Source: Vulcanimicrobiales bacterium (GTDB taxonomy: Bacteria; Vulcanimicrobiota; Vulcanimicrobiia; Vulcanimicrobiales; Vulcanimicrobiaceae). From it: a stretch of DNA of 64,000 nucleotides. The notes under the pieces were generated by a model. The model saw nothing but the letters and a program-made list of their open reading frames with translations. It made no database searches and was not told the origin of the DNA. The stretch is taken from contig JBBRLI010000002.1 in NCBI GenBank assembly GCA_038231455.1, forward strand, positions 64,001 through 128,000, read 5' to 3'. Within the stretch, counting starts at the first letter, position 1, and the number at the start of each line of letters is the position of its first letter. A program made the translations under genes and the position numbers. Positions 1-64,000 of the stretch are shown one piece after another.

Positions 1-389
1 ACGATATCGGCAAAATCGCAACGCCCGACCACATCTTGCTCAAGCCCGGCGCCCTCGACGCCCAGGAATGGGTCACGATGCGCGAACACGCCGGTCACGG
101 CGAGACGATCCTCAACCGCTTCCCCTCGCTGCAAGATTACGCGCACATCGTTGGCGCGCATCACGAGCACTACGACGGCACGGGCTATCCGCGCGGCCTT
201 GGGGGCGATTCCATTCCGCTCGGCGCGCGCGTCGTCGCCGTGGCCGACGGGTATCACGCCATGATCAGCACGCGTCCGTATCGCTCGGCGATGACCTCGA
301 ATGAAGCCTTGGTCCATCTGGTGGCCGGAGGCGGGACTGTTTGGGATCCGACGATCGTCAAGCACATGGTGGCGCTGGTCGCCGCTTAG
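1..389 (+). CDS. HD-GYP domain phosphodiesterase (5'-truncated by window edge)
   Basis: Frame open from position 3: DIGKIATPDHILLKPG...HHEHYDGTGYP...ARVVAVAD; HD-GYP motifs. Confidence 0.9.
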   Translation, partial: DIGKIATPDHILLKPGALDAQEWVTMREHAGHGETILNRFPSLQDYAHIVGAHHEHYDGTGYPRGLGGDSIPLGARVVAVADGYHAMISTRPYRSAMTSNEALVHLVAGGGTVWDPTIVKHMVALVAA

Positions 390-766
390 GCCTCTTCGCT
401 GCGGCGTGCTCCAAAGATGAAGAGGCCGAGTAAGATCGCGTTGAGCGGCATCGGGCCGAGGGTCTTCCACGAGACGATCGCGTTCCCGCGGCTCATCTCG
501 AGCAGCGGCAAGACGATTGCGAAAAGCTGGTCGAGGGCGAAGAGCCACAGCAACACCCGATAGCGCGGGAGGTTGCGGTAGGCGACGACGTAGAGCAGCC
601 CGACGATGAGGTATTCGCCGCCGGCGATCGTGGTATGAGCCGGGTCCTTCGTGGGTACGTCCAGGACGGGTCCTAGGAGGCTCTGGAAGAACCAGCAAAA
701 AATCGCGATTCCGATATCGCCGACGGCGCCGACAATCAGCGCTACGCGTAAGATCTTCGTTTTCAA
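386..766 (-). CDS. small integral membrane protein, hypothetical
   Basis: About four hydrophobic segments; likely TTG start at 766 preceded by GAGGT, rather than the track start at 901. Confidence 0.65.
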   Translation of the reverse strand: MKTKILRVALIVGAVGDIGIAIFCWFFQSLLGPVLDVPTKDPAHTTIAGGEYLIVGLLYVVAYRNLPRYRVLLWLFALDQLFAIVLPLLEMSRGNAIVSWKTLGPMPLNAILLGLFIFGARRSEEA

Positions 767-867
767 ATGGTACCTCGGGGAGTCGTGTTTCGCCAAAAGA
801 ACGCCGGATTGTTGAACTGCTCGAGAATTCGCCGCTCGTCCTGATCGAATGGGACGGGCAGCTTCGC

Positions 868-3189
868 GTGTCCCGCTGGTCACCGCAAGCCGAAGCGACA
901 TTTGGTTATGCGGAGTCGGACGTGATCGGTAAACGCGGGGTGGAGTTCGGATTTGTCCACCCGGGCGACCGTGCGGCGATCGACGAGATCGACGACGCGC
1001 TCTTCCACGGACGGACCGAACGCGTCGTAAGTTCCAATCGCAACGTTGCAGCCGACGGCCGCGTGCTGTATTGCGACTGGTATAATTCGGCCGTTTATGA
1101 TGATGCCGGCACGCTCCAAACGGTGCTCTCGCTCATCCACGACGTGACGGATCGCGTGCGCGGAGAGGCCGAACGCGCCGAACTCCTCACGCATTACCGA
1201 TTTCTCGCCGACGCCGTCCCGGAGATTCTGTGGAGTTGCCGCCCCGACGGCTGGCCCGACTATTTCAACCTCACGGCCGAACGCTATACCGGACTCAGCG
1301 ACCAGCAGATTCGTGAAAACGGCTATTACACGCTGGTTCATCCGGACGATGTCGCCGAACTTCAACTGGCCTGGGAAGCGCACGTGGACGAGCCGCGTGC
1401 GTTTGAAAATCATTATCGCTTACGCCGACACGATGGAACGTATCGCTGGCAACTCGCGCGCGCGAAGCCTCTCATCGTCGACGGCGTCGTGGTGAAGTGG
1501 TTCGGCACGTGCACCGATGTCGACGATCAGCGCAAGATCACCGACCGCAGTCTGCTGATCGCCGAGGCTTCAAACGCCCTTGCCTCCTCGCTCAACACCA
1601 AGACGCTCGCGCGCACGATCGCGCGTTTGCCGATTCCGAGTTTTGCCGATTGGTGTAAAGTCGATTTGATCGTCGAGGACGGGCGAATCCGAACGGCCGC
1701 AATCGCACATCGTGACACGATTCGCGAAGCCGGCGCACAGGCGCTTGTCGGCACGACGCATCTCGATCCGCGGGCGACGAGCGGGGTGCCGGCGGTGATG
1801 CGATCCGGTTACGCACATTTGGCCGATACGAACGACAGTGATTTTCTCGGTGAAGTGAGTACGGAGTTACGCGCGGCGTACGATGGCCTCGGGCAGCCGC
1901 ACTCGCTCATCATCGCGCCGCTGCGCGCGCGCGGCCGCACGCTTGGCACGATTTCGTTCGTGCTCGGCGACTCGGGGCGGCTTTTTACGGATGAAGACGT
2001 CTCTTTTGCCGAAGATCTCGCACTGCGTTCCGCCGTCGCGCTCGACAACGCCCAGCTCTTCGAGCGCGAACACCGTGTCGCCGATACGCTTCAGCGCGCA
2101 ATGCTCCCGACGAATTTACCCGTCGTCGACGGGATGAAATTTTCATCGGCCTACTCGCCTGCGGCGGCTGAATCCGAAGTCGGCGGCGATTGGTTCGACG
2201 CATTTCCGCTAGCCGACGGGCGGATCGCGGTCAGTATCGGAGATGTCACCGGGCACGGCCTGACGGCAGCGGTAATCATGGGCGAAGTTCGCCAGTCGAT
2301 TCGCGCATCGGCAATGGTCGATAGCAATCCCGCGCTCGTGTTGCAGCGCGCAAATCAGCTGCTTTTATTGCACGAATCCGCCTCGATCGTCACCGGGATC
2401 TTCGGTGTCGTCGATCCGAAAAAGCAGACGTTTACGTATGCAAGCGCAGGACATCCGCCGCCGCTCGTCACGCGGGACGGCGCAGTGTGGGCGCTCGAGA
2501 CGGCGGGGTTGCCGCTCGGACTCCGCGGGCCGGACGATGAAATTTCATTTACCACATACCTTGGCCCCGGTTGTATGCTCGTGCTTTATACGGATGGGCT
2601 GATCGAATTCAGTCGCGATCTCTACGCCGGTGAAGCAGCGCTGCGCGCAGCGGTCTCGGAAGAATCGCTCATGCAGCGAGACGATCCGGCTGCCTCGATC
2701 GCGCGTCGGGTTCTTGCAAAACACGCACAGTCGGATGACATCGCGATCTTAGCGGTGCGTTTCGATCCGCTTCCGACCGACCTCACGTGGCACTTGGCCA
2801 AAGGCGATATGCCTGCCGCACAGCTGTTGCGCCGGCAGATCGCGAAGCTCGTGCGCACGTATACAAGCGACCTCGAACAGATCGCCGCAAGCGAAGTCGT
2901 GGTCGGCGAATTGCTTGCGAACACCGTGGAACATGCGCCACATGGTGTGGACGTGCATCTCGACTGGCGCGATCGGTATCCGCGCCTGATCATCGGCGAT
3001 CTGGGCGAAGGCGTGCGCGCGCGGCCGATTCTGCCGACGGATCCTTTGAGCGAACGCGGCCGCGGGCAGTTCATCATCGGGCATCTCGCTCGCTCGTTTG
3101 AGATTCGCACCGACGAACATGGTCGAACGATCTACGACGTCGTTCTCAACTGCGAGCGCGAAATCGTTACGGAGTCGGCGCCAGCGTAA
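868..3189 (+). CDS. PAS-PAS-GAF-PP2C(SpoIIE)-HATPase signalling phosphatase
   Basis: Two PAS/PAC repeats (VHPGD, VHPDD), GAF (LRARGRTLG), PP2C (VGGDWFD, GDVTGHG, LYTDGL, DDIA), C-terminal RsbW-like HATPase (GELLAN, ERGRG). True start probably lies upstream (see findings). Confidence 0.9.
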   Translation: MSRWSPQAEATFGYAESDVIGKRGVEFGFVHPGDRAAIDEIDDALFHGRTERVVSSNRNVAADGRVLYCDWYNSAVYDDAGTLQTVLSLIHDVTDRVRGEAERAELLTHYRFLADAVPEILWSCRPDGWPDYFNLTAERYTGLSDQQIRENGYYTLVHPDDVAELQLAWEAHVDEPRAFENHYRLRRHDGTYRWQLARAKPLIVDGVVVKWFGTCTDVDDQRKITDRSLLIAEASNALASSLNTKTLARTIARLPIPSFADWCKVDLIVEDGRIRTAAIAHRDTIREAGAQALVGTTHLDPRATSGVPAVMRSGYAHLADTNDSDFLGEVSTELRAAYDGLGQPHSLIIAPLRARGRTLGTISFVLGDSGRLFTDEDVSFAEDLALRSAVALDNAQLFEREHRVADTLQRAMLPTNLPVVDGMKFSSAYSPAAAESEVGGDWFDAFPLADGRIAVSIGDVTGHGLTAAVIMGEVRQSIRASAMVDSNPALVLQRANQLLLLHESASIVTGIFGVVDPKKQTFTYASAGHPPPLVTRDGAVWALETAGLPLGLRGPDDEISFTTYLGPGCMLVLYTDGLIEFSRDLYAGEAALRAAVSEESLMQRDDPAASIARRVLAKHAQSDDIAILAVRFDPLPTDLTWHLAKGDMPAAQLLRRQIAKLVRTYTSDLEQIAASEVVVGELLANTVEHAPHGVDVHLDWRDRYPRLIIGDLGEGVRARPILPTDPLSERGRGQFIIGHLARSFEIRTDEHGRTIYDVVLNCEREIVTESAPA

Positions 3190-4936
3190 CGATCGGCGCA
3201 CGCGCCTCGACGGTGTCGCCGGCTTTGACGTGAACGTTTTCGATCGTCCCGGCTTTATGGGCGCGAATTTCGTTCATCATTTTCATCGCCTCGATCACGG
3301 CGACGACCTGACCCTCGGCAACGAGCGCACCGTTTGCGGCGCTAACTTCGACGACGACGCCGTGCATCGGTGATACGACATCGTTCCCTTGCGGGGCTTG
3401 CGCTTTTCGCGTTCCGCCTTTGACGATCGATTTTGCAGCGCCGGTGGGGCGCGCGGTAGCGATGCCGGATGGGAGATCGATGAAGCGCACGCGGAAGAGC
3501 TTGTCGTTGACTTCGACGCGGATCGGTTCGCTCGGCGCGGGCGCGGCCGCGGACTCTTCGGATGGGACGTTGCCGCTAGCCGTCGTGCGCGCTGCCGCGA
3601 ACGGTTCGAGCGTTGCCGTTCCATAGCTCGCATCGAGAACGGGCGCGAAGTCGGCGAGCTCGCGCAAGAGCGAGCGCGTCGTTGGAACGCCTTCGACGAT
3701 GTATTCGTCGATAGCGCGGCGCAGACGTTCGAGCGATTCATCGCGCGTACGTCCCCAAACGATGAGTTTAGCAATCATCGAGTCGTAGTCGGGGGTGATC
3801 GCAAAACCGGTCGACGCGGCGGAGTCGACGCGCACGCCGAAACCCGCAGGCTCGCGATACGCGGTAATCGTACCGGGAGCCGGCCGGAAGTTGTGCGCGG
3901 GATCTTCGGCGTTGATGCGCACTTCGATCGAATGACCGCGAAAGTCGATCTGCGGTTGTGCGAATGTCAGCGGCCGACCGGCAGCGACGAGAATTTGCTC
4001 GCGCACAAGATCGATGCCGGAGATCATTTCGCTCACGGTGTGCTCGACTTGAATGCGCGTGTTCATCTCGAGGAAGAAGAACTCATTACCCGCGACCAGG
4101 CACTCGATCGTGCCGACACTATCGTATGCGATGGCTTTCGCCGCAGCGATGCCCGCCGCGCGTAAACCTTCGCGAACGTGATCGGAGATGAGCGCGGGCG
4201 CCTCTTCCCAAACTTTTTGATGGCGACGCTGCAGCGAACAGTCGCGCTCGCCAATATGCACGACGTTGCCGTATTTGTCGGCGAGGATCTGCAGTTCGAT
4301 GTGCTTGGGATTATCGAGATACCGTTCGGCGTAGATCGTGCCGTTGTTAAAATAGGCGGTCGCCTCACGCTGGGCGGTCGTGAACGCGGATTCGACATCC
4401 TCGAGCGTCCGTGCGACTTTGAGGCCTTTGCCGCCTCCGCCGCCCGAGGCTTTGAGAGCCAGCGGTAAACCGAACTGTGCGGCGGCCTTGCGTGCGCCGG
4501 CGCCATCGAGGATCGGTTCGGTTCCGCCCGGGACGACCGGGACGCCCGCTTTGATCATCGCTTGGCGCGCGCGGACTTTGTCGCCCATCGCATCGATTGC
4601 AGCGGGCGTCGGCCCGATCCACGTCATGCCCGCATCGATCACCGCCTGAGCGAATGACGCGTTTTCGGCGAAAAAACCGTAGCCGGGATGAATGGCATCG
4701 GCGCCGGCGCGCTTGGCGACCTCGAGAATTTTGTCGCGATTGAGATAGCTCTGCGCGGGCGGCGCCGGGCCGAGTAAATAGGCCTCGTCGGCAAGCGAGA
4801 CGTGCCGGGCGTCGCGATCGACTTCCGAGTAGACGGCGACGGTTTTGATGCCGAGTTCGCGCGCGCTGCGCATGATGCGGATCGCGATCTCGCCGCGATT
4901 CGCGACGAGCATTTTGCGAAACGGTGCCTCAGCCAC
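3167..4936 (-). CDS. accC: acyl-CoA carboxylase alpha subunit (biotin carboxylase fused to biotin carboxyl carrier domain)
   Basis: ANRGEIA, HPGYGF, GGGGKG, RDCSLQRRHQK, EMNTRIQVEH and C-terminal EAMKM biotinylation motif; GTG at 4936 overlaps the upstream stop (GTGGCTGA). Confidence 0.93.
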   Translation of the reverse strand: MAEAPFRKMLVANRGEIAIRIMRSARELGIKTVAVYSEVDRDARHVSLADEAYLLGPAPPAQSYLNRDKILEVAKRAGADAIHPGYGFFAENASFAQAVIDAGMTWIGPTPAAIDAMGDKVRARQAMIKAGVPVVPGGTEPILDGAGARKAAAQFGLPLALKASGGGGGKGLKVARTLEDVESAFTTAQREATAYFNNGTIYAERYLDNPKHIELQILADKYGNVVHIGERDCSLQRRHQKVWEEAPALISDHVREGLRAAGIAAAKAIAYDSVGTIECLVAGNEFFFLEMNTRIQVEHTVSEMISGIDLVREQILVAAGRPLTFAQPQIDFRGHSIEVRINAEDPAHNFRPAPGTITAYREPAGFGVRVDSAASTGFAITPDYDSMIAKLIVWGRTRDESLERLRRAIDEYIVEGVPTTRSLLRELADFAPVLDASYGTATLEPFAAARTTASGNVPSEESAAAPAPSEPIRVEVNDKLFRVRFIDLPSGIATARPTGAAKSIVKGGTRKAQAPQGNDVVSPMHGVVVEVSAANGALVAEGQVVAVIEAMKMMNEIRAHKAGTIENVHVKAGDTVEARAPIVTLAPTP

Positions 4937-5123
4937 GAAGACGTCCGTGCATCGCCCAGAGCGATGTCGAGCGCGCGGCCGCACGCGTATTGGCGGCGTC
5001 GCTTGTGTGGATGCGAGCGGCGATGCGCCACGGTGCCATGCTTCGTGTTTCCTCGCGAGCGGATTGCGTTTGGAGGAGTGCGGTTGCTGCTGCGATTACC
5101 GCGGCCAGTTCATCATCGGTCAT
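4929..5123 (-). CDS. putative acyl-CoA carboxylase epsilon (AccE-like) small subunit
   Basis: 64 aa, MTDDELAAVIAA...W..AAR...W..HGR; coupled by ATGA and GTGGCTGA overlaps between the hydrolase and the carboxylase. Confidence 0.6.
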   Translation of the reverse strand: MTDDELAAVIAAATALLQTQSAREETRSMAPWRIAARIHTSDAANTRAAARSTSLWAMHGRLRG

Positions 5124-6532
5124 GCGATTTCGCTTGGGGTCGTGACGGTGCGTGGGGCATGCGTCTCGCGTTTGTCGATGCTGGCGACGAGCCGATCGAA
5201 TGCCGCCCACGCAAACGGCGCTTGCGCTTGCAGCCCGTACCCGAAAGCCGCAAACGTATCGACATGGGTGCCGCCTTGCACGAGGAAGAGTTGGTGAAGC
5301 GCGGATTTTCTCGCGGCGGCGATCGCACGAACGTAGGTGTGTGCGTTGTTCTCCGGGGTGATAAAGGCGTCGTGCGTTCCGGCGATCGAGACAAGTGGTT
5401 TTTCGATCGCGCCGCTATGCGCGAAACGTTTGATCGCCGTGCGTCCGGCCGCTGAGACGATGTAGTTCGCTCGATTCTCCGCAAGCGCCAAGCCGGTACC
5501 CGTGCAAGCAACGGGGAGACGCGGATTTGCATCGGGCGTGCACGGCGCCGGGCCAAACGCCGCGGTAGCCTCGGGGTCGACGAGTTGCGCGTACGCATAG
5601 ACGGTGAGGTCGGCGTAATACGGTGGGACGTTGGAATAGTATTCGCCGTAGAGCGAGCGATGTGCGTGGTCCGCTTGTACGACGTCGCGTGGAAATCCGA
5701 ACTTCACGAGTCGATCGACTAGCGTCGTGTCGCGGTACTCGCTGCGAAGATAGTCGGGCATCAGTTTGAGAAACGGCGGGAAGTAGTCGAGAAAGCTTTG
5801 CTCGGGCGACCAGTAGACGCCGGCCCATTCAACACCGCCGTCGACGAGTTCGGGATGGCGCTCGAGCAACGTGCGCACTTGCGCGCCGCCGTTCGAGAGT
5901 CCAACGGCATACGTGTGTTTTGGCGCAGCGTGATTGGCTTTGAGGACGTCTTTTGCGTGCAACACCAGGCGCCGGTAGCTTTCGTTCCAGTCTTGGATCG
6001 GCACGGGTTTTGGTTCGAGCAGACCGAGGCGAATGACGAGTCCTTTGCTTGCAAGGCCGGCTGCTTCGAAGGGGATCGGATATGCGGCACGGGGTGCGGG
6101 CGTCGCGGCCGCGGCCTCGACGACAGCGTTGTAGGGAACGCCCTTGTTGCCTGAGGCAAACGCGTAGCCGCGGGCGAGTGCGAATTCGCCCCAGATGAGA
6201 TCGTTTGCATACGCACTGCGCGTCGCGGGCGTTCCGGCAACGATGAGCGATCCGTTCCACGCATCGGGAACGCGAATCACGGAGGCGTCAGCCGGAACGT
6301 CGTTTGTGTAAATTCGGCCGGGGATCGGAGTCTTTGCGGGCGTTATCGTCGTCGGCATCAGCAGCGCTTTGGCATCGCCGGCCGGATCGAAACCGGGGCG
6401 TTTTTCCGGCAGCGGTGCATAGCCGAAACGCAGATCGGCGACATGGTCGCTCATGCTAGCAGCGATCGCGCGCGATGCCGTCAGGGTAAGTGCGCTCGCA
6501 GCGAGCGAGGCTGCGAACGTTCGGCGCTGCAC
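5120..6532 (-). CDS. Tat-exported alpha/beta hydrolase (tannase/feruloyl esterase or 3HB-oligomer hydrolase-like)
   Basis: MQRRTF signal peptide; GLSNGG nucleophile elbow; candidate triad Asp (GTHDAFI) and His (GTHVD). Confidence 0.75.
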   Translation of the reverse strand: MQRRTFAASLAASALTLTASRAIAASMSDHVADLRFGYAPLPEKRPGFDPAGDAKALLMPTTITPAKTPIPGRIYTNDVPADASVIRVPDAWNGSLIVAGTPATRSAYANDLIWGEFALARGYAFASGNKGVPYNAVVEAAAATPAPRAAYPIPFEAAGLASKGLVIRLGLLEPKPVPIQDWNESYRRLVLHAKDVLKANHAAPKHTYAVGLSNGGAQVRTLLERHPELVDGGVEWAGVYWSPEQSFLDYFPPFLKLMPDYLRSEYRDTTLVDRLVKFGFPRDVVQADHAHRSLYGEYYSNVPPYYADLTVYAYAQLVDPEATAAFGPAPCTPDANPRLPVACTGTGLALAENRANYIVSAAGRTAIKRFAHSGAIEKPLVSIAGTHDAFITPENNAHTYVRAIAAARKSALHQLFLVQGGTHVDTFAAFGYGLQAQAPFAWAAFDRLVASIDKRETHAPRTVTTPSEIA

Positions 6533-7327
6533 TTACGAGCCGGTCTCCGCGGGTTTGGGGAACATCCCCATCACGTGATACCCGCAGTCGACGAAGTGGA
6601 TGTCGGCGGTAATCGCTTTCGAGAGATTCGAGGCAAGATAGACGGCGAGGTTGCCGATGTCATCGCCCGTGATATTGCGTTTGAGCGGCGCGACGGATTC
6701 AACCATGTCCAGCATATGCTTGAGGTCTTTGACCTGACGCGAGCTTGCGGTTTTGATCGGGCCTGCGGAAATTCCATTGACGCGAATCCCGCGGTCGCCA
6801 AGATCGAAGGCGAGGTAGCGAACGATCGATTCGAGCGCGGCTTTTGCTATGCCGGCAATATTGTAGTTCGGCACGATCGCCGTTGCGCCGTAGTACGTAA
6901 GTGCCATCACGCTAGCGTTATCGCGTAGCTGCTCGCGCAGCGCTCCCACGAGCGCGATGAGCGAGAACGACGAGATGTCCATCGCAAGCGCGAAGCCGGC
7001 GCGCGAGGTATCGTAGACTTTTCCCATCAGGTCTTCTTTGTTGACGAAGGCAATCGAGTGGACGATGCCGTCGAGTCCGCCAAGATCACGCCCGACGTTT
7101 TCCGCCAGCGTCTTGAGCTCTGCATCCGAGGTGACGTCGCACGGATAGCATGGGCCGCCGCCGAGTTCTTTGGCCAGCTTCTCGACTTCGTCTCTGAGGC
7201 GCTCGCCCTGGTAGATGAATCCCAGTTTTGCGCCTTGCTCGGCCATCGCGCGGGCGATGAACGTCGCGATGGACCAGCGATTCGCCACCCCGGTGATGAG
7301 GATGGTCTTGCCTTCTAGTAGCTTCAC
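6533..7327 (-). CDS. fabI: enoyl-ACP reductase
   Basis: GVANRWSIA, HSIAF, YNIAGIAKAALE, ISAGPIKT; likely GTG start at 7327. Confidence 0.93.
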   Translation of the reverse strand: MKLLEGKTILITGVANRWSIATFIARAMAEQGAKLGFIYQGERLRDEVEKLAKELGGGPCYPCDVTSDAELKTLAENVGRDLGGLDGIVHSIAFVNKEDLMGKVYDTSRAGFALAMDISSFSLIALVGALREQLRDNASVMALTYYGATAIVPNYNIAGIAKAALESIVRYLAFDLGDRGIRVNGISAGPIKTASSRQVKDLKHMLDMVESVAPLKRNITGDDIGNLAVYLASNLSKAITADIHFVDCGYHVMGMFPKPAETGS

Positions 7328-7337
7328 GAATTGAGTG

Positions 7338-7724
7338 TTAAGGCGTCGCTCCTGGCGATGCCTGCGCCGCACCGGTGAGGGCGCGAACGACGCGGCCCCG
7401 GCCGGTTTGGTCGAGCTCCATCACCTCCGCGACGAGCGCTCCGTCCTCGCGGCGGTAGAGAATCGTCAAGATGCCGATTCCGACGAGGGCGTCGACAAAG
7501 GTGAACCGCAGCCCCGGCGTAGCGAGGCTGCGTTCGATATGCGCGCGGAGCCGGTCGGATCCGACCAGCCAACCCGAGGGGATGCCCCAACGCGTACGCA
7601 CACCCGGTGCGCAATACCGCACATCGTCTGTATAGCAGGCGACGATCGAATTGAGGTCGCCACGATTCCAAGCCGCGCACCAATCTTCGCCGATGCGACG
7701 CGCAGCAGAGGGATCGATGTTCAT
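7338..7724 (-). CDS. NTF2/SnoaL-like protein
   Basis: W..AWN.GDL..I...Y.DDV.Y pattern typical of SnoaL_2 domains. Confidence 0.75.
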   Translation of the reverse strand: MNIDPSAARRIGEDWCAAWNRGDLNSIVACYTDDVRYCAPGVRTRWGIPSGWLVGSDRLRAHIERSLATPGLRFTFVDALVGIGILTILYRREDGALVAEVMELDQTGRGRVVRALTGAAQASPGATP

Positions 7725-7966
7725 CGTTTCACGAGTGGAAACGCAACCCGGACATTTTCGAAGATCGCCCGGCGCCGTTCTGTTGGCCGAAGGATCGAAA
7801 CCGTCGTGAGCAAGGCCTTCGTATCGGTAAGAACGTGCGAACGTTCGTTAAGCGTGTAGATTGACATCGAGAACGATCAACGACGACGGAGATTCTGCCG
7901 CGTCGAGGAGGTTCTGGACGTTGTATAGCACAGGCGTTGAAGGCATCGTGATGTCAATTTTGCCTC

Positions 7967-9541
7967 CTAGAGCGGAATGTTGCCGTGTTTGCGATGGGGG
8001 CGCTCGACGCGTTTGTTTGCGAGCATCGTAAGGGCGCGGGACACGGCGCGGCGCGTTTGGCTTGCGGCGATCACGTCGTCGACGTATCCGCGCTGCGCTG
8101 CAATGAACGGGTTGGCGAAACGCTCGCTGTACTCGGCGACGAGTTCGTCGGTTTTCGCTTGCGGATCGAGCGCATCGGCGATGTCGCGGCGGAAGATCGT
8201 CTTCACGGCCCCTGCCGCGCCCATGACCGCGATTTCGGCCGTCGGCCAGGCAAGGTTCACGTCGGCCCGGATGTGCTTTGAGGCCATGACGTCATACGCG
8301 CCGCCGTACGCTTTGCGCGTGATGATCGTAATCTTGGGGACGGTCGCCTCGGCGAAGGCGTAGAGCAGCTTTGCACCGTGCTTGATAATGCCGCCGTACT
8401 CTTGCGTCGTGCCGGGTAGGAAGCCGGGGACATCGACGAAGGTCAGCAGCGGGATGTTGAATGCATCGCAAAAGCGCACGAACCGCGCGGCCTTTACGGA
8501 TGAATCGATGTCGAGCACGCCGGCGAGAAACTTCGGCTGATTCGCGACGATGCCGACCGACTTGCCGCCGACGCGACCGAAGCCAATCACGATGTTTTGC
8601 GCGAAAAGCGGCGCAATCTCAAAGAAGTCGCCGTCATCGAGTACGGGGCAGACGGCATCGAGAATATCATAAGGTTTGTTCGGCGAGTCGGGGATCACGC
8701 CGTCGAGTTCGCCCGCAACGCGCAGCGGATCGTCGTCGCTCGGCACTAGCGGCGGATCTTCCAGATTATTCTGCGGAATGAACGAGAGCAAACGTCGTGT
8801 TTGTTCGTTCATGTCGTCTTCGTCGGTTGCGGTGAGATGTGCGACGCCGGACTTGGTGGCGTGCGTCATCGCGCCGCCGAGTTCTTCGAAGCTCACATCC
8901 TCGCCGGTGACCGTCTTGATGATTTCGGGTCCGGTGATGAACATCTGCGAGATTTTCTCGACCATGATCGTAAAGTCGGTAATCGCGGGCGAATAGACCG
9001 CGCCACCCGCACACGGTCCGGCGATCAGCGAAAGCTGCGGAACGACACCGCTGGCCTGCACGTTGCGCCAGAAAATTTCTGCATACCCGCCGAGGCTCAC
9101 GACGCCTTCCTGGATGCGCGCTCCACCCGAATCGTTGATGCCAATCATCGGCGAACCGGTGCGCACGGCTAGGTCCATGACTTTGCAAATTTTCTCAGCG
9201 AAGACTTCGCCCAGCGATCCGCCGAGCACGGTGAAATCTTGCGAGAAGAGGAAGACCTGGCGCCCGTCGATCGTGGCGTGACCGGTGACGACACCGTCGC
9301 CTAAGAACGGCCGTTCATCGAGTCCAAATGCGGTGGATCGGTGGACCGCAAAGCGATCCATCTCAACAAACGAGTCGGGATCGACCAGCGCATCGACACG
9401 CTCGCGCGCCGTCCGCTTCCCACGTTCGCGCTGGCGGTCGTTTGCCGCCTCGCCCGCGGGGGCGAGGGATTCCGTGCGCATGGCGTCCAGGCGCGCGTAG
9501 GCTTTATCGTGCGGCGAGAGCGGCTCGGTTGGCGTCGACAT
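7967..9541 (-). CDS. pccB: acyl-CoA (propionyl-CoA type) carboxyltransferase beta subunit
   Basis: GDGVVTG, DSGGARIQEG, GPCAGGAVYSPA, DVPGFLPG, RKAYGGAY, C-terminal RKHGNIPL. Confidence 0.95.
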   Translation of the reverse strand: MSTPTEPLSPHDKAYARLDAMRTESLAPAGEAANDRQRERGKRTARERVDALVDPDSFVEMDRFAVHRSTAFGLDERPFLGDGVVTGHATIDGRQVFLFSQDFTVLGGSLGEVFAEKICKVMDLAVRTGSPMIGINDSGGARIQEGVVSLGGYAEIFWRNVQASGVVPQLSLIAGPCAGGAVYSPAITDFTIMVEKISQMFITGPEIIKTVTGEDVSFEELGGAMTHATKSGVAHLTATDEDDMNEQTRRLLSFIPQNNLEDPPLVPSDDDPLRVAGELDGVIPDSPNKPYDILDAVCPVLDDGDFFEIAPLFAQNIVIGFGRVGGKSVGIVANQPKFLAGVLDIDSSVKAARFVRFCDAFNIPLLTFVDVPGFLPGTTQEYGGIIKHGAKLLYAFAEATVPKITIITRKAYGGAYDVMASKHIRADVNLAWPTAEIAVMGAAGAVKTIFRRDIADALDPQAKTDELVAEYSERFANPFIAAQRGYVDDVIAASQTRRAVSRALTMLANKRVERPHRKHGNIPL

Positions 9542-9586
9542 GCGATGCGTCTTCGCAAAGGGGATGACGGCGCCCCGCGCCCATCG

Positions 9587-11365
9587 CTACGGTTTGCGCG
9601 CCACTTCGGCCGCCCGTTGGAGTTTCTCAATCTGGTCTTTGCCAATGAACCGGGACATCGTCTGGTAAACCGGTCGCGTCGCGTCGACAAAGGCGGCGCG
9701 CTCGGCCGGAGTAAGCGAGACGATCTCGAGCGATTTACCGAGTTCGGCAAGAGTCGTCTTGTCGAGGGTCTCGGCCTCGCGGCGTTCCCATGCGATCGTC
9801 TCAGCGATGGCGTTGTCGACGAGTGGGCGGTTCTCGCCTAGGGCGTCGTACCAGGCGCCCGACGCTACGACGACCTGCGGGGTGTACATGTGCGCGGTGA
9901 GCGTTAGATATTTTTGAACGTCTTGCAGCTTGAATGCGGCGATCGTCGCTAGGGGATTGTGCTGGCCGTCGATCTCGCCTGCTTGGAGCGCGGCGCGCAA
10001 ACGCGGAAGCGCGATTGGGCGAGCGATCGTATCGAGCGCATCGCCGATAGCAATGTGCACCGGCGACTCGACGACGCGGATGCGAAGGCGACGGATGTCG
10101 GCCGGCGTGCGAATGGCGCGCACGTTGTTCGTCATGTGCCGAAATCCGTTCTCGAAGAAACCAAGACCGACGAGTCCGATGCGGCGCAGCGAGTCGAGCA
10201 GTTCGCGACCATATGGACCATCGAGCAGCGCGGCGACGTGTCGGCGGTCGTCGAGCAAATACGGCATCTCGAGCAGTTGAAAGGCCGGCAACACGTTGCC
10301 GACGATCGCGCAGCCGATCGAGGCCAACGTGGTCTCGCCGCGGCGCACGGCTGAGAGGATGCCGATCTCGCCTTTGCCGCCCGACGAATCGCCCGGGCGC
10401 GCTTCGACACGCGTGCTCGGCAGAGCAGATCCGAGTCGGCGTGCAAGCTCGGTGACGCTACGTCCCGCGAGCGACTCGGCCGCAAGACCCGTCGAAACGA
10501 TAATGGGCCCGGTTGCGATCCGCGAACCGGTGTCCATCTCGATCAAGTGGTAGTCGATCGCGTTGATCGCGAGGATCGCCTCTGCCGCATCGGCCACGTG
10601 CGAGCGCGACGTGCGCATCAGCTCGGCGGCGCTGCGTCCAAACTGATTTGCGCGCGCCGCGTGATCGGACGTCGTATTTCTCACACCGTCGAAGGCTTCT
10701 TCGGTCGACCGGACGGCGGTGCCGATTTCGCCGAGTGCAGCGCGCGCACTCGCCGCTGCGCGATCGCCCGCTGCAACGGCCTCATCGGCCGAATCGGCAA
10801 CGGCCGTTGTTTTCTCGGTGCCGCGTCGCACGTCGGCGAGCAGATTCTCCATCGTCTTGGTTGCATCGCGCGTCGAGTCGGCGAGCTTGCGCACTTCGCT
10901 TGCAACGACCGCGAAGCCGCGACCGTGTTCGCCCGCGCGTGCGGCTTCGATTGCGGCGTTGAGGGCGAGCAAATTCGTGCGCGCGGAGACTTCGCCGACG
11001 AACGCGACGATCTCATCGATGCGCCCGAGCGTTTCGACGAGTTCGAGCATCGTTTCGCGCGCGGAGCGCGAACCCGAGGCGAGCATCTCGACGCTCTCGA
11101 CAAGTTTTTCGATCGACGCGCCGGCGGAATCGACGCGTTCGCGCGCGGCGTGCGCGCGCGTTGCAGCATCGCGAATCTCTTCGAGCGATTTCCCTAAGTC
11201 GTTTGCCATCGATTCGGATACGTCGGCGATCTCTTGCAAGCCGACGCTCTGCGTGGCGGAATTATCGGAGATGCGGCGCGAGGTCTCGCGCAGGCGGGAG
11301 GCAGCAAAACGCATGCTCTCCGTAAGAGCACCGTGTTCAAGAGCGCTATTTCCCGTCGACTCCAT
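9587..11365 (-). CDS. soluble methyl-accepting chemotaxis protein fused to C-terminal TRAP DctP-type binding domain
   Basis: MCP tip [33 protein letters not shown], then DctP motifs [26 protein letters not shown]; no TM segment or signal peptide; probable start MESTG at 11365. Confidence 0.88.
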
Positions 11366-11445
11366 CGATGAAATCTTCGGCCAACCCGCCAACACCCCCG
11401 CCAACCGGCGGCATCTCTTTACCATGAGGCGAATAGGCTGGCTCG

Positions 11446-11973
11446 ATGATTGATCCGCAACTTCTGGTTGCTGCACGCGGGGGTGATCCGAATTCAATGG
11501 ACGCACTCCTGCGTGAGTTGTGGCCGGATGCCTTCCGGATCAGTTTTTTGCTGCTTCGCGATCGCGCGGCGGCAGAAGATTCAGCCCAGGATGCTCTCGC
11601 TCGGGTGTGGGCGACCCTCGACGATCTGAATGACCTTGCGGCCTTTCCCGCGTGGTTTTACCGACTCGTTGTGAACGGTGCGAAAATGCAGCAGCGAGGC
11701 GCTGGGCGTCGGCGGGTACGCGAAGAAACGTCCGTATCGATCGAGGTATCCAGAGATGAAGACGACCGTATTGACGTCAACTCCGCGATCCGCTCGCTGC
11801 CGGAGTGGCTCCGCGTTCCGGTCGTGCTGCACTACTAGGCCGGCCTAACGAGTGCCGAAATTGGTCGAATTCTCGACGCGCCAGCGGCAACGATTCGTTT
11901 TCGACTCTCGCTCGCTCGACGTCAACTTCGCCCGAAACTCGACGTTGAATCTACGATTCAGGTGGCTTTATGA
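11446..11973 (+). pseudogene. ECF sigma-70 factor interrupted by in-frame TAG at 11836-11838
   Basis: Region 2 (AAAEDSAQDA...FPAWF), then VVLHY*AGLTSAEIGRILDAPAATIRFRLSLARRQL (region 4) continuing in frame to TGA at 11971-11973, which overlaps the next ATG. Confidence 0.85.
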
Positions 11974-12725
11974 ACGACAACCAAATTGGATCACAAATTT
12001 GTCGCAACGTTGCATCGATCGTGCCCCCAGCATATGCTGCTAGCGAAGTCGCACGCAAGCATCTCGCGATGAAGTCTCTGCCTTTGAGCCCTCAAAAGCG
12101 CGAGCGGAAGCAATTTATTCTGGCGGGGCTGGCTTCGCTCTTGGTCATCGCGCCGGCTGGAGCGTATGCGACGCATGCCCAGAAGGTCGATGACACGTTG
12201 CGCGGCGCGATGCGATCCTTCGGAATCCAAATGGTCGGCCCGATATCATCGAACGACCCGCAGGCGATCAGTCTTGCAGATGCTGAATCGCGAGCTCCAT
12301 TCAAGGTTCTTGTGCCGAAAATGGCAGCGAGCGCGCGGCTCGAGCACATCTACCGGAGCAATGGAGAGCACGTCGGCGATACGGTCGAGCTCCTGTATCG
12401 CCTTAACGGCACACCGGGACGTCCGCTTATTAATTTCCAGGAATCAGCGAAACCGTTGACCGTTCCGAAGCACGATCCGCGGGCTAATCGCGAGTTTGAA
12501 CTCTATGGTGAATACTATTACGCGGAACACCTTATGGACAAACAAAAGCCAGAACTTAAACTCATCCGTCCTGCGATCTGGGAGGCTGGCTCGACAAGTA
12601 TTCGCGTTTTCAATGGTGATAAGATCTCAGCGGCTGAGTTGAACGCTATTCGGCGATCGATGAACGCGCGCGAGATCGTAGCAGCACGTCAAATGCTAAC
12701 GATCGTACCGAAGCACGATCGTTAG
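11970..12725 (+). CDS. putative anti-sigma factor (single TM, extracytoplasmic C-domain)
   Basis: ATGA-coupled to the ECF gene; short N-domain, TM segment FILAGLASLLVIAPAGAYA, then SLADAESRAPFKVLVP. Confidence 0.65.
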   Translation: MNDNQIGSQICRNVASIVPPAYAASEVARKHLAMKSLPLSPQKRERKQFILAGLASLLVIAPAGAYATHAQKVDDTLRGAMRSFGIQMVGPISSNDPQAISLADAESRAPFKVLVPKMAASARLEHIYRSNGEHVGDTVELLYRLNGTPGRPLINFQESAKPLTVPKHDPRANREFELYGEYYYAEHLMDKQKPELKLIRPAIWEAGSTSIRVFNGDKISAAELNAIRRSMNAREIVAARQMLTIVPKHDR

Positions 12726-12750
12726 CTAGGCTGTCTAATGAGGCGCCGAC

Positions 12751-13062
12751 CTACCAGATGCCGAGGGTGACCTTCGCATCATCGGAGGCCATCGTCTTCG
12801 GGTCCCAAGGCGGCGTGAACGTGAGTACGACTTCGACTTTTTTTACGTCGTCCATCGACTCGACTTTGGATTGCACGGCCTGCTTGAACATCGGGCCGAC
12901 CGGACACATGGGTGAGGTCAGCGTCATCGTGACCGTGACGTCGTCTTGTTTTTCGCCTTCGACGGCGATGTCATAGACCAGGCCCAAGTCCACGATTCCA
13001 ATATGGAGCTCGGGGTCTTCGACGGTCGCTAAGGCTTCACGGACTTGCTCGGTTGTCGGCAT
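12751..13062 (-). CDS. DUF59/SufT-like metal-sulfur cluster assembly factor
   Basis: DPEL.I.IVDLGLVY, MTLTSPMCP, FTPPW motifs. Confidence 0.92.
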   Translation of the reverse strand: MPTTEQVREALATVEDPELHIGIVDLGLVYDIAVEGEKQDDVTVTMTLTSPMCPVGPMFKQAVQSKVESMDDVKKVEVVLTFTPPWDPKTMASDDAKVTLGIW

Positions 13063-13091
13063 GTTGGGGATCCTCCGGTCTCAAGACCGAG

Positions 13092-13661
13092 CTAGGTGTT
13101 CGATTGGTTCCAGGCAGCGGCCCGGGCAAGGTCGGCGGGGGAGTCGACGTCCATGATCGCGCCAACGTCGTCGATCGGCATCGCGTGGATCACGAGGCGC
13201 TGGTCGCGGCGCAGTTCGCGTAAGGTATCGCCATCGGCGACGCCGCCGAGTAAAGCGCGTGCGCGCGGCCCGAAGACGACCGGATGGGCCGGGCGGCCGT
13301 TGTGTTCGGGTGAGACGACATCGACGCTCGGGTTATAGCAAGCAACGACCCGGTCGACGAGCGCCTGCGTGACATAGGGTAAGTCGGCTAATAAAACAGC
13401 GATGGCTGCATCCGCGGGGATGCAACCATCGGCGAGTTTGAGCGAGTACGTCATCCCGCGTTCGGGTTCCGTATTGATGATGACGCGGCGCTTGGTCGAC
13501 GCGGCGACGTGTAAGGCGATCTCGTGGCTTGCAACGACGATGCTCGGCGCATCCCCGCACGCATCGAGGGCGCGCGCGATCAGCGTTCGCCCATCGAAGG
13601 TGGCGAGGAGTTTTGCCGAACCGAAGCGTCGCGCTGCGCCCGCGGCGAGCACGACGCGCAC
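13092..13661 (-). CDS. mocA: molybdenum cofactor cytidylyltransferase (MocA-like NTP transferase)
   Basis: VLAAG.A.RFG..KLL, GM..SL, LADLP, HPV.F, DVD.P.D; start uncertain (GTG 13661 or CTG 13673). Confidence 0.82.
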
Positions 13662-13665
13662 GATC

Positions 13666-15810
13666 TCAGGCAGTGAAGCCGTGCCGCACGAACGGAAGAC
13701 TCCGCACGCGCGTTCCTGTTGCCGCAAAGATGGCGTTGGCAACCGCCGGAGCGATCGGCGGCGTGCCGGGTTCGCCAACGCCGCCGGGGCTTTCGGTATT
13801 CTGGACGATCTGCACGTCCATGTGCGGTGCTTCGGCCAGATGCACCATCGGATAGTCATAGAAGTTGTTCTGCGCGACGCGTCCTTTATCGATTGTGATC
13901 TCGCCGTAGAGCGCGGCGGTCAGACCGTAGATCATCGCGCTCTGCATTTGCGCTTCGACGGTGTTCGGATTGACGTATGTGCCGCAGTCGACGACGCATG
14001 CGATCCGGTGGACGCGAAGCTTTTTCTTGGCATCGACGGAGACCTCGGCGACTTCAGCGACGATGGTGCCGAACGATTCGTGCAGCGCGATCCCGCGTCC
14101 GTGACCTTTGGCAAGCGGCTTGCCCCAATCGCCGAGTTTTGCGGCCATCTCAAGCACGTTGAGATGGCGTGCTTCTTTGGCGAGCAGCGGCCGGCGGAAT
14201 TCGACGGCGTCTTTGCCCGCGGCGTGTGCCATCTCGTCCATGAAGCTCTCGAAGAAGAAGCCGTTCTGCGAATTGCCGACCGAGCGCCAGAAGAAGACCG
14301 GCACGGCGAAATTCTTCATCACGGTATCGACGGTGAAGTTCGGAATCGCGTACTTCTTATCGGCGCAGCCTTCGACCGAGAAACTATCGGGTTTGTCGGG
14401 CGGGGGCGGCGGGAATCCGAGCTGGGGATTTGAGACGAGCAGCGAGGGGGTGACGATGCGCTGTTGCCAAGCAACGAGATTGCCGCTCGCATCGAGTCCG
14501 CCTTTGAGCTGGGTGAGCGAGGTCGGACGGAACGTGTCGTGTTGAATATCTTCTTCGCGGGACCATACCAGTTTGACCGGCTTGCCGATCATCGTCGAGA
14601 TTTGGATCGCTTCGGCCGCAAAGTCGAGGTTGAAGCGCCGACCGAAACCGCCGCCCAAATAGGTCGTGTGAATTTTGATCGCGCTCGGCGGTAAACCGGT
14701 CATTTTCGCCGCGAGGCCCGCGAGGGGGCCCGGAGCTTGCGAGGGTGCCCAGACTTCGCACGATGTTTTCGTGACCGACGCCGTGCAGTTCATCGGTTCC
14801 ATCGTTGCGTGCGCGAGATACGGCGCGTAATATTCCGCAGTCACGACTTTGCTGGCCGTTTTAAGCGTGCCGTCGGCATCGCCGACGGTCGTTGCTATGA
14901 CGGGTTTTTCGTTCATACCGGCGCGCAGGGTCGTTTCGATTTTCGCGCTACTCAGGGTCGCGTCGCCGCCGGTGTAGCTGATTTTCAGCGCTTCGACCGC
15001 TTTTTTGGCACGGTAATAGCGGTCGGAAACGACAACGGCAGCCGTCTTCATGTTCAGCACCTGATGCGGGCCTTTGAAACCCTTGATCGGGGTGTCATCG
15101 ATGCTCGCGATCGTCGAACCGAACACCGGCGCGTGGCGAATCGCCGCATACACCATCCCCGGCACTTTGACGTCGATCCCAAATCCGGCTTTGCCCTGGA
15201 CTTTGGCGGAGGTGTCAACGCGTGGGACGGACTTTCCGATGATCGTCCACGCTTCACGCGGTTTGAGTTCGACTTTTTCCGGCGGCGGAATCGTCGCCGC
15301 CGCACCCGCAAGCGAACCGTATGTAGCGCTGCGTTTACTCGCGTCGTGATAGACCATCGACTTTGCCGTGCGCAGTTCGTTTGCGGGCACGTTCCACTGC
15401 GTGGCGGCGGCGCCGACGAGCATGGCACGGGCACTTGCGCCGGCTTGACGCAGCGGCATGAAGAAGCCGCGAATTGCCGATGACCCACCCGTTGCCATCG
15501 TCTGGAACGGCGGGTTGTTGTAGGCCTTATCGACCTGCGGTGCATCGACGATGACGCGAGCCCAGTCGGCGTCGAGTTCTTCTGCGACCAGCATTGGCAG
15601 CGAGGTCATGACGCCTTGACCCATTTCCGACTGCGGTGCGTATATGGAGATCGTGTTGTCGGGCGAGATCTTGATCCATGCGCCGATCGGCGTGGACGTC
15701 ATTGCGGCTTCGGCGCGGCGTGCGGTAAATGGAAGCGAGACATCGAGGAGTAGGCCGCCGCCGGCGATAGCCGTTGCGCGTAAAAAAGACGATCGATCCA
15801 TCATCTTCAT
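13666..15810 (-). CDS. molybdopterin-binding large subunit, isoquinoline 1-oxidoreductase beta (IorB)-like
   Basis: [40 protein letters not shown]; Tat-like N-terminus. Confidence 0.92.
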
Positions 15811-16259
15811 GCGTTCGCCGCCCGATGGATCGCCTTGCGAATGCGGCTATAGGTGCCGCAGCGGCACACGTTGGTGACGTTCTCATCGATCTGTGCATCG
15901 GTTGGTTTGGGATGTTTTTTCAAAAGTGCCGCCGTTGCCATGATGAAGCCGGGCTGGCAGTAACCGCACTGCGGTACTTCTTCAGCGATCCAGGCTTCTT
16001 GAATCTTTGTGAGATGCCCATCCGCAGGCGGCAGACCCTCGATCGTGGTGATCGATTTGCCTTTGACTTGATCGAGCGTCACGGAGCACGAACGCACGGC
16101 CTCGCCGTTGACGTGCACGGTGCACGCGCCGCAAAGTGCAACGCCGCAACCGAATTTCGTTCCGGTGTAGCCAACGGTATCGCGAATCACCCACAGCAGC
16201 GGGGTGTCGCCCTCATCATCGACGCTGAATTTTTTCTTATTGACGGTCAGTTCGGTCAT
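15807..16259 (-). CDS. 2x[2Fe-2S] small subunit (IorA-like)
   Basis: TGTKFGCG...CGACTV, QCGYCQ, CRCGTY; start MTELTV at 16259. Confidence 0.93.
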
Positions 16260-16278
16260 AACGCCCCCTTGGCTAAAC

Positions 16279-17394
16279 CTACGAGGTGCTCCGCTGCACG
16301 AGCGGGGTTTCTTCCTGTCGGTGGAGCGCGCGCGATCCGCCGGTGAGACGCCCGCCGCTACGATCGTGGCGCAAGGCGATGATTTCGGCTGCGATCGAGA
16401 TCGCGGTTTCTTCGGGTGTGCGTCCGCCAAGATCTAATCCCACGGGTGATGCGAGTCGTGCGAGTTCGGTTTGGGTAAGGCCCGCTGCGCGGAGTTGCGC
16501 GACGCGTTTTGCCTGCGTTGACCGGCTGCCCATCGCACCGACGTAGATCGCTGGCGAGCGGAGCGCGTTGACGAGCAGTGGGATATCGAATTTTTCTTCG
16601 TGCGTGAGGACCACGCAAATCGAATCCGAACCGAGTGGGTTCGCCTCAAGATAGGAGTCGGGCCACTGCACGATGATTTCATCGGCATCGGGGAAACGCT
16701 CGCGCGTGGCAAACGCCGGACGCGCATCGACGACCGTCACTCGGTAACCGAGCATCGTGCCAAGACGCGCGAGTGGGCGCGCGAAATCGACGGCGCCTGC
16801 CAGCACCATGCGCGCGCGCGGACCGAAGGTACGAACGAAGATCGCGGCCTCGGTGCCGAGCGGTTCGCCACGATCGCCGTAGTGACGGCGTTCCACGTTG
16901 CCGCTTTCCGTTCGCGCATCGAGTTCGGCGGCGACGGCGTAATCCAGCCCCGGCGAGCCGAGCGTTCCACGCCGGGCACCCGCATCGATGATGAGCCGGT
17001 TGCCGATCCCCGCCGGATCCAGACGGATCGCAACGGCAAGAGGCGTCTCGTTTTCCAGCGCGCGCGCAACGTCGTCGAAAAAGCCGTCCACGCGCTCGAT
17101 GTAGACTTCGAGTTCACCACCACACGTGAGACCGACGGAGAACGGATCGCCGTCGTTTGCCGTATAGCGCAGTAGTTTGGCCGCGCCGCTTGCGATCACG
17201 CCCATTGCCTCATCGACGACGGCCCCGTCGACGCAGCCGCCCGAGAGCGACCCCGCAAATTCACCGTGTTCGTTGACGGCGAGTAATGCACCAAGTTCGC
17301 GTGGCGACGAACCACCGATGCCCACGATCGTCGCGGTAGCAACGGCATCGCCGCGCGAACGCCAGCGCGCGATGTGCGGAATGACCTCACGCAT
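16279..17394 (-). CDS. xdhC: XdhC/CoxI family Moco insertion chaperone
   Basis: [45 protein letters not shown]. Confidence 0.92.
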
Positions 17395-18025
17395 CGGCGA
17401 GTCCGCGAACACCGAAGTCCGGCACCTTACGCGCGAGGCGTTTGGCGAGAATCGAGAAGACCGGAAAGAGCATGTAGGGGACAAAGAGGAAGCGGACGTC
17501 TATTCCCGCGACGATCGCCGCGCTAAAGAACACCCCGGCGAAAAAGACAACCTGCAAGAAACGTCCCCACGCGCGCTGACGGAATGCGACATCAAAGCTG
17601 TCCCAGCGCAGGCGGAGTCCGCGATACATCGTGATGGCATTCGCGGCGGAGATCAGCCCCGAGGCTGTCGCGTACAAGCTATTCGCGAACGGGTCGGTCA
17701 TGAACTTAAACCAGATCTGCAGCAGATACGGGAAGAGCGCGACGAGTGCGAGCTTCACGAACGTCAGCACGATGTTGAAACGGTCGGGAAAGAAATAGTA
17801 GGCGAAGATGTTGTGCTGATAGCCCCAAAACATCGAGACGAGTGCAAAAGCAAAGGCGAATCCGATCAGCCCAAGCGGACTCGTGAAAATTTCCGAGGCA
17901 TGGTCTTTGGGTATGACGAGCTGAACGCCCGTAATCGACAAGCTCAAGCCAAAGACGATGTCGCTGAATGATTCGAGTCGTCGCGTGAAATGCGCGTCCG
18001 ATTCTTTTTTGGTCAGCATCCCCAA
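17387..18025 (-). CDS. TMEM175 (DUF1211) family membrane protein, putative K+ channel
   Basis: RLESFSD.VF signature, W..H motif, about six TM segments. Confidence 0.75.
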   Translation of the reverse strand: MGMLTKKESDAHFTRRLESFSDIVFGLSLSITGVQLVIPKDHASEIFTSPLGLIGFAFAFALVSMFWGYQHNIFAYYFFPDRFNIVLTFVKLALVALFPYLLQIWFKFMTDPFANSLYATASGLISAANAITMYRGLRLRWDSFDVAFRQRAWGRFLQVVFFAGVFFSAAIVAGIDVRFLFVPYMLFPVFSILAKRLARKVPDFGVRGLADA

Positions 18026-18051
18026 AGGTTCGGCGCCGTGGAGCGGTTCCC

Positions 18052-18747
18052 CTAAACGGCCAGATACCGCTGCATCATGTCCTCATCGGCCTTGAGGACG
18101 TCGATCGTGCCTTCGCCCATGACGCGTCCGCTGGCCAGCACGTAGCCGCGGTCGGAGAGGCTCATCGCAACTTGCGCGTTTTGCTCGACGAGCAAAATCG
18201 TATTCCCCTCGGCCTTGATGTTCTTGACGACTTCCTCGACGTTCCGGGCGATCAAGGGGGCGAGCCCCTCCATCGGTTCGTCGAGCAAGATGATCTCGGG
18301 GTTGGCGATGAGCGCACGTGCGATCGCGAGCATCTGCTGTTCGCCGCCGGAGAGTTTGGCGGGCTTGTCTTTGCGCTCGCCGAGCACTTGAAAGTATTCG
18401 TAGATACGCTTCTCGTTCCAGAGGCCTTTGCGTCCGGCAAGCGCGGCCAGACGGAGATTCTCGCCAACCGTGAGGTTCGGGAAAATGCGACGGTCTTCGG
18501 GAACGAATGCGATGCCCGCTTGCGCGAGCGAAAACGGCGTGTGATTGGTGATGTCTTTGCCGTGGAATTTAATCGTGCCGGATTTCGCCATGACGAGTCC
18601 CATGATCGTCTTAAGCGTTGTCGACCGGCCGCTGCCGTTGCGGCCCAAGAGCGCCACGACCTCGCCTTTCTCGACGTTGATCGAGACGTTTTGTAGAACG
18701 TGGCTCTTATCGTAGTACGCGTTGATTCCGGTCAGCTCGAGCAGCAT
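18052..18747 (-). CDS. livF: HAAT-family ABC transporter ATP-binding subunit
   Basis: GRNGSGRST (variant Walker A), VPEDRRIF, LSGGEQQMLAI, LLDEP. Confidence 0.92.
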   Translation of the reverse strand: MLLELTGINAYYDKSHVLQNVSINVEKGEVVALLGRNGSGRSTTLKTIMGLVMAKSGTIKFHGKDITNHTPFSLAQAGIAFVPEDRRIFPNLTVGENLRLAALAGRKGLWNEKRIYEYFQVLGERKDKPAKLSGGEQQMLAIARALIANPEIILLDEPMEGLAPLIARNVEEVVKNIKAEGNTILLVEQNAQVAMSLSDRGYVLASGRVMGEGTIDVLKADEDMMQRYLAV

Positions 18748-19493
18748 TACGCGAGTTCTCCCAAGTACGCGCGCTGAACGGCTTCGTTCCCGCGGATTTC
18801 TTGCGGCGTGCCGGTGGCGAGAACGCCTCCGGACTGAAAGACGGTGATGGTCTCGGAGATCGCCATCACGACGTCGATGTCGTGTTCGACGAGCATGACC
18901 GTGCGGCCGGGAGCGATACGTTGAATGAGTTCGACCGTCTCGTGCGTCTCGGTCGGCGACATGCCGGCGAGCGGTTCGTCGAGCAGCAACACCTGCGGAT
19001 CGCGTGCGAGCACGAGCGCGATTTCGAGTCGCCGCTGATCGCCGTGCGAGAGATTTTCCGCCCGGCTCTCGCAGACTTCATAGAGGCCGACGTCGTGCAG
19101 CAGTTGATTCGTCTTCACCGAAAGATCGCCCATCCGTGAGGCCGGTAAGAAGAAGTTGGCTTTGCCGTCGTGCACGGCTTGCACCGCAAGACGGACGTTC
19201 TCATACACGGTGAGTTTCGCGAAGATATTCGTGATCTGAAACGAGCGCGAGATGCCCAGGCGTGCGCGTTCGTACGGCTGGAGCGACGTGATGTCCCGAT
19301 CGTTGAAGAATATCTTGCCTTCGCTTGGCGGAATGCGTCCGCTGAGCAGATTGAAAAACGTCGTTTTCCCCGCACCGTTGGGGCCGATGATCGTACGCAC
19401 GCCGCCGGTCGGAATTTCGATCGTGACATTGTTCACGGCGGTGAACCCGGAGAAACGCCGCGTGAGGCCTTCGGTTTTGAACGCGTAGTTCAC
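18747..19493 (-). CDS. livG: HAAT-family ABC transporter ATP-binding subunit
   Basis: GPNGAGKTT, RSFQ, LSHGDQRRLE, EHD, AYLG. Confidence 0.92.
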   Translation of the reverse strand: MNYAFKTEGLTRRFSGFTAVNNVTIEIPTGGVRTIIGPNGAGKTTFFNLLSGRIPPSEGKIFFNDRDITSLQPYERARLGISRSFQITNIFAKLTVYENVRLAVQAVHDGKANFFLPASRMGDLSVKTNQLLHDVGLYEVCESRAENLSHGDQRRLEIALVLARDPQVLLLDEPLAGMSPTETHETVELIQRIAPGRTVMLVEHDIDVVMAISETITVFQSGGVLATGTPQEIRGNEAVQRAYLGELA

Positions 19494-20590
19494 CGGATCA
19501 CCGTCGTTCCGGGAGCGTGTTCTTCGAGCGGTGGGAGTTCTTCTGAGATCTCGGCTTGCAGACGCGCCTTCCTATTGAAGGCGCTTGCAAAGCCGTAGTG
19601 CCGGATGTCGTCGATGATGCCCATGATGCCGCGCGGTCCGACGATAACGAAGAAGCCAAACACGACGCCAATCCAGGCTTCCCAGAACTTCGTGCCCTGC
19701 GAGATATTGTTTTGTAGCTCCCAGTAGATGATCGCGCCGAGAATCGGGCCAAAAAATGTTTGAATGCCGCCGAGTAGTGACATCATGACGACGTTTCCGC
19801 TGTACTCGATCGAACCGGCATCGGGATTGATCGCCGTTTGATAGTAGGCCCAAAGCCAGCCCGCGATCGCCGGAAAGATCGTTGAGATCACGAACGCGTT
19901 GACGCGGTATTTGTTGACGTCATAGCCAAGAAATCGCGCGCGCTCTTTGTTCTCGCGAATCGCGTGAAGCACGCTGCCGAACGGCGAGTTGATCAACCAG
20001 TACACAACGCACGCAAACAAGAAAACCACGGTCGCCGCAAAAATGTAATAGTGGAGCGAGTCCGAGAGCCAACCGGGTGGCAAACCCGGCAGCGTTGGGC
20101 GCGCGACACCTTGGATGCCGTCCTCACCGCCGGTGAAATCGCCAAACTTGTACGTCACGAAGAACACGACTTGCGCGAAGGCAAGCGTGATCATCGAATA
20201 ATAAATGCCGCTCGAACGCGGCACGACCAAACGTGCCAGTAAGAACGCGAGAAGGAGCGCAAGGCCGAGGCCAATCGCAAGCGCGACGAGCGCGTTTCCG
20301 GCCGGGGCGTGATGCATCGACCACGAGCCGATCGTCAGGTTGAAGCCCTTCGTATACAGCGCGGTTGAATACGCGCCGATCGTGAAGAACATCGCGTGAC
20401 CGAACGAGAGTTCACCCAGATGCCCGAAGAGCAAATTGAAGCCGAGGGCAAAGAGTCCGAAGATCACCATCGTCGTTGCGATGTCGATGAAACCGCCTTT
20501 GCCGACGAACGGATTGGCGCCCGCGACGAAGGGCAGAATGATGAAGACCACTGCCGTCCAGAGCAGTGGATGTTGCAACAGTTTTTTCAC
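19490..20590 (-). CDS. livM: HAAT-family ABC permease
   Basis: G.LSFGHA.FF, GIY..MITLAF, TGGEDG, AIREN; GTG start overlapping the livH stop. Confidence 0.9.
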   Translation of the reverse strand: MKKLLQHPLLWTAVVFIILPFVAGANPFVGKGGFIDIATTMVIFGLFALGFNLLFGHLGELSFGHAMFFTIGAYSTALYTKGFNLTIGSWSMHHAPAGNALVALAIGLGLALLLAFLLARLVVPRSSGIYYSMITLAFAQVVFFVTYKFGDFTGGEDGIQGVARPTLPGLPPGWLSDSLHYYIFAATVVFLFACVVYWLINSPFGSVLHAIRENKERARFLGYDVNKYRVNAFVISTIFPAIAGWLWAYYQTAINPDAGSIEYSGNVVMMSLLGGIQTFFGPILGAIIYWELQNNISQGTKFWEAWIGVVFGFFVIVGPRGIMGIIDDIRHYGFASAFNRKARLQAEISEELPPLEEHAPGTTVIR

Positions 20591-21474
20591 TCGAAGAGAC
20601 CTTCGACGCCGAAGAGGCCGCGCGGGCGAATCAAGAGCACGATGCCCATGATAACAAAGCCGGTCAGCTCGACGGCCGGCGGCCAGACGAGTTCCATCAT
20701 GCTCGAGAGGATGCCGATGGCAAGTCCGCCGACGATCGCGCCCCAGAACGAGCCGATGCCGCCGACGATCACGATCACGAACGTGAGGATGATCCACTGC
20801 GAGGCAAGAGCCGGCTGCACGGCATAGATCGGCGCTGCAAGCGCTCCGGCGAGCCCCGCCATAAGCGAGCCGATCCCGAAGACCAGCGTGAACATCGCGG
20901 GCATATTGATTCCGAGGATCTTGACCATCTCGGCATCGCGCGTGCCGGCCCGAATGATGATGCCGATGTTCGTCTTATTCAGGAGCAGCCAAACGAGCGC
21001 TAGGACGACGATCGTCACGATGACGAGAAACACGTCGCGGTAGAATGGCAGCTGCAGTCCGAGGATGTTGATTGGGTTGCTGAGGTAGTCAGGCATCGTC
21101 ACGCGAACCGCGTCGTCGCCCCAGACCGCTCGTACGATATCTTTAAAGATGAGCGCCGTACCGAAGGTCAGCAAGAGGGTGTATTCGGGGAGCCGTTTAT
21201 AGAGCCGCCGCACGAGCAGAAACTCGAATGCCATGCCGATCACGCCGACGAGCAAGGCCGCAAGGACGATCGAGGGCCAGAAGCCCACGTGCGGCGCGAG
21301 CGTGAACGTCAGGTACGCCCCGAGCATGAAAAAAGCGCCATGGGAATAGTTAATCACCCCCATCAGTCCCAGGATGATGTTGAGTCCGAGGGCGACGAGG
21401 ATATAGAGCATCCCCAAGGTCACGCCGTTAACGAACTGGTCCGTCAAGAGGCCGGCATTGATATCGATAAGCAA
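20587..21474 (-). CDS. livH: HAAT-family ABC permease
   Basis: NG...G..Y.L.ALGL..I.G...VIN..HG motif; IVGGIGS..GA. Confidence 0.92.
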   Translation of the reverse strand: MLIDINAGLLTDQFVNGVTLGMLYILVALGLNIILGLMGVINYSHGAFFMLGAYLTFTLAPHVGFWPSIVLAALLVGVIGMAFEFLLVRRLYKRLPEYTLLLTFGTALIFKDIVRAVWGDDAVRVTMPDYLSNPINILGLQLPFYRDVFLVIVTIVVLALVWLLLNKTNIGIIIRAGTRDAEMVKILGINMPAMFTLVFGIGSLMAGLAGALAAPIYAVQPALASQWIILTFVIVIVGGIGSFWGAIVGGLAIGILSSMMELVWPPAVELTGFVIMGIVLLIRPRGLFGVEGLFE

Positions 21475-21690
21475 GAAAGTCTCTTACCTGGGTGGCGCAG
21501 GGCGAAAGTCGGTTCCAAATTCTCAGATACGGGGCGACCCCCTCTCAAGTCACCGCGGTATTTTCATGAACTCGTCAACATCGCTAGGACAAGCCGCCTC
21601 GGGTTTGAAACTGTCGCGATTCGCCGATGGTTAAAGAGACAACCAAATCCGATTTAACGCGGTGAGGGACACTCAGGGAGTCTAACCGTC

Positions 21691-24192
21691 ATGTCAATGT
21701 GGGAACCGTTCACCGAGCGCGCACGGCGCAGCATCGTTCTAGCGCAAGAAGAAGCGCAACGACTCGGCAATAATTATATCGGCACCGAGCATATTTTGCT
21801 CGGGATTATTTCGGAGGGCGAGAGCCTGGCCGCGAAAGTCCTCGAGACCCTTGGTGTGAACCTTGCGAAGGTACGCCAAGAAGTCGAGGCGATCGTGGGC
21901 CGCGGCGGACAAACCGTCCAGCAAGAAATGGTCTTCACGCCGCGTGCCAAGCGCGTGATCGAGCTTGCGTTTGAAGAAGCGCGTCAGCTCAATCACAACT
22001 ATATCGGCACCGAGCACTTGCTGCTTGGATTGATTCGCGAAGGCGAAGGGGTCGCCGCGCGCGTCCTCACCAACCTCGGCGTCGATCCGGCCAAAGTGCG
22101 CGTGCAAACGACCTCGCTGCTTGGAGCCGAAGGCCAGCCGCCGGCACCCAAGGGCAAGTCGAAGACGCCGACGCTCGATGCGTATGGTCGCGACCTTACC
22201 ACGCTGGCGCGCGAGAACAAGCTTGACCCGGTTATCGGCCGCGCAAGCGAAATCGAACGCGTGATTCAAATTCTCTCGCGTCGCACGAAGAATAACCCCG
22301 CGCTCATCGGCGAACCCGGCGTCGGCAAGACGGCGATCGCTGAGGGCCTCGCGCAGCGCGTCATCAAAGGCGAAGTCCCCGAGCCCCTGCGCGATCGTCG
22401 CGTCATTACGCTCGACCTCGCCGGACTCGTTGCGGGCACGAAGTACCGCGGCGAATTTGAAGAGCGCATGAAACGCGTAATGGATGAAATCCGCGGCGCG
22501 GCCGGCGAGATCATTCTCTTCATCGACGAACTGCACACGCTCGTCGGTGCGGGCGCTGCCGAAGGCGCGATCGACGCATCGAACATCATCAAACCGGCGC
22601 TTGCGCGCGGTGAACTACAATGCATCGGCGCGACAACGCTCAACGAGTTCCGCAAGCACATCGAGAAAGACTCGGCCCTCGAGCGCCGGTTCCAGCCGAT
22701 CATGGTTGGCGAACCGTCGGTCGATGAAACGGTCGAGATTCTCAAAGGCCTGCGCGACCGCTATGAAGCGCATCACAAAGTCACGATCACCGATGAAGCC
22801 CTCGTTGCCGCAGCCAAGCTCGGCGACCGCTATATCGCCGACCGCTTCTTGCCCGATAAGGCCGTCGATCTCGTCGACGAAGCCGCATCGCGCGTGCGCC
22901 TGCAAGCATCGCTTCCGCCAAAAGAAATCCGCGACGTCGAGACCGAGATCCGCAAGATCAAGGCCGAAAAAGAATCCGTCGTAAAGTCGCAAGAATTCGA
23001 GAAAGCCGCCGCCATTCGCGATCGCGAAGAGAAGCTGCGTCTCGAGAAAACGCGCCTTGAAACCGAGTGGAACGACAAAAAATCGAAGTCGGATGCGGTT
23101 ATAAAAGTAACCGAGGAAGACATCGCCTACATCGTTTCCGCCTGGACGAAGATTCCCGTTGCGAAACTCGCGCAAGCCGAGACGCTCAAACTGCTCGGCA
23201 TGAAAGAGCAGCTTCACAAACGCGTCATCGGTCAAGATCAGGCCGTCGAAGTCATCACGCGTGCGATCCGTCGCTCGCGTGCGGGTCTCAAAAATCCCAA
23301 ACGCCCGATCGGCTCGTTCATTTTCCTTGGCCCAACGGGCGTCGGCAAGACCGAAGTCGCGCGCAGCGTGGCGGAATTCTTGTTCGATGATTCCGAGTCG
23401 ATGATCCGCATCGATATGTCGGAGTACATGGAGAAGTACGCGGTCTCGCGTCTTGTCGGTGCACCTCCGGGATACGTCGGATACGAAGAAGGCGGACAGC
23501 TCACGGAAGCCGTGCGTCGCCGTCCGTACTGCGTCGTGCTCCTCGATGAAATCGAGAAGGCACATCCGGATGTCTTCAACCTCTTACTGCAAGTGCTCGA
23601 AGACGGTCGCCTGACCGATTCGCAAGGGCGCGTCGTCGACTTCAAAAATTCGGTGATCATCATGACTTCGAACGTCGGGGCCACCGGAATTACGTCGTCG
23701 ACCGATATCGGCTTCCGTCCGCAAAAAGACGGCGGTAATACCGACGAACAGCAGTACGAGAAGATGAAGAACAAAGTGCTCGACGAGGTCAAGCACACGT
23801 TCCGACCGGAATTCATTAACCGCGTTGACGAAATCGTTGTCTTCCACCAGCTCTCGCGCGGACAGATCGAAGAGATCGTCGGCCTGGAACTGGAGAAAGT
23901 CATCCGCGAAGTCAAAGCGCAAGAAATGCACCTCGAAGTCACGGAAGACGCGAAAGCGCTGCTTGCCAAGAAGGGCTGGGATCCCCAATTCGGAGCGCGT
24001 CCGTTACGTCGAGCAATTCAGCGCGAAGTCGAGGACGAGCTTGCCGAGGAGATGCTCCGCGGCCGGTTCGGATCGGGCGACCGCATCCTTGCCGAAGTCG
24101 ATCAGGACAATCCGGAGAAGCTGAAATTCAGCAAAATCCCGTCGTTCGAACCACCTGCGGCAATGCCGCCGGAAGTAGCGCAACCGACGTAG
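21691..24192 (+). CDS. clpC: ATP-dependent Clp protease ATPase subunit ClpC
   Basis: Two Clp-N repeats (HNYIGTEH), two AAA modules ([16 protein letters not shown]), short UVR-type middle coiled coil. Confidence 0.97.
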
Positions 24193-24205
24193 AAGTACGT
24201 CCGGC

Positions 24206-27200
24206 TTGACCCCATTCGCTACATGGCGATCGCGCTTACCGGCGTCGATCGGCAACTGGTTCGCCCGCGACCTCACGCGCGTCGCGCTCGCTCTCGCAGA
24301 GAGCGGGCGCGTCGTGCTTCGTGTAGTCGAAGAAGCCAAAATTGAATCGACCGTCAAAGACAAGACGGCCGCTAGCGTTCTCATTGAGTGGTCGACGGGT
24401 ACCGGCCCGCAGGCACTGCGAAGCATTTGCAGCTGTGGCGGGAGCGGCATCTGCGAACATATCGTGGCGACGCTCGAAGCCGTCCGCACGCAGAGTGCCA
24501 CCGTCCCGGTCGCGGCCGGTGCTGTCGGCGCGGAACCCGGCGAGGAACACGACTATACGTGGCTGCCGACGCTCGATGTCGAGCCGCCTCGCGCCCGCGC
24601 GCGCAGCGTGTGGCCGGTTCTCTCGAGCGCCGATGGCAAGACCCTCACCGGCTCGCTCTACTTAGATACGCCACGTTTACGCGGCGTGATTCGGGATGCC
24701 GAATCGATTCTTACGATGATGGACGGGACGCCTGGCGATGACTGGGATGAGTCCGACCGTGAGTTGATCCATGATGAAGCAACGCAAGAAGCCTTCGGTC
24801 CGCGCACGGCGCCCAAGGCCCTTGCGCGCGCCCTCTTCCGCCTCGCGCGTCACCCGCGCTTGCGCTTCGACGATGCGCCCGGTGAGAATCGCCATCCCTC
24901 CGAACTAACCCCTTTCGCAATTGATTTGCGTGGCTTGCGCCTGCGCGCGACGCGCCGCGGCACGCGCTTCGTACCGACACTCGAAGACGGTGACGGCCGT
25001 CGGCACGATCCGGCCAAGGCGTTCGTCCTCGACGGCCCGCCCGCGTGGCTGATCGTCGATCGCATTGCGTACTTGCTCGATGCGAGTTTCGATCCGCGCA
25101 AGATCGTCGCTGCGGCGCAAGACGCCGCTGCCGAGGGTCAAGCCGCAACGAACGGCACGGCACCCTCGACGGCGACGATCGCGCGTGTCGCGGCGTTCTT
25201 ACCGCCCGATGAGCGCAGGTCACTTGGCGTAAGTGACGCGTTGGAACCGGCGCTGCTCGCGCGCATGATGTGGCGCGACGGCGCGCTGCTCGCGCGGCTT
25301 GCGTTTGTCGACCGCTCGACCGATGCGCGTACCACGTTCTCGATTCACGGCGCGATCGCGCAGGTCGACGGAAAGTTCGTGCGCTTCGGCGCGCACGTCG
25401 CGCACCGGCTCTCCAAGCGCTTTATCGATTCCGGTTTCGTGCCGCGCGGCAACGACGGATTCGCGTTGCACTCGGCCGACCGCGCCGCAACCGTCATTAA
25501 AGAACTGCTGCCGACGTGGGACGACGTCGAAGTGCGGCTCGACGATAGCCTCTCGGCGCTCGGTGGTGAGGGCGGCAAGATCGATATCGCGATCTCGACG
25601 CGGCCTTCCGAACCCGACGCCGATGGCGGCCCGCGTCAAGACTGGTTCGAACTGAATGTCGACGTGTTCATCGGCGACGGCGAAGCGCTGACCCAAAAAG
25701 AACTAGCCGCGCTGCTGAGCACGACCGGCCGTTTTGCCGAAGTCCGCGGCAAGCTCGTCGACGTGAGTCAACTGCGTTCGCGCGGTCAACTCATCAACGA
25801 AATCTCCGAACGAAAACAAAACGGCCTTGCCGCCCTCGTTGCGCTGCGAGACGAATTGCACGAATCGTTCGCCTCGGTCACTCTTCCCGAAGAAGTCGAA
25901 CGTCTGCGCGAGCGCTTGCGCGATTTCCAAGGGATCGAAGAAGTCGCGCCGCCTGCGGAACTTGCCGACATTTTGCGCGGCTACCAGCGCAAAGGCCTGG
26001 ATTTTCTCGCGTATCTCTCATCGTTCGAATTCGGCGGCGTGCTCGCCGACGACATGGGCACCGGCAAGACGATCCAGGTGATCTCGTATCTCTTGCGGCG
26101 CAAACAAACCGAAGGCCAGGCGCCCTCGCTCGTTATCGCGCCGACGTCGGTTACGCACACCTGGGAAACCGAGATCGCGCGTTTCGCCCCCGACTTGAAG
26201 ACGCTCCGTCTTCAATCCGGCAGCGACCGGGCGCAGCGCTTCGAACAAGTGAACGATGCCGACGTCGTCATCACGTCGTACGCGCTCGCGCGCTTGGATG
26301 CAGCGATCCTCGAGAAGTTCAACTTCCGCACCTTGATCCTCGATGAGGCGCAGAACGCGAAGAATCCGAGTTCGCAAATTGCGCGCGTCGTGCGTAACTT
26401 GCGGGCCGATCACCGCTTAGCGCTTACCGGTACGCCGGTCGAAAATTCACTTCGCGATCTATGGGCGATCTTTGCCTTCGTCGAGCCCGGTTTGCTCGGC
26501 AGCGAATCCTCATTCCGTCGCCGCTTCGAGAATCCGATCGCGGACGGCGATGAAAAAGCCGTTCGGGCGCTGCGCTCGCGTCTCGAGCCGTTCGTGCTTC
26601 GCCGCACCAAAGAAGATGTCGCAAAAGAACTTCCGGCGCGCACGGAGGCCGTCATCGAATGCGACCTCTCGCCGCTGCAGCGGCGACTCTATCGCGGTAT
26701 CGCTGAAGCCGCGCGCCGGGACGTGCTCGCGCAGCTCGACGGTGAAGGCGGAATGGAAGGCGCAACGGTGCACGTGCTCGCAGCGCTCACGCGTTTGCGG
26801 CAGGTCTGCGCGCACCCGGGTCTGCTCGTCCCGGCGTACATCGACGAACCCGAAGCGAGCGCCAAGTTCGATGCGTTCATCGAGACGATCGAGGAAGTGC
26901 TCTCGGGCGGCCACCGCGTACTCGTGTTCTCGGCGTTCGCCTCGATGCTTAAGATCATGCGCTCGGCTCTCGAGAAACGGAATATCAGTTTCAACTATCT
27001 TGATGGCTCGACCAAAGACCGCGACCGTCAGACCGAAGTCGAGAATTTCATGAAACCCGACGGCGCTCCGGTGTTCCTCTGCTCGCTCAAAGCCGGCGGC
27101 GTCGGCCTCACGCTCACCGCCGCCGACTATGTCGTCCTCTACGATCCGTGGTGGAATCCGGCCGTCGAACGTCAGGCGATCGACCGCACGCATCGCATCG

Positions 27201-27379
27201 GACAGCATCGACCGGTGACGGCGTACCGCATGGTCACGCGCGGCTCGGTTGAAGAAAAAATCCGGGCGCTTGCCGAGCGCAAGAGCGAGCTTTCAAAAAC
27301 CGTCATCAAAGCCGATAGCGCGGTTGCAAAGTCGCTCACGCGCGAAGACCTCGAAATGCTGTTCGCCGACCCCGACTAG
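24206..27379 (+). CDS. SWIM zinc finger / SNF2-family helicase-ATPase
   Basis: CSC....CEH SWIM; LADDMGTGKT, DEAQ, TGTPVEN, SLKAGG.GL.LT.AD, DPWWNP, QAIDRTHRIGQ. Confidence 0.93.
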   Translation: MTPFATWRSRLPASIGNWFARDLTRVALALAESGRVVLRVVEEAKIESTVKDKTAASVLIEWSTGTGPQALRSICSCGGSGICEHIVATLEAVRTQSATVPVAAGAVGAEPGEEHDYTWLPTLDVEPPRARARSVWPVLSSADGKTLTGSLYLDTPRLRGVIRDAESILTMMDGTPGDDWDESDRELIHDEATQEAFGPRTAPKALARALFRLARHPRLRFDDAPGENRHPSELTPFAIDLRGLRLRATRRGTRFVPTLEDGDGRRHDPAKAFVLDGPPAWLIVDRIAYLLDASFDPRKIVAAAQDAAAEGQAATNGTAPSTATIARVAAFLPPDERRSLGVSDALEPALLARMMWRDGALLARLAFVDRSTDARTTFSIHGAIAQVDGKFVRFGAHVAHRLSKRFIDSGFVPRGNDGFALHSADRAATVIKELLPTWDDVEVRLDDSLSALGGEGGKIDIAISTRPSEPDADGGPRQDWFELNVDVFIGDGEALTQKELAALLSTTGRFAEVRGKLVDVSQLRSRGQLINEISERKQNGLAALVALRDELHESFASVTLPEEVERLRERLRDFQGIEEVAPPAELADILRGYQRKGLDFLAYLSSFEFGGVLADDMGTGKTIQVISYLLRRKQTEGQAPSLVIAPTSVTHTWETEIARFAPDLKTLRLQSGSDRAQRFEQVNDADVVITSYALARLDAAILEKFNFRTLILDEAQNAKNPSSQIARVVRNLRADHRLALTGTPVENSLRDLWAIFAFVEPGLLGSESSFRRRFENPIADGDEKAVRALRSRLEPFVLRRTKEDVAKELPARTEAVIECDLSPLQRRLYRGIAEAARRDVLAQLDGEGGMEGATVHVLAALTRLRQVCAHPGLLVPAYIDEPEASAKFDAFIETIEEVLSGGHRVLVFSAFASMLKIMRSALEKRNISFNYLDGSTKDRDRQTEVENFMKPDGAPVFLCSLKAGGVGLTLTAADYVVLYDPWWNPAVERQAIDRTHRIGQHRPVTAYRMVTRGSVEEKIRALAERKSELSKTVIKADSAVAKSLTREDLEMLFADPD

Positions 27380-27381
27380 GG

Positions 27382-27693
27382 TTAGGACGTGGAGAAGGTC
27401 GCCTCGCGAAGATGCGTCGCTACGTCCGCCGCCGCTTCTTCAAGCGTCGCATCCGTCAGCGCGTAGACTAGCGCATCGCTATGTTCGACGCGGCTGTCGA
27501 TCCGGTCGCCAATCGTCGTGCCGCGCGAAACCGATGGAGCCATCACTACGCGTTGCCCCACGGCATGTAAGACGACCCCACGCCGTCCGAGCATCATCGT
27601 CGTAAGATCCGCATCGGGTGTCGAGACCTCGACATCCGGAAGATGTTGACGGACGCGTTCTGCGACCGCGGCGAGCCACTGCGTACCATCCAT
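27382..27693 (-). CDS. hypothetical protein
   Basis: 103-aa ORF filling the gap, GGAGA RBS upstream; no family recognised. Confidence 0.6.
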   Translation of the reverse strand: MDGTQWLAAVAERVRQHLPDVEVSTPDADLTTMMLGRRGVVLHAVGQRVVMAPSVSRGTTIGDRIDSRVEHSDALVYALTDATLEEAAADVATHLREATFSTS

Positions 27694-27870
27694 GGTGTAT
27701 TTTTCTCCGGACGTGCGCCGCGTCCTCGGAGCGCTTGCTCGCCCGCCCAGAGAGTCTAGCTGAAAATTAATGATTGACTGCTAACGAGTTGAGCAAGGGC
27801 CTCGTTCACAGACCGGCACGAACTCTCGAGGTTCGTGGATTTTGCGGACCCTTTTCTTGGAGGATCCCCG

Positions 27871-28305
27871 ATGAAGACGTTATGTCTTGCCGCAATTGCG
27901 GGCTTCTTGCTCGCGAGCGTTCCGTTTGCCCCAAGCGCGGCACTAGCCGCCTACCACGTCGTGGCTCCCGCCGATGAATATTTCGGTCATCAGCGTCTCA
28001 GTATCTTGGGCATGCGCAACATGCTGCATGACCTGCAGCGCGATTCGCAAAACGGTGCCCGGGGCGATGAGAGTGTCGTCAACAGTGCTCGCGCCGTTGA
28101 AGACGCGATGCACGATTGGCAGTCGCGCTATCCCCTCGATCCGTGGCTACCGCGCTATATCTACCAGCTCGACGGACTCTACCACCGCGTCGATTCTGAC
28201 GAAGCGCACGAGCGCGCCGAACGCGTCCACGCGTGGCTCATCGCCTCGTATCCGAATTCGGTCTACGCGCGGCACGCGCGCGAGAACGACTTTAACCGCA
28301 GTTAA
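27871..28305 (+). CDS. secreted helical hypothetical protein
   Basis: GGAGG RBS, signal peptide MKTLCLAAIAG..., APADEYFG motif, C-terminal YPNS. Confidence 0.75.
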   Translation: MKTLCLAAIAGFLLASVPFAPSAALAAYHVVAPADEYFGHQRLSILGMRNMLHDLQRDSQNGARGDESVVNSARAVEDAMHDWQSRYPLDPWLPRYIYQLDGLYHRVDSDEAHERAERVHAWLIASYPNSVYARHARENDFNRS

Positions 28306-30377
28306 GTCCCTTTGTCCGCTCCGATGTAGCGGATGTATTTTATCGTTGCGGAGGGACGCGTGATGAACGCACTCGCGTCACCGTAGACGAAGTAGAGTTC
28401 ATCGTGCTTGCGGCGCTGCGAGAATGCGAACGACACGTTCGTCCCAAGGACGAACTGCGGTAGCGTGCCGACCGGCGGCGGGGCGCCGACGATTTTTCGC
28501 GCTCCGACCGAGAACGAACCGTTCGCCCCAAGCGTATAGGTGAGACTCGCGCGTTCGAGTCACTGCGTCGCTCGTGTGTGGTTATCGCCAAACCAGTCGG
28601 TGGTATCGGCGCGCAACGTCACCGTCGTGCGCGGCCCACCGAGGTGGAACGATGCCAAGCGCTGCGTCGAGACCAGATTTCCATCGGCAAATCGACCTTT
28701 CTGAATACCGATCGAATCTTGCGTTGCCGTGCCGAGCAGATAATCTACGTTGATTCCGTTTTGGTTGAAGGGCCGCAGCAGGTCGCCGGGGAGCCGCACG
28801 TAGGACGAGCCCGTGGAGATAACGGCCGAGAGCTTTTTCTTCGTAAATGCATTCATGTAGACGTTGTAGTCGGCGAGATTCGTGCCCCCGGTCGATGCCA
28901 CGTAGTGATCGACGAAGGCGCCGTATCCCATTTGCGTGATCGGCTTTTCCGGTCCGAATTTTTGAGTGTGATTGGCTTGCGCGCTGTACCCCGCAAGATC
29001 CGTTAATTGCACGAAGCCATCGTAGGGACTAAAGTATTTCCCGACCTTGCGCGCGCTAACCGAGTAGAAATCGCGTTTGCTCGACCAGCCGAGCCCCGCG
29101 TCGAGGCGCTCTGCGCTTGCGTTATCGAGGACGAGCGTCCCGCGGTCGGCGCTGTAGTTGACGTAGGCCAACAGGTTCTTGTTGCTGTTGTAAAAGAGAT
29201 CCATCGTCTGCGTGACATCGTGGATATCGCCCTGACTTCGACCGAGGTCCGCACTCTCGCGAGAAAATGAGACCGCATAGTGGCGATCGTCGGTCCGCCA
29301 CGTCAGACCCTGCGCCGTATCGATTCGGCCGTTGCCGACGGCATCGAATGCACCGAAATTGAAGCGGCCTTGCGTCCCTTCAATTTGGTAGCCATCACGC
29401 GGCGTTGGAATCGCCGGCGTATAGAGTTCGCTGATCCCCGGACAACCGAAGCAATCCGTATTGTCATAAAAGTGCGCCCCTTGCGTAAAAAACGGGCGTA
29501 CCTCATTGAACGAACGGCGGAACGCGGTCGGCGAGATCGTTTCTTGATCGCGCTCGACGTTGGAATAGTCGGGATGGATCGTGCTCACAAAAGAGGCGGT
29601 CGACGTAATCGGTATGGCAATGTCGGCACCGGCTCGCGACGTCGATCCGCCGACGTCCGCTGTTGCGCGTTCACCTAAGGTATAGAAACCGATGCGCGGT
29701 TTGGTTTTGGCCGCCGTACTGACGAGCCCCGCGAGCGTGCCGGCGTATTGCGACTCCGCGACACTCTGCTGGCTTGGGTTATGCGACCACTCGAAGGTCT
29801 CGTTGTCGTGCTGTTTTCGGCGAGCAAACTGCACGAGCCATTGCGTGCGGCCGTCTCCGCGAATCGCGGCGAGCGGAATCTTCATTGTAACGGAGTAGCC
29901 ATCGCCGCGCACGATCCCCGCCGACTGCCACTCGGGTGAATACGCGGAATTCTCGGATGAGGTCTGATAGTGAATTCCGCGCGGCGTAGCCGCAAAGCTG
30001 TAGAAAAATCCGTTCTTCCCGCTCGGCCAGAGGAACACGTCGACCTCGTCGTCTGTTCCTTGCCCGACGTTGTTGGTCTGCTGCGTCGCGACGATGTCGT
30101 TTTTCTGTTGCGCGTCGAAGGCGACGTACAGATACGCCTTGTCTGCGGCGACGTAGACGTCGGTCGATTCCGGCGCCAGCCGATTGAGCGTGTAATCCCA
30201 CGCGAGCGTGAGATGCGTCCCGGCCTTCCATCCCTCGCGGATCGTGCCGTCGATCGGCAATGGCGCTTTGCTTTCGGCGGCTTGCAGCGCGAACGTTTGC
30301 GAGCTAAGCTCGTCTGCACTTGCAGCAAGCGGTACGCACGCGACGATCGCCGCCAGAAGAAGAATCGATCGGTTCAC
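28302..30377 (-). pseudogene. CBM9-like/DUF5916-like outer-membrane protein interrupted by in-frame TGA at 28560-28562
   Basis: Signal peptide, PIDG, LYVAF, PDYSNVE.D, E.RPFF; after Q* the frame continues LERASLTY...KYIRYIGADKGT* to 28302. Confidence 0.75.
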
Positions 30378-30829
30378 GGCAACTCCGGCGTCGGCAGCAG
30401 AAGGTTGGTTCCGGAAATCGTCGCGCCGCTGAGGTTCACTCCGCTCAGACGCGCGCCGGTCAAATTCGCATCGGTGAGATCGGCACCTTGGAGATTTGCG
30501 CCGGTCAACCGTGCGCCGTGCAAATCGGCGTGTCGCAGGTTCGCCTGCGAAAGATCGCTGCCGGTGAGATTCGCATCGTGGAGATCCGCGCCCTCAAGAT
30601 TCGCGTGCGTCAGGTTCGCGCCGCTGAGCGAGATTCCGTGAACGTCGGCGCCGCGCAAATCGATGCCGTGCAGATCGCAGCCCGTGCAGCGAAAGAAATT
30701 CGGCAGCCGCATGTGCACCGAGATGAAGGCCGGCGGTTCGGGTGGGATCGGTTGCGGTGCGTCGTGATGATGGGGCGCGAGAAGCAGTCCCGCAAGAAAA
30801 GCGCCAAGGCCGATTGCGATTCCATCCAT
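30374..30829 (-). CDS. pentapeptide-repeat protein with N-terminal hydrophobic segment
   Basis: CTGCDL cap followed by A(N/D)LxG pentapeptide repeats. Confidence 0.88.
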   Translation of the reverse strand: MDGIAIGLGAFLAGLLLAPHHHDAPQPIPPEPPAFISVHMRLPNFFRCTGCDLHGIDLRGADVHGISLSGANLTHANLEGADLHDANLTGSDLSQANLRHADLHGARLTGANLQGADLTDANLTGARLSGVNLSGATISGTNLLLPTPELP

Positions 30830-30830
30830 A

Positions 30831-30851
30831 CAACTATATCCTTAAGAGTCG
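30831..30851. promoter_or_regulatory. putative BlaI-family operator 1
   Basis: CAACTATATCCTTAAGAGTCG; overlaps the AAGGA RBS of the 30829 gene. Confidence 0.65.
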
Positions 30852-30867
30852 AGTGCAGAAAAATAGA

Positions 30868-33135
30868 CTAGAACGTCGCGCGGCTCATGTCCGAGCCGGT
30901 GAAGCTGGCACCGGTCACGTTTGCGCCTTTGAGGTTGGTGCCGTTCATATCGCAGCCGATTAGCTGCGCGCCGCGCAAATCGGCGCCCGCAAGGTTCACA
31001 GAGCGAAGGTCGGCGCCGCTTAGGTGAGCGTCGCGTAAATCGGCGTGCCCGAGGTCCGCACCGCGAAAGTCCGCTCCGCTCAACCGGATACCGTGAAGGT
31101 CGGCGTTGCGCAGATTCGCGTTGCGTAGATCGCAGCCGGAGCAATCGTGTAAGAGGTCACGCGTGTATTGACCTTCGCTCAAGTGAACCCGTCCGATCTC
31201 GGAGCCGGAGAGTTTGACGCCGCCAAGCTGCGCGCCCTCGAGGTTCACATCGATGAGCGACGTCCCAAAGAGGCGAGCGTTGCGTAAATCGGCACCTTGC
31301 AAAGCGGCTCCCCGTAAATCGACTCCTGTGAGCGTAGAGCCGTTCAGATTCGCTCCGCTCAAATCCGCGCCGCGTAAGTTGATGCCGGTGAGTGATTTGC
31401 CGGCGAGATTGATTCCGGAGAGGTCGCGACCGTGAAAATCGCACCCGAGGCACCGGATGACGACCTCGGCCGGAATGGGTCCACCCAGCGGAGCCGATTT
31501 ATGCAAGCGGAGCTGGCGCAGTGGTCCGTTGCCATCGGGAAGTTCGACGCGGAGTTCCGGAATCGACGGACGGATCACAATCGTACGGGAGCGCGGAGCG
31601 AGGCTCGCACTTGGAGCCGGTTCGGGGACGGGCGCGACACCGAGGGGCGGTATCGTCGGCGTAGCGGCCATCGCTTCCGCTGCTGCGGCGAGCGCTGCGC
31701 TGGCAACGCTCGTATCGACGAGCGCCTTCTGTTGCAGCTTGCGGATGGATTGCTCGAGCTCGATTTTGTCGGGATGTTGTCCGCGCAAGATGACGATCTT
31801 GCGTTCGAGGATGCGCGTGTCGGCGCCGCGATGTTCGCGCGCAACATCTTGAATGTGCTGGAGCGCTTGGCGCTGTCCGGGCGTCAGCGGCGTTGGGGCA
31901 CTGCGCGGTTCGGCCACGACGAGTGGGGTCGTCGGCAGCTCTTGAAGTGCGATCGATTTTCGCGTATCGCCGACGATGAAGTTGGGAGCGGGAATCGTGG
32001 TTGCGCTCGGGTGTGCTTGCAGTTTCGCATGCGCGAGCGTCGGCGGGTCCGCGGGCGACGTGAGTTCGATCGCCGGGGCGCTCACGGACATCGTAAGGAT
32101 TGCGAGAGCCGATCCAAGACCAAGCGTTGCGAGCGCCGGTGCCGAGAGGCGCGGCCGCAAATCGCGACGCGCGTCGAGGAGTTGCTCGATGCGGACCGTG
32201 ATTTGTTTGCGCGTCAAGAGAGCCCCGGGCGCGACAATCGCGTGCTCGGGCATGCGCATCTCTTTGGCGAGGCGCCAGAGCGACTCGGCGTACTCTTGCG
32301 GGTGGCCCGTTTGTGCGACCACGCAATCATCGGATGCGATCTCGCGTTCCAGTGCGATGCGTTTGCCGACCAGCCAGACGACCGGGTTAAACCAGAAGAG
32401 TCGCTCGACCACGCGCTGCGCGAAGTTCGTGTAATCGTCGTAGCGACGGAGATGCGCGTGCTCGTGCATGACGAGCGATTCGATCGCGCCGAGTCCCTCG
32501 TGCGTCGCAAGCTCCGTCGGGATCAAGATGACGGGGCGTCCAAATCCAATCGCAACCGGCGTTTCGATTTCGTAGCTCAAGCGCAAATAGATTTCGCGTG
32601 CGCGAACATCGGTGAGCCAAGGGAGTTCGCCGGCAAGCGATCCTTCAAGCGGGCTCGACCGGCGTTTCAGACCTTGAACGCGCAGCACGCTTGCGATCAG
32701 CATCGCAAAGCCAATCGCGGCCCCGGTCGCCCAGATCACGAGCGCACCGATTGCAATGGACTCCGGGATGGTAATCGTCGGAAGACGAGGCGCCGGTGCG
32801 GAGAGCGTCGTCGCTGCTGAAGTGGCGGCAGTCGAGATCGAAGTCGATCCCACGTTCCCGCGATGCGGATGCACCGGCACGGCATCACTCGTCGTGGTCG
32901 CGGCTGTGATATAACGGACGTGCGCGAGTGAACTGACGATGCTCGCCACCGGCAAGATGGCGATCGCGAGCAGCGCCAGCGACCACACGGTGTGGCGCGC
33001 AGCCGCGCGCATCGGGAGAAACTTCTCGACGACCAGCCACACGATGCCGGCGAGGAAGGCGCCGACGAGTGCGCTCTCGGCGAGGGCGCGAACGGCAAGG
33101 CGCGGGAGCGCAGCGAGAAGTTCGCTTGGGATCAC
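30868..33135 (-). CDS. BlaR1/MecR1-like M56 metallopeptidase fused to C-terminal pentapeptide repeats
   Basis: N-terminal TMs, P...G..RP.I..P, HEHAH, D, FWFNP..W, RE..SD, TM, Pro-rich linker, then CLGC- and CSGC-capped pentapeptide blocks. Confidence 0.9.
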   Translation of the reverse strand: MIPSELLAALPRLAVRALAESALVGAFLAGIVWLVVEKFLPMRAAARHTVWSLALLAIAILPVASIVSSLAHVRYITAATTTSDAVPVHPHRGNVGSTSISTAATSAATTLSAPAPRLPTITIPESIAIGALVIWATGAAIGFAMLIASVLRVQGLKRRSSPLEGSLAGELPWLTDVRAREIYLRLSYEIETPVAIGFGRPVILIPTELATHEGLGAIESLVMHEHAHLRRYDDYTNFAQRVVERLFWFNPVVWLVGKRIALEREIASDDCVVAQTGHPQEYAESLWRLAKEMRMPEHAIVAPGALLTRKQITVRIEQLLDARRDLRPRLSAPALATLGLGSALAILTMSVSAPAIELTSPADPPTLAHAKLQAHPSATTIPAPNFIVGDTRKSIALQELPTTPLVVAEPRSAPTPLTPGQRQALQHIQDVAREHRGADTRILERKIVILRGQHPDKIELEQSIRKLQQKALVDTSVASAALAAAAEAMAATPTIPPLGVAPVPEPAPSASLAPRSRTIVIRPSIPELRVELPDGNGPLRQLRLHKSAPLGGPIPAEVVIRCLGCDFHGRDLSGINLAGKSLTGINLRGADLSGANLNGSTLTGVDLRGAALQGADLRNARLFGTSLIDVNLEGAQLGGVKLSGSEIGRVHLSEGQYTRDLLHDCSGCDLRNANLRNADLHGIRLSGADFRGADLGHADLRDAHLSGADLRSVNLAGADLRGAQLIGCDMNGTNLKGANVTGASFTGSDMSRATF

Positions 33136-33515
33136 GGTGCGTTACGCTTCTTGTCGAGCATCGCGCGCAGGTGCGCCAGTTCCGCGTCGTCGACTTCGTC
33201 CGACTCGATCAAGTTGAGCACGAGTTCGCGCGGCGAGTTGTTGAAGAAGCGGGACACGACGTGCGAGACGACACTGCGCTGCGCATCTTCGCGCTCGACG
33301 ATCGCTTTATAAACAAAGGCGCGCCCGATCGCTTTGTGGCGGACGTAGCCCTTTTGTTCGAGGATACGCATGGTCGTGAGCACCGTGTTGTAGGCGAGCG
33401 GCGGATCGCCGAGCGAATCGACGACCTCGGCTACCGTTGCGGTCTCGCGGTTCCAAAGAATATCCATGAGGCGGAATTCCGCCTCGGTAAGCGTCGGCGA
33501 CTTTTTGCGGGCCAT
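33132..33515 (-). CDS. blaI: BlaI/MecI/CopY family transcriptional repressor
   Basis: LTEAE..LM.ILW, AYNTV.T.M..LE.KG, GRAFVY, FF.NS...L. Confidence 0.93.
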   Translation of the reverse strand: MARKKSPTLTEAEFRLMDILWNRETATVAEVVDSLGDPPLAYNTVLTTMRILEQKGYVRHKAIGRAFVYKAIVEREDAQRSVVSHVVSRFFNNSPRELVLNLIESDEVDDAELAHLRAMLDKKRNAP

Positions 33516-33521
33516 ACGGGG

Positions 33522-33568
33522 ACGGTAGCACACGCCTGCCGAGCCGTCAACTAATTCCTTAGGTGTAC
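33522..33568 (-). promoter_or_regulatory. leaderless sigma70-type promoter of blaI with overlapping operator 2
   Basis: TTGACG(33550-33545)-17bp-TACCGT(33527-33522) with TG extension, 6 nt before ATG; operator CAACTAATTCCTTAGGTGTAC at 33548-33568. Confidence 0.65.
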
Positions 33569-34434
33569 TACCCATCGACCCGGGCTCCGGTGAGATCGGC
33601 GTGGCCTAGCGTGCGAAGCTCGTCGGCCGTTACCGGGCGGCAGTTGTGATCGTCGTATTCACAGTACCGGACACCGCGCAAATCGGTGCCGGCCAGCTTC
33701 GCGCCGGAGAAGTCCGCACAGTCCGTTTTTCCCGAGACGGTCACGACGCCGTTGTACGAATGCCGGGTTTCCGGGAAGCACACCGACGCGTTCCGCAGTG
33801 AGGCGCCCTCGAGATGCGCGTTTCGAAAGCTTACACCCAGGAGCGACGCGTCGCTGAGGTCGGCATTGCGCGCGTCGGTATCGTCCATATCCGCGCCGAC
33901 GAGGTGCGCGCGTAAAAACTTCGTGCGTTGCAAGTCGTCGCCGCGGAGATTCGCGCCGATGAGGCGCACGTCGCTAAGGTCAAGGTCGCGGAGATTCGTC
34001 GCACGGAGATCGCAGCCGGTGCAGGAACGGAAAAGCAGCTTTGCATTCCGCATCGATTCGAGCGTTTGATTCGTGATGCGGATGCCCACCAGTTTGACAT
34101 CGGTCAGGGTCGCATTGGCGAAGCTCACGCCATCGAGCGATGTGCCGGTGAATGTGGCGCCGGTCAAGTCGGCTCCGTCGAGCTTCGCGCCGCGCAAATG
34201 GCAGCCCACGAAGTGGGCGCCGCGAAGATTCGCACCGCGTAAATCCGTGCCGTCGAGATTTGCCCCGACGAGCGTAATCTCGTGCAGGTCGCGGCCGTGC
34301 AAGTCGACCTCGCCGAGGTTACAGCCGGTGCACCGCGAGAGCAGTGCGCGCGAGGTATCCTCGGCGCGGACAGTCGTCCCGGCGGCGAGATTCAGGGCCA
34401 CGATCGAGAGGGCAACGATAACGAAGCGTTTCAT
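33568..34434 (-). CDS. secreted pentapeptide-repeat protein
   Basis: Signal peptide MKRFVIVALS...VRA; two CTGC-capped pentapeptide blocks; additional C-terminal Cys. Confidence 0.9.
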   Translation of the reverse strand: MKRFVIVALSIVALNLAAGTTVRAEDTSRALLSRCTGCNLGEVDLHGRDLHEITLVGANLDGTDLRGANLRGAHFVGCHLRGAKLDGADLTGATFTGTSLDGVSFANATLTDVKLVGIRITNQTLESMRNAKLLFRSCTGCDLRATNLRDLDLSDVRLIGANLRGDDLQRTKFLRAHLVGADMDDTDARNADLSDASLLGVSFRNAHLEGASLRNASVCFPETRHSYNGVVTVSGKTDCADFSGAKLAGTDLRGVRYCEYDDHNCRPVTADELRTLGHADLTGARVDG

Positions 34435-34435
34435 G

Positions 34436-34511
34436 CAACTAATTCCTTAGGTGAGCGTGGATCGACCCTACCACGGCGCCTCACGACTGTCAACTATAAG
34501 CTTAAGAGTTG
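34436..34511 (-). promoter_or_regulatory. sigma70-type promoter with operators 3 and 4
   Basis: TTGACA(34493-34488)-17bp-TAGGGT(34470-34465); operators CAACTAATTCCTTAGGTGAGC (34436-34456, over RBS) and CAACTATAAGCTTAAGAGTTG (34491-34511, over -35). Confidence 0.7.
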
Positions 34512-34546
34512 GGAAAGAAATCTTCACAGGGGGCGAAACCGACCGC

Positions 34547-36208
34547 ATGCAGAGCTACGTTCACGGCGCGAGCCCCGTTCCGCTCATCGGTGCGACGATC
34601 GGCAGCTATTTCGATGCAATCGCGAAGCGTTTCCCGGAAATCGATGCCGTGGTATCGGTGCACCAGGGCCTACGCATGACGTACGCTCAGCTCCGGGATG
34701 CAACCGATCTTTTTGCCCGCGGCCTCATGGCGCTCGGTGTCCGGCACGGCGACCGCGTCGGCATCTGGTCGACGAACTCGCTCGAATGGGTGATCGCGCA
34801 GTATGCGACACCGAAAATCGGCGCGATCCTCGTCAACGTCAACCCCGCGTATCGCACCTCCGAATTGCAGTATGCGCTCGCGCAAAGCGGCGTAAGCGTT
34901 TTGCTCGCGCAGATCTCTTATAAGACGAGCGCGTATTTGGCGATGATCGCCGAGGTGCGTGCGGATCTGCCGGAGCTTCGAGAAATCGTAGCGATCGGTG
35001 ATGAATCCATCGACGCGCTCCCCGGGGCGGTGCGGTGGAACGACGTCAACGCGCGCGCTGTTGAAATCGCGCCACAAGCGCTCGCCGAGCGTCTTGCCGC
35101 AACCGAGTTCGACGAGCCGATCAACATTCAGTACACCTCGGGGACCACGGGATTTCCCAAAGGCGCGACCCTCTCGCATCACAACATCCTCAACAACGGA
35201 TTCTTCATCGGCGAGGGCTGCGGATATACAGAGCGCGATCGCGTCTGCATTCCGGTGCCGTTCTATCACTGCTTTGGCATGGTGCTTGGCAACATGGCCT
35301 GTATCACGCACGGTGCGACGATGGTGATTCCGAGCGGCACGTTCGATCCGGCGCTCGCGCTCGATGCCGTGCAGAAAGAGCGTTGCACGTCGCTCTATGG
35401 CGTCCCGACGATGTTCATCGCGGAACTCGCGCTGCCCAATTTTCACGCATACAAGCTCGATACGCTGCGGACGGGAATCATGGCGGGTTCGCCCTGCCCC
35501 GTTGAGGTCATGAAGCGCGTGCAGACCGAGATGCATATGCCCGAAGTCACGATCTGCTATGGCATGACCGAGACATCGCCGGTCTCGTTCCAAACCGGCA
35601 AGAGCGATTCCCTCGAGAAGCAAACGACGACCGTCGGCAAAGTTCATCCGCACTTGGAGTGCAAGATCGTCGACGAAGGGGGCAAGATCGTCCCGGTAGG
35701 GACGCCCGGAGAATTATGCACGCGCGGCTACAGCGTGATGCTCGGCTACTGGAACGACCAGCAGAACACGGCTGCTTGCATCGATGCCGCGCGATACATG
35801 CATACCGGCGATATCGCGATCATGGACGACGAAGGGTATGTCAATATTAGCGGCCGCATCAAGGACATGGTGATTCGCGGCGGCGAGAACATCTATCCGC
35901 GCGAAATCGAAGAGTTTCTCTATTCGTGCGTGGGCGTCAAAGACGTTTCTGTCATCGGCGTGCCCGATGAAAAGTACGGCGAGCAACTGTGCGCCTGGGT
36001 GATCCGGACGCCCGATGCAACGATCGACGCCGATGCGATTCAAGCGCACTGTCGTGGAAAAATCGCGCACTACAAGATTCCCCACTACATCCTCTTTGTC
36101 GATGAATTTCCGATGACGGTCTCGGGGAAAGTCCAAAAGTACAAAATGCGCGAGGCCTCGATCGCGACACTGGGACTCGAACGTGCCGCCAGCGTCGTCA
36201 CGGCCTAA
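34547..36208 (+). CDS. acyl-CoA synthetase (AMP-forming)
   Basis: YTSGTTGFPKG, HCFG, YGMTE, HTGD, GRIKD..IRGGENIYP, SGKVQK. Confidence 0.93.
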   Translation: MQSYVHGASPVPLIGATIGSYFDAIAKRFPEIDAVVSVHQGLRMTYAQLRDATDLFARGLMALGVRHGDRVGIWSTNSLEWVIAQYATPKIGAILVNVNPAYRTSELQYALAQSGVSVLLAQISYKTSAYLAMIAEVRADLPELREIVAIGDESIDALPGAVRWNDVNARAVEIAPQALAERLAATEFDEPINIQYTSGTTGFPKGATLSHHNILNNGFFIGEGCGYTERDRVCIPVPFYHCFGMVLGNMACITHGATMVIPSGTFDPALALDAVQKERCTSLYGVPTMFIAELALPNFHAYKLDTLRTGIMAGSPCPVEVMKRVQTEMHMPEVTICYGMTETSPVSFQTGKSDSLEKQTTTVGKVHPHLECKIVDEGGKIVPVGTPGELCTRGYSVMLGYWNDQQNTAACIDAARYMHTGDIAIMDDEGYVNISGRIKDMVIRGGENIYPREIEEFLYSCVGVKDVSVIGVPDEKYGEQLCAWVIRTPDATIDADAIQAHCRGKIAHYKIPHYILFVDEFPMTVSGKVQKYKMREASIATLGLERAASVVTA

Positions 36209-36209
36209 C

Positions 36210-37181
36210 GTGCGTGCGCTCCTCATCCTCGCACTCATGCTTGCGTGCGCAAGTAGCGCACGCGCGCAAGCGGTGCCCGCTGGCCGACCCGAACTCGCAA
36301 AGATCGGCGCGTCAGAATACACACTCCCCGAAGACTCATTTCTAAAGAGTTATTTCCTCTTCGCGGGGCGCGATGCCGCGCTCGCGCCGACCGTCGTCGG
36401 CGTCGGGCCGAGCTTTCTCTTCGTCAGTCACGCGGGACACGCTGCGGAAACGATCGACCCGGATCGTGCGTTCCGCCCCGTAGCGCAGGCGATCGGCGGT
36501 GACGGGGCGCTTTGGTTTGCAGAGCGGGACGGCACCGCAACGCGCGTCGATTCGAGCGGATTCTTTTCTTCGGTCGCGCTCGCCTCACCGGCACTTGCGA
36601 TTGCGGGCGACGGCGCGCACACGGACGTGCTCGAATCAGACGCTGTCGAGTCTTTCGATGCGCTGGGTGTTCGGCACCGAATTTCGCTCGGGCGTAAGAT
36701 CGCGCGCGGTTCGATTCGGGCTCTCCCAAACGAAATTGTCATTGCGGCGGATGGGATCGCCGGCATTATTCGCATCGACCGCGCCGACCGCGTCGAAATT
36801 CTCAAACTCGAGGACGACTTCCGTCCGGGCGCGCTGCAAGTCGTCGGCAACACGGTTTGGTTTGCGCTCGAGATCGGTGGTACGACCTCGACGCGCCGCG
36901 TCGGTCGCGTGCACGACCGCGTCATTCAGACCATCGACGTACCGACGTTCGCACCAATCCATTCCATCGGCGCGGGCGCGGACAACCGCTTCTTCGTGAT
37001 CGAGTCGTTCGACGTCTACGGCGTGGTAAGCAACGACGGCCAGTTGGTTTGCGAGCGTTCGATCGGCCAAGGATTCCCCCCGCTCGTCATCTCGCAGATG
37101 TTCGTTGATGCGCGGGATTCGACGTACGTAACGACGAGCCGCGTTCCGGGATTTTACAAGGTAACCGACGCCTGCCGTTAA
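36210..37181 (+). CDS. secreted beta-propeller-like hypothetical protein
   Basis: Signal peptide; G.DGALWFAE and similar Vgb-like beta-strand repeats. Confidence 0.6.
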   Translation: MRALLILALMLACASSARAQAVPAGRPELAKIGASEYTLPEDSFLKSYFLFAGRDAALAPTVVGVGPSFLFVSHAGHAAETIDPDRAFRPVAQAIGGDGALWFAERDGTATRVDSSGFFSSVALASPALAIAGDGAHTDVLESDAVESFDALGVRHRISLGRKIARGSIRALPNEIVIAADGIAGIIRIDRADRVEILKLEDDFRPGALQVVGNTVWFALEIGGTTSTRRVGRVHDRVIQTIDVPTFAPIHSIGAGADNRFFVIESFDVYGVVSNDGQLVCERSIGQGFPPLVISQMFVDARDSTYVTTSRVPGFYKVTDACR

Positions 37182-38680
37182 GCGGGCTCGGGAACAAAAG
37201 CCGCGGCGACGAAGCGTCGCTGCACTTTGCCGGTGGCGGTCTTGGGAATCGCATCGGTCACGTGCATGACGGTCGGGACTTTGAACGATGAGAGCTTCGT
37301 TGCAACGTGCGCGCGCACGTCATCCACACTGACGCCCGGCTTGAGGACGACGGCGGCCGCGACGACCTCGCCGTACTTTTCATCGGGCATCCCAAACGCC
37401 ACGGCTTCGATCACGCCGTCGTGCGAGAGCAGTGCCTCGTCCACTTCGACCGGAGAGATTTTCTCGCCGCCGCGATTGATCAACTCTTTGAGTCGCCCGA
37501 CGAGCGTGAGGTAGCCGTGCTCGTCGAGAATCCCGTAGTCGCCGGTGCGAAACCAGCCGTTCGTAAACGACGCGGCGTTCGCGGCGTCGTTGTTGTGATA
37601 ACCGCTCGTTACGTTCGCGCCCCGGACGGCGACTTCACCAACTTCACCTGGTTCGCGTTCGCTACCGTGTTCGTCGAGGATCGTCACGGCGACGAACGCG
37701 CCGACGCCGACCGAGCCCGCGCGTCGCTCGCCGCGCAGCGGGTTCGCGCACATCTGATGGGCGGCTTCGGTCATCGAATACGCTTCGATCACGGGCACGC
37801 CGAAGCGGGCTTCGAGACGATGCATTTCGAGGGCCGGCAGCGCCGCGCTGCTTGAGCGGAAGAAGCGGACCGTGTGTTCGCCGCCGTGCGGCGCGCGATC
37901 GTCGTCGGCACGCAAGAGTAGCGTGCGATAGATCGTCGGAACGGCGCTCACGACGGAAACGCCGAATTCGGCGACCGTCGGCCAGAAGGCACTTGCAGAG
38001 AACTTCTCGGGAATGACGACACTTGCATGTGCGCCGAGCGTCGCGAGTGTTGAGAAGACGAGGCCGTGAACGTGAAAGAGCGGCATCACGCAGAGCGAGA
38101 TGTCGCTCGGACCCAGCTCGTACCATTTGCCGATGTTGAGCGCGGATGTGGTAAGATTGCGATGCGAGAGCGGGACGCCTTTGGGCCGGCTCGTCGTGCC
38201 ACTCGTGTGCAGAAAGAGAGCGATGTCGCTCTCGTTCACCGTATCGCTCGCCGCGGCCGCGGCAAGTGACTTTCCATCAACGAGCGCGAGGCCGTTGTCG
38301 TCGAGTGAGAAGTCGGCAACGCGAATGCCAAGCGAAATCGCCGCCGTGCGCGCGGCCGGAACCGTTCCCGGCGCGAGCAGCACGAGCTTGGGTGCGATGT
38401 CCTCAAGATAGAAGCGAAACTCATCTTCGGTGTATGCCGCGTTGAGCGGCGCGAACGTCGCACGTGCGGCGGCGACGCCGAAGAACGCGTGCACGATCGG
38501 AGCACCGTTGGCAAACGACGCTGCAACGCGATCGCCTGGGGCGATCCCGCGGTCGGCCAGTGCCGCGGCAAGTCGTGCCGCGCTTGCGCGCAGCGTTGCA
38601 TAGCTATGTGCGGCACCTTCGGGCGTGAGGATCGCGACCTTTTCTGCCGGCGCGTTCGCCAGTAATCCCTCAAGTGTCAT
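37178..38680 (-). CDS. acyl-CoA synthetase, probable oxalate--CoA ligase (AAE3/PCS60-like)
   Basis: LFLHTSGTTSRPKGVPLSHRNL, PLFHVHGL, RSSSA, EAYSMTEAAHQM; adjacent to oxlT. Confidence 0.85.
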   Translation of the reverse strand: MTLEGLLANAPAEKVAILTPEGAAHSYATLRASAARLAAALADRGIAPGDRVAASFANGAPIVHAFFGVAAARATFAPLNAAYTEDEFRFYLEDIAPKLVLLAPGTVPAARTAAISLGIRVADFSLDDNGLALVDGKSLAAAAASDTVNESDIALFLHTSGTTSRPKGVPLSHRNLTTSALNIGKWYELGPSDISLCVMPLFHVHGLVFSTLATLGAHASVVIPEKFSASAFWPTVAEFGVSVVSAVPTIYRTLLLRADDDRAPHGGEHTVRFFRSSSAALPALEMHRLEARFGVPVIEAYSMTEAAHQMCANPLRGERRAGSVGVGAFVAVTILDEHGSEREPGEVGEVAVRGANVTSGYHNNDAANAASFTNGWFRTGDYGILDEHGYLTLVGRLKELINRGGEKISPVEVDEALLSHDGVIEAVAFGMPDEKYGEVVAAAVVLKPGVSVDDVRAHVATKLSSFKVPTVMHVTDAIPKTATGKVQRRFVAAAFVPEPA

Positions 38681-38681
38681 A

Positions 38682-39977
38682 TCAGGCAAGTGCCTCTCTT
38701 GTTGGTACACCGGAGCCGAATTCGCCGCGCGCGGTCTCGGTTTCTTCCCGTTCCCGTTGCTGCGCGCGCTCGCGAAGAGGTTTGAGCGCCACGAGCGCTA
38801 GGATGGCGGTGATGAAATTGAAGATCATCACGACGACAAAGATTGCGACCCAGCTTCCGGTTGCCGCGGTGATGATCGAACCAATCGGAACGACGAACGA
38901 TGCCACGCCTTTGCCCGTATAGAGCAGACCGTAATTGGTTGTGGCATAGGTGCGCCCGTACAGATCGCCGGAGGTCGCGGGAAAGAGGCTGTAGATTTCG
39001 CCGGCGGTGAAGAACATGAAACCGGTAAGCAAGACGAACACGAGCGGATTCTTCGCGAAGAGCAGCATTGCACCGATCGCCGTCCCTTGCAGAACGAACG
39101 CGATAAACATCGTTTGCTCGCGTCCGATGCGATCGGAGAGCGCACCGAAGGCCGGGCGGCTCAGACCATTGAGGATGCGGTCGAGCGTCAGCGCGAACGG
39201 CAACGCTGCAAGCGTGATTCCTGCGATGGACACCGGTGTTTTCGCAATCCCAAAGTCGGTTGCGAGGACGCCGAGTTGCGCGGTTACGAGCAAGCCGCCC
39301 GTCGCGACCATCACGAGCATTGCGTAGAGTAGATAGAACGAAGGTGTGCGCAACATTTGCCTTGGCGTGAAGTTGCGCATCGTTGCCCGTGCGCTGGGCG
39401 CTCGGTCTTCGCTCGCGCCGGGTTTGACGAGCAGCAGCGCGACGGCGATAACAATCGCGCCTTGGATCCAGCCGAAGGTGGTAAACGTCGCGCGGTAACC
39501 CGAACTTGCAATCATGTTCGCAATCGGAACGACTGTGAGCGCTGCTCCGGCGCCAAATCCGGCGGCAGTCAATCCGGCGGCGAGCCCGCGCCGGTCGGGG
39601 AACCACTTAATGGCATTCCCGACGGCCGTCCCGTAGACGATCCCCGCGCCCACACCGCCGACGACGGCGCCGGCGTAGAGCATGGGAAGCGACGTTGCGG
39701 CGCCGTCGACTAGCCAAGCGGCGCCGACGAGCACCCCGCCAATCGCGACCATCGGGCGCGGCCCGATCCGATCGATGAGATACCCCTCGACCGGCACGAG
39801 GAACGTCTCCGTTAGAACGAAGAGCGTAAAGGCCCACTGGATTGCTGCCTTGCCCCAGTGATTTGCTTCCACCATCGGAGGGACGAACTGAGCCCAGCCG
39901 TACTGCAGGTTGGCGATCATTATCATCGCCACGATTCCAAGACTAAGTTGGAGCCACCGATTGCGCACGAAACCCAC
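38682..39977 (-). CDS. oxlT: oxalate/formate antiporter family MFS transporter
   Basis: RWLQL..G...M..IANLQYGW, KWFPDRRGLAAG..AAGFG.G, SDRIGRE.TM, GEIYSLFP, TTNYG.LYT.KG. Confidence 0.88.
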   Translation of the reverse strand: MGFVRNRWLQLSLGIVAMIMIANLQYGWAQFVPPMVEANHWGKAAIQWAFTLFVLTETFLVPVEGYLIDRIGPRPMVAIGGVLVGAAWLVDGAATSLPMLYAGAVVGGVGAGIVYGTAVGNAIKWFPDRRGLAAGLTAAGFGAGAALTVVPIANMIASSGYRATFTTFGWIQGAIVIAVALLLVKPGASEDRAPSARATMRNFTPRQMLRTPSFYLLYAMLVMVATGGLLVTAQLGVLATDFGIAKTPVSIAGITLAALPFALTLDRILNGLSRPAFGALSDRIGREQTMFIAFVLQGTAIGAMLLFAKNPLVFVLLTGFMFFTAGEIYSLFPATSGDLYGRTYATTNYGLLYTGKGVASFVVPIGSIITAATGSWVAIFVVVMIFNFITAILALVALKPLRERAQQREREETETARGEFGSGVPTREALA

Positions 39978-40065
39978 TTTCACAAGACGTCGAGTGATAC
40001 GAAATTTATCTCTGCGCCCGCAGTACGCGGTCGACGTCCTCAAACCATCCAAGGGAGACCGCTAA

Positions 40066-41046
40066 GTGGGCCAATCGTATGCGGTCATCGGCGCCGGCGC
40101 GATCGGGGGGTACGTTGGCGCGGCGCTAGCGCGCGGTGGGGCGGAGGTCACCCTCGTCGCGCGGGGCGGCCATTTGAAGGCGATGCAGTCGAACGGCGTG
40201 CGTATCACAAGCGAGCGCGGCGATTTCACGGCGCGTCCGCGGGCCGTTGGAACGATCGCGGAAGCGGGCGCAGTCGACGTCGTCATTCTGGCGCTCAAAG
40301 CGCAACAGATTGCGGCGATCGCAAGCGAGCTGCACGCGCTCAATCACGAGCGCACCGCGATCGTGGCGATGCAGAACGGCATCCCCTGGTGGTATTTCCA
40401 GCGCAACGGCGGACCGTACGACGGACGCACGGTGGAATCCGTCGATCCCGGCGGCGTCCTCGCACGCACGATCGATCCGGCGCGCGTCCTCGGCTGCGTC
40501 ATCTACTCATCGACCGAAATCGTCGAGCCGGGGGTGATCCGGCACTTAGAGGGGACGCGGTATTCGCTCGGTGAGCCCGACCGCACGCTGAGCGCGCGCG
40601 CTGCGTCGATCGCAGCGGACTTCGTGGCCGGCGGTCTCAAAGCACCGGTCGAACCGGATATTCGCAAGGATATTTGGGTGAAACTGCTCGGAAACGCGGC
40701 GTTCAATCCGATCTCGGCGCTCACGCGCGCAACGCTCGTCGCGATGGCCGAAGATCCCGCCGTGCACGCGCTCGTTGCGGAGATGATGGCAGAGTGCGTT
40801 GCAATCGCCGGGCGGTTGGGTTCGCCCGTCGACATCGCGATCGAAAAACGCATCGATGGCGCACGGCGTGTCGGCGAGCATAAGACCTCGATGTTACAAG
40901 ATCTCGAAGCGCGCAAAGCCTTCGAACTCGACGCGCTCGTCGGCGCGGTCGTCGAGCTCGGCGCCCTCGTCGGCGTTCCGACGCCGGCGACCTCGCACGT
41001 GTACGCGCTCGCGCATCTACTCGACCGCACGAATCGTGCCGGATGA
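40066..41046 (+). CDS. panE: ketopantoate reductase family protein (candidate oxalyl-CoA reductase, PanE2-like)
   Basis: GAGAIGG, QNGIPWWYF, W.KL.GN..FNP.SAL, HKTSMLQD. Confidence 0.88.
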   Translation: MGQSYAVIGAGAIGGYVGAALARGGAEVTLVARGGHLKAMQSNGVRITSERGDFTARPRAVGTIAEAGAVDVVILALKAQQIAAIASELHALNHERTAIVAMQNGIPWWYFQRNGGPYDGRTVESVDPGGVLARTIDPARVLGCVIYSSTEIVEPGVIRHLEGTRYSLGEPDRTLSARAASIAADFVAGGLKAPVEPDIRKDIWVKLLGNAAFNPISALTRATLVAMAEDPAVHALVAEMMAECVAIAGRLGSPVDIAIEKRIDGARRVGEHKTSMLQDLEARKAFELDALVGAVVELGALVGVPTPATSHVYALAHLLDRTNRAG

Positions 41047-41771
41047 TCGATATCTTCGGCGACGCGCGTATGGCGCTCGTGCAGCGCGGTACCGAACTCT
41101 GGAGCGCACTTTTCGTCATCATCATCACGATCGTTGCGGCGCGACTTTCGGGCCGCTTCATTCCGACGTTTTTACCGTCGGCATCGGTGATTCGCAGCGT
41201 CGTTCGGATCGCGATCGTTTCGATCGGACTCCTCATCGCGCTCGGCACGTTCGGCATCTCGATCGCACCCGCGCTGACGGCGCTCGGCGTTGGCGGATTA
41301 GCGGTCGCCCTCGGACTTAAAGATACGCTCTCGAATTTATTCGCCGGGATCGCGCTGCTCGCATCGCGTCAAGTCGTGCCGGGCGATTTCATTCGATTCG
41401 ATGGCGGCGAAGGCTACGTCGTGGATATTTCGTGGCGCATCACGACCGTGCGCGACGCGGCGGGCGCGTACATCTATGTTCCAAACGAAAAACTGGCCCA
41501 GTCGACACTCACGAGCGTCGCGCGAGGCGGCGAACAGCTCAGCGTCCCCTTCGCAATTCCGCAAGCGACCGATTTACCGGTGTTTCTTGCGGCGGTGCGC
41601 GAGCGGCTCGTGCCCGCAGTCGCGCGCGCGATTTATCTTGTCGGCATGAATGAGGCGCAGTCGGCCTTTTCGCTCGTCATCGAATTGCCGCAGGGCGTCG
41701 ATGCGTTTGCGGCCCGCGCTCGTGCGCTCGAAGAGATCGCGGCGGTCGCACTTCCCAAACGCGCGCCGTAA
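41043..41771 (+). CDS. mscS: small-conductance mechanosensitive channel family protein
   Basis: LGVGGLAVALGLKDTLSNLFAG, GDFI, G.V.DI.WR.T, VPN. Confidence 0.85.
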   Translation: MIDIFGDARMALVQRGTELWSALFVIIITIVAARLSGRFIPTFLPSASVIRSVVRIAIVSIGLLIALGTFGISIAPALTALGVGGLAVALGLKDTLSNLFAGIALLASRQVVPGDFIRFDGGEGYVVDISWRITTVRDAAGAYIYVPNEKLAQSTLTSVARGGEQLSVPFAIPQATDLPVFLAAVRERLVPAVARAIYLVGMNEAQSAFSLVIELPQGVDAFAARARALEEIAAVALPKRAP

Positions 41772-41772
41772 A

Positions 41773-41807
41773 CAAAAAAGACCGGACGGTTCGCACCGTC
41801 CGGTCTT
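41773..41807 (-). terminator. intrinsic terminator between convergent genes
   Basis: 13-bp stem AAGACCGGACGGT/ACCGTCCGGTCTT with a U-tract on the minus strand. Confidence 0.85.
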
Positions 41808-41821
41808 CGCCTTACGAGGTT

Positions 41822-43174
41822 CTACTTGAGATTTTGCGCCGTGTAATCGGCGCGTTTGGGAATCGTCTGACCCGCGAAGATCTTTTCGGCTGCTTCGCTG
41901 TCGGGATTGCTGCACGAGCCGGCTGCGAATTCGCCGCCGACGCTCGATGAGATGATGAAGTATTCGCCCTCGCTCTTGCGCTTATTCTTGGCGACGATTT
42001 CACCGGAATAGGTGTTTTGGATCGCCTGATGGTCGCATTTGCGGAAGTAGCCTTTGTCATGTTTACCGGCGTCATAATGGTAGTTTTCAAACGCGGCGAC
42101 CAGTTTTGAGGCATCGGTCGATCCCGTTGCCGAGATGCGATTGATCAGCGATTCACCGGCCATGTAGCCGAGATACTGGCGCCAGTCGACGTTTTTCGAC
42201 CGTGCTTTGAGGCCTTTGTAGATCGCCGCGGTGCGTGCGCCGCCGGCTTCCGGCCCCCAAACGTAACCCCACTGCGAACCGACGATGTCGTCGACCGGAA
42301 GGCCGACGGCAACGTCGTTCCCGCAGAGAATTCCGCCGAAGAGCATCGTCTTGTTCAGACCGAGTTGCACCGCAGCTTTGACCGCATTTTGCGTATCCGG
42401 CCCGTAGTTGCAGAACACCAGAACGTCGGCGCCCGAATTACGCGCTTTGGTCATGTACGACGAGTAGTCGGTCTGACCGAGTGCGTGTTTGTCCTCGCCC
42501 ATTTCGGCGCCGCCGTGAGCGACAAGGATCTTCTTAAGACGGTCGTGCGCGTCGTTTCCGAACGCGTAGTCGGCGGTGAGGAAATACCACCGTTTGCCAT
42601 GCTTGAGCAGAGCGGGTCCAACCGCGCTTGCGAGCATTGCGTTCGAACAGGTTTGACGGAAGGTCACTTTGTTGGCTTTGGGGCCGGTAATGTTCGTATC
42701 GTGCGTACCGATTGCAAGGTAGAGTATGCCGGTTTCCTCGGCGATCGCACTGACGGCAAGGCCGACGGCCGAACTCAGGCAACCCGTGAGCACATCGACT
42801 TTCTCTTGCGAGATTAAGCGCTTGGCCTCGGTGCTGCCAACGGCCGGCTTACTCGTGTCGTCGCCTTTGATGATCTCGTATTTGATGCGGCTGTTCTTTT
42901 TCATCGCTTCGTCGACGGCCATTTGAAGGCCGAGCTGTTGCGAATCGGATGCGGAGGCATAGACGCCGGAAAAGCCGTCAACGTGACCGATTTTAATGGT
43001 CGCCCCGCCGCCGGCTGCGATCACATCGCGGGCGGGTGAAAGCGGGCGGGCGTCTGCCGCAATCGTTTCGAGGAGCGGAAAACCAAGGAACGCAGCTCCG
43101 GCGACGCCGAGTGCGCCTGTGCGGCGGAGGAATTCTGAGCGTTCGATCGTGGTCTTCGGTGATTGATCGGCCAT
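41822..43174 (-). CDS. HAAT-family (LivK-like) ABC substrate-binding protein with Tat-like leader
   Basis: IKIG....SG.YA, D..SKP, ADYAFG, DYSSY, R.CDHQ; AAGGAG RBS. Confidence 0.88.
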   Translation of the reverse strand: MADQSPKTTIERSEFLRRTGALGVAGAAFLGFPLLETIAADARPLSPARDVIAAGGGATIKIGHVDGFSGVYASASDSQQLGLQMAVDEAMKKNSRIKYEIIKGDDTSKPAVGSTEAKRLISQEKVDVLTGCLSSAVGLAVSAIAEETGILYLAIGTHDTNITGPKANKVTFRQTCSNAMLASAVGPALLKHGKRWYFLTADYAFGNDAHDRLKKILVAHGGAEMGEDKHALGQTDYSSYMTKARNSGADVLVFCNYGPDTQNAVKAAVQLGLNKTMLFGGILCGNDVAVGLPVDDIVGSQWGYVWGPEAGGARTAAIYKGLKARSKNVDWRQYLGYMAGESLINRISATGSTDASKLVAAFENYHYDAGKHDKGYFRKCDHQAIQNTYSGEIVAKNKRKSEGEYFIISSSVGGEFAAGSCSNPDSEAAEKIFAGQTIPKRADYTAQNLK

Positions 43175-43401
43175 GCGGTCTCCTTAAGATGGCAAGACGA
43201 AAAGCAGCGGCGCACCCACCCTGCGGTATGAAAGAACTTTTCTTCATCCGGTACGGTTTGCCTGGAGCAATTGACGCGTTCCACGATTCACCCGCGTCCG
43301 AGGGCACGCTCGAGTGCTAGGCGACCAGCTAGAAGTCGTATAACTGGACGCCGATAAGATCTAAAGACGGTCGCATCGGCCGTTTCCCGAGCTTCAAGAG
43401 G

Positions 43402-44268
43402 ATGAACGTTTTGCGACATCCGGCATTCCGTGCACTCATCAGTGCACTCATCTTTTCGTCGTTGCTTTGCGGCACGATGACTTCGGCGCGTGCGGCAAGT
43501 GCCATCCACGGCCGCGTCGTGTGTCTCGAAACCGGACGTCCGCTCGCCCACGCGATCGTCGCGTTCAGCGAGATGGTGATTCCGGGAACGTCGATCCCCG
43601 CCGGAACGACCGTGACGGAAACTGCCGATGATGGGACATTCACCTTACCGCGCGCGGCGGGCTCGCATCTTGCGATCTTTGCAAACGACGGTCACGCGGT
43701 GATGCACAAACGAGTGATGCTCTCCGAGAGTACAACGATGCTCGGCGACTTAGCGCTCGCGATGCCGACGGCAAGCGAACGGGCGTGGCTTACTTTAGTG
43801 AATGCCGACCGTGCGAAATACGGCGCCGCACCGCTGCTTTTCGATGCCGCTGCCCTGGTTGCCGCACGCGGCTATGCAAATGCAATGGCCGGCAACGGCC
43901 AATACGCACACGATGGCAAAGACGGTTCGACGCACGTCTCGCGTTACGAAGCCGCCGGCGGCGTTCCGCCGCGTCGTCTTGGCGAGAACATCGATACGCT
44001 CGCGACCGACTACTCGGCGCTTCCCGCGACGTGGCAAAACGCCGAGGCGCGCTTCATGGCCGAGAGCAAAAACTGCACGGCGCGCGCGAGCTGCCAATAC
44101 GTCGATGACCCGACCGGCGCGCGAACGACGGGCCATTTCCTCAACCTCACCGATCCCGCTTATGTGTGGGTGGGCTTAGGTATTGCCAAAGGCCGCAATC
44201 CCGCGAATATGCCGAGCGCACCGGCGCAATACGCGTACTTCGATCAGGAGTTCGTCGCCCCGCAATAG
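43402..44268 (+). CDS. secreted CAP/SCP-domain protein with N-terminal carboxypeptidase-regulatory-like domain
   Basis: Signal peptide; I.GRV...TG.PL..A; LVN..R...G..PL, GENI, GH..NL, GLG. Confidence 0.8.
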   Translation: MNVLRHPAFRALISALIFSSLLCGTMTSARAASAIHGRVVCLETGRPLAHAIVAFSEMVIPGTSIPAGTTVTETADDGTFTLPRAAGSHLAIFANDGHAVMHKRVMLSESTTMLGDLALAMPTASERAWLTLVNADRAKYGAAPLLFDAAALVAARGYANAMAGNGQYAHDGKDGSTHVSRYEAAGGVPPRRLGENIDTLATDYSALPATWQNAEARFMAESKNCTARASCQYVDDPTGARTTGHFLNLTDPAYVWVGLGIAKGRNPANMPSAPAQYAYFDQEFVAPQ

Positions 44269-44304
44269 CGGACCGATTCGACGCCGGCGCCGAAGAGTGG
44301 CCCG

Positions 44305-45285
44305 ATGGTCGAAGAACGCAGTGAACCGAAAGTCGTCCTCTTGGTCCGCCTGCTAAGCGCGATCGATGAAGGCGTGTACGCGTTCGAAGAACTCAAAGTG
44401 CGTATCGCCGACGGAAAACCACCCTCGACGCGCAGCCTGCGCCGGTATCTTGCGGTACTCGCCGACGCCGGTTTTCCGTGGTATTTCGACCGCGCCGCGG
44501 GCACCTATCGTTTTTCAGACGGCTACAGCCTCAAGCGCCTGAACTTAAGCCAGCGCGAACTCTTCGGCCTCGTCACGCTCAAGCGACTAGGAACCTCGCT
44601 CGGCGGCACACTCGCAACCTACATCGACGAGGCGACGACCAAACTTCTGGGGTCGAGCGACCGCCGGACGAACGCCGGAATCGAATCCACGCCGTCCTTC
44701 ACGATCCGTCTCGATGAAGTCGCGCTCGATGCGACCGTCGAGCGCGTATTCGACACGCTGCAAACCGCCGAGCGGGCGCGCCGCCGCGTCAGTTTCGCCT
44801 ACGTCGACAAACGCGGCACGGCGAGCGACCGCCGCGTCGATCCATACGGATTTATCGTTTCATCCGGCCGCATCTACATGGTCGGCTACGACCACGGACG
44901 GAGCGACATGCGCGTCTTTGCCGTCGACAACATCAGCGACCCAAAAGTGCTTCCGGCAACCTACGAGAAACCGGCCGACTTCAACCTCGATGCCTTCGGC
45001 GTGAATTCCGTCAGCGGCGTGATCCAAACGGAATCCCTCGAGTCGATCACCGTCGCGTTTTCCGCAATCGTCGCAAAGGCCGCCGCAGCCTCCAACGTCG
45101 CGCGCGAACGCGAGGTCGTTCGACGCGCAGACGGATCGGTTGAGATCACGTACCGCGTCGGCGATCCACTCGAGATCGTGCGCTGGTCGATGGGCTGGGG
45201 AGCCGAAGCCGAAGTCGTCGCGCCCGCAAGCGCGCGAGACGCCGCACGCGAAATCGCGCAGCGTCTCGCCGCGCGTTACGGTTAG
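44305..45285 (+). CDS. HTH-WYL-WCX transcriptional regulator (PafB/C-like)
   Basis: N-terminal HTH (RSLRRYL..L..AGFP), R.VDPY, Y.VGYD..R...R.F.VD.I, W...WG..AEVV.P. Confidence 0.9.
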   Translation: MVEERSEPKVVLLVRLLSAIDEGVYAFEELKVRIADGKPPSTRSLRRYLAVLADAGFPWYFDRAAGTYRFSDGYSLKRLNLSQRELFGLVTLKRLGTSLGGTLATYIDEATTKLLGSSDRRTNAGIESTPSFTIRLDEVALDATVERVFDTLQTAERARRRVSFAYVDKRGTASDRRVDPYGFIVSSGRIYMVGYDHGRSDMRVFAVDNISDPKVLPATYEKPADFNLDAFGVNSVSGVIQTESLESITVAFSAIVAKAAAASNVAREREVVRRADGSVEITYRVGDPLEIVRWSMGWGAEAEVVAPASARDAAREIAQRLAARYG

Positions 45286-45551
45286 TCCCCACCCCACTGC
45301 CGCGCTTCGGGCGGAGCATAGTGCGCCTCGATGTCGTCCGGCGCGACGTCGCGTCCGATCGTCGATTTGATGATCGCAGCAATGTCCGCATCCGATTTCC
45401 CCGCCTCCCGGAACTGCTCGATCTCATCGCTGATCATCCCGACGAACGCAGGCAACGGAAAGCGTTCCGCATCCATGCCGAGGGAGCGACGAAGCTCCCG
45501 CTGAACGGCGACAGCCTCTTGAGCGGAAAAGGTCGAAGACTCTTCATGCAT
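45282..45551 (-). CDS. small hypothetical protein
   Basis: 89 aa with GGAGA RBS; divergent from marR. Confidence 0.7.
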   Translation of the reverse strand: MHEESSTFSAQEAVAVQRELRRSLGMDAERFPLPAFVGMISDEIEQFREAGKSDADIAAIIKSTIGRDVAPDDIEAHYAPPEARQWGGD

Positions 45552-45598
45552 CGTGATTTCTCCCAAACAGCGCGGCCGAGCGGGCCGTTAGCTGCATA

Positions 45599-46084
45599 AT
45601 GCAGGTTTCAGTGGAGGACGTCGTTCAGCAAGAAGCGCGGGCGTTCCTTGCGGCCTGGTTCGACACGCGCCGCATCATACAAACGTTCAATTTCAACCGC
45701 TTCCAACAAGAAGGCTTGAGCGCCACCCAGTTCATTCTCCTCAACATGATCGGTGAACAAAAAACCGGTGCAACGGCCGCCGACCTCGCGCGCCGCCTCA
45801 ACGTCGACGTCACGACAACGATGCGCACCGCCGAGAGCCTCGCAACGCGCGGGCTACTACGCAAAGCAAAAGACCCAGCCGACCGCCGACGCTCGTTCCT
45901 CACACTCACCGCCAAAGGCCGCAAACTCCACGCCCGAATCCACGAAGCATTCATCGATCAAATCGTAGCCGCATTCGGTGCAATGCCGGCGAGCGCGCGA
46001 ACCGGACTAATCGCGGGCCTGTCTGCGTTCGTGGAAGCCACGAACGCAGCAGACGTTCTCCTTATGAACAAGCGCCAAAGCTAA
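45599..46084 (+). CDS. MarR family transcriptional regulator
   Basis: GLS.TQF.LL, LA..L, L...GL, DP.DRR...L.LT.KG. Confidence 0.92.
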   Translation: MQVSVEDVVQQEARAFLAAWFDTRRIIQTFNFNRFQQEGLSATQFILLNMIGEQKTGATAADLARRLNVDVTTTMRTAESLATRGLLRKAKDPADRRRSFLTLTAKGRKLHARIHEAFIDQIVAAFGAMPASARTGLIAGLSAFVEATNAADVLLMNKRQS

Positions 46085-46151
46085 CCACAAAGTCGATCCC
46101 TCCTATTCTCTCAAAGCATTTTTTTGAAAGATCAAAGGCGATTCGTCCCCA

Positions 46152-46189
46152 GAGTTCCGGGTGAGATGGCACCATCTCGCCCGGAACTC
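46152..46189 (+). terminator. long inverted repeat downstream of marR (probable terminator)
   Basis: GAGTTCCGGGTGAGATGG / CCATCTCGCCCGGAACTC, 18-nt arms with one G-U pair. Confidence 0.6.
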
Positions 46190-46208
46190 AAAACCACGAT
46201 CCAAAAGC

Positions 46209-46252
46209 AAAAAAATAGCACAAACGCCCGGTGCGAAGGCACCGGGCGTTTG
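46209..46252 (-). terminator. intrinsic terminator of candidate ncRNA
   Basis: 14-bp perfect stem CAAACGCCCGGTGC/GCACCGGGCGTTTG followed by TGCTATTTTTTT on the minus strand. Confidence 0.8.
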
Positions 46253-46436
46253 AAAGCGCGAGATTCAGAGCTTTTCCCTTTCGAGTCTCCGAAGCGTTTC
46301 TGCGAAGCGTGTACCCCGCAAAACCGGTATCCGTGTCTCGATCGACATCGGCGTCCTTGGCACCACGTTCCTTCGAACTTTCGTTCTCTGGTCGGTGAGC
46401 CGCGAGCCTCGCAACTCGCCCGTCATTGCTGACGTG
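46212..46436 (-). ncRNA. candidate ~220-nt structured small RNA (family unassigned)
   Basis: Bounded by a consensus promoter and terminator; several GNRA-capped hairpins; no convincing ORF. Confidence 0.65.
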
Positions 46437-46441
46437 CCCCA

Positions 46442-46470
46442 ATAGTAGCAGGCCAAATTTCGGTTTGCAA
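46442..46470 (-). promoter_or_regulatory. sigma70-type promoter of candidate ncRNA
   Basis: TTGCAA(46470-46465)-17bp-TACTAT(46447-46442) with TG extension. Confidence 0.7.
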
Positions 46471-46538
46471 TGCCAAATGCGGGCGTTCCACAAGTCGTCC
46501 ACAAGAAAACGAACTTATTCGCAGAATTCCACAGCCTT

Positions 46539-47045
46539 ATGCACAAATTGACGGCTCTCTTGATGTTCGCACTGCTCGTTTTGGGTGTCCCGGCAAGCGC
46601 CCAAGGGGTTCCACAAGGCGCTCCGGTCGACGGCATTCCCTGTGATACAGCAGAGGGCGCGTTGCTCCACTTCCACCCGCATGTGTCGATCAGCGATCAT
46701 GGCAAGCCGGTCGTTATTCCGGAAGACGTCGGCCGTCCGCTGGCCACGCCGTGTTTATACTGGATCCACACACATACGCCGGACGGAATCGTCCACATTG
46801 AATCGCCCCGGTACCGGACGTTCAAGCTTGGGGAGTTTTTCGATATTTGGGCGCAGCCGCTATCGCGGTCAAACATTGCCGGCGTGAAGGTGCGTAAAGG
46901 TGAGAAAGTGATGGTTTGGGTGGCCGGCCGGTTGTATTCCGGTGATTTACGGAAGATCGAGCTTGCCCAGCACCTGGATATCGACATTGCCGTTGGCCCT
47001 CCGTATATGAAGCCCCGCGCTTTTACGGCCTGGAACGGCAACTGA
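46539..47045 (+). CDS. secreted His/Cys-rich hypothetical protein
   Basis: Signal peptide; DGIPC, HFHPH, CLYWIHTH..DG..HIE motifs. Confidence 0.8.
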   Translation: MHKLTALLMFALLVLGVPASAQGVPQGAPVDGIPCDTAEGALLHFHPHVSISDHGKPVVIPEDVGRPLATPCLYWIHTHTPDGIVHIESPRYRTFKLGEFFDIWAQPLSRSNIAGVKVRKGEKVMVWVAGRLYSGDLRKIELAQHLDIDIAVGPPYMKPRAFTAWNGN

Positions 47046-47135
47046 GCCGACAATAATTGCTGGGCGAGCCCTTCCTTCCTTGAACAGTCGGTCGGGTAGG
47101 GGTGCGTAGAATCTTGTACTGAACCGTACCAGACG

Positions 47136-47987
47136 ATGTCGACGACAAACGCTACGCGCCAAATTTTTACCCTGCTTCAGGACCAGCGCGAGCGTATTTT
47201 TCCGCGCTGGATCGAAGCGGTCGGGGCGCGTTCGCGCGGGCGTCGCAGTTCGGCGGAAACGCAGGTCGAACTCCGGCCGATCTTCGACGCGCTCGTGGCG
47301 GGCGTGTCGGGCGGCGGCGTCAACGTCGACAATCCGGCATATGATGAGTTGCGCGCGATTCTTGCGGAATATTCGCGGGCACGCGCCCGTCAGGGTTTTA
47401 CGCCTTCGGAGACGGCGTTTGCCATCTTCGCACTTCGCGAAGCCGCACTCGATACGATTCATGACGCGAGCGGCAGCCTCGACTATGCGGACACCGCGGC
47501 GTTCTCGAAACTCGTCGATGGTCTGGGACTCATCACGTTCGAAGCCTTCGCGCTTGCGCGCGAAACGGTCATCGTCAACCAGAACGAACAACTGCTCGAA
47601 CTCTCGACGCCGGTGATCAAGCTTTGGGATGGGATCCTCGCGGTGCCGCTTGTGGGGACGCTCGACTCGGCCCGCACGCAAGTGGTGATGGAGGGTCTTT
47701 TGCAAGCGCTGGTCGACACCGGCAGTTCGCATGCCATCATCGATATCACCGGTGTTCCCGCCGTCGACACGCAAGTCGCGCAGCATTTGCTCAAGACGGT
47801 TGTTGCCGCGCGGCTCATGGGCGCGGAGTGTGTCATTTCGGGGATCCGGCCGCAGATCGCGCAGACGATCGTCGACCTTGGGATCGAATTCGGAGACATT
47901 CCGACCAAAGCCAATCTCGCTGACGCGCTGAAGCTTGCGTTTGCGCGCGCTGGTCTGCACGTGCGTAAGCTGGGCCTGAACGCGTGA
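47136..47987 (+). CDS. rsbR: stressosome scaffold RsbR (N-terminal RsbRD-like domain + STAS)
   Basis: QGFTPSETA, ELSTPV..LW.G.L..PL.GTLDS.R, IDITGV..VDT.VA. Confidence 0.92.
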   Translation: MSTTNATRQIFTLLQDQRERIFPRWIEAVGARSRGRRSSAETQVELRPIFDALVAGVSGGGVNVDNPAYDELRAILAEYSRARARQGFTPSETAFAIFALREAALDTIHDASGSLDYADTAAFSKLVDGLGLITFEAFALARETVIVNQNEQLLELSTPVIKLWDGILAVPLVGTLDSARTQVVMEGLLQALVDTGSSHAIIDITGVPAVDTQVAQHLLKTVVAARLMGAECVISGIRPQIAQTIVDLGIEFGDIPTKANLADALKLAFARAGLHVRKLGLNA

Positions 47988-48385
47988 GCGAGCGTATCCC
48001 GGTCGTCAAAATCGGCCGGGTGCTGATTGCGTCGATTCCAAGCGATCTTGGGGACGATACCGCGCTCCTCTTGCAAGAAGATCTCTCGAAACAAATCGTC
48101 GAGCACGCCGCAAGCGGTGTCATTATCGATATTTCGGCGCTCGATATCGTCGACACGTTCATCGGCCGCATGCTGGCGCGGCTCGCGTCGATTTCGCGCG
48201 TCCTCGATGCGTTGACGATCGTCGTGGGAATGCGACCAGCAGTCGCGATCACCCTGACGGAACTCGGGCTCACGCTTGGCGGTGTGCGCACCGCGATCAA
48301 CAGCGATCGCGCGTTCGAGATTCTGCAATCACTCGACGTCCGGGAAGAAGACGATCTCGCGGATCTCGCCGACCACGTTTCGTGA
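47984..48385 (+). CDS. rsbS: stressosome STAS protein RsbS
   Basis: IDISALDIVDTF, GMRPAVAITLTELG. Confidence 0.92.
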   Translation: MSERIPVVKIGRVLIASIPSDLGDDTALLLQEDLSKQIVEHAASGVIIDISALDIVDTFIGRMLARLASISRVLDALTIVVGMRPAVAITLTELGLTLGGVRTAINSDRAFEILQSLDVREEDDLADLADHVS

Positions 48386-48789
48386 GTGCGGATAGCGACG
48401 GCGAGCGCGTCGATATCTCGACCGACGCGGACGTCGTACGGGTGCGACAGGCCGTCCGCGCGTTTGCGCTGCGGGCCGCGCTCTCGATCGTCGATCAAAC
48501 GAAAATCATCACCGCGGCAAGCGAACTCGCGCGCAACGCCCTTGTCCACGGCGGTGGCGGATTTGCTCGCATCGCCTTAATCGAAGAAAACGGACGCGTC
48601 GGCGTCCGCGCCGCCTTCGAAGATTCTGGCCCGGGAATCGTCGATCTGGAGCGGGCTCTTGTGGGCGGCATCAGCACGGCCGGCGGCCTTGGACTCGGCT
48701 TGTCCGGCAGTCGCCGACTCGTCGATCTCTTTGCGCTTGACTCCGATTCGCGCGGGACGCGCGTCACGGTGACTAAGTGGAAACGCTGA
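48382..48789 (+). CDS. rsbT: RsbT serine/threonine kinase
   Basis: QTKIITAASELARN, D.GPGI, GLGLGL.G..RLVD.F. Confidence 0.92.
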   Translation: MSADSDGERVDISTDADVVRVRQAVRAFALRAALSIVDQTKIITAASELARNALVHGGGGFARIALIEENGRVGVRAAFEDSGPGIVDLERALVGGISTAGGLGLGLSGSRRLVDLFALDSDSRGTRVTVTKWKR

Positions 48790-49793
48790 GCCGTGTCGAG
48801 GACGTGTCGTGGTTTCGCGTCGAGGATTCAAGCGCGCCGGGAGCGGTGCGGCGCGCGGCCGTTACGCTTGCCGCGCGACTCGGATACAGCGAGCACCGCA
48901 CGGGAGAAGTGGCGATCGCCGCAACGGAACTTGCGACGAATTTGCATCGACACGCCATCGAAGGGACGATCGTGCTCCGAATTCGGCGCGACACGTTCGC
49001 TGCCGCAATCGAATTGCTCGCGATCGATGGCGGCCCCGGCATCGCCGATCTCTCGGTGTTCGCGCGCGACGGAAAATCAAGCGCCGGGTCGCTCGGCATT
49101 GGCCTTGGCGCTGCGATGCGCCTTGCAACGTGGTTCGATGCCTATTCGCTCCTCGGACGCGGGACGGTCATGATCGCGACCTTTTGGCCGGACGAGCGCA
49201 GCCATATCGGCACGAACATCGCCGGGTTGACCCGCGCAATGATCGATACGGAACCCTGCGGCGATGCGATCGCGCATCGCGAGAGTCCCGAGGTGACGAC
49301 CGTGTTGCTAGCAGATGGACTCGGACACGGAGAACTCGCTGCGGTCGCCTCCCGCGCAGCGGTTCGGGCGTTTGCAATCGATGAGGAGCCGCAGCGCGAT
49401 CCGGTGGCGACGTTACACCTGTTGCACCCCGCCCTCAAGACCACGCGCGGAGCGGCAGTGGGCATCCTGCGGCTCGATTGGGGAAAGCGAGCGATCACCT
49501 TCGCCGGCGTCGGGAATATCGAGGGTTGGGTCGATGATGGCGAGCGGCGTCGATCGCTTGCCTCGACACCCGGCATCATCGGCAGCAACACGCGGAAGAT
49601 CCGAGAATATACGCTCCCGATGCCAACCGCCGGACTCGTCATTCTTCACACGGACGGGTTGACGGGCAAGTGGAATTTGGACGATTATCCCGGGCTGCGC
49701 GGACGCGACCCGCATCTCGTCGCTGCGACGCTGATGCGCGATGCCGGTATCCGAGCGGACGACCGCGGCATCGTTGTCGTGAAGGTCGCATGA
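48777..49793 (+). CDS. HATPase-PP2C fusion (RsbX-like phosphatase)
   Basis: ELATNL..H, D.GPG, G.LG.GLG; CGD, ADGLGHG, HTDG, DD. Confidence 0.85.
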   Translation: METLSRVEDVSWFRVEDSSAPGAVRRAAVTLAARLGYSEHRTGEVAIAATELATNLHRHAIEGTIVLRIRRDTFAAAIELLAIDGGPGIADLSVFARDGKSSAGSLGIGLGAAMRLATWFDAYSLLGRGTVMIATFWPDERSHIGTNIAGLTRAMIDTEPCGDAIAHRESPEVTTVLLADGLGHGELAAVASRAAVRAFAIDEEPQRDPVATLHLLHPALKTTRGAAVGILRLDWGKRAITFAGVGNIEGWVDDGERRRSLASTPGIIGSNTRKIREYTLPMPTAGLVILHTDGLTGKWNLDDYPGLRGRDPHLVAATLMRDAGIRADDRGIVVVKVA

Positions 49794-51046
49794 ACGAGTT
49801 GTTGGCAAAACTGCCGCTGCATTTTGCAGAGCATGTCTTTGAGCTGCGGCATGCGGCGCGTGTCGCGTCGGCGGCGCTTGGATGCGATGAGGCCGATCAA
49901 GTGCGATTCGCGACGGCGCTGAGTGAACTGGGCCGCGAAGCGCTCGCGCACGGCGGCGGCTCGACGGCGGCGATCAGCCTCGAACGCGACGGCGCTCTCG
50001 TCATCGACGTCGGTCACTTCCCGCGCAGCGCGCTCGAGGGCAAGGAGATGACGGGGATCGATGCCGCGCGCAAGCTCGTCGGCGATGTCGTCGTGACGGA
50101 TCGAAAATCGCATCCGACGGTAACGGTAACGCTGCGCCTTGCTCGCACGACCTCCCGGCCGCGCGCCACAGCAAACGATCTTCGCCTAGCGCTTTCGATC
50201 AAAGCCGCGCCGCTCGAAGATCTGCGACTCGAAAACAAAGATCTGATCGCAACGCTCGAAGCGCTCAAGTCCAAAGCGACCGAACTCGTGGCGCTTAACG
50301 ATGAACTCGAAGAAACCAATCGCGGCGTCATGGCGATGTATGACACCGAGCGGATCATCGCGCTGAGCCTGCAACACAATTTGCTGCCCGATGCGGCACC
50401 GACGATCGCCGGGATGGACGTTGCGGTCCGGTATGTGGCAAGCGCCGAGCACGCCGAAGTCGGCGGCGATTTCTACGAAATTTTCACGCTACCCGACGAC
50501 AAGATCGCAATCGCCATCGGCGATGTGGCCGGCCATTCGCTCGAAGCGGCAATGGTGATGGCGCAACTGCGCACGGGCATACGCTGCTATCTTGTGGACG
50601 GCTATGGGCCAGCGCAGACGCTCGCACGTCTCAATCGCCTGCTCTTGCAGTTCCATCCCGAGTGGTCGGCGACGGTCTGTTGCGCGATCTACGATCGTCG
50701 AACGGGCCGGTGCGAGGTTGCCAATGCCGGTCATCACCCGCCGCTGCTGCGCACGCGCAGTGGGATCGACTTTCTTCCGCCCGGCGGCACCTTACTCGGC
50801 GTCGACGCGCCGACCGCACCCGAGCATACCGTGGTGTTGGAAAAAGACGACCTTTTCTTGATGTTTACCGATGGACTCATCGAACGGCGCGACGAGTCGA
50901 TCGATACCGGACTCGCGCGTCTTCGAGCTGCGGTAACCGCGCCCGCCGCGCATCTCGATGAACTGTGCGATCGCGTGCTTCGTGAGGTCGGCCCGGTAAG
51001 CGTTCAAGACGATATCGCGATCGTCGCGATTCGTCCGCAAAACTAA
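49790..51046 (+). CDS. RsbU-like PP2C phosphatase (stressosome output)
   Basis: Degenerate HATPase-like N-domain, coiled coil ELEETNRGV, PP2C VGGDFY, GDVAGH, FTDGL, DDIA. Confidence 0.87.
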   Translation: MNELLAKLPLHFAEHVFELRHAARVASAALGCDEADQVRFATALSELGREALAHGGGSTAAISLERDGALVIDVGHFPRSALEGKEMTGIDAARKLVGDVVVTDRKSHPTVTVTLRLARTTSRPRATANDLRLALSIKAAPLEDLRLENKDLIATLEALKSKATELVALNDELEETNRGVMAMYDTERIIALSLQHNLLPDAAPTIAGMDVAVRYVASAEHAEVGGDFYEIFTLPDDKIAIAIGDVAGHSLEAAMVMAQLRTGIRCYLVDGYGPAQTLARLNRLLLQFHPEWSATVCCAIYDRRTGRCEVANAGHHPPLLRTRSGIDFLPPGGTLLGVDAPTAPEHTVVLEKDDLFLMFTDGLIERRDESIDTGLARLRAAVTAPAAHLDELCDRVLREVGPVSVQDDIAIVAIRPQN

Positions 51047-51762
51047 GTCGGGTCGGCTCCGAGATACGCGGTCGTGACGGCGCGATTCGTCGCAAGTTCG
51101 GCGCCGGTGCCGCCGAGGACGACGCGCCCCCGTTCGAGCACGTATGCGCGATCGGCCATGGCGAGCGCCCGGCGTGCGTTTTGCTCGACGAGCAAAATTG
51201 TCGTGCCCGCAGCACGCAGTTCGGCGACGATCGCAAAGATCTCGGAGACGAGTTTCGGCGCTAGCCCCATCGAGGGTTCATCGAGCAAGAGGAGCCGCGG
51301 TTTGCTTGCCATTGCGCGGGCAATTGCGAGCATTTGCTGCTCTCCGCCGGAGAGCGAGCCCGCCGGTACGCCTCGGCGCGTTTCGAGAATGGGGAAGCGC
51401 TCGTAGAGCGCGGCGACTGTTTTTGCGCGTTCGCTCTGCGGCGTGAGGGCGGCTGCAATGAGCAAATTCTCATCGACGGACATCGCCTGGAGCATGCGGC
51501 GTCCTTCGGGGACGTGCGCGAGCCCTCGGCGCACGATGTCGTGCGGCGCGACGCGACTGATGTCGAGCCCGTCAAAATGGACGCTGCCGCCGCGTTTGGG
51601 AATGACGCTCGAAATCGCGAGCAGCAGCGTCGTCTTTCCCGCACCGTTGGCACCAACGATCGCGCATAGCGTCCCCGCTTCGAGCTCGAGCGAGACATCG
51701 TGGAGAATTTCGACTTTCCCGTATCCGGCGCGCAGGTTCTCAACGCGCAGCAGCTCGCTCAT
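51043..51762 (-). CDS. livF: HAAT-family ABC ATP-binding subunit
   Basis: GANGAGKTT, VPEGRR, LSGGEQQMLAI, DEPSMGLAP. Confidence 0.92.
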   Translation of the reverse strand: MSELLRVENLRAGYGKVEILHDVSLELEAGTLCAIVGANGAGKTTLLLAISSVIPKRGGSVHFDGLDISRVAPHDIVRRGLAHVPEGRRMLQAMSVDENLLIAAALTPQSERAKTVAALYERFPILETRRGVPAGSLSGGEQQMLAIARAMASKPRLLLLDEPSMGLAPKLVSEIFAIVAELRAAGTTILLVEQNARRALAMADRAYVLERGRVVLGGTGAELATNRAVTTAYLGADPT

Positions 51763-52481
51763 ATCGCAACCGTATCCGCGCCGAGGTAAGCTTCGATCAC
51801 GAGCGGATCCACGGCGATCGACGCCGGCGTGCCGCGCGCGATAACCTCGCCGAAGTTCAGCACCACGACGGCATCGCATGCCGCGCGGACGAGCGTCATG
51901 TCGTGCTCGATGAGCAGCATGCCGATGCCGCTTGCGGCGATCGTGCGGATGATACTCGTGAGGCGCGCGGTTTCCACCGGGTTCATGCCGGCGGCGGGTT
52001 CATCGAGCAAGATCACCGTCGGATTTGAAGCCAGCGCACGTGCGATTTCCAGCCGTCGCTGGTCGCCGTAACTGATCGATGCGGCAGGCGCATCGAGGTC
52101 CACTTCGTTGAGATCGACGCGCGCGAGCAGTGCGCGTACCGCACGCTCGTCGAAAACCTTGCTCTGCGTGAATGCACCGGCGCTAACGTTGGTGCGCACG
52201 TCGAGCGCCCCGAAGAGGCGGATGTTTTGATACGTGCGCGCGATTCCGGCGCGCGCGATGCGATGCGGCGCAATGCCGTCGATGCGCTTCCCGCCCAGCC
52301 GGATGCTGCCCGCATCGATGCCGACAATTCCGGTAACGGCGTTGATCAGTGAGGTCTTCCCGGCGCCGTTGGGTCCGATAAGGCCGAGGACGGAACCCGC
52401 CTCGACGGCGAGGGCGACATCTCGCACGGCGGTTACTCCGCCATAGCGCACGGCTACGCCGTCAAGTTCGAGTCCGCTCAT
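51759..52481 (-). CDS. livG: HAAT-family ABC ATP-binding subunit
   Basis: GPNGAGKT, RTYQN, YGDQRRLEIARALA, DEPAAG, EHDM. Confidence 0.92.
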   Translation of the reverse strand: MSGLELDGVAVRYGGVTAVRDVALAVEAGSVLGLIGPNGAGKTSLINAVTGIVGIDAGSIRLGGKRIDGIAPHRIARAGIARTYQNIRLFGALDVRTNVSAGAFTQSKVFDERAVRALLARVDLNEVDLDAPAASISYGDQRRLEIARALASNPTVILLDEPAAGMNPVETARLTSIIRTIAASGIGMLLIEHDMTLVRAACDAVVVLNFGEVIARGTPASIAVDPLVIEAYLGADTVAI

Positions 52482-53305
52482 GATTTCGCGCGCCGCCAAA
52501 GTCCCGCGATCCCTTGCGGAGCAAAGAGGACGACGCCCAGGAGAATCGCGCCATTCGTCACTTCGCGATAGTCCGCAAGAAACCGAATCGTCTCCGGGAG
52601 CAACGTAAGGACGATCGAACCAACAACCGCGCCGATGGCGCTCGTCGACCCGCCGATTACGCACGCGACGAGGATCTGCTCCATACGTCCAAAACCGAAA
52701 TCGGCCGGCGTGATGAAGAAGTTGGAGTGCGCGTAGAGCACGCCTGCGATTCCGGCGATCGCGCCGCCGAGCGCGAGCGTCCAGAAACGGACACCCGCCG
52801 TATCGACGCCCACGCCGCGCGCGGCGGTTTCATCCTCACGCGTAAGGGCGATCGCGAGCGCGAACTTCGTCCGGCTCAGGAGATAGAGCGCGATGCAAAC
52901 GATGATGAGCGCGCCGTAGATGACGAACGTATTGGCATCGGATGGAATCTGCGAGAGCCCCTCGCCGCCACCGGTGAGTTTGAGATTATTTGCAACGATA
53001 CGCAGAATTTCGCCGAAGCCGATCGTCGCAATCGCAAGAAAGACACCGCGCAAACCGCGAACGGGCAGTGCAAGCAGCATCGCTGCGAGTGTCGAGGCGA
53101 GTGCCCCAATCGCGATGCACGGCAGGAGCGGTAGACCCGCGGAGACCGCGAGGATCGCTCCGATATACGCGGCAATGCCCATGAATGCAGCCTGCGCGAG
53201 TGCAAGTTGTCCCGCTTGCAAACAGACCGAAAGCGAGAGGGCGAGCAGCGCGTTGATCGCAAGCTGATCGAACAACTTGGAATGGGAGGTAAAAAACGAG
53301 ATCAT
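52478..53305 (-). CDS. livM: HAAT-family ABC permease
   Basis: GQL.L.QAAF.GI.AY, LRG.FLAIAT.GFGEI, TGG.EG. Confidence 0.9.
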   Translation of the reverse strand: MISFFTSHSKLFDQLAINALLALSLSVCLQAGQLALAQAAFMGIAAYIGAILAVSAGLPLLPCIAIGALASTLAAMLLALPVRGLRGVFLAIATIGFGEILRIVANNLKLTGGGEGLSQIPSDANTFVIYGALIIVCIALYLLSRTKFALAIALTREDETAARGVGVDTAGVRFWTLALGGAIAGIAGVLYAHSNFFITPADFGFGRMEQILVACVIGGSTSAIGAVVGSIVLTLLPETIRFLADYREVTNGAILLGVVLFAPQGIAGLWRRAKS

Positions 53306-54180
53306 GCGGCGCGCAGTGCGCGCTTGCCGAAGAGTCCGCGCGGACGTAAGACCAGGATCAGAAACATAACGCCGAAGGCGATTGCGTCCCGCCAGTTCGA
53401 TGAGATGTACGCAACCGATAGCGTTTCGACCGCCCCGAGAATGAAGCCGCCAACGACGGCTCCCGTAATCGATCCCATTCCGCCCAGAATGATAACCGCA
53501 AGACCCTTGAGTTCGATTCCGGCACCCATGTCGACCGTGACGCTATTATAGTGCAGGCCGGTGAGAATTCCGGCGGCGCCGCCGAGTGCCGAGGCGATGA
53601 AAAACGTCATCGCGATCGTCTTCTCGAGATCGACGCCGAGCAACACGGCGGCAACGCGGTCTTCCGCGACGGCGCGGATGTTGCGCCCGAGTGCCGTTGC
53701 GCGCAAGACGTAACTCAAGCCGAGCATCAAAGCCAGAGCCGCGCCGAACGTCACGAGTTCGACTGTCGTGACGGTAATCGCGCCAAGGTGGATCGGCGGT
53801 GCATCGCCTAAAGCATTGGGAAAATGTCGCTCGTCGATGCCCCAGATGCCGCGCGCGATCGCGCCGATGATGATCGAGACGCCAATCGAGGAAATCAGGG
53901 GAATAAGCGTGCCGGCGTTCCGTCTACGCAGCGGGGCGAACGCAACGCGATCGAGTGCGATGCCCACCAAGCCCGCGAGCAGGCAGCCGCCTAGAAACGC
54001 AAGCCAGAGCGGCACGCCGGCCGCCACGAGCGCATACGTGGCGAATGCCGCGATCATGAAGATCGCGGCATGTGCCAGATTGAGGATGTCGAGTACGCCG
54101 AATACGAGCGTATACCCGACCGCGAAGAGCGCGTAGACGGACCCAACGACGAGCCCGTTGACGAGCTGTTGAAGCAGCAC
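53302..54180 (-). CDS. livH: HAAT-family ABC permease
   Basis: QQLVNGL..GSVYAL.AVGYTLVFG, IRAVAED, ILGGMGS..GA. Confidence 0.92.
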   Translation of the reverse strand: MLLQQLVNGLVVGSVYALFAVGYTLVFGVLDILNLAHAAIFMIAAFATYALVAAGVPLWLAFLGGCLLAGLVGIALDRVAFAPLRRRNAGTLIPLISSIGVSIIIGAIARGIWGIDERHFPNALGDAPPIHLGAITVTTVELVTFGAALALMLGLSYVLRATALGRNIRAVAEDRVAAVLLGVDLEKTIAMTFFIASALGGAAGILTGLHYNSVTVDMGAGIELKGLAVIILGGMGSITGAVVGGFILGAVETLSVAYISSNWRDAIAFGVMFLILVLRPRGLFGKRALRAA

Positions 54181-54183
54181 GCG

Positions 54184-55311
54184 TTATTTAAAGTACGCGA
54201 AGCCGCCTTTGACGATCTGCAATATCACGGGCGCGCTCTTCACGTCGCGGTTGCCGTCAAAGCCAATCGGGCCAAGGACTGTTTTTGCAAGCGGCAGTGC
54301 CTTGAGGCCGCTGCAAATTTCCGCGGGAGTCGTCGCGCCGTTCTTGACGACGGCGGCAATGACTTGCGCGCCCGCATACGCTTGTGCGGCGAACTGATCG
54401 GGATCACCGCCGAAACGTTTTTTATAGCGTTCGACGAACGCTTTGTTGCCGGTGTAGTTCGCACCGATGAACCATGCTGCGCCGACGGCCGTGCCGGCGG
54501 CACCGGGTCCCGCGTCGTTGTAAATCGTCGGTGAGTTGAGGCCGTTGCCGCCCATCAGGTGGCCCGTGTAGCCGAGCTTGCGCGCCTGTGCGATGATCTT
54601 CACGCCTTCGGGTGCGAGCGCGCCGATCACGATGAGATCGGGCTTCTTGTCGTTGATCTTCGTGAGCTGCGCTTGGAAGTCGACGTCTTTTTGGTGGAAC
54701 GTCTCGGTGTCGACGATCTGCACGCCGGCCTTATCGAGTTGCTCTTTGAAGATGTCGCCGTTGGTTTTGGTAAAGGCGTTATCGTCGCCGTAGATGATCG
54801 CGGCGGTTTTATACTTCCACGATTTAAGCGTCTTTTTGATCGTCGTCGGAATCACTTGCGCCTCGGAGAGTGAGACCCGATAGACGCACGAACCAAGCGA
54901 CGTGATGCCGTCGGCGGTCGTCGAGGTGCCGAGCACCGGGAAATTTGCTTTGACAGCGATCGGGTCGGCTTTCTTTGCTTCGCCCGAGAGTGTCGGCCCA
55001 AGGACAACGGCGCTGCCGTCGGTCGTGAACTTCTGCATGAGCGTTGCGACTTGGTTACCGTCGCTTGCCGCATCTTGCACCTCAAAGGACAAGTTCGCGC
55101 CGCCCGCATCGATGAGACCGCTTTTGATGTCGTCGTTTGCGAGCTCGTAGGCGTTCTTCTGCGGCGTGCCGTACACGCCGGCGCCGCCGGTAACATCGGC
55201 GATCACACCGGCCTTAACGGTCTTTCCGGCGGCGGGGCCTTTGCCGGCCGCAAATGCGGGCGTCGTGAGTGCGAGTGCCGCAATGGCGGCGATCGAGAGA
55301 AACGTACGCAT
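54184..55311 (-). CDS. livK: HAAT-family ABC substrate-binding protein
   Basis: Sec signal; TG.A..YG, GPTLS, DF.AQLTKI, PDQFAAQAY. Confidence 0.9.
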   Translation of the reverse strand: MRTFLSIAAIAALALTTPAFAAGKGPAAGKTVKAGVIADVTGGAGVYGTPQKNAYELANDDIKSGLIDAGGANLSFEVQDAASDGNQVATLMQKFTTDGSAVVLGPTLSGEAKKADPIAVKANFPVLGTSTTADGITSLGSCVYRVSLSEAQVIPTTIKKTLKSWKYKTAAIIYGDDNAFTKTNGDIFKEQLDKAGVQIVDTETFHQKDVDFQAQLTKINDKKPDLIVIGALAPEGVKIIAQARKLGYTGHLMGGNGLNSPTIYNDAGPGAAGTAVGAAWFIGANYTGNKAFVERYKKRFGGDPDQFAAQAYAGAQVIAAVVKNGATTPAEICSGLKALPLAKTVLGPIGFDGNRDVKSAPVILQIVKGGFAYFK

Positions 55312-55339
55312 AGAGCCTCCAATCGAGTGGGAGTTTCGC

Positions 55340-58036
55340 TTAGGCGCGGCTTGCGGTGCTCCCCGCTAGTTGTCCCGTCTCTTCGGCGAAAAGCATCTGC
55401 CGCTCGCTTTCGAGATCGTGGGTCGATTCGACGGAGCGCAAACTCTCGTTGCTGTGATAGTCGATCAGCATGGACATCTCTTCAAAATTGCCGTGCATGG
55501 CAAAGGCGCGCTGCCCTTCGCTCGTTGCCTCGCGCTGCGCCTCGGAGAGCGTGTCGATGATGCTCTCGGTAAATGTGTCGATGCGCGCGAGCGCTGCCTC
55601 GGCGAGCCCCGCCTGCTTTGCGCTCCGCTCCGCTTCGCCGACGCCCGAGGCAATCGCGGTTGCCGCGGCCTTGCCGCGGCCGTCGAGATCGGCGAGGACG
55701 CCGCGCATCTGCTGCGTCGAGGCGCGCGTCTTGTCGGCAAGGCTGCGAACTTCGGTTGCGACCACCGCAAAGCCGGCGCCGTGATCGCCGGCGCGCGCCG
55801 CTTCGATTGCGGCGTTGAGCGCGAGCAGGTTGGTGCGGTCGGAGACGCCCCGGACCAGCGTGATGATCTCGCCGATCTGCCGCATGAGCGCGCCGAACTG
55901 CGTGAGGGCGTGACGGCTCTCCATCGCCATCGTTGCGAGCGTCGAAACCGCCTCGGCGAGACCGCGGACGGTTTCGCGCGTCGCGTGCACTTCATCTTGT
56001 GCCGTCGCGAAGCGCATCAGGAGATCGGTAAAGTCGTTCGCGATCTGCGTGTTGCGTTCGGCCATCTGCGCCGAGCGCTCCCCGAGTTCGAGCAATCGCG
56101 GCGTTTGTTCTTTCCCATGCATCGCCGACTCCGTCGCGGAGGTACGCACGGCGGAAATCGCCGTGTCGATCGCCTCGATGATGTCGTGAATTTGAAATTT
56201 GCGACGTGCGGCGCGCTGGGCTTCCTGGGATTGCGGCCGATCGATCTTGTGTGCGTCGCCGCCGAGCAGCAGATCGTAAATGTCATCGGGAAAAAGCGGT
56301 TGCATCCGTTCCCAAACGAAGTGACCCGCGCGCGAAAATGCGCCGCGCTCGGCTTCGGTGAGGTCGCGGACCTCCATCGTCTTGCGCAGTTCCGCAAGCG
56401 CGTGTTCCTCTTCGTCGTGCGCGATCGCGCGATGCCACGGAATCACCTCGGCCATCGTATCGATGACGAGCGCGCGGTCTTCCTCACCCAGGCGTGCTAG
56501 CGTTTCGCTGTTTGCGAGCACGACTTGCGTGTTGTAGGTGTGCGCGGTGAGCGTGAGGTGGCGCTGCACTTCGTGCAGCTTGGCGCCGTAAATGTTGGCG
56601 AGCGGATTTTCTTGCCCGTCGAGAGCACCCGTCTTGAGGGCTTCGTAAACGCCCCCAAATGGCATGACTTTCGGTGCGGCGGAGAACGCGTGCATCAGCG
56701 CAAGATAGACGACTGAGTCCTGAATGCGCATGCGCATTCCGCGCACGTCCGCCGGCGTTGCAATTGCGCGCGAGGCGCTCGTCATGTGGCGGATGCCGTT
56801 CTCGAAATACCCCATGCCGGTAAGGCCGAACGGTTCGAACGCCGAGAGGACGCGCGCGCCGAGCCCGCCGTCGAGAACGCGATGTGCGGCGCTCGCGCTC
56901 GGAAAAAGAAACGGCAGATCGAAGACTTGCGCGAGCGGAAGGAGCGAACCCGCGATGTATGTCGTGACGCTCACGAAATCGAGTTGACCCGAGCGCACCT
57001 GCATGAGCATCTCGAGTTCGCTTCCGGCGAAAGGCACCTGGAGTTCGACGGTGATGCGTCCGCCGGTGCGCTCGCGAACCTGTTGCGCGAAGCGCTCCCA
57101 TGCGCGCGACGGCGGATAGCCCGGCGGTAATTGCGTCGCGCAGCGTAAGGTCGTGATCGCTTCATCGCGCGGATGCGCGGGGCGCGAGAAATACATGATC
57201 TCCGCGCCGTAGTAGGCGAGGCGCTGCGTCGAAAACGCGGCTTCGATCGCTTGTCGCCCTTGGGTCTCGGCGATTTGCGCGAGCGTTTGCGTTTCGCGCC
57301 CGATCGCCGTCGACGTCTCCGCGTGGGCGCGGCCGATCGCAACCGATTCTTGCAGTGCGCGCATAACGTCTTGCGCGAGTGCTGCGACGCGTTCTAGGGA
57401 CGAGCGCGCGGCGATTGCGATCGGTGCGGATTTTGCGGACCGCTCGGCCGATTCGCGCACGGAGGTGATGGTGACTTCGGCTTGCGCTTGAATCTGTTCG
57501 ACGAGTTCTTTGATCGCATGCGTCGAGTCGCTGGTCGCCTTCGCCAGTCGTCCGACCTCGCCCGCGACAACCGCAAAGCCGAGTCCGTGCGTACCCGCGC
57601 GCGCCGCTTCGATCGCGGCGTTGAGCGCGAGAAGCTGGGTTTCGTCGCTCACGTCCTCGACGAATTCGGTCATCTGCCCGATCTCGCCCATCAGTCGACC
57701 GAAATCGTCCATCGCGGCAGCCGTTCCGGTTGAAAGTTCGGCGAGCCGCTGAACGGACGAAAGCAGTTCCTCGACGATGTGTAGCGAGTCGGTGAGATCG
57801 CCCGATGCGCTGCGCGCATCCGCCTGCGTTGCCTCCAGACGCGCGACCGTTGCGGTTGACTCCTCAGCGAGTAAACCCGCCGATTCGGCGAGTGCGGCCA
57901 TGAGCATTGTCTGTTCTTGGGCGTTTGCTGCAATCGATTCGGAAGCGGTACGTACGGCATCGGCCGATGTCGCTAGCGACTGCGCGAATTCATCGAGACG
58001 CGGAATATCGGGCAGCAAGTCCAGGACGATCGACAA
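55340..58036 (-). CDS. soluble chemoreceptor with two MCP signalling domains flanking a TRAP DctP-type domain
   Basis: Two tips ([24 protein letters not shown] and [24 protein letters not shown]) around [23 protein letters not shown]; no TM segment. Confidence 0.88.
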
Positions 58037-58048
58037 GGGCAGGGCTCC

Positions 58049-58855
58049 CTAGGCACGGACCAAGTGCGGACGGAGCAAACGCATAAACGCGCCAAAACGC
58101 GTGTCGTTCACATCGCTTGATTCGAGCCCGGTATATACGACGAGGACGTAGCGCTCGCCGCTTTCGAGCTCCAAGATACCACCGTCGTGCGAGACCTCAT
58201 CGGTGTCCCCCGTTTTGTGCATGAAGCGGTCGCCGGCGCAGAGGCCAGCCGGGAGCTTCGATTGCCAATACTGGTCGGCAAGCGTTTGGCGCAAAATTGA
58301 GGCGCCGGGGATGCGGCCTGCGTCGATCGCCTCGAAGAGGGTCGCGGCGTCACGTGCGGAGTGGGTGTTGCGACCGGTCGCCTCGGGGTCGTCGATGAGC
58401 GGCAGCGCGCCGGAGAGCTTGCGGTGGATCTCCGTTTGTTCGAGTCCAATGGAAGCGCAGAAATCCGTCGCGCGCGCGCGGCCGACGATGTCGATGAGGA
58501 CGTTGGTTGCCACGTTGTCGGAACGCGAAAGCATCAACTCGACGAGCTCCGCGACGGTCGCAACGTATCCCGCCTTCATCGGCGAGGGAGCGTCGTTGAC
58601 CGTCATGTTGTCCGGGCCGACTTCGAAACGCTGGCCCCACCAAAGCCGCTTGCTAGCTACGTCGCTCGCCACGGCTGCCGCCAAGGGGGTTTTGATCATG
58701 CTGGCCGGGTAGAGCGGGCTGCCGTTGTCTAAGGCCGCGCGGACGGGGGTTGCGCCCTTGAGGCACGCGAGGTAGATCGTCGCGGTTTCGAGACCCGCGG
58801 AGGCACTCAGGAGGGCGAGGGTCTCCGGTCCTACCACGCGGATCGGCCGATGCAA
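58049..58855 (-). CDS. class A beta-lactamase-like serine hydrolase
   Basis: ASMIK (SxxK), SDN, HKTG, HD.G motifs; no clear signal peptide. Confidence 0.85.
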   Translation of the reverse strand: MHRPIRVVGPETLALLSASAGLETATIYLACLKGATPVRAALDNGSPLYPASMIKTPLAAAVASDVASKRLWWGQRFEVGPDNMTVNDAPSPMKAGYVATVAELVELMLSRSDNVATNVLIDIVGRARATDFCASIGLEQTEIHRKLSGALPLIDDPEATGRNTHSARDAATLFEAIDAGRIPGASILRQTLADQYWQSKLPAGLCAGDRFMHKTGDTDEVSHDGGILELESGERYVLVVYTGLESSDVNDTRFGAFMRLLRPHLVRA

Positions 58856-58860
58856 GTAGA

Positions 58861-58929
58861 AATGCGTGTAAGCACTTGCATTCGAGCGGAGCGAGCGCTA
58901 TGATTTGAATGCAAGTACTCACACGCATT
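58861..58929 (+). promoter_or_regulatory. sigma70-type promoter flanked by two inverted operator-like sites (probable TetR sites)
   Basis: TTGCAT(58876)-17bp-TATGAT(58899); AATGCGTGTAAGCACTTGCATT (58861-58882) and AATGCAAGTACTCACACGCATT (58908-58929) are near-exact reverse complements. Confidence 0.7.
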
Positions 58930-59970
58930 GATGGACGAACTCATTTGGATACGCAATACCTCGATCTTACCGTTAACCCCGCCCAGCCGCCGGAGGCCCA
59001 GATCTCTTTGGCCGTCGAGGCGCTTCTAGCGCACCAAGACGCAAGCGATCACGGCCCGACGCTCAGCGTTCGCCCCGACGCCCTCGTAAAGCTGGAGGCT
59101 CGCACCATCGGTGCGTTGATCGCTGCGCTACGCCGCTTACGTGAAGTTGGTGGTCGCTTGGAAATCGCGACGGGTCGGACCGACGTCCGTGAAACGTTGC
59201 GGATCACGGGACTCGATCACGTGTTTTCGATCGATGCGTTAACGGAAGAACCCAAAGCCAAGCGTCGCGGTGCTGTCGGTTCGCTCAAAGCCGCGGCATT
59301 CGCCGCGTTGATCGGCATCGTATCGCTCGGGCTGCCGGCAAACGCACAAACGACAGAACCGGCGGCAGCGCTCGAACCAGCCGCGATCATCGCGAAGGTC
59401 GTCGAGAAGAATCCGAGTCTTGCAAGTTACCAGTCGCACGTGCATGTGGATGTCCATATTCGCAAAGGGCTCTCGATCTTCACGCCGCTTGCAAATCTCG
59501 CCGCACCGAAGCTCGACGGTAAAACGTATTTCAAACGCCCGAACAACTATGAAGTTGTCTTCGAGAGCGTCCCGTCGTATGCCAAAGGTTTCGAGAAGAT
59601 GTACACGGACATCGGCGATCCCTCGAACTGGGAGAAGCGCTTTTCGATCACGGTTATCGGCGAGCGCGTCGTCAACGGGCACAACGACATCGAGCTCAAA
59701 CTCGTACAGCGCGTACGCGGTATGATCGATCACGAAAACGTGCTCGTCGATCCGAGTGCCTGGCAGATCGATGCCATGGAGTATCATTACTACAACGGTG
59801 GCACGATCGTGATGACGCAAAAGTATCGCGAAGAAGGCCCCTTCTCGGTGCTCGCAAGTCAGACCGCGAAGATCGACATCCCGCACATCTCTGCGACGGC
59901 GTTCGCCAGCTACACCGACTACCACACGAACGTCGCCGTCGACGATTCCGTGTTCACCAAGGTGCGCTGA
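58909..59970 (+). CDS. STAS-like domain - TM/signal - LolA/RseB-like extracytoplasmic domain fusion
   Basis: IGALIA..R.LRE.GG.L......V.E.L.ITGLD.VF (STAS); KRR plus hydrophobic segment and ANA; YFKRP, I.G...VNG, N..VDDSVF (LolA-fold-like). Start may be TTG at 58945. Confidence 0.75.
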   Translation: MQVLTRIDGRTHLDTQYLDLTVNPAQPPEAQISLAVEALLAHQDASDHGPTLSVRPDALVKLEARTIGALIAALRRLREVGGRLEIATGRTDVRETLRITGLDHVFSIDALTEEPKAKRRGAVGSLKAAAFAALIGIVSLGLPANAQTTEPAAALEPAAIIAKVVEKNPSLASYQSHVHVDVHIRKGLSIFTPLANLAAPKLDGKTYFKRPNNYEVVFESVPSYAKGFEKMYTDIGDPSNWEKRFSITVIGERVVNGHNDIELKLVQRVRGMIDHENVLVDPSAWQIDAMEYHYYNGGTIVMTQKYREEGPFSVLASQTAKIDIPHISATAFASYTDYHTNVAVDDSVFTKVR

Positions 59971-59971
59971 G

Positions 59972-60577
59972 ATGCTCCTGAAGATCGAAGAGCCCGCGCA
60001 CACCCGCACCTCGCCCGATGAGACGCGACTGCGCATCATGACGGCGGCACACGAGATTTTCTCGCGCGCCGGAACGCGCGGCACGACGACGCGCGAGATC
60101 GCCGAAGTCGCGGGTGTCAACGAAGCCACGATCTTCCGTCACTTCGGTTCGAAGACCGGGCTACTCGATCAAATGCGCGAGCATTTCTGCGCGGTCGAAC
60201 AATTTAAAGCCATCATCAACGAGGCGACGGGCGATATCGAGAGCGACCTCAAGACGATGGGGCGGCTCATGGTGGAGCGGATCGCCGAGAACCGCGAGAT
60301 GATCGTTATCTCAATGGCGGAGGAAGCGCGCGACGCCGTCACCTTCGAGACGACGTGGCGGGGACCAAATGAGATCCTCAATCGTCTTACCGAATATCTT
60401 GCCGGACATGTTGCGGTCGGCACGATCGGCGGAAATCCGCGGACGCACGCTCGCTGTTTCATGGGTATGATCGTTGCCTACGTCATCCAGCGCAAATTGT
60501 GGGAAAGCTACGAACCGGATCCCGCAATCGCCGACTATTTCGTAACCATTTTCCTCAACGGCGCAAGGAGCAAGTAA
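59972..60577 (+). CDS. TetR/AcrR family transcriptional regulator
   Basis: TR.RI..AA..IF...G..GTTTREIA..AGVNEATIFRHF.SK. Confidence 0.93.
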   Translation: MLLKIEEPAHTRTSPDETRLRIMTAAHEIFSRAGTRGTTTREIAEVAGVNEATIFRHFGSKTGLLDQMREHFCAVEQFKAIINEATGDIESDLKTMGRLMVERIAENREMIVISMAEEARDAVTFETTWRGPNEILNRLTEYLAGHVAVGTIGGNPRTHARCFMGMIVAYVIQRKLWESYEPDPAIADYFVTIFLNGARSK

Positions 60578-60580
60578 ACC

Positions 60581-61975
60581 GTGGAGTCCCAGACGCAGTC
60601 CCCGCCCAAGGCCGACGGGGCCGCCGCAATCGGAACGCAGCGTGGCGATGTTGCCCCGCCCCCGGAACCCGTGAAAGCCGCCCGCAAAGGGCCTCCGATC
60701 CCGGTGCTCGTCGGCATCGGTATCGTTCTGCTCGTCGCGCTGTTCTTCGGAATCAAGTACTTCGCGTACGCTTCTACGCACGAGACGACCGACGATGCGA
60801 AGATCGACGCCGATACGGTGACGATCACGAGTAAGATCAGCGAACGCGTCTCCGCCATTCTCGTGGATACGAATCAGCCGGTTCGCAAAGGCCAAGTGCT
60901 CGTGCGCCTGGATAACACGGACGAATCGTCCAAGCTCGCCTCGGCCCGCGCCGCGCGCGATTCCCAGCGTGCACAGGCTCGTGCCGCTCAAGCGTCGGTC
61001 GGCTTGACGCAATCGACGCAGACCGCTCAGAACCAGCAGGCATCCGGCGGCATCAGTGCTGCCGAGTCCGGTATTCAGAGCGCGGACGCGCAATATCAGT
61101 CAGCACTCGAACAGATCGGCGTTTCTAAAGCGGTCGTCGCTCAAGCACAAGCACAGTTGCGCGTCGCACAATCGCAAGTTCCCGCCGCTCGCGCGAACCT
61201 CGCCCGAGCGAATGCCGACTATCAGCGGACAGCCTCGCTCGTTTCAACCGGTGATATCGCGCGCTCGCAACTCGATGCGGTCCGCGCAGCGCAAGCAGCG
61301 GCCCAAGCCCAGTATCAGTCGGCGATCGACAACGTGACCGCCGCGCAAACGTCGGTAACGCAGGCGACGGTTCGCGTCTCGGCTTCGGCTTCGACCGCTG
61401 CTGCGGCGCAGTCGCAGATCGGTACACAACAGGGTCAACTCTCGACCGCCGAAGGCAAACTTGCGGAATCCGGCTCGCCGTATCGCGTAAGCGCGCAGCA
61501 AGCTCAAGCCGATGCTGCCTTCGCGCAGGTAGCATCGCTTGAAGCGCAAGTTCGCACCGCTCAAGATCAGGTCAACAATACGTCCATCGTCTCGCCGATC
61601 GACGGCTACGTCGGGGCGAAAAACGTGGAAGTTGGCAAGACCGTCTCGCCAGGTGAATCGCTCCTTGCGATCGTGCCTTCGGGCAAAGTCTACGTAACCG
61701 CGAATTACAAAGAAACACAGATTGGAAAGATGAAGCCCGGCCAAGAAGTCGACCTTAAAGTCGACGCGTATAAGGGCGTGACGTTCCAAGGTCACCTCGA
61801 TGCGATCGCACCTGCATCGCAAAACACGTTCAGCTTAGTGCCCGCGCAAAATGCGACCGGCAACTTCGTGAAAGTCACGCAGCGCTTGCCCGTCCGTATC
61901 CTCTTCGACAATCCGCCGACGGATAAACCGCTGCGCCCGGGTATGTCCGTTGAGGCATCCGTTCGCGTCAAGTAG
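60581..61975 (+). CDS. HlyD/EmrA family membrane fusion protein
   Basis: ETTDDA.ID, V.KGQ.L..LD, long Ala/Gln coiled coil, ANYKETQ, NATGNFVKV.QR.PV.I, LRPGMS. Confidence 0.93.
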   Translation: MESQTQSPPKADGAAAIGTQRGDVAPPPEPVKAARKGPPIPVLVGIGIVLLVALFFGIKYFAYASTHETTDDAKIDADTVTITSKISERVSAILVDTNQPVRKGQVLVRLDNTDESSKLASARAARDSQRAQARAAQASVGLTQSTQTAQNQQASGGISAAESGIQSADAQYQSALEQIGVSKAVVAQAQAQLRVAQSQVPAARANLARANADYQRTASLVSTGDIARSQLDAVRAAQAAAQAQYQSAIDNVTAAQTSVTQATVRVSASASTAAAAQSQIGTQQGQLSTAEGKLAESGSPYRVSAQQAQADAAFAQVASLEAQVRTAQDQVNNTSIVSPIDGYVGAKNVEVGKTVSPGESLLAIVPSGKVYVTANYKETQIGKMKPGQEVDLKVDAYKGVTFQGHLDAIAPASQNTFSLVPAQNATGNFVKVTQRLPVRILFDNPPTDKPLRPGMSVEASVRVK

Positions 61976-62003
61976 TCCCCACCGTAACAACGAAAGAAGA
62001 TCC

Positions 62004-63977
62004 GTGGACCGCCGTTCTCTCTCGCTCGCGCTGAGCGTGTCGCTCAGCGCACTCCTCGTCGCGCCAACCGCGATTCTCGCGCAACCGCAGGCATCTCCGT
62101 CGCCTGCATCCGCCGTCACGCCTCGGCCCGCGGCAACGCGACAACCCGCGAGCGGTGCTGCGTTGCCCGGATCGCCGCAACCCGGCCCGAGTGCGCGACC
62201 GATCGGGACGAATCCGCAGTCGAACGGACAGCCGGCTCCGCCGAATATTCCGGTGTTGCCTCCGGTCCCCGATATCGCTCCCGGTTACGAAGCGCCGCAA
62301 AACGGCACTCCGGCGGGCGAGATCGTCGGCGTTGCGCAGCTGCCGTTTGTCGGCATCTCGCTCGAAGATGCAATCGCGATGGCGCTCATGCGCAATACGG
62401 ACTTAGCACTCGCGCAATCGAACCGCCGCATCGCCAACTACCAGATCGTTGCCGCGGAAGGCGCGTACGACGTGCGCTTCCAGGTCTCGCCGCAATATTC
62501 GCACAGCGTTACTCCGCCGCAGAGTCCGTTCCAAGCCGGACCCGGTGTCGGACCGATCACACAGGACGTCGCGGGCGCGACGACGTCGTTATCGGGTCTC
62601 ACGCGCGGGGGCCAGCAATTTAGCGTTTCCGCAAGCGCTCAGGATGTCCGCACGAACAACACGTCGGCCGGTTTCGATCCGTCGTATCCGACGTCACTTT
62701 CCTTCAATCTCTCGCAGCCGCTGTTCCGCGGTCGCGAAACGAATGCGGCGCGTCGTCAGCTGTTGCTCGCGCAAGCTAGTGCCCTCACCTCAAAGGACAT
62801 CGCCCTCACGCAAGCATCGAGCACGCTTACAAACCTCAGCAACGCGTATTGGGACCTCGTCTCGGCGTGGCGCAACGTAGCGATTCAAGAAGAAGGCCTC
62901 AAACAAGCGCAGGCGCAGGCGCAGAGCAATTCGCGTCTCGCCGCGCGCGGTCAGGCAGCTCCCGTCGATATCGTCGAATCGAATACGCAAGTCAATGTCT
63001 TTCAAGACAACGTTTTTGCCGCGCTGCAGAACGTGCATCGTCTCCAGACCCAGATCAAATCGCTCGTGCTCGCGAACCCCGCCGATCCGCTCTGGATGGC
63101 CAATCTCGTACCGACCTCGAACGTGCGCCAATTGCCGGCCGAACCGACGGTTGACGACCTGATCGTGCAAGCGCTGCGCACGCGACCGGAAATCGCGCAA
63201 TTGCGCGACGCGCGACGCGCCGCTGACATCAACGCAAGCTATGCGAAAGATCAAACAAAGCCGCAACTCGATCTCAACCTCGGCTATACCACGAGCGGCT
63301 TTGCGGGCAATCCGACCGATCCGCGCAACAACCCAATCTTCGGTGCGCTCGGGCCGCAGTTCGCAGCCGTCAACGCGCTTATCGCACGCGCCAACGTGGG
63401 ATTACCGCCGAGCCAGCAAATTCCGACCGTCAATACGGCGCTGCCGACAACACCCGGCTACCTCTCAGGCCGGTTCGGTCAGTCGACCAAGAACCTGCTG
63501 GACAATCGCTTCCCTACCTATCAAGTCGGTGTGACGTACACCCTGCCCCTCGGCAACCGTACGGCAAAAGCCGACTACGCGATCGCGCAAGAACTGCAGT
63601 CGCAAGTGCAGCTGCAAGAAATCGCGTTGCTCCAGCGCGTGAAATCCGAGGCCAGCAACGCAATTCAGACGCTGCGCGAAACGCGTTACCGTCTCATCGC
63701 CGCGCACAACGCGCGCGTCGCTGCTGAACAAGTCTTTGCATCCGAACAGCGCCGGTTCACTGCTGGGACGTCGACGACGTACCTTGTGCTCCAGCGTTCG
63801 CTCGATGTCGCGAACCAGCGCGGGCGCGAACTGCAAGCCCAGACCGACCTCAACAAGGCCGTCGTCGAACTGCAGCGCGTCTCCGGTTCGATCTTCGCCG
63901 ACAACAAGATCGACGTGAATGCGCTTGGCGCGACCAGTAAAAACGCCGCGACGCCGAACGGTTCGAAGCTTCCTTAG
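62004..63977 (+). CDS. TolC family outer-membrane efflux protein
   Basis: Signal peptide, Pro-rich linker, SLEDAI..AL..N.DL, QPLFRG, AYWDL, E.RRF..G.ST..LVLQ. Confidence 0.88.
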   Translation: MDRRSLSLALSVSLSALLVAPTAILAQPQASPSPASAVTPRPAATRQPASGAALPGSPQPGPSARPIGTNPQSNGQPAPPNIPVLPPVPDIAPGYEAPQNGTPAGEIVGVAQLPFVGISLEDAIAMALMRNTDLALAQSNRRIANYQIVAAEGAYDVRFQVSPQYSHSVTPPQSPFQAGPGVGPITQDVAGATTSLSGLTRGGQQFSVSASAQDVRTNNTSAGFDPSYPTSLSFNLSQPLFRGRETNAARRQLLLAQASALTSKDIALTQASSTLTNLSNAYWDLVSAWRNVAIQEEGLKQAQAQAQSNSRLAARGQAAPVDIVESNTQVNVFQDNVFAALQNVHRLQTQIKSLVLANPADPLWMANLVPTSNVRQLPAEPTVDDLIVQALRTRPEIAQLRDARRAADINASYAKDQTKPQLDLNLGYTTSGFAGNPTDPRNNPIFGALGPQFAAVNALIARANVGLPPSQQIPTVNTALPTTPGYLSGRFGQSTKNLLDNRFPTYQVGVTYTLPLGNRTAKADYAIAQELQSQVQLQEIALLQRVKSEASNAIQTLRETRYRLIAAHNARVAAEQVFASEQRRFTAGTSTTYLVLQRSLDVANQRGRELQAQTDLNKAVVELQRVSGSIFADNKIDVNALGATSKNAATPNGSKLP

Positions 63978-64000
63978 CGTCCGTACCGTGGGTTGGTTCA

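Follow-up and report, generated by a model that had tools for sequence, protein, structure and literature searches.

A soluble chemoreceptor-type protein with a C-terminal DctP solute-binding domain in the soil phylum Eremiobacterota

In a Vulcanimicrobiales genome, a gene for a soluble 592-residue protein joins a chemoreceptor signalling (MCP) hairpin to a complete TRAP solute-binding domain of the DctP family, with the presumed sensor placed C-terminally. We estimate a probability of about 0.6 that this protein, P0001, acts as a cytoplasmic chemoreceptor of class IV, with an intracellular hydroxy- or keto-carboxylate as its stimulus and CheA and CheW as its signalling partners. TRAP solute-binding proteins are textbook extracytoplasmic proteins; the family described here, which is uncharacterised and occurs mainly in the Eremiobacterota, would represent a whole clade of them working inside the cell as sensor domains. 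The analysis covers a window of 64,000 nucleotides (the whole stretch of DNA that was analysed), together with homologues, structural models and phylogenetic trees, and follows up an earlier note made from the letters of the window.

Architecture and ligand pocket of the MCP–DctP protein

The gene and its parts lie on the reverse strand as follows.

9587..11365, minus strand: gene of the MCP–DctP protein P0001, 592 aa from the ATG at 11365, with the stop TAG at 9587-9589 (ORF list and translation)
11366..11404, minus strand: candidate 13-codon N-terminal extension with an alternative TTG start (P0002 and P0003 align across the stretch)
10529..11350, minus strand: MCP signalling hairpin, residues 6-279 (AlphaFold2, Pfam MCPsignal and partial NCBIfam matches)
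10880..10969, minus strand: hairpin tip, residues 133-162, the canonical contact region for kinase and coupling protein (family alignment)
10505..10573, minus strand: junction between hairpin and DctP domain, residues 265-287, including NAIDYH at 268-273 (pLDDT 73-79, AlphaFold2)
9596..10504, minus strand: complete DctP-family TRAP solute-binding fold without a signal peptide, residues 288-590 (Pfam, phmmer and Foldseek)

The reading frame is uninterrupted over 639 aa (9587..11506, minus strand; ORF list). The homologues P0002 and P0003 (604 and 605 aa) carry 12-13 extra N-terminal residues that align with, and are similar to, the stretch upstream of the P0001 coding sequence, and the start of P0004 (592 aa) coincides with the ATG of P0001. 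Because the first two proteins reach past this ATG and the third does not, the start is ambiguous, and translation may truly begin at the TTG at 11404 rather than at the ATG at 11365.

Both Pfam domains score well above their cut-offs, MCPsignal (PF00015) at residues 104-249 (E 6.9e-33; 114.3 bits against a gathering score of 34.6) and DctP (PF03480) at residues 322-570 (E 5.1e-57; 193.8 bits against 23.4), which bears out the order of a single MCP domain followed by DctP given in the earlier note; the motifs that it had named are likewise all found, ENGFRH at 405-410, LRIRV at 427-431 and DGQHNP at 466-471. With NCBIfam models, the MCP part gives partial matches to chemoreceptor signalling regions and the protein scores 136.3 bits against NF037995 (cut-off 50). 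Its score against the dctP subfamily model TIGR00787, 151.6 bits, falls under the cut-off of 175.05, indicating that the DctP domain has diverged from the transporter solute-binding proteins.

P0001 is a soluble protein with its DctP domain in the cytoplasm. No transmembrane segment was detected, as had been claimed: the highest 19-residue Kyte–Doolittle mean, at residue 347 within the DctP core, is 1.74, compared with control values of 2.29 for a permease encoded in the window and 2.44 for the transmembrane segment of P0052. Hydropathy over the whole protein likewise revealed no signal peptide.

The AlphaFold2 model (mean pLDDT 85.7) consists, over the MCP part, of a helix at residues 6-143, a turn at 144-148 and a returning helix at 149-279; from these predicted helix lengths we estimate a hairpin of about 38-40 heptads (38-40H). 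At the tip, between L133 and A162, 17 alignment columns are invariant across 34 family members, and a recount found N136, E140, G148, G150 and F151 in all 34 sequences each. On this conservation the tip is under selection, and its identity as the contact region for CheA and CheW follows PMC8466855 and general knowledge. A C-terminal CheR-binding pentapeptide is excluded in P0001, the C-terminus being occupied by the DctP domain.

Against the PDB, the best phmmer match of the DctP domain is 4p47 (E 1.8e-46). Among the top Foldseek matches listed, TM-scores, normalised to the target, range from 0.85 to 0.93 over 300-317 columns (0.90 to 4pdh and 0.85 to 4p47), and identity to the nearest solved structures (4P47, 4PDH, 7BBR/7BCO, 4NQ8 and 4XEQ) is 28-32%. 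Pantoate, erythronate or 2-keto-3-deoxy-gluconate is the bound ligand described for the closest relatives of solved structure (PMC11668362). Four pocket positions were placed on 4P47.

10076..10078, minus strand: codon of R430, within LRIRV; the arginine that clamps the carboxylate, counterpart of Arg173 in 4P47 and Arg147 in SiaP
10139..10141, minus strand: codon of R409, within ENGFRH; the other arginine that binds the carboxylate, counterpart of Arg152 in 4P47
9956..9958, minus strand: codon of N470, within DGQHNP; counterpart of Asn213 in 4P47
10367..10369, minus strand: codon of E333; counterpart of the acidic residue Asp76 in 4P47

The first three assignments were read off the HMMER alignment with 4p47 by means of the residue numbering in PMC11668362, and that of E333 from its register to a conserved L-S-x-x-x-x-G stretch, which makes it less certain than those of the arginines. 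The arginine equivalent to Arg147 is present in 96.8% of DctP proteins and makes binding tight and selective for carboxylates (PMC4646407); the acidic residue at position 76 (4P47 numbering) usually hydrogen-bonds to a ligand hydroxyl (PMC11668362). In the family alignment, R430 is kept in 34 of 34 sequences, position 409 is basic in 33 (29 Arg and 4 Lys, with a single Gly) and position 333 is Glu in 29 (with 1 Asp, 2 Gln and 2 Pro), and H492 is kept in 33 of 34. Asn is found at position 470 in 19 of the 34 sequences; position 469 varies and is never Glu in the short class, whereas Glu-Asn is invariant in the long class described below. The pocket is therefore not degenerate, and since the carboxylate-binding residues are kept in P0001, the sensing of an intracellular organic acid proposed earlier is the best reading of the sequence.

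Family, paralogue and gene neighbourhood

The MCP–DctP family is real and not an artefact. The architecture (PF00015 and PF03480, without HAMP) is found in 47 of the 120 homologue clusters listed, 33 of them short (~590 aa) and 14 long, with an MCP–DctP–MCP order (839-898 aa, ~880). In an Atlas cluster of 249 members both domains are present in 100%, and the commonest phylum is Vulcanimicrobiota. The named sources of the fusion clusters are almost all Eremiobacterota (Vulcanimicrobiota). Velthaea and Elarobacter are members of the Vulcanimicrobiaceae. A long-class member lies in the window itself.

55340..58036, minus strand: paralogue of MCP–DctP–MCP order, 898 aa, ~44 kb from the P0001 gene (Pfam)

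This protein is the diverged paralogue from which the earlier note had argued for a real family. It is 33% identical to P0001 across 577 collinear residues (BLASTP, E 5e-79), and two MCPsignal stretches flank its DctP domain (Pfam), with helices predicted at residues 12-284 and 616-897 (AlphaFold2, pLDDT 74). With 219.5 bits it passes the TIGR00787 cut-off of 175.05. All 15 of the 15 long-class proteins have R416, R437, E476 and N477. The junction of the long class differs from that of the short class, in which L265, A269 and E276 are nearly invariant, yet it too is conserved, with F268 to R285 invariant. The hairpins of short and long receptors look similar in length. A branched-chain-type ABC transporter operon begins 28 bp after the paralogue (54184-55311 and onward). 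A scan of genome contigs with generic MCP tip patterns hit at least 78 loci, unrelated MCPs with 25-53% identity over the MCP part only.

An alignment and tree of the DctP domains, proposed earlier as a check for a single fusion origin, placed both window genes in a single lineage of fusions. The DctP tree, built from a quick search and with no long branches flagged, joins the short class, the long class, the MarR–DctP proteins and MCP–DctP proteins of ~680 aa in one split (SH-aLRT 100), and this clade of domains without signal peptides, which includes P0001 and the paralogue, stands apart from 45 exported relatives. The MCP tree, likewise from a quick search and with long-branch warnings, unites the short-class MCP domain with both MCP domains of the long class (support 99). 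With one lineage in both trees and many Eremiobacterota clusters, the fusions are neither of independent origin nor absent from relatives, and the trees support a single ancestral fusion shared by the short form and the MCP–DctP–MCP paralogue.

Downstream of the P0001 gene, a same-strand run of genes begins with a carboxyltransferase.

9542..9586, minus strand: gap of 45 bp to the next gene on the same strand (sequence)
7967..9541, minus strand: acyl-CoA carboxyltransferase of PccB/MmdA type, first gene of the same-strand run (Pfam Carboxyl_trans, E 3e-193)
7338-7724, minus strand: SnoaL, in the downstream run (Pfam/NCBIfam)
6533-7372, minus strand: FabI, in the downstream run (Pfam/NCBIfam)
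5120-6532, minus strand: hydrolase, in the downstream run (Pfam/NCBIfam)
3167-4984, minus strand: biotin carboxylase–BCCP, in the downstream run (Pfam/NCBIfam)

The 45-bp same-strand spacing to pccB noted earlier is correct, the P0001 stop ending at 9587 and the carboxyltransferase starting at 9541. No terminator-like hairpin was found in 9542..9586, all eight such sites of 7200-12000 lying elsewhere; from this spacing without such a site comes the tentative link to propionyl- or acyl-CoA carboxylation. The best NCBIfam match of the carboxyltransferase, TIGR01117 (MmdA/PccB-type), scores 782 bits, below its cut-off of 998.8, and by gene content the run looks at least as much like the acyl-CoA carboxylase set of fatty-acid synthesis as like propionate metabolism. 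None of the 47 window ORFs scanned matched DctQ or DctM, which argues that P0001 carries a DctP-fold domain and is not a transporter subunit, a role that we reject. An ECF sigma factor gene elsewhere in the window has an in-frame stop nearby.

Proposed mechanism and rival readings

On the model, residues 1-280 of P0001 would form a long antiparallel coiled-coil hairpin of the usual MCP type. By analogy with other MCPs, two such hairpins would pair into a four-helix bundle, and the conserved tip would dock to CheW and CheA. The hairpin's C-terminal helix appears to continue through the short conserved junction straight into the DctP domain, whose arginine clamp and accessory residues, in exported relatives, bind a carboxylate and an adjacent hydroxyl or keto group; we infer that the domain most likely closes on a small intracellular hydroxy- or keto-carboxylic acid. 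Closure might then exert a pull or a twist on the signalling helix joined to the domain, and so alter kinase activity at the tip. We know of no demonstrated case of a C-terminal Venus-flytrap domain controlling an MCP, and this coupling step is thus conjecture. The output would be a Che-type phosphorelay, which, judging from a cultured relative, is probably directed at motility by type IV pili, or at some other process under Che control, and not at flagella. No CheA, CheW or CheY gene was found in the 64-kb window (Pfam on 47 window ORFs). A Che pathway exists in the same family as the source: PMC9758169, the one useful paper that literature searches on chemotaxis in the Eremiobacterota turned up, reports for Vulcanimicrobium alpinum cheA, cheW, cheY, cheC, cheB, cheR and three mcp genes, and type IV pili, no flagellin and observed phototaxis.

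Two readings that would dissolve the finding can be given next to no weight. Were the fusion a product of assembly or gene calling, or a decaying pseudogene, the frame should not be unbroken, nor should 47 independent clusters from several data sources share conserved domains and a conserved junction, or the model be confident; nothing in its favour was found, and the clusters and the conserved alignment effectively refute it. A conventional receptor with its sensor outside the cell would suit DctP proteins, which are normally extracytoplasmic, and 44 of the 45 closest free relatives have signal-like N-termini, whereas a hydrophobic stretch ahead of DctP occurs in none of 39 fused proteins. 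P0001 lacks both signal peptide and transmembrane segment throughout, and its DctP domain directly follows the cytoplasmic hairpin, a topology that effectively refutes export.

More substantial, though improbable, is the proposal that P0001 is the dedicated metabolite sensor of the downstream acyl-CoA carboxylase and fatty-acid genes, co-transcribed with them, with a substrate or product of the pathway as ligand and a non-motility Che-like pathway or a direct protein–protein effect as output. In its favour stand the same-strand gap without a terminator-like site and the place of the paralogue, which too heads an operon, that of the ABC transporter. The breakdown of branched-chain amino acids is metabolically tied to acyl-CoA carboxylation, and the two loci might be linked in this way. 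CoA thioesters, however, are far larger than the known DctP ligands, and the conserved MCP tip points to CheA and CheW as partners rather than to enzymes. Quite unlikely in our view is a purely structural role, in which DctP would merely cap or space the receptor at the end far from the kinase and take over from the membrane in organising a cytoplasmic array, with the paralogue as a DosM-like strut between two baseplates. In cytoplasmic arrays, two layers of receptors are indeed sandwiched by a pair of CheA/CheW baseplates, and a receptor with a double signalling domain stabilises the whole (PMC7534058); the paralogue is exactly such a two-signalling-domain protein, and the residues at pocket positions 469 and 470 differ among short-class members. 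The invariance of R430 in 34 of 34 sequences and of the four long-class residues is nevertheless hard to explain without ligand binding, and in 29 clusters a DctP domain of the same clade is attached to a MarR DNA-binding domain, a setting in which no role but that of a sensor makes sense.

An extension of the preferred chemoreceptor reading, which we regard as tentative and on balance doubtful, is that the Eremiobacterota converted an exported binding protein of TRAP type into a general sensor cassette for cytoplasmic metabolites with three outputs (single-hairpin chemoreceptors, double-hairpin DosM-like receptors with a central sensor and MarR factors), and that short and long receptors together build a two-layer array, free of membrane, that reports the internal hydroxy-/keto-carboxylate pool and steers type IV pilus motility. 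If true, this would amount to metabolism-dependent taxis in a flagella-less phylum, one that is widespread in soil and barely cultured and whose single isolate moves by pili, not flagella. The DctP clade would be a portable carboxylate-sensing module with natural kinase-control and DNA-binding outputs. If a ligand is found, the family would be a defined example of a chemoreceptor reading an internal metabolite, a process that is little understood in cytoplasmic receptors, and would show how a C-terminal clamshell domain drives a signalling hairpin; the practical value is modest until ligand and output are shown.

Comparison with known systems

Class IV chemoreceptors lack transmembrane segments, and their subclass IVb has fewer than 108 residues ahead of the MA domain by SMART boundaries (PMC8466855). 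P0001 shares with class IV and IVb receptors the absence of transmembrane segments, a short N-terminus and a canonical hairpin whose tip is conserved, and it fits IVb by its Pfam start at residue 104 (helix from 6), the criterion having been set with SMART boundaries. Its sensor is a two-lobed TRAP fold of ~300 residues rather than a PAS, CZB, globin or PYP domain. The earlier note had taken N-terminal sensors as the rule; the C-terminal position is indeed unusual, but it is not new: the PYP domain of MCP–PYP fusions is at the C-terminus in 12 of 12 (PMC12826048). In the literature searched, no description of an MCP–DctP fusion was found.

The DctP domain resembles that of TRAP transporters in its complete fold and in its Arg/Arg/Asn/acidic carboxylate-binding set; it differs in lacking a signal peptide, in being fused behind a signalling domain, in its separate clade and its score below the TIGR00787 cut-off, and in the absence of a DctQ or DctM gene from the window. 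The paralogue is, like DosM of the Vibrio cholerae F9 cytoplasmic arrays, soluble and equipped with two MCP domains per chain (PMC7534058), but it carries DctP between its hairpins; no F9-type gene cluster was seen in the window. HAMP–MCP–DctP receptors of Pelosinus and relatives (P0051-P0053) also place DctP C-terminal to the MCP domain and, unlike P0001, are membrane-anchored through a hydrophobic N-terminus and contain a HAMP domain; in the DctP tree, the DctP domains of these receptors group within the exported ones (support 98), away from the clade that holds the window genes, indicating an independent fusion. The MarR–DctP regulators of Eremiobacterota (for example, P0131; named sources Baltobacteraceae, Vulcanimicrobiaceae and Elarobacter) share the DctP clade without signal peptides and differ in their output, an N-terminal MarR DNA-binding domain in place of the MCP hairpin. 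Finally, in the indirect activation of chemoreceptors, as set out in the review PMC8050422, ligand specificity likewise comes from a solute-binding protein; there it is a separate periplasmic protein that docks to the outside sensor, whereas in P0001 it is fused to the receptor and cytoplasmic.

Gene, domains and predicted fold

P0001, the 592-residue MCP–DctP protein under study, lies in a single open frame on the minus strand (window 9587–11506) and has this length when begun at the ATG at 11365. Its start is ambiguous by 13 codons because the homologues P0002 and P0003, of similar length, reach further upstream in similar sequence, to the alternative TTG at 11404. Pfam places an MCP signalling domain at residues 104–249 (E = 6.9e-33) and a DctP domain at residues 322–570 (E = 5.1e-57); in NCBIfam, the protein passes the TRAP_S1 family cut-off, misses that of the dctP subfamily (151.6 versus 175.05) and gives partial matches to many named chemoreceptors in their signalling regions. 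The motifs quoted in the earlier note are present (ENGFRH, 405–410; LRIRV, 427–431; DGQHNP, 466–471), and its description of a protein lacking a transmembrane segment holds. Peak hydrophobicity over 19 residues is 1.74, located inside the DctP fold core and below the controls of 2.29 (a permease encoded in the window) and 2.44 (the genuine membrane anchor of P0052, a HAMP-containing receptor), and we therefore assign neither a membrane segment nor a signal peptide.

An AlphaFold2 model built from 34 family members (mean pLDDT 85.7) has the following elements.

Residues 6–143: first helix of the hairpin
Residues 144–148: turn
Residues 149–279: second helix of the hairpin
Residues 288–590: two-lobed α/β domain, starting eight residues past the hairpin (pLDDT mostly >90)

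The predicted helices form a classical chemoreceptor hairpin of about 38–40 heptads, and the junction to DctP is short and conserved, with L265, A269 and E276 nearly invariant. Among the top Foldseek matches listed, which include 4pdh, 7bco/7bbr, 4p47, 4nq8 and 4xeq, the α/β domain aligns with whole TRAP binding-protein structures over 300–317 columns (TM-score 0.85–0.93, normalised to the target). This coverage indicates that the DctP fold is complete, despite a Pfam match that begins only at profile position 32.

Family, hosts and origin of the fusion

The suggestion in the earlier note of a real family is borne out by the best 120 clusters for P0001: both domains occur without HAMP in 47 of them (33 of 581–617 residues, like P0001, and 14 of 839–898) and with HAMP in three more. 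Named sources are Candidatus Velthaea (placed in Vulcanimicrobiaceae, phylum Vulcanimicrobiota, also called Eremiobacterota), Candidatus Baltobacteraceae and Candidatus Eremiobacteraeota, along with one metagenome-assembled genome labelled Candidatus Sulfotelmatobacter and, for the HAMP form, one Pelosinus. An ESM Atlas cluster of 249 members (888 residues) has MCP and DctP in 100% of members, with Vulcanimicrobiota as the commonest phylum; Atlas entries from Bacillota and Spirochaetota show analogous MCP fusions with other binding-protein folds. The paralogue in the window (55340–58036, minus strand; 898 residues) has the order MCP, DctP, MCP of the long class and is collinear with P0001, at 33% identity across 577 residues.

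When only the DctP part of P0001 served as the query, an exhaustive search returned 10,950 proteins at E up to 0.001, the best 12 of which comprise 11 whole or truncated MCP–DctP proteins and one tandem DctP. Domains were excised with family HMMs, and both trees come from a quick search. The DctP tree (84 rows) holds 20 short-class, 9 long-class, 3 HAMP, 3 approximately 680-residue MCP–DctP and 4 MarR–DctP proteins with 45 free DctPs, the closest full-length matches. A branch with SH-aLRT support of 100 sets the short, long, approximately 680-residue and MarR forms apart from all 45 free DctPs and the HAMP forms, and no long branches were flagged. P0001 and its paralogue thus share one clade apart from exported DctPs, as the single origin raised in the earlier note would predict. 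The long class is monophyletic (support 100) and sister to the short and MarR forms (support 94). In the MCP tree (68 rows, with a tool warning that long branches meet), the short-class hairpin and both long-class hairpins form one split (support 99), within which the two long-class hairpins are sisters (support 90), indicating an internal duplication. The agreement of both trees with the collinear alignment supports a single ancestral MCP–DctP fusion for both window genes.

The DctP domains of the HAMP forms are nested among exported DctPs (support 98) and, judged from this placement, these proteins are a separate, independent fusion. P0051–P0053, encoded outside the window, are membrane-anchored HAMP–MCP–DctP receptors with a C-terminal DctP, one of them from Pelosinus, and mark a second recruitment of DctP behind MCP.

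A hydrophobic signal-like N terminus occurs in 44 of the 45 free relatives; no hydrophobic stretch precedes the DctP domain in any of the 39 fused proteins. In four proteins of the signal-less clade, a MarR DNA-binding domain occupies the N terminus, and a search with one of them recovered 29 MarR–DctP clusters among 37 matches, with named sources (Baltobacteraceae, Vulcanimicrobiaceae, Elarobacter) all in the phylum of P0001. These proteins (P0131, P0133, P0134, P0147 and P0267–P0293; about 436–582 residues; encoded outside the window) resemble one-component transcription factors that use a TRAP binding protein as their sensor. With MCP and MarR fusions both in one clade, signal-less DctP thus provides the input for cytoplasmic outputs of at least two kinds. 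The approximately 680-residue class (P0157, P0185, P0219 and P0301–P0310; roughly 618–715 residues; also outside the window) numbers 12 clusters, one named Candidatus Rokubacteria; its DctP belongs to the cytoplasmic clade, its MCP domain falls among ordinary MCPs, and this pattern suggests domain shuffling beyond Eremiobacterota.

Our literature search found no paper on MCP–DctP or MarR–DctP fusions, and in a review of SBP signalling DctP appears only as a free protein (PMC8050422). Automatic annotations of the family clusters already show both domains. The MCP–DctP family is therefore best described as real, phylum-centred and uncharacterised.

Ligand pocket and gene neighbourhood

HMMER aligns R409, R430 and N470 with chain positions 152, 173 and 213 of the TRAP binding protein 4P47, where Arg152, Arg173 and Asn213 are described as the typical carboxylate-binding set; acidic residue 76, described as usually binding a ligand hydroxyl (PMC11668362), corresponds by register to E333.

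Table. Pocket positions of P0001 in 34 short-class sequences
R430: 34/34
R409: R 29, K 4, G 1
E333: E 29, D 1, Q 2, P 2
N470: N 19/34
Position 469: variable, never Glu
H492: 33/34; equivalent to the hinge histidine of SiaP (PMC4089482)

The pocket degeneracy entertained in the earlier note is not seen: R430 is present in every one of the 34 short-class sequences, and all 15 long-class sequences keep both arginines, Glu-Asn and the histidine without exception. An equivalent of R430 is reported in 96.8% of DctP proteins (Fischer et al., PMC4646407), where it was shown to confer high affinity and carboxylate selectivity. The nearest solved relatives are described with pantoate or erythronate bound, and 7BBR with 2-keto-3-deoxy-gluconate, with the authors' caution that co-purified ligands may be non-native (PMC11668362); on these grounds, our best guess for the ligand class of P0001 is a small hydroxy- or keto-carboxylate. 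Variation at 469/470 suggests that specificities differ within the family.

Downstream of P0001 lie genes for a PccB/MmdA-type carboxyltransferase, a SnoaL-like protein, FabI, an alpha/beta hydrolase and a biotin carboxylase–BCCP fusion, a run that looks like a two-subunit acyl-CoA carboxylase plus a fatty-acid-synthesis gene. The same-strand gap of 45 bp between the P0001 stop codon and the carboxyltransferase start is as first described and contains no terminator-like hairpin; co-transcription of the two genes is possible. A gap of 28 bp separates the paralogue from a downstream branched-chain-type ABC transporter operon (51043–55311, minus strand; binding protein, two permeases, two ATPases). 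That both MCP–DctP genes closely precede metabolic or transport genes is suggestive of a link without being evidence for one. Other features of the window are as follows.

868–3189 (+): PAS-GAF-SpoIIE-HATPase protein, at the opposite end of the window from the partner-switching set
11437–11973 (+): divergent ECF sigma-factor gene broken by an in-frame TAG (11836–11838)
13092–17484 (−): molybdopterin-binding dehydrogenase large subunit with MobA-like and XdhC-like maturation genes
21691–27379 (+): ClpC/ClpB-type double AAA ATPase, directly followed by a 1057-residue SNF2-family helicase
30868–33135 (−): pentapeptide repeats fused to a BlaR1-type M56 peptidase
33568–34434 (−): separate pentapeptide-repeat protein adjoining the M56 fusion
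47984–51046 (+): partner-switching set in a row (STAS, anti-sigma-type kinase, HATPase-SpoIIE, SpoIIE phosphatase)

In the ECF gene, the TAG comes after region 2, and beyond it the frame runs on unchanged into a helix-turn-helix resembling region 4. Reassignment of the codon is ruled out by its use as the stop of the MCP–DctP gene, which leaves a nonsense mutation, a sequencing error or read-through as explanations. The 255-residue MobA-like frame overlaps the dehydrogenase frame as called, so one start codon is probably wrong.

Signalling and comparison with known receptors

P0001 is a soluble protein in which a short, conserved junction connects a canonical hairpin to a binding-protein fold that is complete and has its carboxylate clamp intact. 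Under the published definition (PMC8466855), it is a class IVb cytoplasmic chemoreceptor. At the hairpin tip (L133–A162), 17 columns are invariant in 34/34 sequences (five recounted), a degree of conservation understandable only if the tip continues to engage its usual partners. A scan of 47 ORFs from the window found no Che protein. Vulcanimicrobium alpinum, described as the one cultured member of Vulcanimicrobiaceae, has cheA, cheW, cheY, cheC, cheB, cheR and three annotated mcp genes, and has type IV pili and pilus-based phototaxis without flagellin (PMC9758169). We propose that the hairpin of P0001 dimerises and joins CheA/CheW, and that the DctP lobes would shut on a cytoplasmic carboxylate. 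The junction would relay this closure to the C-terminal signalling helix, altering kinase control and steering pilus motility or another Che-controlled function.

The C-terminal sensor, set in the earlier note against the usual N-terminal position, is unusual but has precedents: soluble receptors with varied sensors, C-terminal ones included, are already known (PMC12826048, PMC8466855). In the paralogue, several usually conserved positions of the N-terminal hairpin tip differ from the canonical motif, and these differences are invariant across the long class. Like DosM, a double-signalling-domain receptor that bridges both baseplates of cytoplasmic arrays (PMC7534058), the paralogue has two signalling domains; unlike in DosM, the sensor is inserted between the hairpins, an arrangement known here from sequence.

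Follow-up and report, generated by a model that had tools for sequence, protein, structure and literature searches.

The closest described relatives of the locus analysed here are the BlaI-BlaR1 and MecI-MecR1 systems of S. aureus and Bacillus licheniformis, in which a repressor is co-transcribed with a four-TM M56 zinc protease and the output is a beta-lactamase or PBP2a. The operators of BlaI and MecI are TACA/TGTA dyads. Exported pentapeptide-repeat proteins (PRPs) form another point of reference. A signal peptide or lumenal location is described for Rfr23, Rfr32 and At2g44920 (PMC8145042). In Caulobacter, the secreted PRP YjbI belongs to the outer membrane, bears a Cys pair at either end and takes part in envelope-stress signalling, which it silences until Zn, Cu, acid or sucrose stress causes its loss, after which it is made anew (PMC12864828). 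The preliminary description of our DNA placed exported PRPs outside the characterised ones, yet such proteins were already known (Rfr23, Rfr32, TL15 and Caulobacter YjbI).

The window, a 64,000-nucleotide stretch of a Vulcanimicrobiales contig, carries five genes on its minus strand in the order PRP1, blaI, M56-PRP, PRP2 and a CBM9 plus beta-barrel outer-membrane gene, a layout already proposed and now borne out by open reading frame positions and Pfam domains. From upstream to downstream, the features are as follows.

34490..34509, minus strand: candidate operator O1, ACTCTTAAGCTTATAGTTGA, overlapping the -35 of P1; in 33 of 34 related loci the site has the same position with respect to TTGACA
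34488-34493 and 34465-34470, minus strand: predicted promoter P1, -35 TTGACA and -10 TAGGGT, spacer 17 nt
34435..34454, minus strand: candidate operator O2, TCACCTAAGGAATTAGTTGC, 18.2 bits in the genome PWM scan
33568..34434, minus strand: PRP1, exported two-block PRP, 288 aa, 9 Cys (PF00805, 9.9e-39; 43% identity to the sensor); caps C35-TG-C38-N and C138-TG-C141-D
33547..33566, minus strand: candidate operator O3, ACACCTAAGGAATTAGTTGA, PWM score 21.0 bits, overlapping the -35 of P2
33545-33550 and 33522-33527, minus strand: predicted promoter P2, -35 TTGACG and -10 TACCGT, 6 nt from the blaI ATG (leaderless-type)
33132..33515, minus strand: blaI, BlaI/MecI-family winged-helix repressor, 127 aa (PF03965, 1.5e-32; structure alignments)
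30868..33135, minus strand: M56-PRP sensor-protease, 755 aa (PF05569, PF00805, alignments, TM segments, AF2); caps C562-LG-C565-D and C665-SG-C668-D
30871..31473, minus strand: extracytoplasmic PRP sensor domain of M56-PRP, residues 555-755 (AF2, Foldseek)
30830..30849, minus strand: candidate operator O4, ACTCTTAAGGATATAGTTGT, downstream of the M56-PRP stop and ahead of PRP2, with an equivalent site in 20 of 28 related loci and in L010
30374..30829, minus strand: PRP2, one-block PRP, 151 aa (PF00805, 4.5e-50; 52% identity to the sensor); CTGCD cap, C48-TG-C51-D
28305..30377, minus strand: outer-membrane-like gene with a signal peptide, a CBM9-like domain, a large beta-barrel and a weak DUF5916 match (homology, homologue fold)

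BlaI can be aligned with MecI (1SD6, 1OKR) and BlaI (1SD4) over the full length, and its LVLN|L motif (residues 98-102), conserved in 34/34 clade loci, stands opposite LVLN-F in the MecI/BlaI structures. A start at 33575 was set aside; the ATG at 33515 (MARKKSPTLT) is most likely the true start, as in homologues. The blaI gene overlaps that of M56-PRP by 4 nt, the same coupling as between PRP2 and the outer-membrane gene.

The claim of a BlaI plus M56 module in which a PRP replaces the penicillin-binding domain stands up to Pfam and NCBIfam matches and to alignment with BlaR1. PF05569 covers residues 20-318 of M56-PRP (6.7e-35) and PF00805 scores 4.7e-44; the M56 part aligns with residues 107-266 of S. 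aureus BlaR1 (8EXP), HExxH included, while the protein scores 73.9 bits against the blaR1_generic model, whose cut-off is 400. The order of parts is TM1-3, cytoplasmic Zn-protease, TM4, a linker of about 200 aa and the PRP domain. The HEHAH motif occupies residues 224-228 (32452-32466) and is followed by E265xxxD269; H224, E225, H228, E265 and D269 are invariant in 21/21 aligned M56-PRP proteins, and HExxH is kept in all of the 120 best database matches. Four TM segments (14-32, 53-71, 123-141 and 330-348, the last at 32092-32148) correspond to helices in the AF2 model, and the protease lies between TM3 and TM4, which would place residues 349-755 across the membrane from it. The sensor domain is built of two blocks, each running from a short cap helix (556-561 and 657-662) through CxGC into beta-helix coils; its pLDDT is 88-97, and all Foldseek structure matches are PRPs.

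The free PRPs are close to this domain in sequence. PRP1 is 43% identical to sensor residues 558-745 and PRP2 52% to residues 664-754, so the idea that sensor and free PRPs share one fold holds as paralogy; together they account for all 12 PF00805 matches of the genome and are its only PRPs. PRP1, orthologous to the PRP gene placed downstream of M56-PRP in most relatives, begins with a Sec signal peptide-like N-terminus (MKRFVIVALSIVALNLAAGTTVRA|ED). PRP2 has a hydrophobic, uncharged N-terminal leader (MDGIAIGLGAFLAGLLLAP), and relatives show similar ones; its membrane side is uncertain because it has neither a charged n-region nor a cleavage site. With 2-9 Cys in the free PRPs, signal peptides and the four TM segments of the sensor, a location of the PRP parts outside the cytoplasm, as first suggested, appears most likely. 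A crude co-evolution test of each sensor with its own PRP in 11 loci showed none (mean rank 5.3 vs 6.0 expected).

All five PRP blocks start with CxGC(D/N), as had been noticed, and residue positions and conservation confirm it. The four sensor Cys are invariant in 21/21 aligned M56-PRP proteins, and C35, G37, C38, C138, G140 and C141 in 11/11 PRP1 orthologues. Among the best 120 database matches, two CxxC follow residue 330 in 111 proteins, three in 8 and one in 1. The caps are thus conserved and not due to chance.

A 20-bp palindromic candidate operator, ideally TCAACTAA-N4-TTAGTTGA (ACTAA-N4-TTAGT), has four copies in the module, which lie over two promoters and both PRP ribosome sites. O2 covers the AAGGA ribosome site, ends 1 nt upstream of the PRP1 ATG and shares 18 nt with O3; the spacing of operator, AAGGA and ATG at O4 is that of O2. 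The layout of P2 matches the TTGACA-N17-TAGCGT-N5/6-ATG conserved in relatives, which carry perfect or near-perfect 20-bp palindromes (e.g., TCAACTAATATATTAGTTGA in L043). A 19-nt form of the motif is present twice in the window (0.00 expected), and these two are its only matches with up to 2 mismatches in the 3.71-Mb genome (reversed control, 0). PWM sites number four in the module and are found before blaI in 33/34 loci, after M56-PRP in 20/28 and twice elsewhere in the loci. Since the loci used to build this PWM are also those on which it was counted, the regex derived from the window (CTTA-N6-TAGTT) is the sole independent test: its 57 matches in 551,765 bases (37 loci and the window) all lie on the module strand. 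Of these, 35 immediately precede blaI, 20 fall at the junction that follows M56-PRP, and the window contributes 2. The PRP genes therefore share the candidate operator of blaI, as the proposal of their control by BlaI predicted, and such control is probable as far as sequence can indicate.

The outer-membrane-like gene had been described as GTGA-coupled to PRP2. The coupling is there, its GTG start overlapping the PRP2 TGA stop (ccGTGAacc), but the gene is not intact: homology continues to 28305, past an in-frame TGA at 28560-28562 that sits at a Trp codon conserved to at least 90% and reads identically in another assembly made from the probable source run. The model of an intact, 75% identical homologue (P0122; pLDDT 84.5, pTM 0.86) has a CBM9 domain (TM 0.70-0.74 to 1I82 and 7NWN) and a many-stranded barrel matching FadL, ushers, LptD, AlgE and TonB-dependent receptors. 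This gene was found in 2/28 clade loci with enough downstream sequence.

Conservation of the neighbourhood, expected from the preliminary description, was confirmed: in all 34 related loci blaI immediately precedes M56-PRP, and 22 of the 28 loci with 1200 nt or more of sequence downstream of M56-PRP have a PRP gene on that side. The PRP domain is fused to M56 in 31/34, the other three being two contig ends and one frameshift. The module has matches in 23/31 genomes of the class, and the fusion is common in Vulcanimicrobiota-type genomes; our literature search found no paper on it. Since the related genomes are kin, the conserved gene order partly reflects descent. The module had no match in G001, a genome of the same genus that is 92% complete, and is therefore dispensable or mobile.

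We regard it as probable, judging from sequence, that the module is a self-regulated proteolytic switch of the BlaI/M56 'cut the repressor' type that surveys the envelope of a diderm Vulcanimicrobiota-type host and replenishes exported PRPs. BlaI dimers would bind the palindromic boxes and repress P1 (PRP1) and P2 (leaderless blaI-M56), and BlaI at O4 may keep transcription from running on into PRP2 and the outer-membrane gene, although this roadblock is a guess as no recognisable promoter lies upstream of O4. A change in the periplasmic PRP domain would activate the cytoplasmic protease, which would cleave BlaI at N101|L102 and derepress all five genes. The induced PRPs may be a protective or structural output; since they replicate the sensor domain, competition for its binding partner could also let them reset the switch by negative feedback. 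Envelope surveillance as the purpose is most likely, by analogy with Caulobacter YjbI. Module, gene set, topology and paralogy thus survive from the initial interpretation, and the shared candidate operator is in line with its BlaI control of the PRP genes. Its picture of characterised PRPs as cytoplasmic is out of date, a redox role of the caps is not needed, and the decoy and resistance roles that it suggested are conjectural.

Other readings deserve comparison with this proteolytic switch. The paired CxGC could bind Cu or Zn, or switch between dithiol and disulfide, and so trigger M56 while Cys-bearing PRPs buffer metal or oxidant. The invariance of the CxxC pairs would suit such a sensor, as would the repressor's top NCBIfam match, CopY/TcrY (59.2 bits, below the 121.95 cut-off), the reported control of the Synechocystis copper response by the BlaI/M56-type pair PetR/PetP (10.1101/2020.07.31.226407) and the loss of YjbI under Zn or Cu stress. 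However, BlaI has no Cys and hence no CopY-type metal hook, some 100 residues (five coils) separate the two caps, and in the first A(D/N)LXX repeat of the alignment the second cap Cys occupies the inward 'A' position, which suits packing over ligand binding. Redox sensing by the caps, raised in the preliminary description, is not required either, because the solved structure of Rfr23 shows a Cys39-Cys42 'disulfide bracket' that follows an N-terminal helix (PMC8145042) and Zn-induced turnover of YjbI is reported to proceed without its four Cys (PMC12864828). The caps are most likely structural disulfide brackets, and we consider a metal or redox sensor unlikely. We also find it rather doubtful that the PRP domain is a tether or scaffold, for example to the outer membrane or peptidoglycan, with the PRPs as ordinary structural envelope proteins and the trigger in the membrane segments or a cytoplasmic cue. 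Sensor-less BlaIR pairs in M. tuberculosis and M. abscessus and PvmSR of P. aeruginosa (10.64898/2026.08.03.742534), the long Pro/Ala-rich linker of low model confidence and a spread across the class fitting a housekeeping role would allow it; but no other extracytoplasmic part is as well conserved, or folds with such confidence, as the PRP domain, whose fusion is retained in nearly all loci, and every BlaR1-type protein studied takes its input through the C-terminal domain.

Two further readings draw on PRPs as DNA mimics or gyrase protectors. The fold matches include the DNA mimics MfpA, Qnr and AlbG, and point mutations in Caulobacter yjbI weaken killing by a contact-dependent bacteriocin (PMC12864828), so that by analogy alone the module might be a periplasmic sensor-plus-decoy defence against DNA-binding or DNA-mimic-sensitive agents such as nuclease bacteriocins or phage proteins. 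This seems improbable, as the PRP domains are only mildly acidic (pI 5.7-6.1) and, with window proteins as queries, the surroundings of the module in 34 loci showed no toxin, immunity or phage genes. BlaI-induced cytoplasmic protection of gyrase against quinolone-type poisons, after Qnr and MfpA, was already disfavoured and is scarcely credible: the NCBIfam matches to these models are weak (Qnr, 50.9-57.9 against a cut-off of 240; MfpA, 49.6-54.1 against 360), and the PRPs have signal peptides and many Cys, the sensor PRP following TM4.

The proteolytic switch that we favour would therefore be of the penicillin-sensing type with an outward-facing PRP domain, apparently controlling exported copies of that same domain, and it offers a testable handle on the role of exported PRPs. 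Like BlaI-BlaR1 and MecI-MecR1, it combines a repressor of full-length similarity bearing LVLN|x, a four-TM HExxH protease encoded with it, and palindromic candidate operators at promoters of regulators and output genes; unlike them, it has as its sensor a PRP beta-helix of two blocks at the end of a long linker, ACTAA-N4-TTAGT as candidate operator, and exported PRPs with an outer-membrane protein as outputs. PetR/PetP, the sensor-less mycobacterial BlaIR and PvmSR are likewise two-protein proteolytic switches for non-beta-lactam signals, but their proteases have no large extracytoplasmic domain or paralogous secreted partner. Rfr23 (2O6W), Rfr32 (2G0Y) and At2g44920 (3N90), all among our sequence and fold matches, share the signal peptide, N-terminal helix cap and disulfides, although alignment of the caps to Rfr23 was not demonstrable by sequence comparison; these cyanobacterial and plant proteins have a single block, and no regulator or partner is known for them. 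YjbI of Caulobacter crescentus, set beside the module by description, resembles it as an exported PRP with a signal peptide, Cys pairs capping a quadrilateral beta-helix and a link to envelope-stress signalling through a loop that re-makes the PRP. YjbI works on the two-component systems UzcSR and ChvGI and is not part of a sensor, whereas here an M56 protease carries the PRP fold, PRP2 lacks a Cys pair at the C-terminus, and the loop would run via BlaI.

A conserved variant of the BlaI/BlaR switch, real and so far undescribed, lies in the window. It consists of five head-to-tail genes on the minus strand (28305-34434):

33568-34434, minus strand: PRP1, a free pentapeptide-repeat protein (PRP) of 288 aa (PF00805, E = 9.9e-39)
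ATG most likely at 33515, minus strand: blaI (PF03965, E = 1.5e-32; 112.7 bits against a cut-off of 22.6)
30868-33135, minus strand: M56-PRP, a BlaR1-like protease of 755 aa with Peptidase_M56 (PF05569, residues 20-318, E = 6.7e-35) and a C-terminal PRP sensor domain (E = 4.7e-44)
30374-30829, minus strand: PRP2, a free one-block PRP of 151 aa (PF00805, E = 4.5e-50)
28305-30377, minus strand: the fifth gene, outer-membrane-like, followed to 28305 by homology, with a signal peptide, a weak DUF5916 match and a sub-threshold CBM9 match

The start of blaI was placed at 33515 because its homologues begin MPRKKSPTLT. A 4-base overlap joins blaI to the M56-PRP gene, and the GTG start of the fifth gene overlaps the PRP2 stop (GTGA). 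Gene calls and Pfam matches bear out the single-strand set of PRP, blaI, M56-PRP, second PRP and GTGA-coupled fifth gene that the preliminary description had proposed. Between 28200 and 34600, the window and a second assembly differ only at 31411 (G to A, plus strand), inside the sensor PRP domain. Only one DNA run, probably the source, carries the region, and no RNA run is listed as covering 30300-34600.

Both signalling components look functional. Over its full length BlaI can be aligned with the known structures of MecI and BlaI, whose LVLN-F stands where it has LVLN-L; S. aureus BlaI is cleaved at N101|F102. The LVLN|L motif is kept in 34/34 close-clade loci, and the predicted C-terminal dimerisation helices with their protease cleavage motif are present. 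A CopY-type metal repressor was considered and rejected, since BlaI is Cys-free and lacks the C-terminal Cys metal hook; the CopY_TcrY model scores 59.2 bits, below its cut-off of 121.95. In total, the genome encodes four BlaI-family and three M56 genes. Peptidase_M56 matches M56-PRP with 121.1 bits (cut-off 31), and the M56 part aligns to S. aureus BlaR1 (8EXP) residues 107-266, HExxH included. Residues H224, E225, H228, E265 and D269 are invariant in 21/21 aligned M56-PRP proteins, and among the best 120 of 1922 database matches all 120 carry both HExxH and the two domains. The NCBIfam model blaR1_generic reaches 73.9 bits against a cut-off of 400 and its match stops at residue 323; judged from these alignments, M56-PRP is BlaR1-like in its transducer half only.

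The other half is a different sensor. Hydropathy predicts transmembrane segments at residues 14-32, 53-71, 123-141 and 330-348, with the protease between TM3 and TM4, the same plan as in BlaR1 (these and the signal-peptide assignments combine hydropathy with inspection by eye). Because the protease must meet cytoplasmic BlaI, residues 349-755 should lie outside the cytoplasm. An AF2 model from a 21-row alignment (mean pLDDT 62.4) has helices matching the TM segments, a low-confidence M56 part and a low-confidence linker (358-549) with two helices. Its PRP domain (555-755) reaches pLDDT 88-97 with a coil pattern, and Foldseek searches with this domain returned PRP structures only. Across the module, the PRP parts have the at least eight tandem A(D/N)LXX repeats and quadrilateral beta-helix that define PF00805 (E 1e-38 to 1e-50). 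Pfam, AF2 and Foldseek agree with the proposal that a PRP stands in place of the penicillin-binding domain, with no acyl-serine sensor domain, and hydropathy and the AF2 helices place it beyond TM4, where it is predicted to be extracytoplasmic. In three related loci (L010, L047, L050), the M56 gene and the PRP domain are in different frames: the M56 frame runs on through the CxGC cap, and the repeats fall into the following ORF. Such split sensors are frameshifts or sequencing errors.

Sensor and free PRPs share one fold, as had been suggested, and are paralogues: PRP1 runs colinear to the entire sensor domain (43% identity, sensor residues 558-745) and PRP2 corresponds to its second block (52% over residues 664-754). 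All 12 PF00805 matches in the 93.7%-complete genome lie inside the module. PRP1 is an orthologue (37-40% identity) of a PRP of about 290 aa that is found downstream of M56-PRP in most relatives, with which it shares the cap DDLARQLIxSCVGCR, a second CTGC and four C-terminal Cys; in the window genome it lies upstream of blaI, together with a duplicated operator. Judged by eye and hydropathy, the N-terminus of PRP1 bears two positive charges, a hydrophobic stretch and the site VRA|E; like its 22 downstream orthologues, PRP1 begins with MIR or MKR, then a hydrophobic run and an AxA-like site. The export signal of PRP2 is ambiguous. The Qnr and MfpA gyrase protectors were rejected as identities, in agreement with the misfit to these cytoplasmic proteins pointed out earlier: NCBIfam scores are 50.9-57.9 for Qnr (cut-off 240) and 49.6-54.1 for MfpA (cut-off 360), and the PRPs carry a signal peptide or lie beyond TM4. 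Complex prediction for sensor residues 545-755 with mature PRP1 scored 0.01 against a mark of 0.32, in a run without controls, and speaks neither for nor against pairing. Local alignment scores across 11 loci gave no sensor-PRP1 co-evolution signal (own-partner mean rank 5.3, expected 6.0). Four related loci (L010, L013, L021, L028) encode a second type of downstream PRP, whose single repeat block is accompanied by a second CxGC, a charged helical stretch and an extended Pro-rich tail (PPLPTLPP...); the tail may span the envelope or bind the wall.

We confirmed 37 related loci, 34 of them of the M56-PRP family; nearly all are labelled Vulcanimicrobiota, Eremiobacterota or WPS-2, and a few Limnocylindria or Armatimonadota. 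The predicted neighbourhood holds, with blaI directly before M56-PRP in 34/34 loci and a PRP gene downstream in 22 of the 28 with enough downstream sequence, although these genomes are kin and the counts are therefore not independent. The fusion itself is found in 31/34 loci, the other three being two contig ends and one frameshift, and a homologue of the fifth gene follows in 2 of the same 28. Within the window's own family, the order blaI, M56-PRP, PRP and sometimes then the fifth gene recurs. In the window's class, 23/31 genomes have a module match, with the unpublished G009 and G030 counted in; G001 (92% complete), the one other genome in the window's genus, has none.

Two further features of the neighbourhood are recorded here. 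A small secreted protein without a Pfam family, encoded convergently at 27835-28305 (plus strand), has a homologue in 26/28 related loci and five to seven copies per genome in five named relatives. In the ESM Atlas the family falls among Vulcanimicrobiota clusters named "secreted protein", and the sole lead beyond these, to TPR proteins of the BamD/YfiO type, is weak (0.86-0.89). This gene has no operator beside it. Two acyl-CoA synthetase-like genes flank the module both in the window (34451-38710) and in L032, a locus labelled Armatimonadota (acs match E = 4e-280). The window shares local gene order with a genome labelled as a different lineage. G001, of its own genus, has no module.

A candidate operator links blaI with the PRP genes of the module. 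An identical set of 19 bases (ACTCTTAAG-NN-TATAGTTG) precedes PRP1 and PRP2, where window shuffles give 0.00 expected matches; these are its only copies in the 3.71-Mb genome at up to two mismatches, and a reversed control gave none. A search of 551,765 bases for the reduced pattern CTTA-N6-TAGTT gave 57 matches, every one on the strand of the module: 35 times just before blaI, 20 times at the junction of M56-PRP and the next PRP, and twice in the window. The 35 sites before blaI overlap the -35 element of a conserved promoter (TTGACA-N17-TAGCGT), whose -10 is separated from the ATG by just 5-6 nt in almost all relatives (window 33516-33566; loci L003-L036); given this spacing, the blaI mRNA is probably leaderless. 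Members of the window's own taxonomic family show the box as a clear palindrome of 20 bp, which is perfect in L043 (TCAACTAATATATTAGTTGA). A PWM scan detected four candidate sites in the module:

34490-34509, minus strand: O1, on the -35 of the PRP1 promoter
34435-34454, minus strand: O2, over the PRP1 ribosome site
33547-33566, minus strand: O3, between PRP1 and blaI, on the -35 of the retained blaI promoter
30830-30849, minus strand: O4, over the PRP2 ribosome site

Eighteen bases are identical between O2 and O3, and the spacing of operator, AAGGA and ATG is identical at O2 and O4. Among related loci, PWM sites lie before blaI in 33/34 and after M56-PRP in 20/28 with at least 1200 nt downstream, plus L010, with only two matches elsewhere; this count is partly circular, and the regular expression derived from the window serves as the independent test. 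We infer that BlaI binds these sites. An inverted-repeat scan of intergenic regions (seed 6) found none because the operator is too imperfect in the window genome; it was found through its direct recurrence. Likewise, a consensus promoter scan gave no site because the -10 boxes (TAGGGT, TACCGT) are weak, and promoters were assigned by eye and conservation. Three other sites in the window's genome score as high as those of the module (21.9-22.6 bits). One (C16:58384-58403) has a promoter-like stretch on one side and on the other an ORF for a secreted 290-aa protein, whose LolA_like match stays below threshold; the others (C4:109027-109046, C19:14008-14027) have no clear gene link. They may belong to additional genes of the regulon or serve the other three BlaI paralogues as operators. 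A match at C13:6780 was taken as false, since it lies inside a tRNA-like sequence.

The fifth gene has a DUF5916 match (PF19313) of 24.2 bits against 22.6 over 65 residues, and a CBM9_1 match of 20.1 bits, below 23.4. P0122, an intact 75%-identical homologue of 694 aa, is predicted with pLDDT 84.5 and pTM 0.86 as a CBM9-like sandwich (TM 0.70-0.74 to 1I82 and 7NWN) followed by more than 20 long antiparallel strands that match FadL, pilus ushers, LptD, AlgE and TonB-dependent receptors. With this fold the earlier label "outer-membrane-like" is fair, but in the window genome the last 85 residues are cut off by an in-frame TGA (28560-28562, minus strand). Relatives have Trp here (KQWLERAS against TQ*LERAS), at least 90% conserved in 45 homologues, and the TGA reappears in a second, independent assembly of the probable source run. 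It may reflect a nonsense mutation, a decayed gene (pseudogene) or variation within the population.

Gene architecture, conserved motifs and operator positions are observed directly; for the steps from binding to output we infer the following course. At rest, BlaI would occupy O1-O4. When the tethered PRP domain perceives some event in the envelope, the protease would become active and cut BlaI, and synthesis would follow of PRP1, both regulators, PRP2 and the outer-membrane protein (where its gene is intact). The free PRPs would act in the envelope and, as copies of the sensor, might also quench the signal.

As described earlier, every PRP block begins with CxGC followed by D or N; D or N follows because the second Cys replaces the "A" of the first A(D/N)LXX repeat, as the alignment places it. 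In the AF2 model, short helices (556-561 and 657-662) directly precede each sensor CxGC; aligned against solved PRPs, the cap gave repeat-to-repeat matches only. All PRPs have the N-terminal CxGC, PRP1 adds four conserved C-terminal Cys, and the PRP2 C-terminus has none. PRP1 has nine Cys in all (4-9 in its orthologues), and such numbers, with the signal peptides, fit an oxidising compartment. The main rival is a metal or redox role for the caps, its redox form anticipated in the idea of a redox-sensitive module, and we consider it improbable: according to the published accounts, Rfr23 has an N-terminal helix, and its Cys39-Cys42 form a "disulfide bracket" (PMC8145042), and the four Cys of Caulobacter YjbI, paired at both ends, are dispensable for its stress turnover (PMC12864828). 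The caps are best read as structural brackets.

A different possibility, tentative and on the unlikely side, is that the switch gauges its own product. The tethered domain and the free exported PRPs would share one site or partner in the envelope, in the manner of YjbI in the outer membrane; envelope stress that removes or damages the free PRPs would activate the protease, and BlaI cleavage would replenish them. If true, a single fold would make up an integrity sensor that refers to itself, and a PRP would for the first time have an assigned role as a signalling input domain.

The module is of interest mainly because it opens a way to learn what exported PRPs do: here they are coupled directly to a two-protein signalling device that is simple and portable and has a defined candidate operator. 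One could reassemble its parts (repressor, protease, both PRPs and the four operator sites) in a laboratory host and screen that system for the signal. The module adds the beta-helix to the input domains usable by M56 proteases. It is apparently near-universal in the poorly studied phylum Vulcanimicrobiota/Eremiobacterota, and may be a main envelope-stress pathway there.

Searches outside subscription journals returned no description of an M56-PRP fusion, and we found no literature on DUF5916. BlaI/M56 pairs serving other signals are reported, namely PetR/PetP (10.1101/2020.07.31.226407) and a sensor-less BlaIR (10.64898/2026.08.03.742534). Apart from gyrase protection, the biochemical role of most PRPs is given as unknown in PMC8145042. 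The cytoplasmic Qnr and MfpA are not the only characterised PRPs, as exported ones are already described: besides Rfr23, these are Rfr32, with a 29-residue signal peptide and a C-terminal disulfide, lumenal At2g44920 (PMC8145042) and YjbI (PMC12864828). The first envelope role of a secreted PRP was, by the latter account, reported only in 2026: YjbI, a secreted outer-membrane PRP, silences the UzcSR and ChvGI envelope-stress systems, and is degraded and then re-made under Zn, Cu, acid or sucrose stress. The secretion signal that belongs to the YjbI-type definition is also predicted in PRP1; for a second feature of that definition, two conserved Cys pairs that flank the beta-helix, PRP1 and PRP2 differ at the C-terminus as given above. 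If the module does gauge its own PRPs, it would parallel the YjbI/two-component loop, but directly and in a single step.

Follow-up and report, generated by a model that had tools for sequence, protein, structure and literature searches.

A structured small RNA gene family with a DnaA-box-like upstream array in one order of the Vulcanimicrobiota

The window, by which we mean the whole 64,000-nt stretch of DNA analysed here, carries on its minus strand what is, with high confidence, a genuine stand-alone gene for a structured small RNA (sRNA), and we hold the gene and the family to which it belongs to be real with that same confidence. Upstream of its promoter lies an array of same-orientation 9-mers that read, on the opposite strand, like DnaA boxes. 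The overall best explanation of the locus, to which we assign a probability of roughly 0.6, is a real sRNA gene with a DnaA-type array and a possible role of the RNA in trans. As far as searched, the RNA family is confined to one order of the Vulcanimicrobiota (Eremiobacterota), and, judged by sequence comparison, it is previously undescribed. The Vulcanimicrobiota, also called WPS-2, are widespread in soil, experimental genetics hardly exists for them, and nearly all of their members are uncultured. A literature search found neither a description of an sRNA gene behind a DnaA-box array nor work on non-coding RNA in this phylum. Below, G000 denotes the genome from which the window was taken and G001 a second genome of the same genus.

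Results

The RNA gene and its transcription signals

The transcription unit consists of the following elements.

46465..46470, minus strand: -35 hexamer TTGCAA; its TTG is invariant in a six-row alignment, and the consensus over 44 rows is cTTGc
46442..46447, minus strand: -10 hexamer TACTAT, separated from the -35 by a 17-nt spacer; consensus tA..aT in 44 copies
46210..46435, minus strand: putative sRNA transcript of about 225 nt, from the presumed start at the A of CACG to a 3' end in the T-run
46209..46252, minus strand: intrinsic terminator, with a 14-pair stem (46252-46221) and a T-run (46215-46209)

The preliminary description of this DNA had named a TTGCAA-17-TACTAT promoter, four GNRA-capped hairpins, CTC-GAAA-GGG among them, TTCG motifs and a 14-bp terminator with a U-tract, and all of these are present on the minus strand, the TTCG motifs being three in number and the terminator consisting of the 46252-46221 stem followed by its T-run. 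A consensus promoter scan of the locus listed no site, which we ascribe to the match of the G000 hexamers to the sigma-70 consensus at only 8/12 positions. We nevertheless take the promoter as real, because the TTG of the -35, the TAnnAT of the -10 and the A seven nt downstream of the -10 are kept in the homologous copies, the last of these in 44/44. From this conserved A we infer that transcription starts at 46435, and with such a start the GGGGC that the first reading had included as the 5' part of the RNA would probably lie upstream of it, outside the transcript; in other respects the reading as an unannotated RNA with a transcription unit of its own is supported. In the terminator, 10 of the 14 stem pairs are G-C, and the stem is followed by TGCTA and seven T. 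A strong hairpin occupies the terminator position in 35/44 copies. ARAGORN found neither a tRNA nor a tmRNA in the whole window.

That the RNA might represent a new family was among the possibilities raised at the outset, and the Rfam check supports it, with no match beyond chance or terminator-only level. Rfam 15 gave no match at the gathering score anywhere in the window; at E<=10 just two hits fell around the locus (E 5.3 and 8.7), both of them to the terminator only, and the twelve homologous loci that were searched (36,244 nt) returned three hits at chance level (E 0.1-0.48).

Structure of the RNA

Read from its 5' end, the RNA is predicted to fold into a row of hairpins.

46421..46434, minus strand: hairpin H1, beginning at +2, five pairs with a GCAA loop (CGTCA-GCAA-TGACG); covariation over 44 copies
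46402..46419, minus strand: hairpin H2, seven pairs with a GCGA loop (GCGAGTT-GCGA-GGCTCGC); covariation over 44 copies
46359..46401, minus strand: H3, a long imperfect hairpin capped by GAAC-GAAA-GTTC, from the minimum free energy (MFE) fold; its apical stem covaries in 18 clade-I RNAs
46258..46356, minus strand: three more predicted hairpins followed by single-stranded AAUCUCGCGCUUUC, from the MFE fold; pairs kept in G001

The 232-nt stretch has an MFE of -99.5 kcal/mol, compared with -80.3 +/- 5.0 for 200 dinucleotide shuffles, none of which folded as well (0/200; z -3.84). Between G000 and G001, which are 88% identical here, nine substitutions fall in predicted pairs and all of them preserve pairing: seven pairs changed on one side, one changed on both sides and 0/71 were broken. 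About 40 nt within 46258..46356 are specific to the genus, being present in G000 and G001 and amounting to an insertion relative to the other clade-I RNAs.

For H1 and H2, nine modelled pairs were followed over 44 copies from 29 published loci. Paired cells make up 96.4% of the total, compared with 81.6% after shuffling and 31-59% when the partners were slid against each other, and cells changed on both sides number 58 against 17.6 in shuffles, counts that are biased towards structure, since the alignment follows the model and the copies are related to one another. One pair of H1, for example, is GC in 23 and UA in 20 of the 44 copies. In H2, the four modelled outer pairs are 100% paired, three of the four with two-sided changes, and the inner pairs covary by eye. 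Among the 18 clade-I RNAs, both the apical stem of H3 and the terminator show many compensatory changes. The claim that the RNA is structured, for which a homologue collection with a covariation check had been suggested, is supported by the fold (z -3.84) and by the covariation of H1 and H2 over 44 copies.

The twin 5' hairpins recur in nearly all individual folds of 42 distinct 5' modules, with differing stem sequences, and the conserved loops are of the GNRA or CGAGA/CGUGA type. For the RNA as a whole, 35 of the 44 copies could be delimited by a terminator hairpin; the nine dropped copies comprise seven with no strong hairpin within 300 nt and two at loci that end early. The 35 delimited RNAs are 135-229 nt long and typically have five hairpins each. 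Their median MFE z is -4.04, with 34/35 below -2, and GNRA tetraloops close 66 of their 178 hairpin loops, compared with 67/3000 in shuffles, a 17-fold enrichment. The RNA bodies split into two sub-clades that have little in common beyond the 5' module; because the bodies differ so greatly, it is promoter, 5' module and synteny that carry the claim of a single family.

Distribution of the family

BLAST with the 262-nt stretch as the query matched only G000 and G001 among 41 genomes, and on that ground we judged it too insensitive. A full-length covariance model built from the two sequences of G000 and G001 (R1) gave matches at E<=0.1 in 16/151 genomes, mostly weak ones. The two tandem copies in G053 (37.1 and 29.3 bits) and the weak match in G107 (21.7 bits), where the copies are again in tandem, were accepted as real because homologues of the same two neighbouring genes adjoin them. 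A 28.6-bit match in G012 was set aside as a false positive, as it has neither box nor promoter and reads like coding sequence. An exact pattern of the 5' module, run over 100 loci, recovered only G000, G001 and G053. Common to the accepted copies are a TTTCTTGTGGA box at a fixed distance upstream of the -35, the -10, the A seven nt further on, and a hairpin directly after it.

A second model (R2), spanning box and promoter as well as H1 and H2, found the element in 107/151 genomes and 60/78 genera of the family Vulcanimicrobiaceae; both tallies take in five unpublished genomes (G045, G149, G058, G020 and G009), all of which match, the genome count without them is 102/146, and no further result draws on them. 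All five genomes searched from the sister family also match. In a sample of the whole phylum, R2 matched 54/71 genomes of the family, 1/1 of the sister family and 0/78 genomes from the other 19 families, a boundary to be read with the composition of the model in mind, since R2 includes the promoter and an RNA with a different promoter elsewhere would escape it. The RNA is single-copy in G000. Many other genomes hold 2-4 tandem copies, 300-560 nt apart, and every copy has a box array, a promoter and a terminator to itself. The 44/151 family genomes that have no R2 match include five of high quality.

The upstream box array

The array extends from about -47 to -120 and consists, in each copy, of 9-mers in the same orientation and in 10-11-nt phase. 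In the window, its parts are as follows.

46484..46492, minus strand: second box TGTGGAACG, 2 bp after the main box, giving an 11-nt period, the commonest short box spacing
46495..46503, minus strand: main box TGTGGACGA, with TGTGGA in 41-42/42 copies at a fixed register; the plus strand reads a DnaA-box-like 9-mer
46504..46508, minus strand: TTTCT, abutting the main box on its 5' side; fixed-register columns of high information content
46515..46523, minus strand: box TGCGAATAA, 20 nt upstream of the main box; fixed-register columns
46525..46533, minus strand: outer, weaker box TGTGGAATT; the -30/-40 registers are weakly conserved
46537..46545, minus strand: outer, weaker box TGTGCATAA, overlapping the ATG of the divergent gene and likewise in the weakly conserved -30/-40 registers

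The consensus of the array is the reverse complement of the DnaA box TTATNCACA; PMC11317965 prints the DnaA-box consensus as TTATCCACA. When boxes with at most two mismatches to the consensus were counted over 42 promoters of 95 nt each, 96 lay in the forward orientation (2.3 per promoter) and 1 in reverse; shuffled sequences gave 0.14 per promoter, and the RNA bodies contained 2. The spacings between boxes peak at 11, 20 and 30 nt. Since such a count presupposes the consensus, columns fixed relative to the main box were also tabulated. The main-box columns read TGTGGAnAn (41-42/42), and those of the -20 box read y-G-y-G-n-A-T-A-A, with the two G at 42/42 each and the three A at 38/42, 42/42 and 40/42; the variable position of the -20 box coincides with the N of the DnaA box. 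When the main box is read as a DnaA box, its first three positions vary, being TCG in G000 and CCG in G001. The adjoining TTTCT is as conserved as the main box itself, and the DnaA-box consensus does not account for it. Direct repeats phased at 10-11 nt would also fit a response regulator of the OmpR/PhoB type.

Within G000, the exact TTTCTTGTGGA sequence occurs only three times, the main box among them; the occurrence at C5:36519 falls where a coding region ends and was dismissed as a chance match, and the third is at C4:24156. Four TGTGGA within 150 nt are found only at the sRNA locus, and clusters of at least three DnaA-like boxes (at most one mismatch) within 300 nt are found only upstream of dnaA and at the sRNA locus. 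The dnaA cluster has five boxes, one of them a perfect consensus, and the sRNA cluster has three, of which one overlaps the neighbour's start codon and another lies within the neighbouring coding sequence. In two complete genomes from other genera, G075 and G060, exact TTATNCACA is rare, occurring 8 and 12 times, respectively; in each genome one of these sites is in the sRNA promoter and others lie beside dnaA. Totals of exact TTATNCACA per genome run no higher than those of a backwards-pattern control, and the three sRNA copies of G041 contain no exact TTATNCACA box. PMC11317965 describes a preference of E. coli DnaA for box pairs with a gap of 2-3 bp, and in G000 the main and second boxes are such a same-orientation pair, 2 bp apart.

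Gene neighbourhood

Two plus-strand genes of the window recur beside the RNA in other genomes.

44305..45285, plus strand: transcription regulator with WYL and WCX domains (Pfam WYL 2.1e-19, WCX 4.3e-13), the most constant neighbour of the sRNA
46539..47045, plus strand: divergent ORF for a secreted protein of 168 aa, here called sec169; found within the 3.1-kb locus in 25/29 family loci

The nearest solved relatives of the WYL protein are WYL regulators and PafBC. Its gene stands beside the sRNA in 25/29 loci of the family and in 5/5 of the sister family (30/34 together). The sec169 protein, whose query sequences began at 46536, one codon before the start of the ORF, has no match in Pfam, NCBIfam or the PDB, and a homologue is present in 1/5 loci of the sister family. 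The usual layout is a WYL gene, the converging sRNA, the array and the divergent secreted-protein gene; in G000 a 94-aa ORF and a MarR gene, both absent in G001, are inserted between the WYL gene and the sRNA.

The WYL gene is retained in all five high-quality genomes that have no R2 match, and in three of these sec169 follows it directly; a search of the five with filters off found neither an R2 match (best 8.2 bits) nor a box array. Since the RNA is missing from these genomes even where its usual WYL neighbour is kept, it is dispensable. The array, which goes missing together with the RNA while the WYL gene stays, is thus part of the sRNA unit, and this unit has been added to a WYL operon that is older. 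A crude duplexfold test over 10 loci for base-pairing between the sRNA and the start region of the divergent mRNA gave no support (median z -1.4, with 2/10 below -2).

Discussion

A model for the locus

We propose that DnaA would bind the upstream array and activate the promoter from there, in which case the amount of the RNA would report the state of the replication initiator. The RNA in turn might work in trans, whether by binding a protein or as a regulator, and be functionally tied to the neighbouring WYL regulator, with the twin-hairpin 5' module perhaps being the part that is recognised. These components differ in how firmly we would hold them. That the array binds DnaA and that DnaA controls the sRNA promoter is close to an even bet in our estimation. 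The DnaA reading is supported by the agreement of the array 9-mers with the box, including its variable position, and by the fact that only the dnaA region has a comparable cluster in G000. The trans role, with its tie to the WYL regulator, is a tentative suggestion and at best a rather doubtful one. Strongly structured, retained in most genera of the order and preceded by a promoter that is more conserved than its own body, the sRNA is probably a central regulator there.

A more far-reaching version of the proposal, which we consider improbable as a whole, would have the array be a true DnaA cluster that forms, with the WYL regulator, a replication/DNA-stress module, in which the RNA would either feed back on initiation or be a ligand or target of the WYL protein. 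In PMC6789036 the WYL-domain fold is proposed to bind RNA.

A regulator other than DnaA

The RNA gene might be just as real and the array be bound by a different protein, either a response regulator of the OmpR/PhoB type or the neighbouring WYL regulator; we regard this as possible, if on the unlikely side. The main and second boxes constitute a direct repeat with an 11-nt period, and regulators of the OmpR/PhoB type bind repeats in just such a 10-11-nt phase; the conserved TTTCT beside the main box, lying outside the DnaA box, also speaks for this reading. Against this, the two strongest boxes are 20 nt apart rather than adjacent, the slot between them is not box-like, and the 9-mer consensus agrees with the DnaA box position by position, including the variable fifth position. 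For the WYL regulator in particular, adjacency in 30/34 loci speaks in its favour, as regulator genes often adjoin the sRNA that they control. Solved WYL regulators, on the other hand, are dimers whose sites are symmetric or single, and they are not known to bind rows of direct repeats; the regions upstream of the WYL genes yielded 1 weak box match in 2,956 nt, and WYL genes persist in genomes that have neither array nor RNA.

A DNA element with a secondary RNA

One may also consider that the locus is mainly a DNA element, a cluster of boxes that titrates or otherwise modulates DnaA, with the RNA being secondary, for example as a product of transcription that clears or tunes DnaA occupancy. 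The singularity of the cluster in G000, where only the region upstream of dnaA has its like, would agree with this scenario, as would the tandem repetition of the unit up to 4 times in one large-genome genus. Stable DnaA-binding clusters outside oriC are described for B. subtilis in PMC2533591. The locus is not itself an origin: the oriC reading was rejected, as dnaA in G000 is on a different contig from the sRNA locus and, in five complete genomes, the locus lies 56-79% of the replichore away from dnaA, by figures computed with rounded genome sizes. What makes the DNA-element scenario quite improbable in our view is that the RNA is under selection. Its hairpins covary, GNRA loops are enriched, and the start nucleotide and the terminator are conserved, none of which a mere by-product transcript would be expected to keep.

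Known RNA classes and coding readings

An RNA-polymerase-binding RNA of the 6S or Ms1 type, which the preliminary description had offered as an alternative, is very improbable here. The size of about 200 nt and the strong structure would fit, and the genome's own 6S gene is not firmly placed, since the sole match to the 6S model in the genome, full-length and on another contig (C38:4065-4249), scores 28.7 bits, below the cut-off of 46.4. That this full-length match sits elsewhere tells at the same time against the locus being the 6S gene; the 6S model (RF00013) has no match at the locus at the gathering score or at E<=10, and the RNA is absent from 44/151 family genomes. Furthermore, the long rod with a central bubble that marks 6S RNA is seen in neither the MFE nor the centroid fold, both of which line up about five separate hairpins.

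Still less can be said for a sponge that sequesters CsrA/RsmA, the reading to which the ANGGA motifs had first pointed. All four of those motifs are indeed present in G000, the suggested check for csrA found the gene (PF02599 match, 84.3 bits, C58:3233-3385), and the combination of many hairpins, a transcription unit of its own, a conserved site upstream and more than one copy is reminiscent of RsmX/Y/Z. The sponge reading fails because GGA is depleted and mostly paired: over the 35 family RNAs, GGA occurs 115 times compared with 161 expected from shuffles, all but 8 of the 115 are at least partly paired in the MFE folds, and ANGGA, at 29 compared with 35 expected, is not enriched over shuffles. 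The conserved loops, moreover, are GNRA or CGAGA/CGUGA-type and not GGA. The genome also has hfq.

Equally remote is the notion that the locus is a cis-regulatory leader, a riboswitch or a small protein-coding gene, as, despite GNRA-rich compact folds of the kind typical of riboswitches and overlapping ORFs that include ones of 104 and 123 aa, there is no same-strand gene downstream (the next gene converges, being MarR in G000 and WYL in most others), each tandem copy is ended by its own terminator, G000-G001 substitutions fall 11/9/8 by codon position, a frame open in G000 has a stop in G001 and vice versa, and three overlapping ORFs, which are not conserved even within the genus, have no Pfam match, so that the conserved translated small ORF named beforehand as a finding that could refute the RNA is not seen.

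Comparison with known systems

In size and in its high degree of structure the RNA resembles 6S RNA and Ms1, and it differs from them in being a row of hairpins rather than a rod with a bubble and in having no model match. It shares with large GNRA-rich 'ornate' bacterial RNAs, of which raiA is an example, the independent transcription unit and the many GNRA-capped hairpins; unlike these, it is confined to one order as far as searched, and twelve loci of the family have no Rfam 15 match at E<=1 beyond chance.

In the Rsm/Csr sRNAs, a conserved activating site is located some 60-80 nt upstream of the start, and the genes sometimes occur in several tandem or dispersed copies. With RsmX/RsmY/RsmZ and CsrB/CsrC the present family has in common the stand-alone sRNA gene with its own promoter and intrinsic terminator, the conserved upstream site, the many hairpins and the occasional presence of several copies. 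It departs from them in the GGA motifs, which are here depleted, mostly paired and missing from the loops, and in having no Rfam match.

A further comparison is with CcnA of Caulobacter crescentus (PMC8959179), an sRNA whose transcription is tied to a master regulator of the cell cycle or replication, as DnaA control would make it here. By the title of that paper the regulators linked to CcnA are CtrA and GcrA, not DnaA, and the two RNAs have no relation in sequence or structure. The sRNA described here lies far from dnaA.

As for the array, several TTATNCACA-like 9-mers near a promoter recall the DnaA-box clusters outside oriC of B. subtilis, at sda, ywlC and yydA (PMC2533591), and the box pair 2 bp apart recalls the double DnaA boxes of E. 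coli (PMC11317965). What sets the present locus apart from DnaA-regulated promoters is that the promoter drives a structured sRNA and that the unit is order-wide and tandemly multiplied, with DnaA binding here being putative. If DnaA does drive the sRNA, the replication initiator would be linked to post-transcriptional control through an sRNA, a connection for which the literature search returned no paper, and synthesis of the RNAs of this family would be a direct read-out of the replication initiator; the 9-mer array, the promoter and the twin hairpin would together make up a compact cis-element that could be used in heterologous assays.

Surroundings of the sRNA gene

The regulatory gene with WYL/WCX domains that usually neighbours the structured small RNA (sRNA) gene is separated from it in the source genome by an insertion, absent from the same-genus genome G001 and from most relatives, which holds the first two of the features below.

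Within 45282-46084, minus strand: 94-aa ORF of no family
Within 45282-46084, plus strand: MarR-family gene
46539-47045, plus strand: secreted protein of ~168 aa
47136-49793, plus strand: stressosome-like gene row, downstream of the secreted-protein gene

About 30 nt past the sRNA terminator, a second strong hairpin (GAGTTCCGGG...CCCGGAACTC) can be drawn on both strands at 46152-46189. It is partially conserved in G001, and synteny between the two genomes ends just beyond it. This hairpin may serve as the terminator of the converging MarR-family gene, or it may be a back-up terminator.

At the other end of the sRNA gene, two copies of the short motif TTTGGC, spaced 20 nt apart, lie on either side of the -35 element (46453-46479, minus strand), and many sRNA copies have T-rich, GG-containing stretches at both positions. 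The pair may form a second regulatory site.

DnaA boxes and a 6S RNA candidate outside the window

Five DnaA boxes with at most one mismatch lie upstream of dnaA in the source genome (contig C4, 201513-201690), among them a perfect TTATCCACA and a pair in the same orientation, 3 bp apart; this stretch is likely the dnaA promoter or the origin region. In the complete genome G041, exact TTATCCACA sites are found in pairs at eight places on contig C1, and because all eight share a spacing of exactly 1,455 nt, they suggest a repeated mobile element carrying two such sites.

The sole match of the source genome to the 6S model, at 4065-4249 of contig C38, spans the full length and scores 28.7 bits, below the 46.4-bit cut-off, which makes it a candidate divergent 6S RNA.

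The divergent secreted protein and the stressosome-like genes

The secreted protein encoded divergently from the sRNA has conserved His-rich motifs, HFHPH and WIHTH, and searches of Pfam, NCBIfam and PDB returned no relative. Its relatives come from metagenome-assembled genomes labelled Vulcanimicrobiota, Gemmatimonadota, Acidobacteria-like, Rhodospirillales, Dormiibacterota and Chloroflexota, as well as from Ferroacidibacillus, a spread far wider than that of the sRNA. The gene row that follows opens with an RsbR-type protein with RsbRD_N and STAS domains; the three ORFs after it (133, 135 and 338 aa), judged from their translations, seem to encode RsbS-, RsbT- and phosphatase-like proteins.

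Follow-up and report, generated by a model that had tools for sequence, protein, structure and literature searches.

A soluble MCP-DctP-MCP protein with a TRAP-type solute-binding domain between two chemoreceptor signaling hairpins, a candidate cytoplasmic carboxylate sensor

The gene at 55340..58036 on the minus strand of the window (the whole 64,000-nt stretch of DNA analyzed here) encodes an 898-aa soluble protein, P0001, in which a full-length DctP domain, the fold of TRAP transporter solute-binding proteins, lies between two complete MCP signaling hairpins. Nearly all work on chemoreceptors has dealt with symmetric homodimers whose sensors are N-terminal. We propose that the present protein may instead act as a cytoplasmic, carboxylate-sensing chemoreceptor, pseudo-dimeric within a single chain, that feeds the one flagellar CheA/CheW pathway of the cell; taken as a whole, with its candidate ligand class, this proposal stands in our judgment evenly balanced between right and wrong. 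If it is confirmed, TRAP binding-protein domains would be used inside the cell as MCP sensors, and the presence of both bundle halves in one chain with a single sensor would make the asymmetry of receptor signaling, debated for a long time, testable with two genetically distinct halves. It would also help to show which aspects of their own metabolism are monitored by motile members of a soil phylum that has barely been cultured.

Domain organization and solubility

Translation of 55340..58036 is free of stops and begins at a TTG codon preceded by GGGAG, 12 nt past the stop of the upstream gene. The middle region matches Pfam DctP (PF03480) with 239.7 bits against a cut-off of 23.4 (E 5.2e-71), with residues 301-578 aligned to profile positions 3-282 of 286, as well as NCBIfam TIGR00787 dctP (219.5 bits, cut-off 175.05). 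The flanks match MCPsignal (PF00015; E 6.4e-51, 173.1 bits, cut-off 34.6), the match being split over two stretches of the protein, and both hairpins carry the 22-letter canonical tip motif. An earlier note, made from the sequence alone, had described two complete MCP hairpins around an intact DctP domain and had pointed to the motifs ENGIRH, MRMRI and DGQENP; the domain search bears out this description, and all three motifs occur in the translation.

Signaling hairpin 1 (residues 14-284; 57185..57997, minus strand, as are all features of the gene) consists of helices 14-146 and 148-284 and was delimited by the AlphaFold2 (AF2) secondary structure, the MCPsignal stretch and continuous heptad periodicity. 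Its tip (residues 133-165; 57542..57640) is almost invariant across the MCP-DctP-MCP family. At the junction to the DctP domain (residues 256-295; 57152..57271), residues 256-285 are strongly conserved, a 14-letter motif among them (column entropy about 0.5), and residues 286-300 are variable (1.9). The DctP domain itself (residues 296-590; 56267..57151) is supported by Pfam, NCBIfam, fold and the invariance of its site residues E340, R416, R437, F460 and N477. It is followed by a sequence-variable linker (residues 591-615; 56192..56266) with an entropy of 2.64 at residues 601-615 and a low pLDDT of 54-65. The span from P583 to F614, which overlaps part of the DctP domain, is 29-34 residues long, with 30-32 in 70 of 80 sequences. 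Signaling hairpin 2 (residues 616-886; 55379..56191), assigned from its MCPsignal stretch, heptads and AF2 model, comprises helices 616-752 and 754-886 with its tip at residues 735-767 (55736..55834).

The protein is soluble: no 19-residue window of the 898 residues reaches a Kyte-Doolittle value of 1.6 (maximum 1.47), whereas values of at least 2.3 are reached by segments in nine other MCPs encoded in this genome, and a TM segment is absent from 9/9 members of the MCP-DctP-MCP family. As the DctP domain is internal to the chain, between cytoplasmic hairpins, it has no export signal and no extracytoplasmic location. The sole DctM match in the 3.71-Mb genome lies on another contig (C5:2033-3244), beside a normal DctP gene. 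Thus, the earlier observations that signal peptide, TM helix and nearby dctQM are all lacking were correct. Compared with TRAP solute-binding proteins (SiaP, DctP, IseP; closest solved structure, 4P47), P0001 has in common the full-length DctP fold and the two arginines, asparagine, aromatic lid and acidic residue of the carboxylate site, but it differs in having neither a signal peptide nor a partner DctQM and in being embedded in a cytoplasmic signaling protein. Public names for such proteins include "DctP family TRAP transporter solute-binding subunit". Given the missing export signal, the missing DctQM and the signaling-protein setting, these names mislabel the MCP-DctP-MCP proteins, a systematic mis-annotation that is corrected here. 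A promoter and terminator scan around the gene gave nothing exceeding shuffled expectation, and no RNA run was among those listed for this stretch.

Predicted fold and a possible route of transduction

In the AF2 monomer model (mean pLDDT 83.3, pTM 0.62) the two hairpins, with arms of 133/137 and 137/133 residues, are predicted to pack within the chain as a single four-helix bundle, their tips lying side by side. In VIA-align comparisons, single-chain four-helix bundles superpose on parts of both hairpins simultaneously: 6z0c_A (Z 17.4, rmsd 3.2, 199/199 aligned, model range 90..813), 3o1h_A (Z 12.7, 66..832) and 9j47_A (Z 12.4, 54..845). The hairpins have a pLDDT of about 85-86; the only hairpin of the paralogue P0122, modeled in the same manner, has about 74. 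This contrast is imperfect in that the control fold used 33 sequences and the present one 80. A split-chain test of residues 1-598 against 599-898 returned "weak support" (score 0.60; best of three controls, 0.00), with at least 87% contact agreement between runs and a partner pLDDT of at least 77. The mark of this test is passed by 58/80 solved complexes and 2/110 mismatched pairs; passes at or below 0.60 include 7 of the 80 solved complexes and both passing mismatches, and by the tool's own grading a pass at 0.60 is wrong more often than it is right, except for a pairing that was already probable. Neither the monomer fold nor the two-chain fold offers the rival pairing of a homodimer (N with N', C with C'), and because MCP dimers are solved, the predictions may only mirror likeness to them. 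The earlier note had left the choice between a pseudodimer within the chain and a bridge between two array layers; the former is the arrangement that AF2 and VIA-align favor as a prediction, and the split-chain test does so weakly.

The competing arrangement is a homodimer with two separate bundles, in which hairpin 1 pairs with its counterpart 1', in the manner of the ancestral MCP-DctP dimer, and hairpin 2 with its counterpart 2'. It could be elongated, a DosM-like rod holding together two CheA/CheW layers of a cytoplasmic array, or it could be folded back, with one dimer supplying two neighboring "dimers" of one array. We consider it unlikely, though by a good way the strongest of the alternatives. 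The ancestral MCP-DctP protein has a single hairpin and must dimerize through it, and the linker leading into hairpin 2 varies in sequence and has a low pLDDT; against this, the nearly fixed length of the linker span is unusual for a free tether. In addition, no complementary packing was seen between the hairpins, the deviations of their a/d-layer side-chain volumes being positively correlated (r +0.49 by column, +0.52 by layer), while a cross-orthologue compensation test had no power, its within-hairpin control having failed. The distal arms of hairpin 2 are also less conserved (column entropy 1.3-1.9, compared with 0.4-1.1 in hairpin 1), a difference that packing against hairpin 1 would not obviously predict. 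Arguing against the homodimer are the lack of an F9 or triple-CheW set, the side-by-side tips of the AF2 model, the split-chain result, weak by the tool's own counts, and the absence of a single-hairpin MCP-DctP partner from most genomes with the gene (co-occurrence in 4/43, five candidates scored per genome).

A precedent for a bridging homodimer is DosM (Vibrio cholerae VC1403), likewise a soluble MCP with two complete signaling hairpins per chain; available excerpts of the literature describe how such double-hairpin receptors can span two baseplates (PMC7534058). According to these excerpts, DosM is part of F9 clusters that include a triple-CheW protein, its shape is that of an extended rod reaching from one baseplate to another, and 98% of its homologues are without a sensor domain (PMC9321776, PMC7534058); the remaining 2% carry sensor domains and could include a related architecture (PMC9321776). 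In contrast, the present protein harbors a 300-aa sensor between its hairpins, has a predicted folded-back shape and comes without an F9 set. Indeed, the genome has only two CheW-domain matches, which belong to CheA and to a 169-aa CheW, and an F9 or DosM-type set with a triple-CheW protein is absent from it; two CheW domains are the usual state in the source family, found in nearly all the relatives listed. The likeness to DosM drawn in the earlier note is thus weak. Two other soluble MCPs are encoded in the genome and could build a cytoplasmic array. The genome also encodes one other double-hairpin MCP; its C-terminal domain has no PDB sequence match, and an ESM-Atlas search gave a lead to PDC-like domains only.

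If the single-chain pseudo-dimer is correct, the hairpins would double back to build one four-helix bundle, their tips lying together at one end, so that one chain would do the job of the two chains of an ordinary receptor dimer. The Venus-flytrap domain, held in the cytoplasm, would report how much of a small organic acid is present inside the cell, amounting to metabolism-linked taxis. Hairpin 1 would run into lobe I of the DctP domain via the conserved junction, and hairpin 2 would start, after the linker of fixed length, behind the C-terminal part of the domain, which in solved TRAP proteins is part of lobe II; the available text of PMC11668362 places the N-terminal and C-terminal parts of such a binding protein in different lobes. 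With the hairpins tied to different lobes, closure of the flytrap on its ligand would shift one bundle half against the other, and this shift would change kinase control at the tips. We advance this design, a natural single-chain chemoreceptor with a flytrap spliced between its bundle halves and an asymmetric shift upon closure, tentatively, and rate its chances a little short of even. If true, the transduction geometry would be one undescribed for any MCP, and the protein would be a ready-made system for work on receptor asymmetry and for the construction of metabolite sensors that act inside the cell.

Chemotaxis machinery, gene neighborhood and ligand site

The genome encodes FliR, FlhB, FlhA, PilZ, CheY, CheC/X, CheA, CheW, two CheR and CheB. 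Thus, a search for the cognate che genes, as suggested earlier, recovered one CheA, one CheW, CheR, CheB and flagellar genes, but not an F9 set. When all MCP hairpins of the genome are aligned on their tips, 280 of 285 columns are retained within +-140 residues, and one heptad phase is common to the hairpins over +-130 residues, both hairpins of P0001 included. Given this common length and phase, the MCPs of the genome could share one array. The modeled arms of about 19-19.5 heptads suggest heptad class 38H or 40H, alignments of the hairpins to 6s18, Tsr and Tm1143 containing small gaps in every case. The methylation-site consensus of chemoreceptors is [ASTG]2-x2-[EQ]2-x2-[ASTG]2. In its strict form it is absent from both hairpins in 3/3 family members examined, in which non-canonical sites are possible, and is present at one column in 5/9 membrane MCPs of the genome. 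Normal adaptation of P0001 is thus doubtful.

The gene is flanked by two neighbors, both on the minus strand. Upstream, across a 12-nt gap, lies a class-A beta-lactamase-like serine hydrolase (58049..58855), and downstream, across a 28-nt gap, a Liv/HAAT-type ABC transporter with a binding protein, two permeases and two ATPases (51043..55311); the neighbor names derive from NCBIfam matches below cut-off. Among the four closest orthologous loci examined, the serine hydrolase adjoins the gene in G283, G164 and G161 but not in G130, and the ABC transporter genes are present in all four. This transporter synteny is confined to a subclade of 62% or more identity, the nine other, more distant loci (0/9) having unrelated neighbors. 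Gene context was dropped as a clue to the ligand, since the synteny fails beyond the close subclade.

The short spacing to the transporter genes, the synteny in the close loci, the missing strict methylation consensus and three genomes that have the gene and no CheW match would all suit an MCP-like protein with a non-flagellar output, either a regulator or scaffold that senses metabolites and is linked to the Liv-type transporter, or a kinase-silent decoy. We regard such an output as improbable. The CheA/CheW-binding consensus is almost invariant at both tips in 80 sequences, and the transporter linkage is missing from the more distant loci. Moreover, CheW is found in 33/36 genomes with the gene, the other three being incomplete assemblies (88-93% complete, 290-550 contigs), and in genus g4 both CheW and the gene are at 0/59.

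The five site residues E340, R416, R437, F460 and N477 align with D76, R152, R173, Y196 and N213 of PDB 4P47, which make up the carboxylate site of TRAP binding proteins in the available text of PMC11668362. All five are present and invariant in 80/80 family rows, R416, R437 and N477 of the carboxylate-binding Arg/Arg/Asn triad among them, so that the conserved arginine named in the earlier note is kept, and many pocket-lining positions are invariant as well. The two arginines are also conserved in 21/21 free TRAP binding proteins, and the upkeep of the site in the MCP-DctP-MCP family (5/5) equals that in the free transporter proteins. Comparison of the modeled domain with TRAP binding proteins gave Z values of 23-34, with the model close to open apo forms (8t9t_A: Z 33.8, TMt 0.89, rmsd 2.2). 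From these residues, a small organic acid or carboxylate may be proposed as the candidate ligand class. In single-hairpin MCP-DctP relatives the site is eroding, with the aromatic lid retained in 1/11 and the N477 equivalent in 7/11, as might be expected if the domain had become a structural spacer or protein-interaction module that lost small-molecule binding. For the present family, the 80/80 invariance and the close match to open apo structures leave that reading a slim chance, slimmer than that of a non-flagellar output.

Family distribution, origin and integrity of the gene

Full-length orthologues occur in 35/301 genomes of the phylum, all within one family; with a split copy in G115, the gene is present in 36 genomes. 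In an exhaustive scan of 1.84 billion representatives, the three-part MCP-DctP-MCP form came out as a single cluster, and the near-full-length orthologues, from several sources, form 83 clusters of 838-903 aa at 52-92% identity. This divergence together with almost invariant tips points to purifying selection.

A likely ancestral form is encoded in the same window: the paralogue P0122 (9587..11506, minus strand; 639 aa) is a single-hairpin soluble MCP-DctP protein. Single-hairpin proteins of this kind, whose soluble forms occur in the same phylum, resemble the present one in that a cytoplasmic DctP domain comes after an MCP hairpin, in their case at the C-terminus, but are without the second hairpin, and the soluble ones keep the site residues less well. 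The DctP domains of the MCP-DctP-MCP family are sister to the soluble single-hairpin ones (support 97), and both hairpins group with the MCP-DctP lineage of their own genome (support 90/99). As judged from these trees, the three-part form is derived from a simpler and wider MCP-DctP family. The origin of hairpin 2 is less sharply defined, the N and C hairpins being sisters with support of only 82/86 and a grouping of the N hairpin with single-hairpin forms not being rejected (p-AU 0.355). Membrane-anchored HAMP-MCP-DctP forms occur in other phyla, for example in a Sporomusa carbonis protein and a Rhodocyclales MAG protein, and 15/17 long MCP-DctP forms have N-terminal TM segments. By sequence comparison, then, cytoplasmic use of a TRAP domain as a putative sensor is older and wider than this gene, to which the second hairpin alone is specific. 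The earlier view that a TRAP binding protein was repurposed as an intracellular sensor therefore stands as to the sensor and shifts as to the step, which belongs to the broader MCP-DctP family.

Cytoplasmic chemoreceptors with a C-terminal sensor exist, such as Helicobacter TlpD with its CZB domain. Like the present protein, TlpD-type receptors are soluble MCPs that sense an intracellular signal via a domain after the hairpin; unlike it, they are dimeric and have one hairpin and another sensor fold. Literature searches found no characterization of MCP-DctP-MCP, or of any protein combining PF03480 and PF00015, in agreement with the earlier view that this is not a characterized family. Searches on chemoreceptors with TRAP or other solute-binding domains, with C-terminal or cytoplasmic sensing or with two signaling domains gave nothing relevant, and those on Eremiobacterota chemotaxis nothing on such a protein among the matches listed. 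Available excerpts of reviews on solute-binding-protein signaling (PMC8050422, PMC10443332) contain no TRAP binding-protein domain as an intracellular MCP sensor.

An assembly chimera or pseudogene, which the split of the gene over two frames in G115 and the ending of unitig-type contigs of the likely source run at both tips (repeats common to many MCP genes) might suggest, is effectively refuted by the same architecture in 35 genomes, single-contig assemblies G130, G136, G201 and G144 among them, by intact ORFs of 880-984 aa at 8/8 loci inspected, by the 83 near-full-length protein clusters from several sources, by a 1362-nt contig of a relative that bridges tip 1, and by even read depth across the gene. 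The gene is real, and the assembly chimera that the earlier note had named as a refuting outcome is not borne out. In the likely source run, an independent 1828-nt contig covers window positions 55802-57629 with 0 differences, reaching from the C-arm of hairpin 1 through the DctP domain to the N-arm of hairpin 2. The two tip repeats are the only places where contigs break, and the depth is 12.4-13.9 throughout. Other sequencing runs contain small shares only, with matching contigs that belong to 90-95% relatives.

Architecture and distribution

The gene at window 55340..58036 (minus strand) is a single uninterrupted ORF in the ORF list and on translation, encoding an 898-aa protein that starts at a TTG codon preceded by GGGAG and separated by 12 nt from the stop of the gene upstream. 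Pfam matches MCPsignal (PF00015) in two stretches (173.1 bits) around a complete DctP domain (PF03480, E 5.2e-71, residues 301–578, profile positions 3–282 of 286), and the NCBIfam DctP subfamily model is also passed (219.5 bits, cut-off 175.05). The MCP-DctP-MCP architecture is certain, as the earlier note had read it from motifs that are present in the translation. Its statement that the protein has no transmembrane helix or signal peptide agrees with a Kyte-Doolittle scan, which found no hydrophobic segment (highest 19-residue mean, 1.47) and gave clear segments (≥2.3) in nine other MCPs of the genome. Likewise, no DctM lies near the gene, the sole DctM of the 3.71-Mb genome being on another contig, adjoining an ordinary DctP gene. 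The middle domain shares the DctP-fold binding domain of TRAP transporters but, because it lacks both an export signal and DctQM, is not a transporter subunit.

A word-based protein search returned 89 protein clusters with both Pfam domains at E ≤2e-176, of which 83 contain 838–903 aa and are 52–92% identical to the 898-aa protein; the next match is a generic MCP at E 2.8e-22. The homologues carry source names (Candidatus Eremiobacteraeota, Baltobacteraceae, Vulcanimicrobiaceae, Velthaea) that indicate Eremiobacterota. Because such a search can miss relatives, and single-hairpin forms were absent from its list, an exhaustive HMMER scan of 1.84 billion representatives was run. It gave 505 proteins at E ≤1e-30 and, fragments aside, only one of these (P0006) matches residues 1–886, so that a single 50%-identity cluster accounts for the whole three-part form. 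The scan also gave at least 19 single-hairpin MCP-DctP proteins (572–723 aa), and the rest of the best 150 of the 505 matches are mostly ordinary binding proteins of about 330–350 aa. Within the phylum, 35 of 301 sampled genomes hold a full-length copy and one more (G115) a frameshifted one, with all carriers in a single family, spread over 16 of its genera. These tallies, and those of CheW and co-occurrence, take in a few genomes flagged unpublished, none of them a carrier. Our literature search found no description of a DctP-MCP fusion; a double-hairpin receptor with a sensor may be tabulated in the supplements of PMC9321776. The 898-aa protein is a real, conserved, clade-restricted new chemoreceptor variant.

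Pairing of the hairpins and the chemotaxis machinery

AlphaFold2, run on the 898-aa protein as a monomer with an 80-sequence alignment, gave a model (mean pLDDT 83.3, pTM 0.62) with helices at 14–146 and 148–284, the DctP domain at 296–590, a low-confidence linker at 591–615 and helices at 616–752 and 754–886. The hairpin arrangement was read from structural alignments, in which single-chain four-helix bundles each overlie parts of the two hairpins simultaneously: Maquette-3 (6z0c_A; 199 of its 199 residues, Z 17.4, rmsd 3.2) over model range 90..813, the TorS sensor (3o1h_A; 216 residues) over 66..832 and ScdA (9j47_A; 149 residues) over 54..845. Since these ranges are symmetric about the tips at 147 and 753, the hairpins form one bundle in the model and their tips lie next to each other, the arrangement of an ordinary MCP dimer. 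A single-hairpin paralogue folded likewise on 33 sequences as a control reached a hairpin pLDDT of ~74, versus 85–86 in the 898-aa protein. When residues 1–598 and 599–898 were supplied as two chains, the score was 0.60 (best control, 0.00), or weak support, the mark being reached by 58/80 solved complexes and 2/110 mismatches, and passes at ≤0.60 comprising only 7/80 solved complexes and both passing mismatches; at least 87% of contacts agreed between runs, with partner pLDDT ≥77. Because homodimeric pairing was outside the scope of both fold tests and MCP dimers are already solved, these results mark a pseudo-dimer as feasible and preferred by the predictors, not as proven real. From the models, a single-chain pseudo-dimer is plausible.

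The serious alternative, which we regard as possible though doubtful, is a homodimer in which N pairs with N' and C with C' in two bundles, arranged side by side or as in DosM, the Vibrio cholerae receptor of F9 systems that spans two baseplates. It would retain the ancestral dimer interface, and a packing test showed no N-C complementarity. However, the genome encodes no triple-CheW protein and hence has no F9 system, and a single-hairpin partner is missing from most carriers (4/43 co-occur). Of the two arrangements proposed in the earlier note, the pseudo-dimer thus gains from the predicted bundle and, weakly, from the two-chain score, whereas the bridge between two array layers loses with the missing F9 set. 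The 898-aa protein has only the two-hairpin feature in common with DosM. The tips depart from the consensus in small, invariant ways specific to each hairpin: tip 1 has GLGF and EVGR, and most copies of tip 2 have GKGF and GFNVV. Such differences fit two non-equivalent halves without proving them.

A role outside chemotaxis is improbable, and less likely than the homodimer. The genome has 12 MCP genes, two CheR, one CheB, one CheA and one 169-aa CheW, the last two in a cluster with FliR, FlhB, FlhA, a PilZ protein, CheY and a CheC/CheX-type protein. CheW is present in 157/301 genomes of the phylum sample and in 33 of the 36 carriers, the other three being 88–93% complete assemblies in 290–550 contigs; one large genus has neither CheW (0/59) nor the three-part gene (0/59). 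Among the relatives listed, almost every one has exactly two matches to the CheW domain. Aligned on the tip, all hairpins encoded in the genome are almost free of indels (280/285 columns retained), and their heptads stay in a single phase over ±130 residues, which places the soluble receptor in the same length class as the membrane receptors. It passes the sequence and coiled-coil tests of the MCP family but fails the strict methylation-site test, the consensus being absent from both hairpins and carried by 5/9 membrane MCPs at one column. The family mostly ends right after a conserved LERQRxALF, and no tethering pentapeptide was found at the C terminus of three-part proteins.

The sensor domain and its candidate ligand

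The predicted DctP part best matches open, apo TRAP proteins (8t9t, TMt 0.89, rmsd 2.2; 4p47, 0.89; 2cey, 0.88), and 4P47 is the closest solved protein by sequence (E 1.3e-49). According to PMC11668362, the carboxylate site of 4P47 comprises R152, R173, which makes the salt bridge, N213, an aromatic residue at 196 and an acidic one at 76. These align with R416, R437, N477, F460 and E340, invariant in 80/80 aligned three-part members; both arginines are kept in 21/21 free binding proteins and the aromatic lid in just 1/11 single-hairpin relatives. A ligand-blind DctP domain is still less probable than a non-chemotactic role, and the 898-aa protein is likely, from its sequence, to sense a carboxylate in the cytoplasm. 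Crystal structures of close relatives of 4P47 contain pantoate or erythronate, and a hydroxyl of the ligand is usually hydrogen-bonded by the acidic residue (PMC11668362); by this analogy a small hydroxy- or keto-carboxylate is our best guess, and only a guess. The gene is followed by a Liv-type ABC transporter and its paralogue by acyl-CoA carboxylase genes, weak hints of branched-chain metabolism; the transporter stays linked to the gene in the closest subclade only. A ketopantoate reductase (PanE/ApbA) gene lies at window 40066..41046 (plus strand), remarked on only for the pantoate in solved DctP relatives.

The junction between hairpin 1 and DctP (residues 256–285) is very conserved (entropy about 0.5), as is the start of the hairpin 1 N-arm (residues 31–45; 0.39), and the link from DctP to hairpin 2 varies in sequence at nearly fixed length. 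TRAP binding proteins have their N-terminal part in lobe I and their C-terminal part in lobe II, according to PMC11668362. The two hairpins would therefore hang on different lobes, so that closure of the flytrap on a cytoplasmic carboxylate would move hairpin 2 relative to hairpin 1 inside the bundle and bias control of CheA at the paired tips.

Assembly, relatives and origin

The assembly chimera that the earlier note had to consider is scarcely credible and the weakest of the alternatives: an independent assembly of the likely source run yielded a 1828-nt contig with 0 differences, running from the hairpin 2 tip through DctP to the hairpin 1 tip, and the architecture recurs widely. The only contig breaks are at the two tips, whose repeats occur in many MCP genes, and depth is even. 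All 8 orthologous loci inspected have intact ORFs of 880–984 aa, so the "stops inside" flagged in the genome search lie at alignment ends. In G115, a frameshift within the variable linker between DctP and hairpin 2 splits the gene (L029, G115:C7, about 8300–8460), either through an indel introduced in assembly or as a natural division into MCP-DctP and a free hairpin. The tip-coding stretches (window 55778–55834 and 57594–57630) behave as assembly repeats at which unitigs end; in the likely source run, summed contig depth in the 100-nt bins holding tips reached ~316 (tip 2) and 85 (tip 1), against 12–14 outside the tips, and in another run it was as high as 505. Metagenome-assembled MCP genes may often be broken or mis-joined there.

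The soluble 639-aa paralogue in the same window (9587..11506, minus strand) has one MCP hairpin followed by DctP. After it, on the same strand, come a carboxyltransferase (7967–9541), an SDR (6533–7372), an alpha/beta hydrolase (5120–6532) and a biotin carboxylase (3167–4984), an acyl-CoA carboxylase neighbourhood. Soluble single-hairpin MCP-DctP proteins form about 30 clusters. HAMP-MCP-DctP proteins from other phyla (P0154, P0156–P0161 and HMMER scan matches) span 644–723 aa; those of 684–723 aa are a separate set, with members from Sporomusa carbonis and a Rhodocyclales MAG. Transmembrane segments stand at the N terminus in 15 of the 17 examined; their DctP, being C-terminal, would be cytoplasmic, which makes a cytoplasmic C-terminal DctP sensor on an MCP a wider, uncharacterized theme.

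In the tree of DctP domains, the three-part family is a clade (100*) whose closest neighbour is the group of soluble single-hairpin proteins (97*), with 97* for the two together. Other membrane-anchored forms branch elsewhere, and the DctP domains of the HAMP-MCP-DctP set occupy at least three places in the tree, which suggests several independent fusions. In the hairpin tree, hairpin 1, hairpin 2 and the single-hairpin forms are one clade among the MCPs of the genome (90/99); hairpins 1 and 2 are sisters at 82/86, with the alternative not rejected (p-AU 0.355). The most economical history is that an MCP-DctP protein gained a second hairpin copy of MCP-DctP type at its C terminus, after which the two hairpins, whose trees are congruent, would have diverged together.

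A third soluble MCP (866 aa; G000:C1:63817-66417, L001:1818-4418, plus strand) carries two signalling hairpins in tandem that arose by a separate internal duplication (support 96/98); its layout is DosM-like but without an F9 system. Its C-terminal domain (~225 aa) has no Pfam or PDB sequence match; the ESM Atlas offers just a lead, with unnamed "putative MCP" clusters at 0.95 and MCP-like_PDC_1 at 0.88.

Elsewhere in the window, a stressosome-like module (47136..51046, plus strand) comprises RsbR-type (RsbRD_N+STAS; 47136–47987), RsbS-type STAS (47984–48385) and RsbT-type kinase (48382–48789) genes and two SpoIIE/PP2C phosphatase genes (48777–49793 and 49670–51046). At 30374..34434 (minus strand), a BlaI-type repressor (33132–33575) adjoins a BlaR1 M56 peptidase fused to pentapeptide repeats (30868–33135), and two more pentapeptide-repeat proteins flank the pair.
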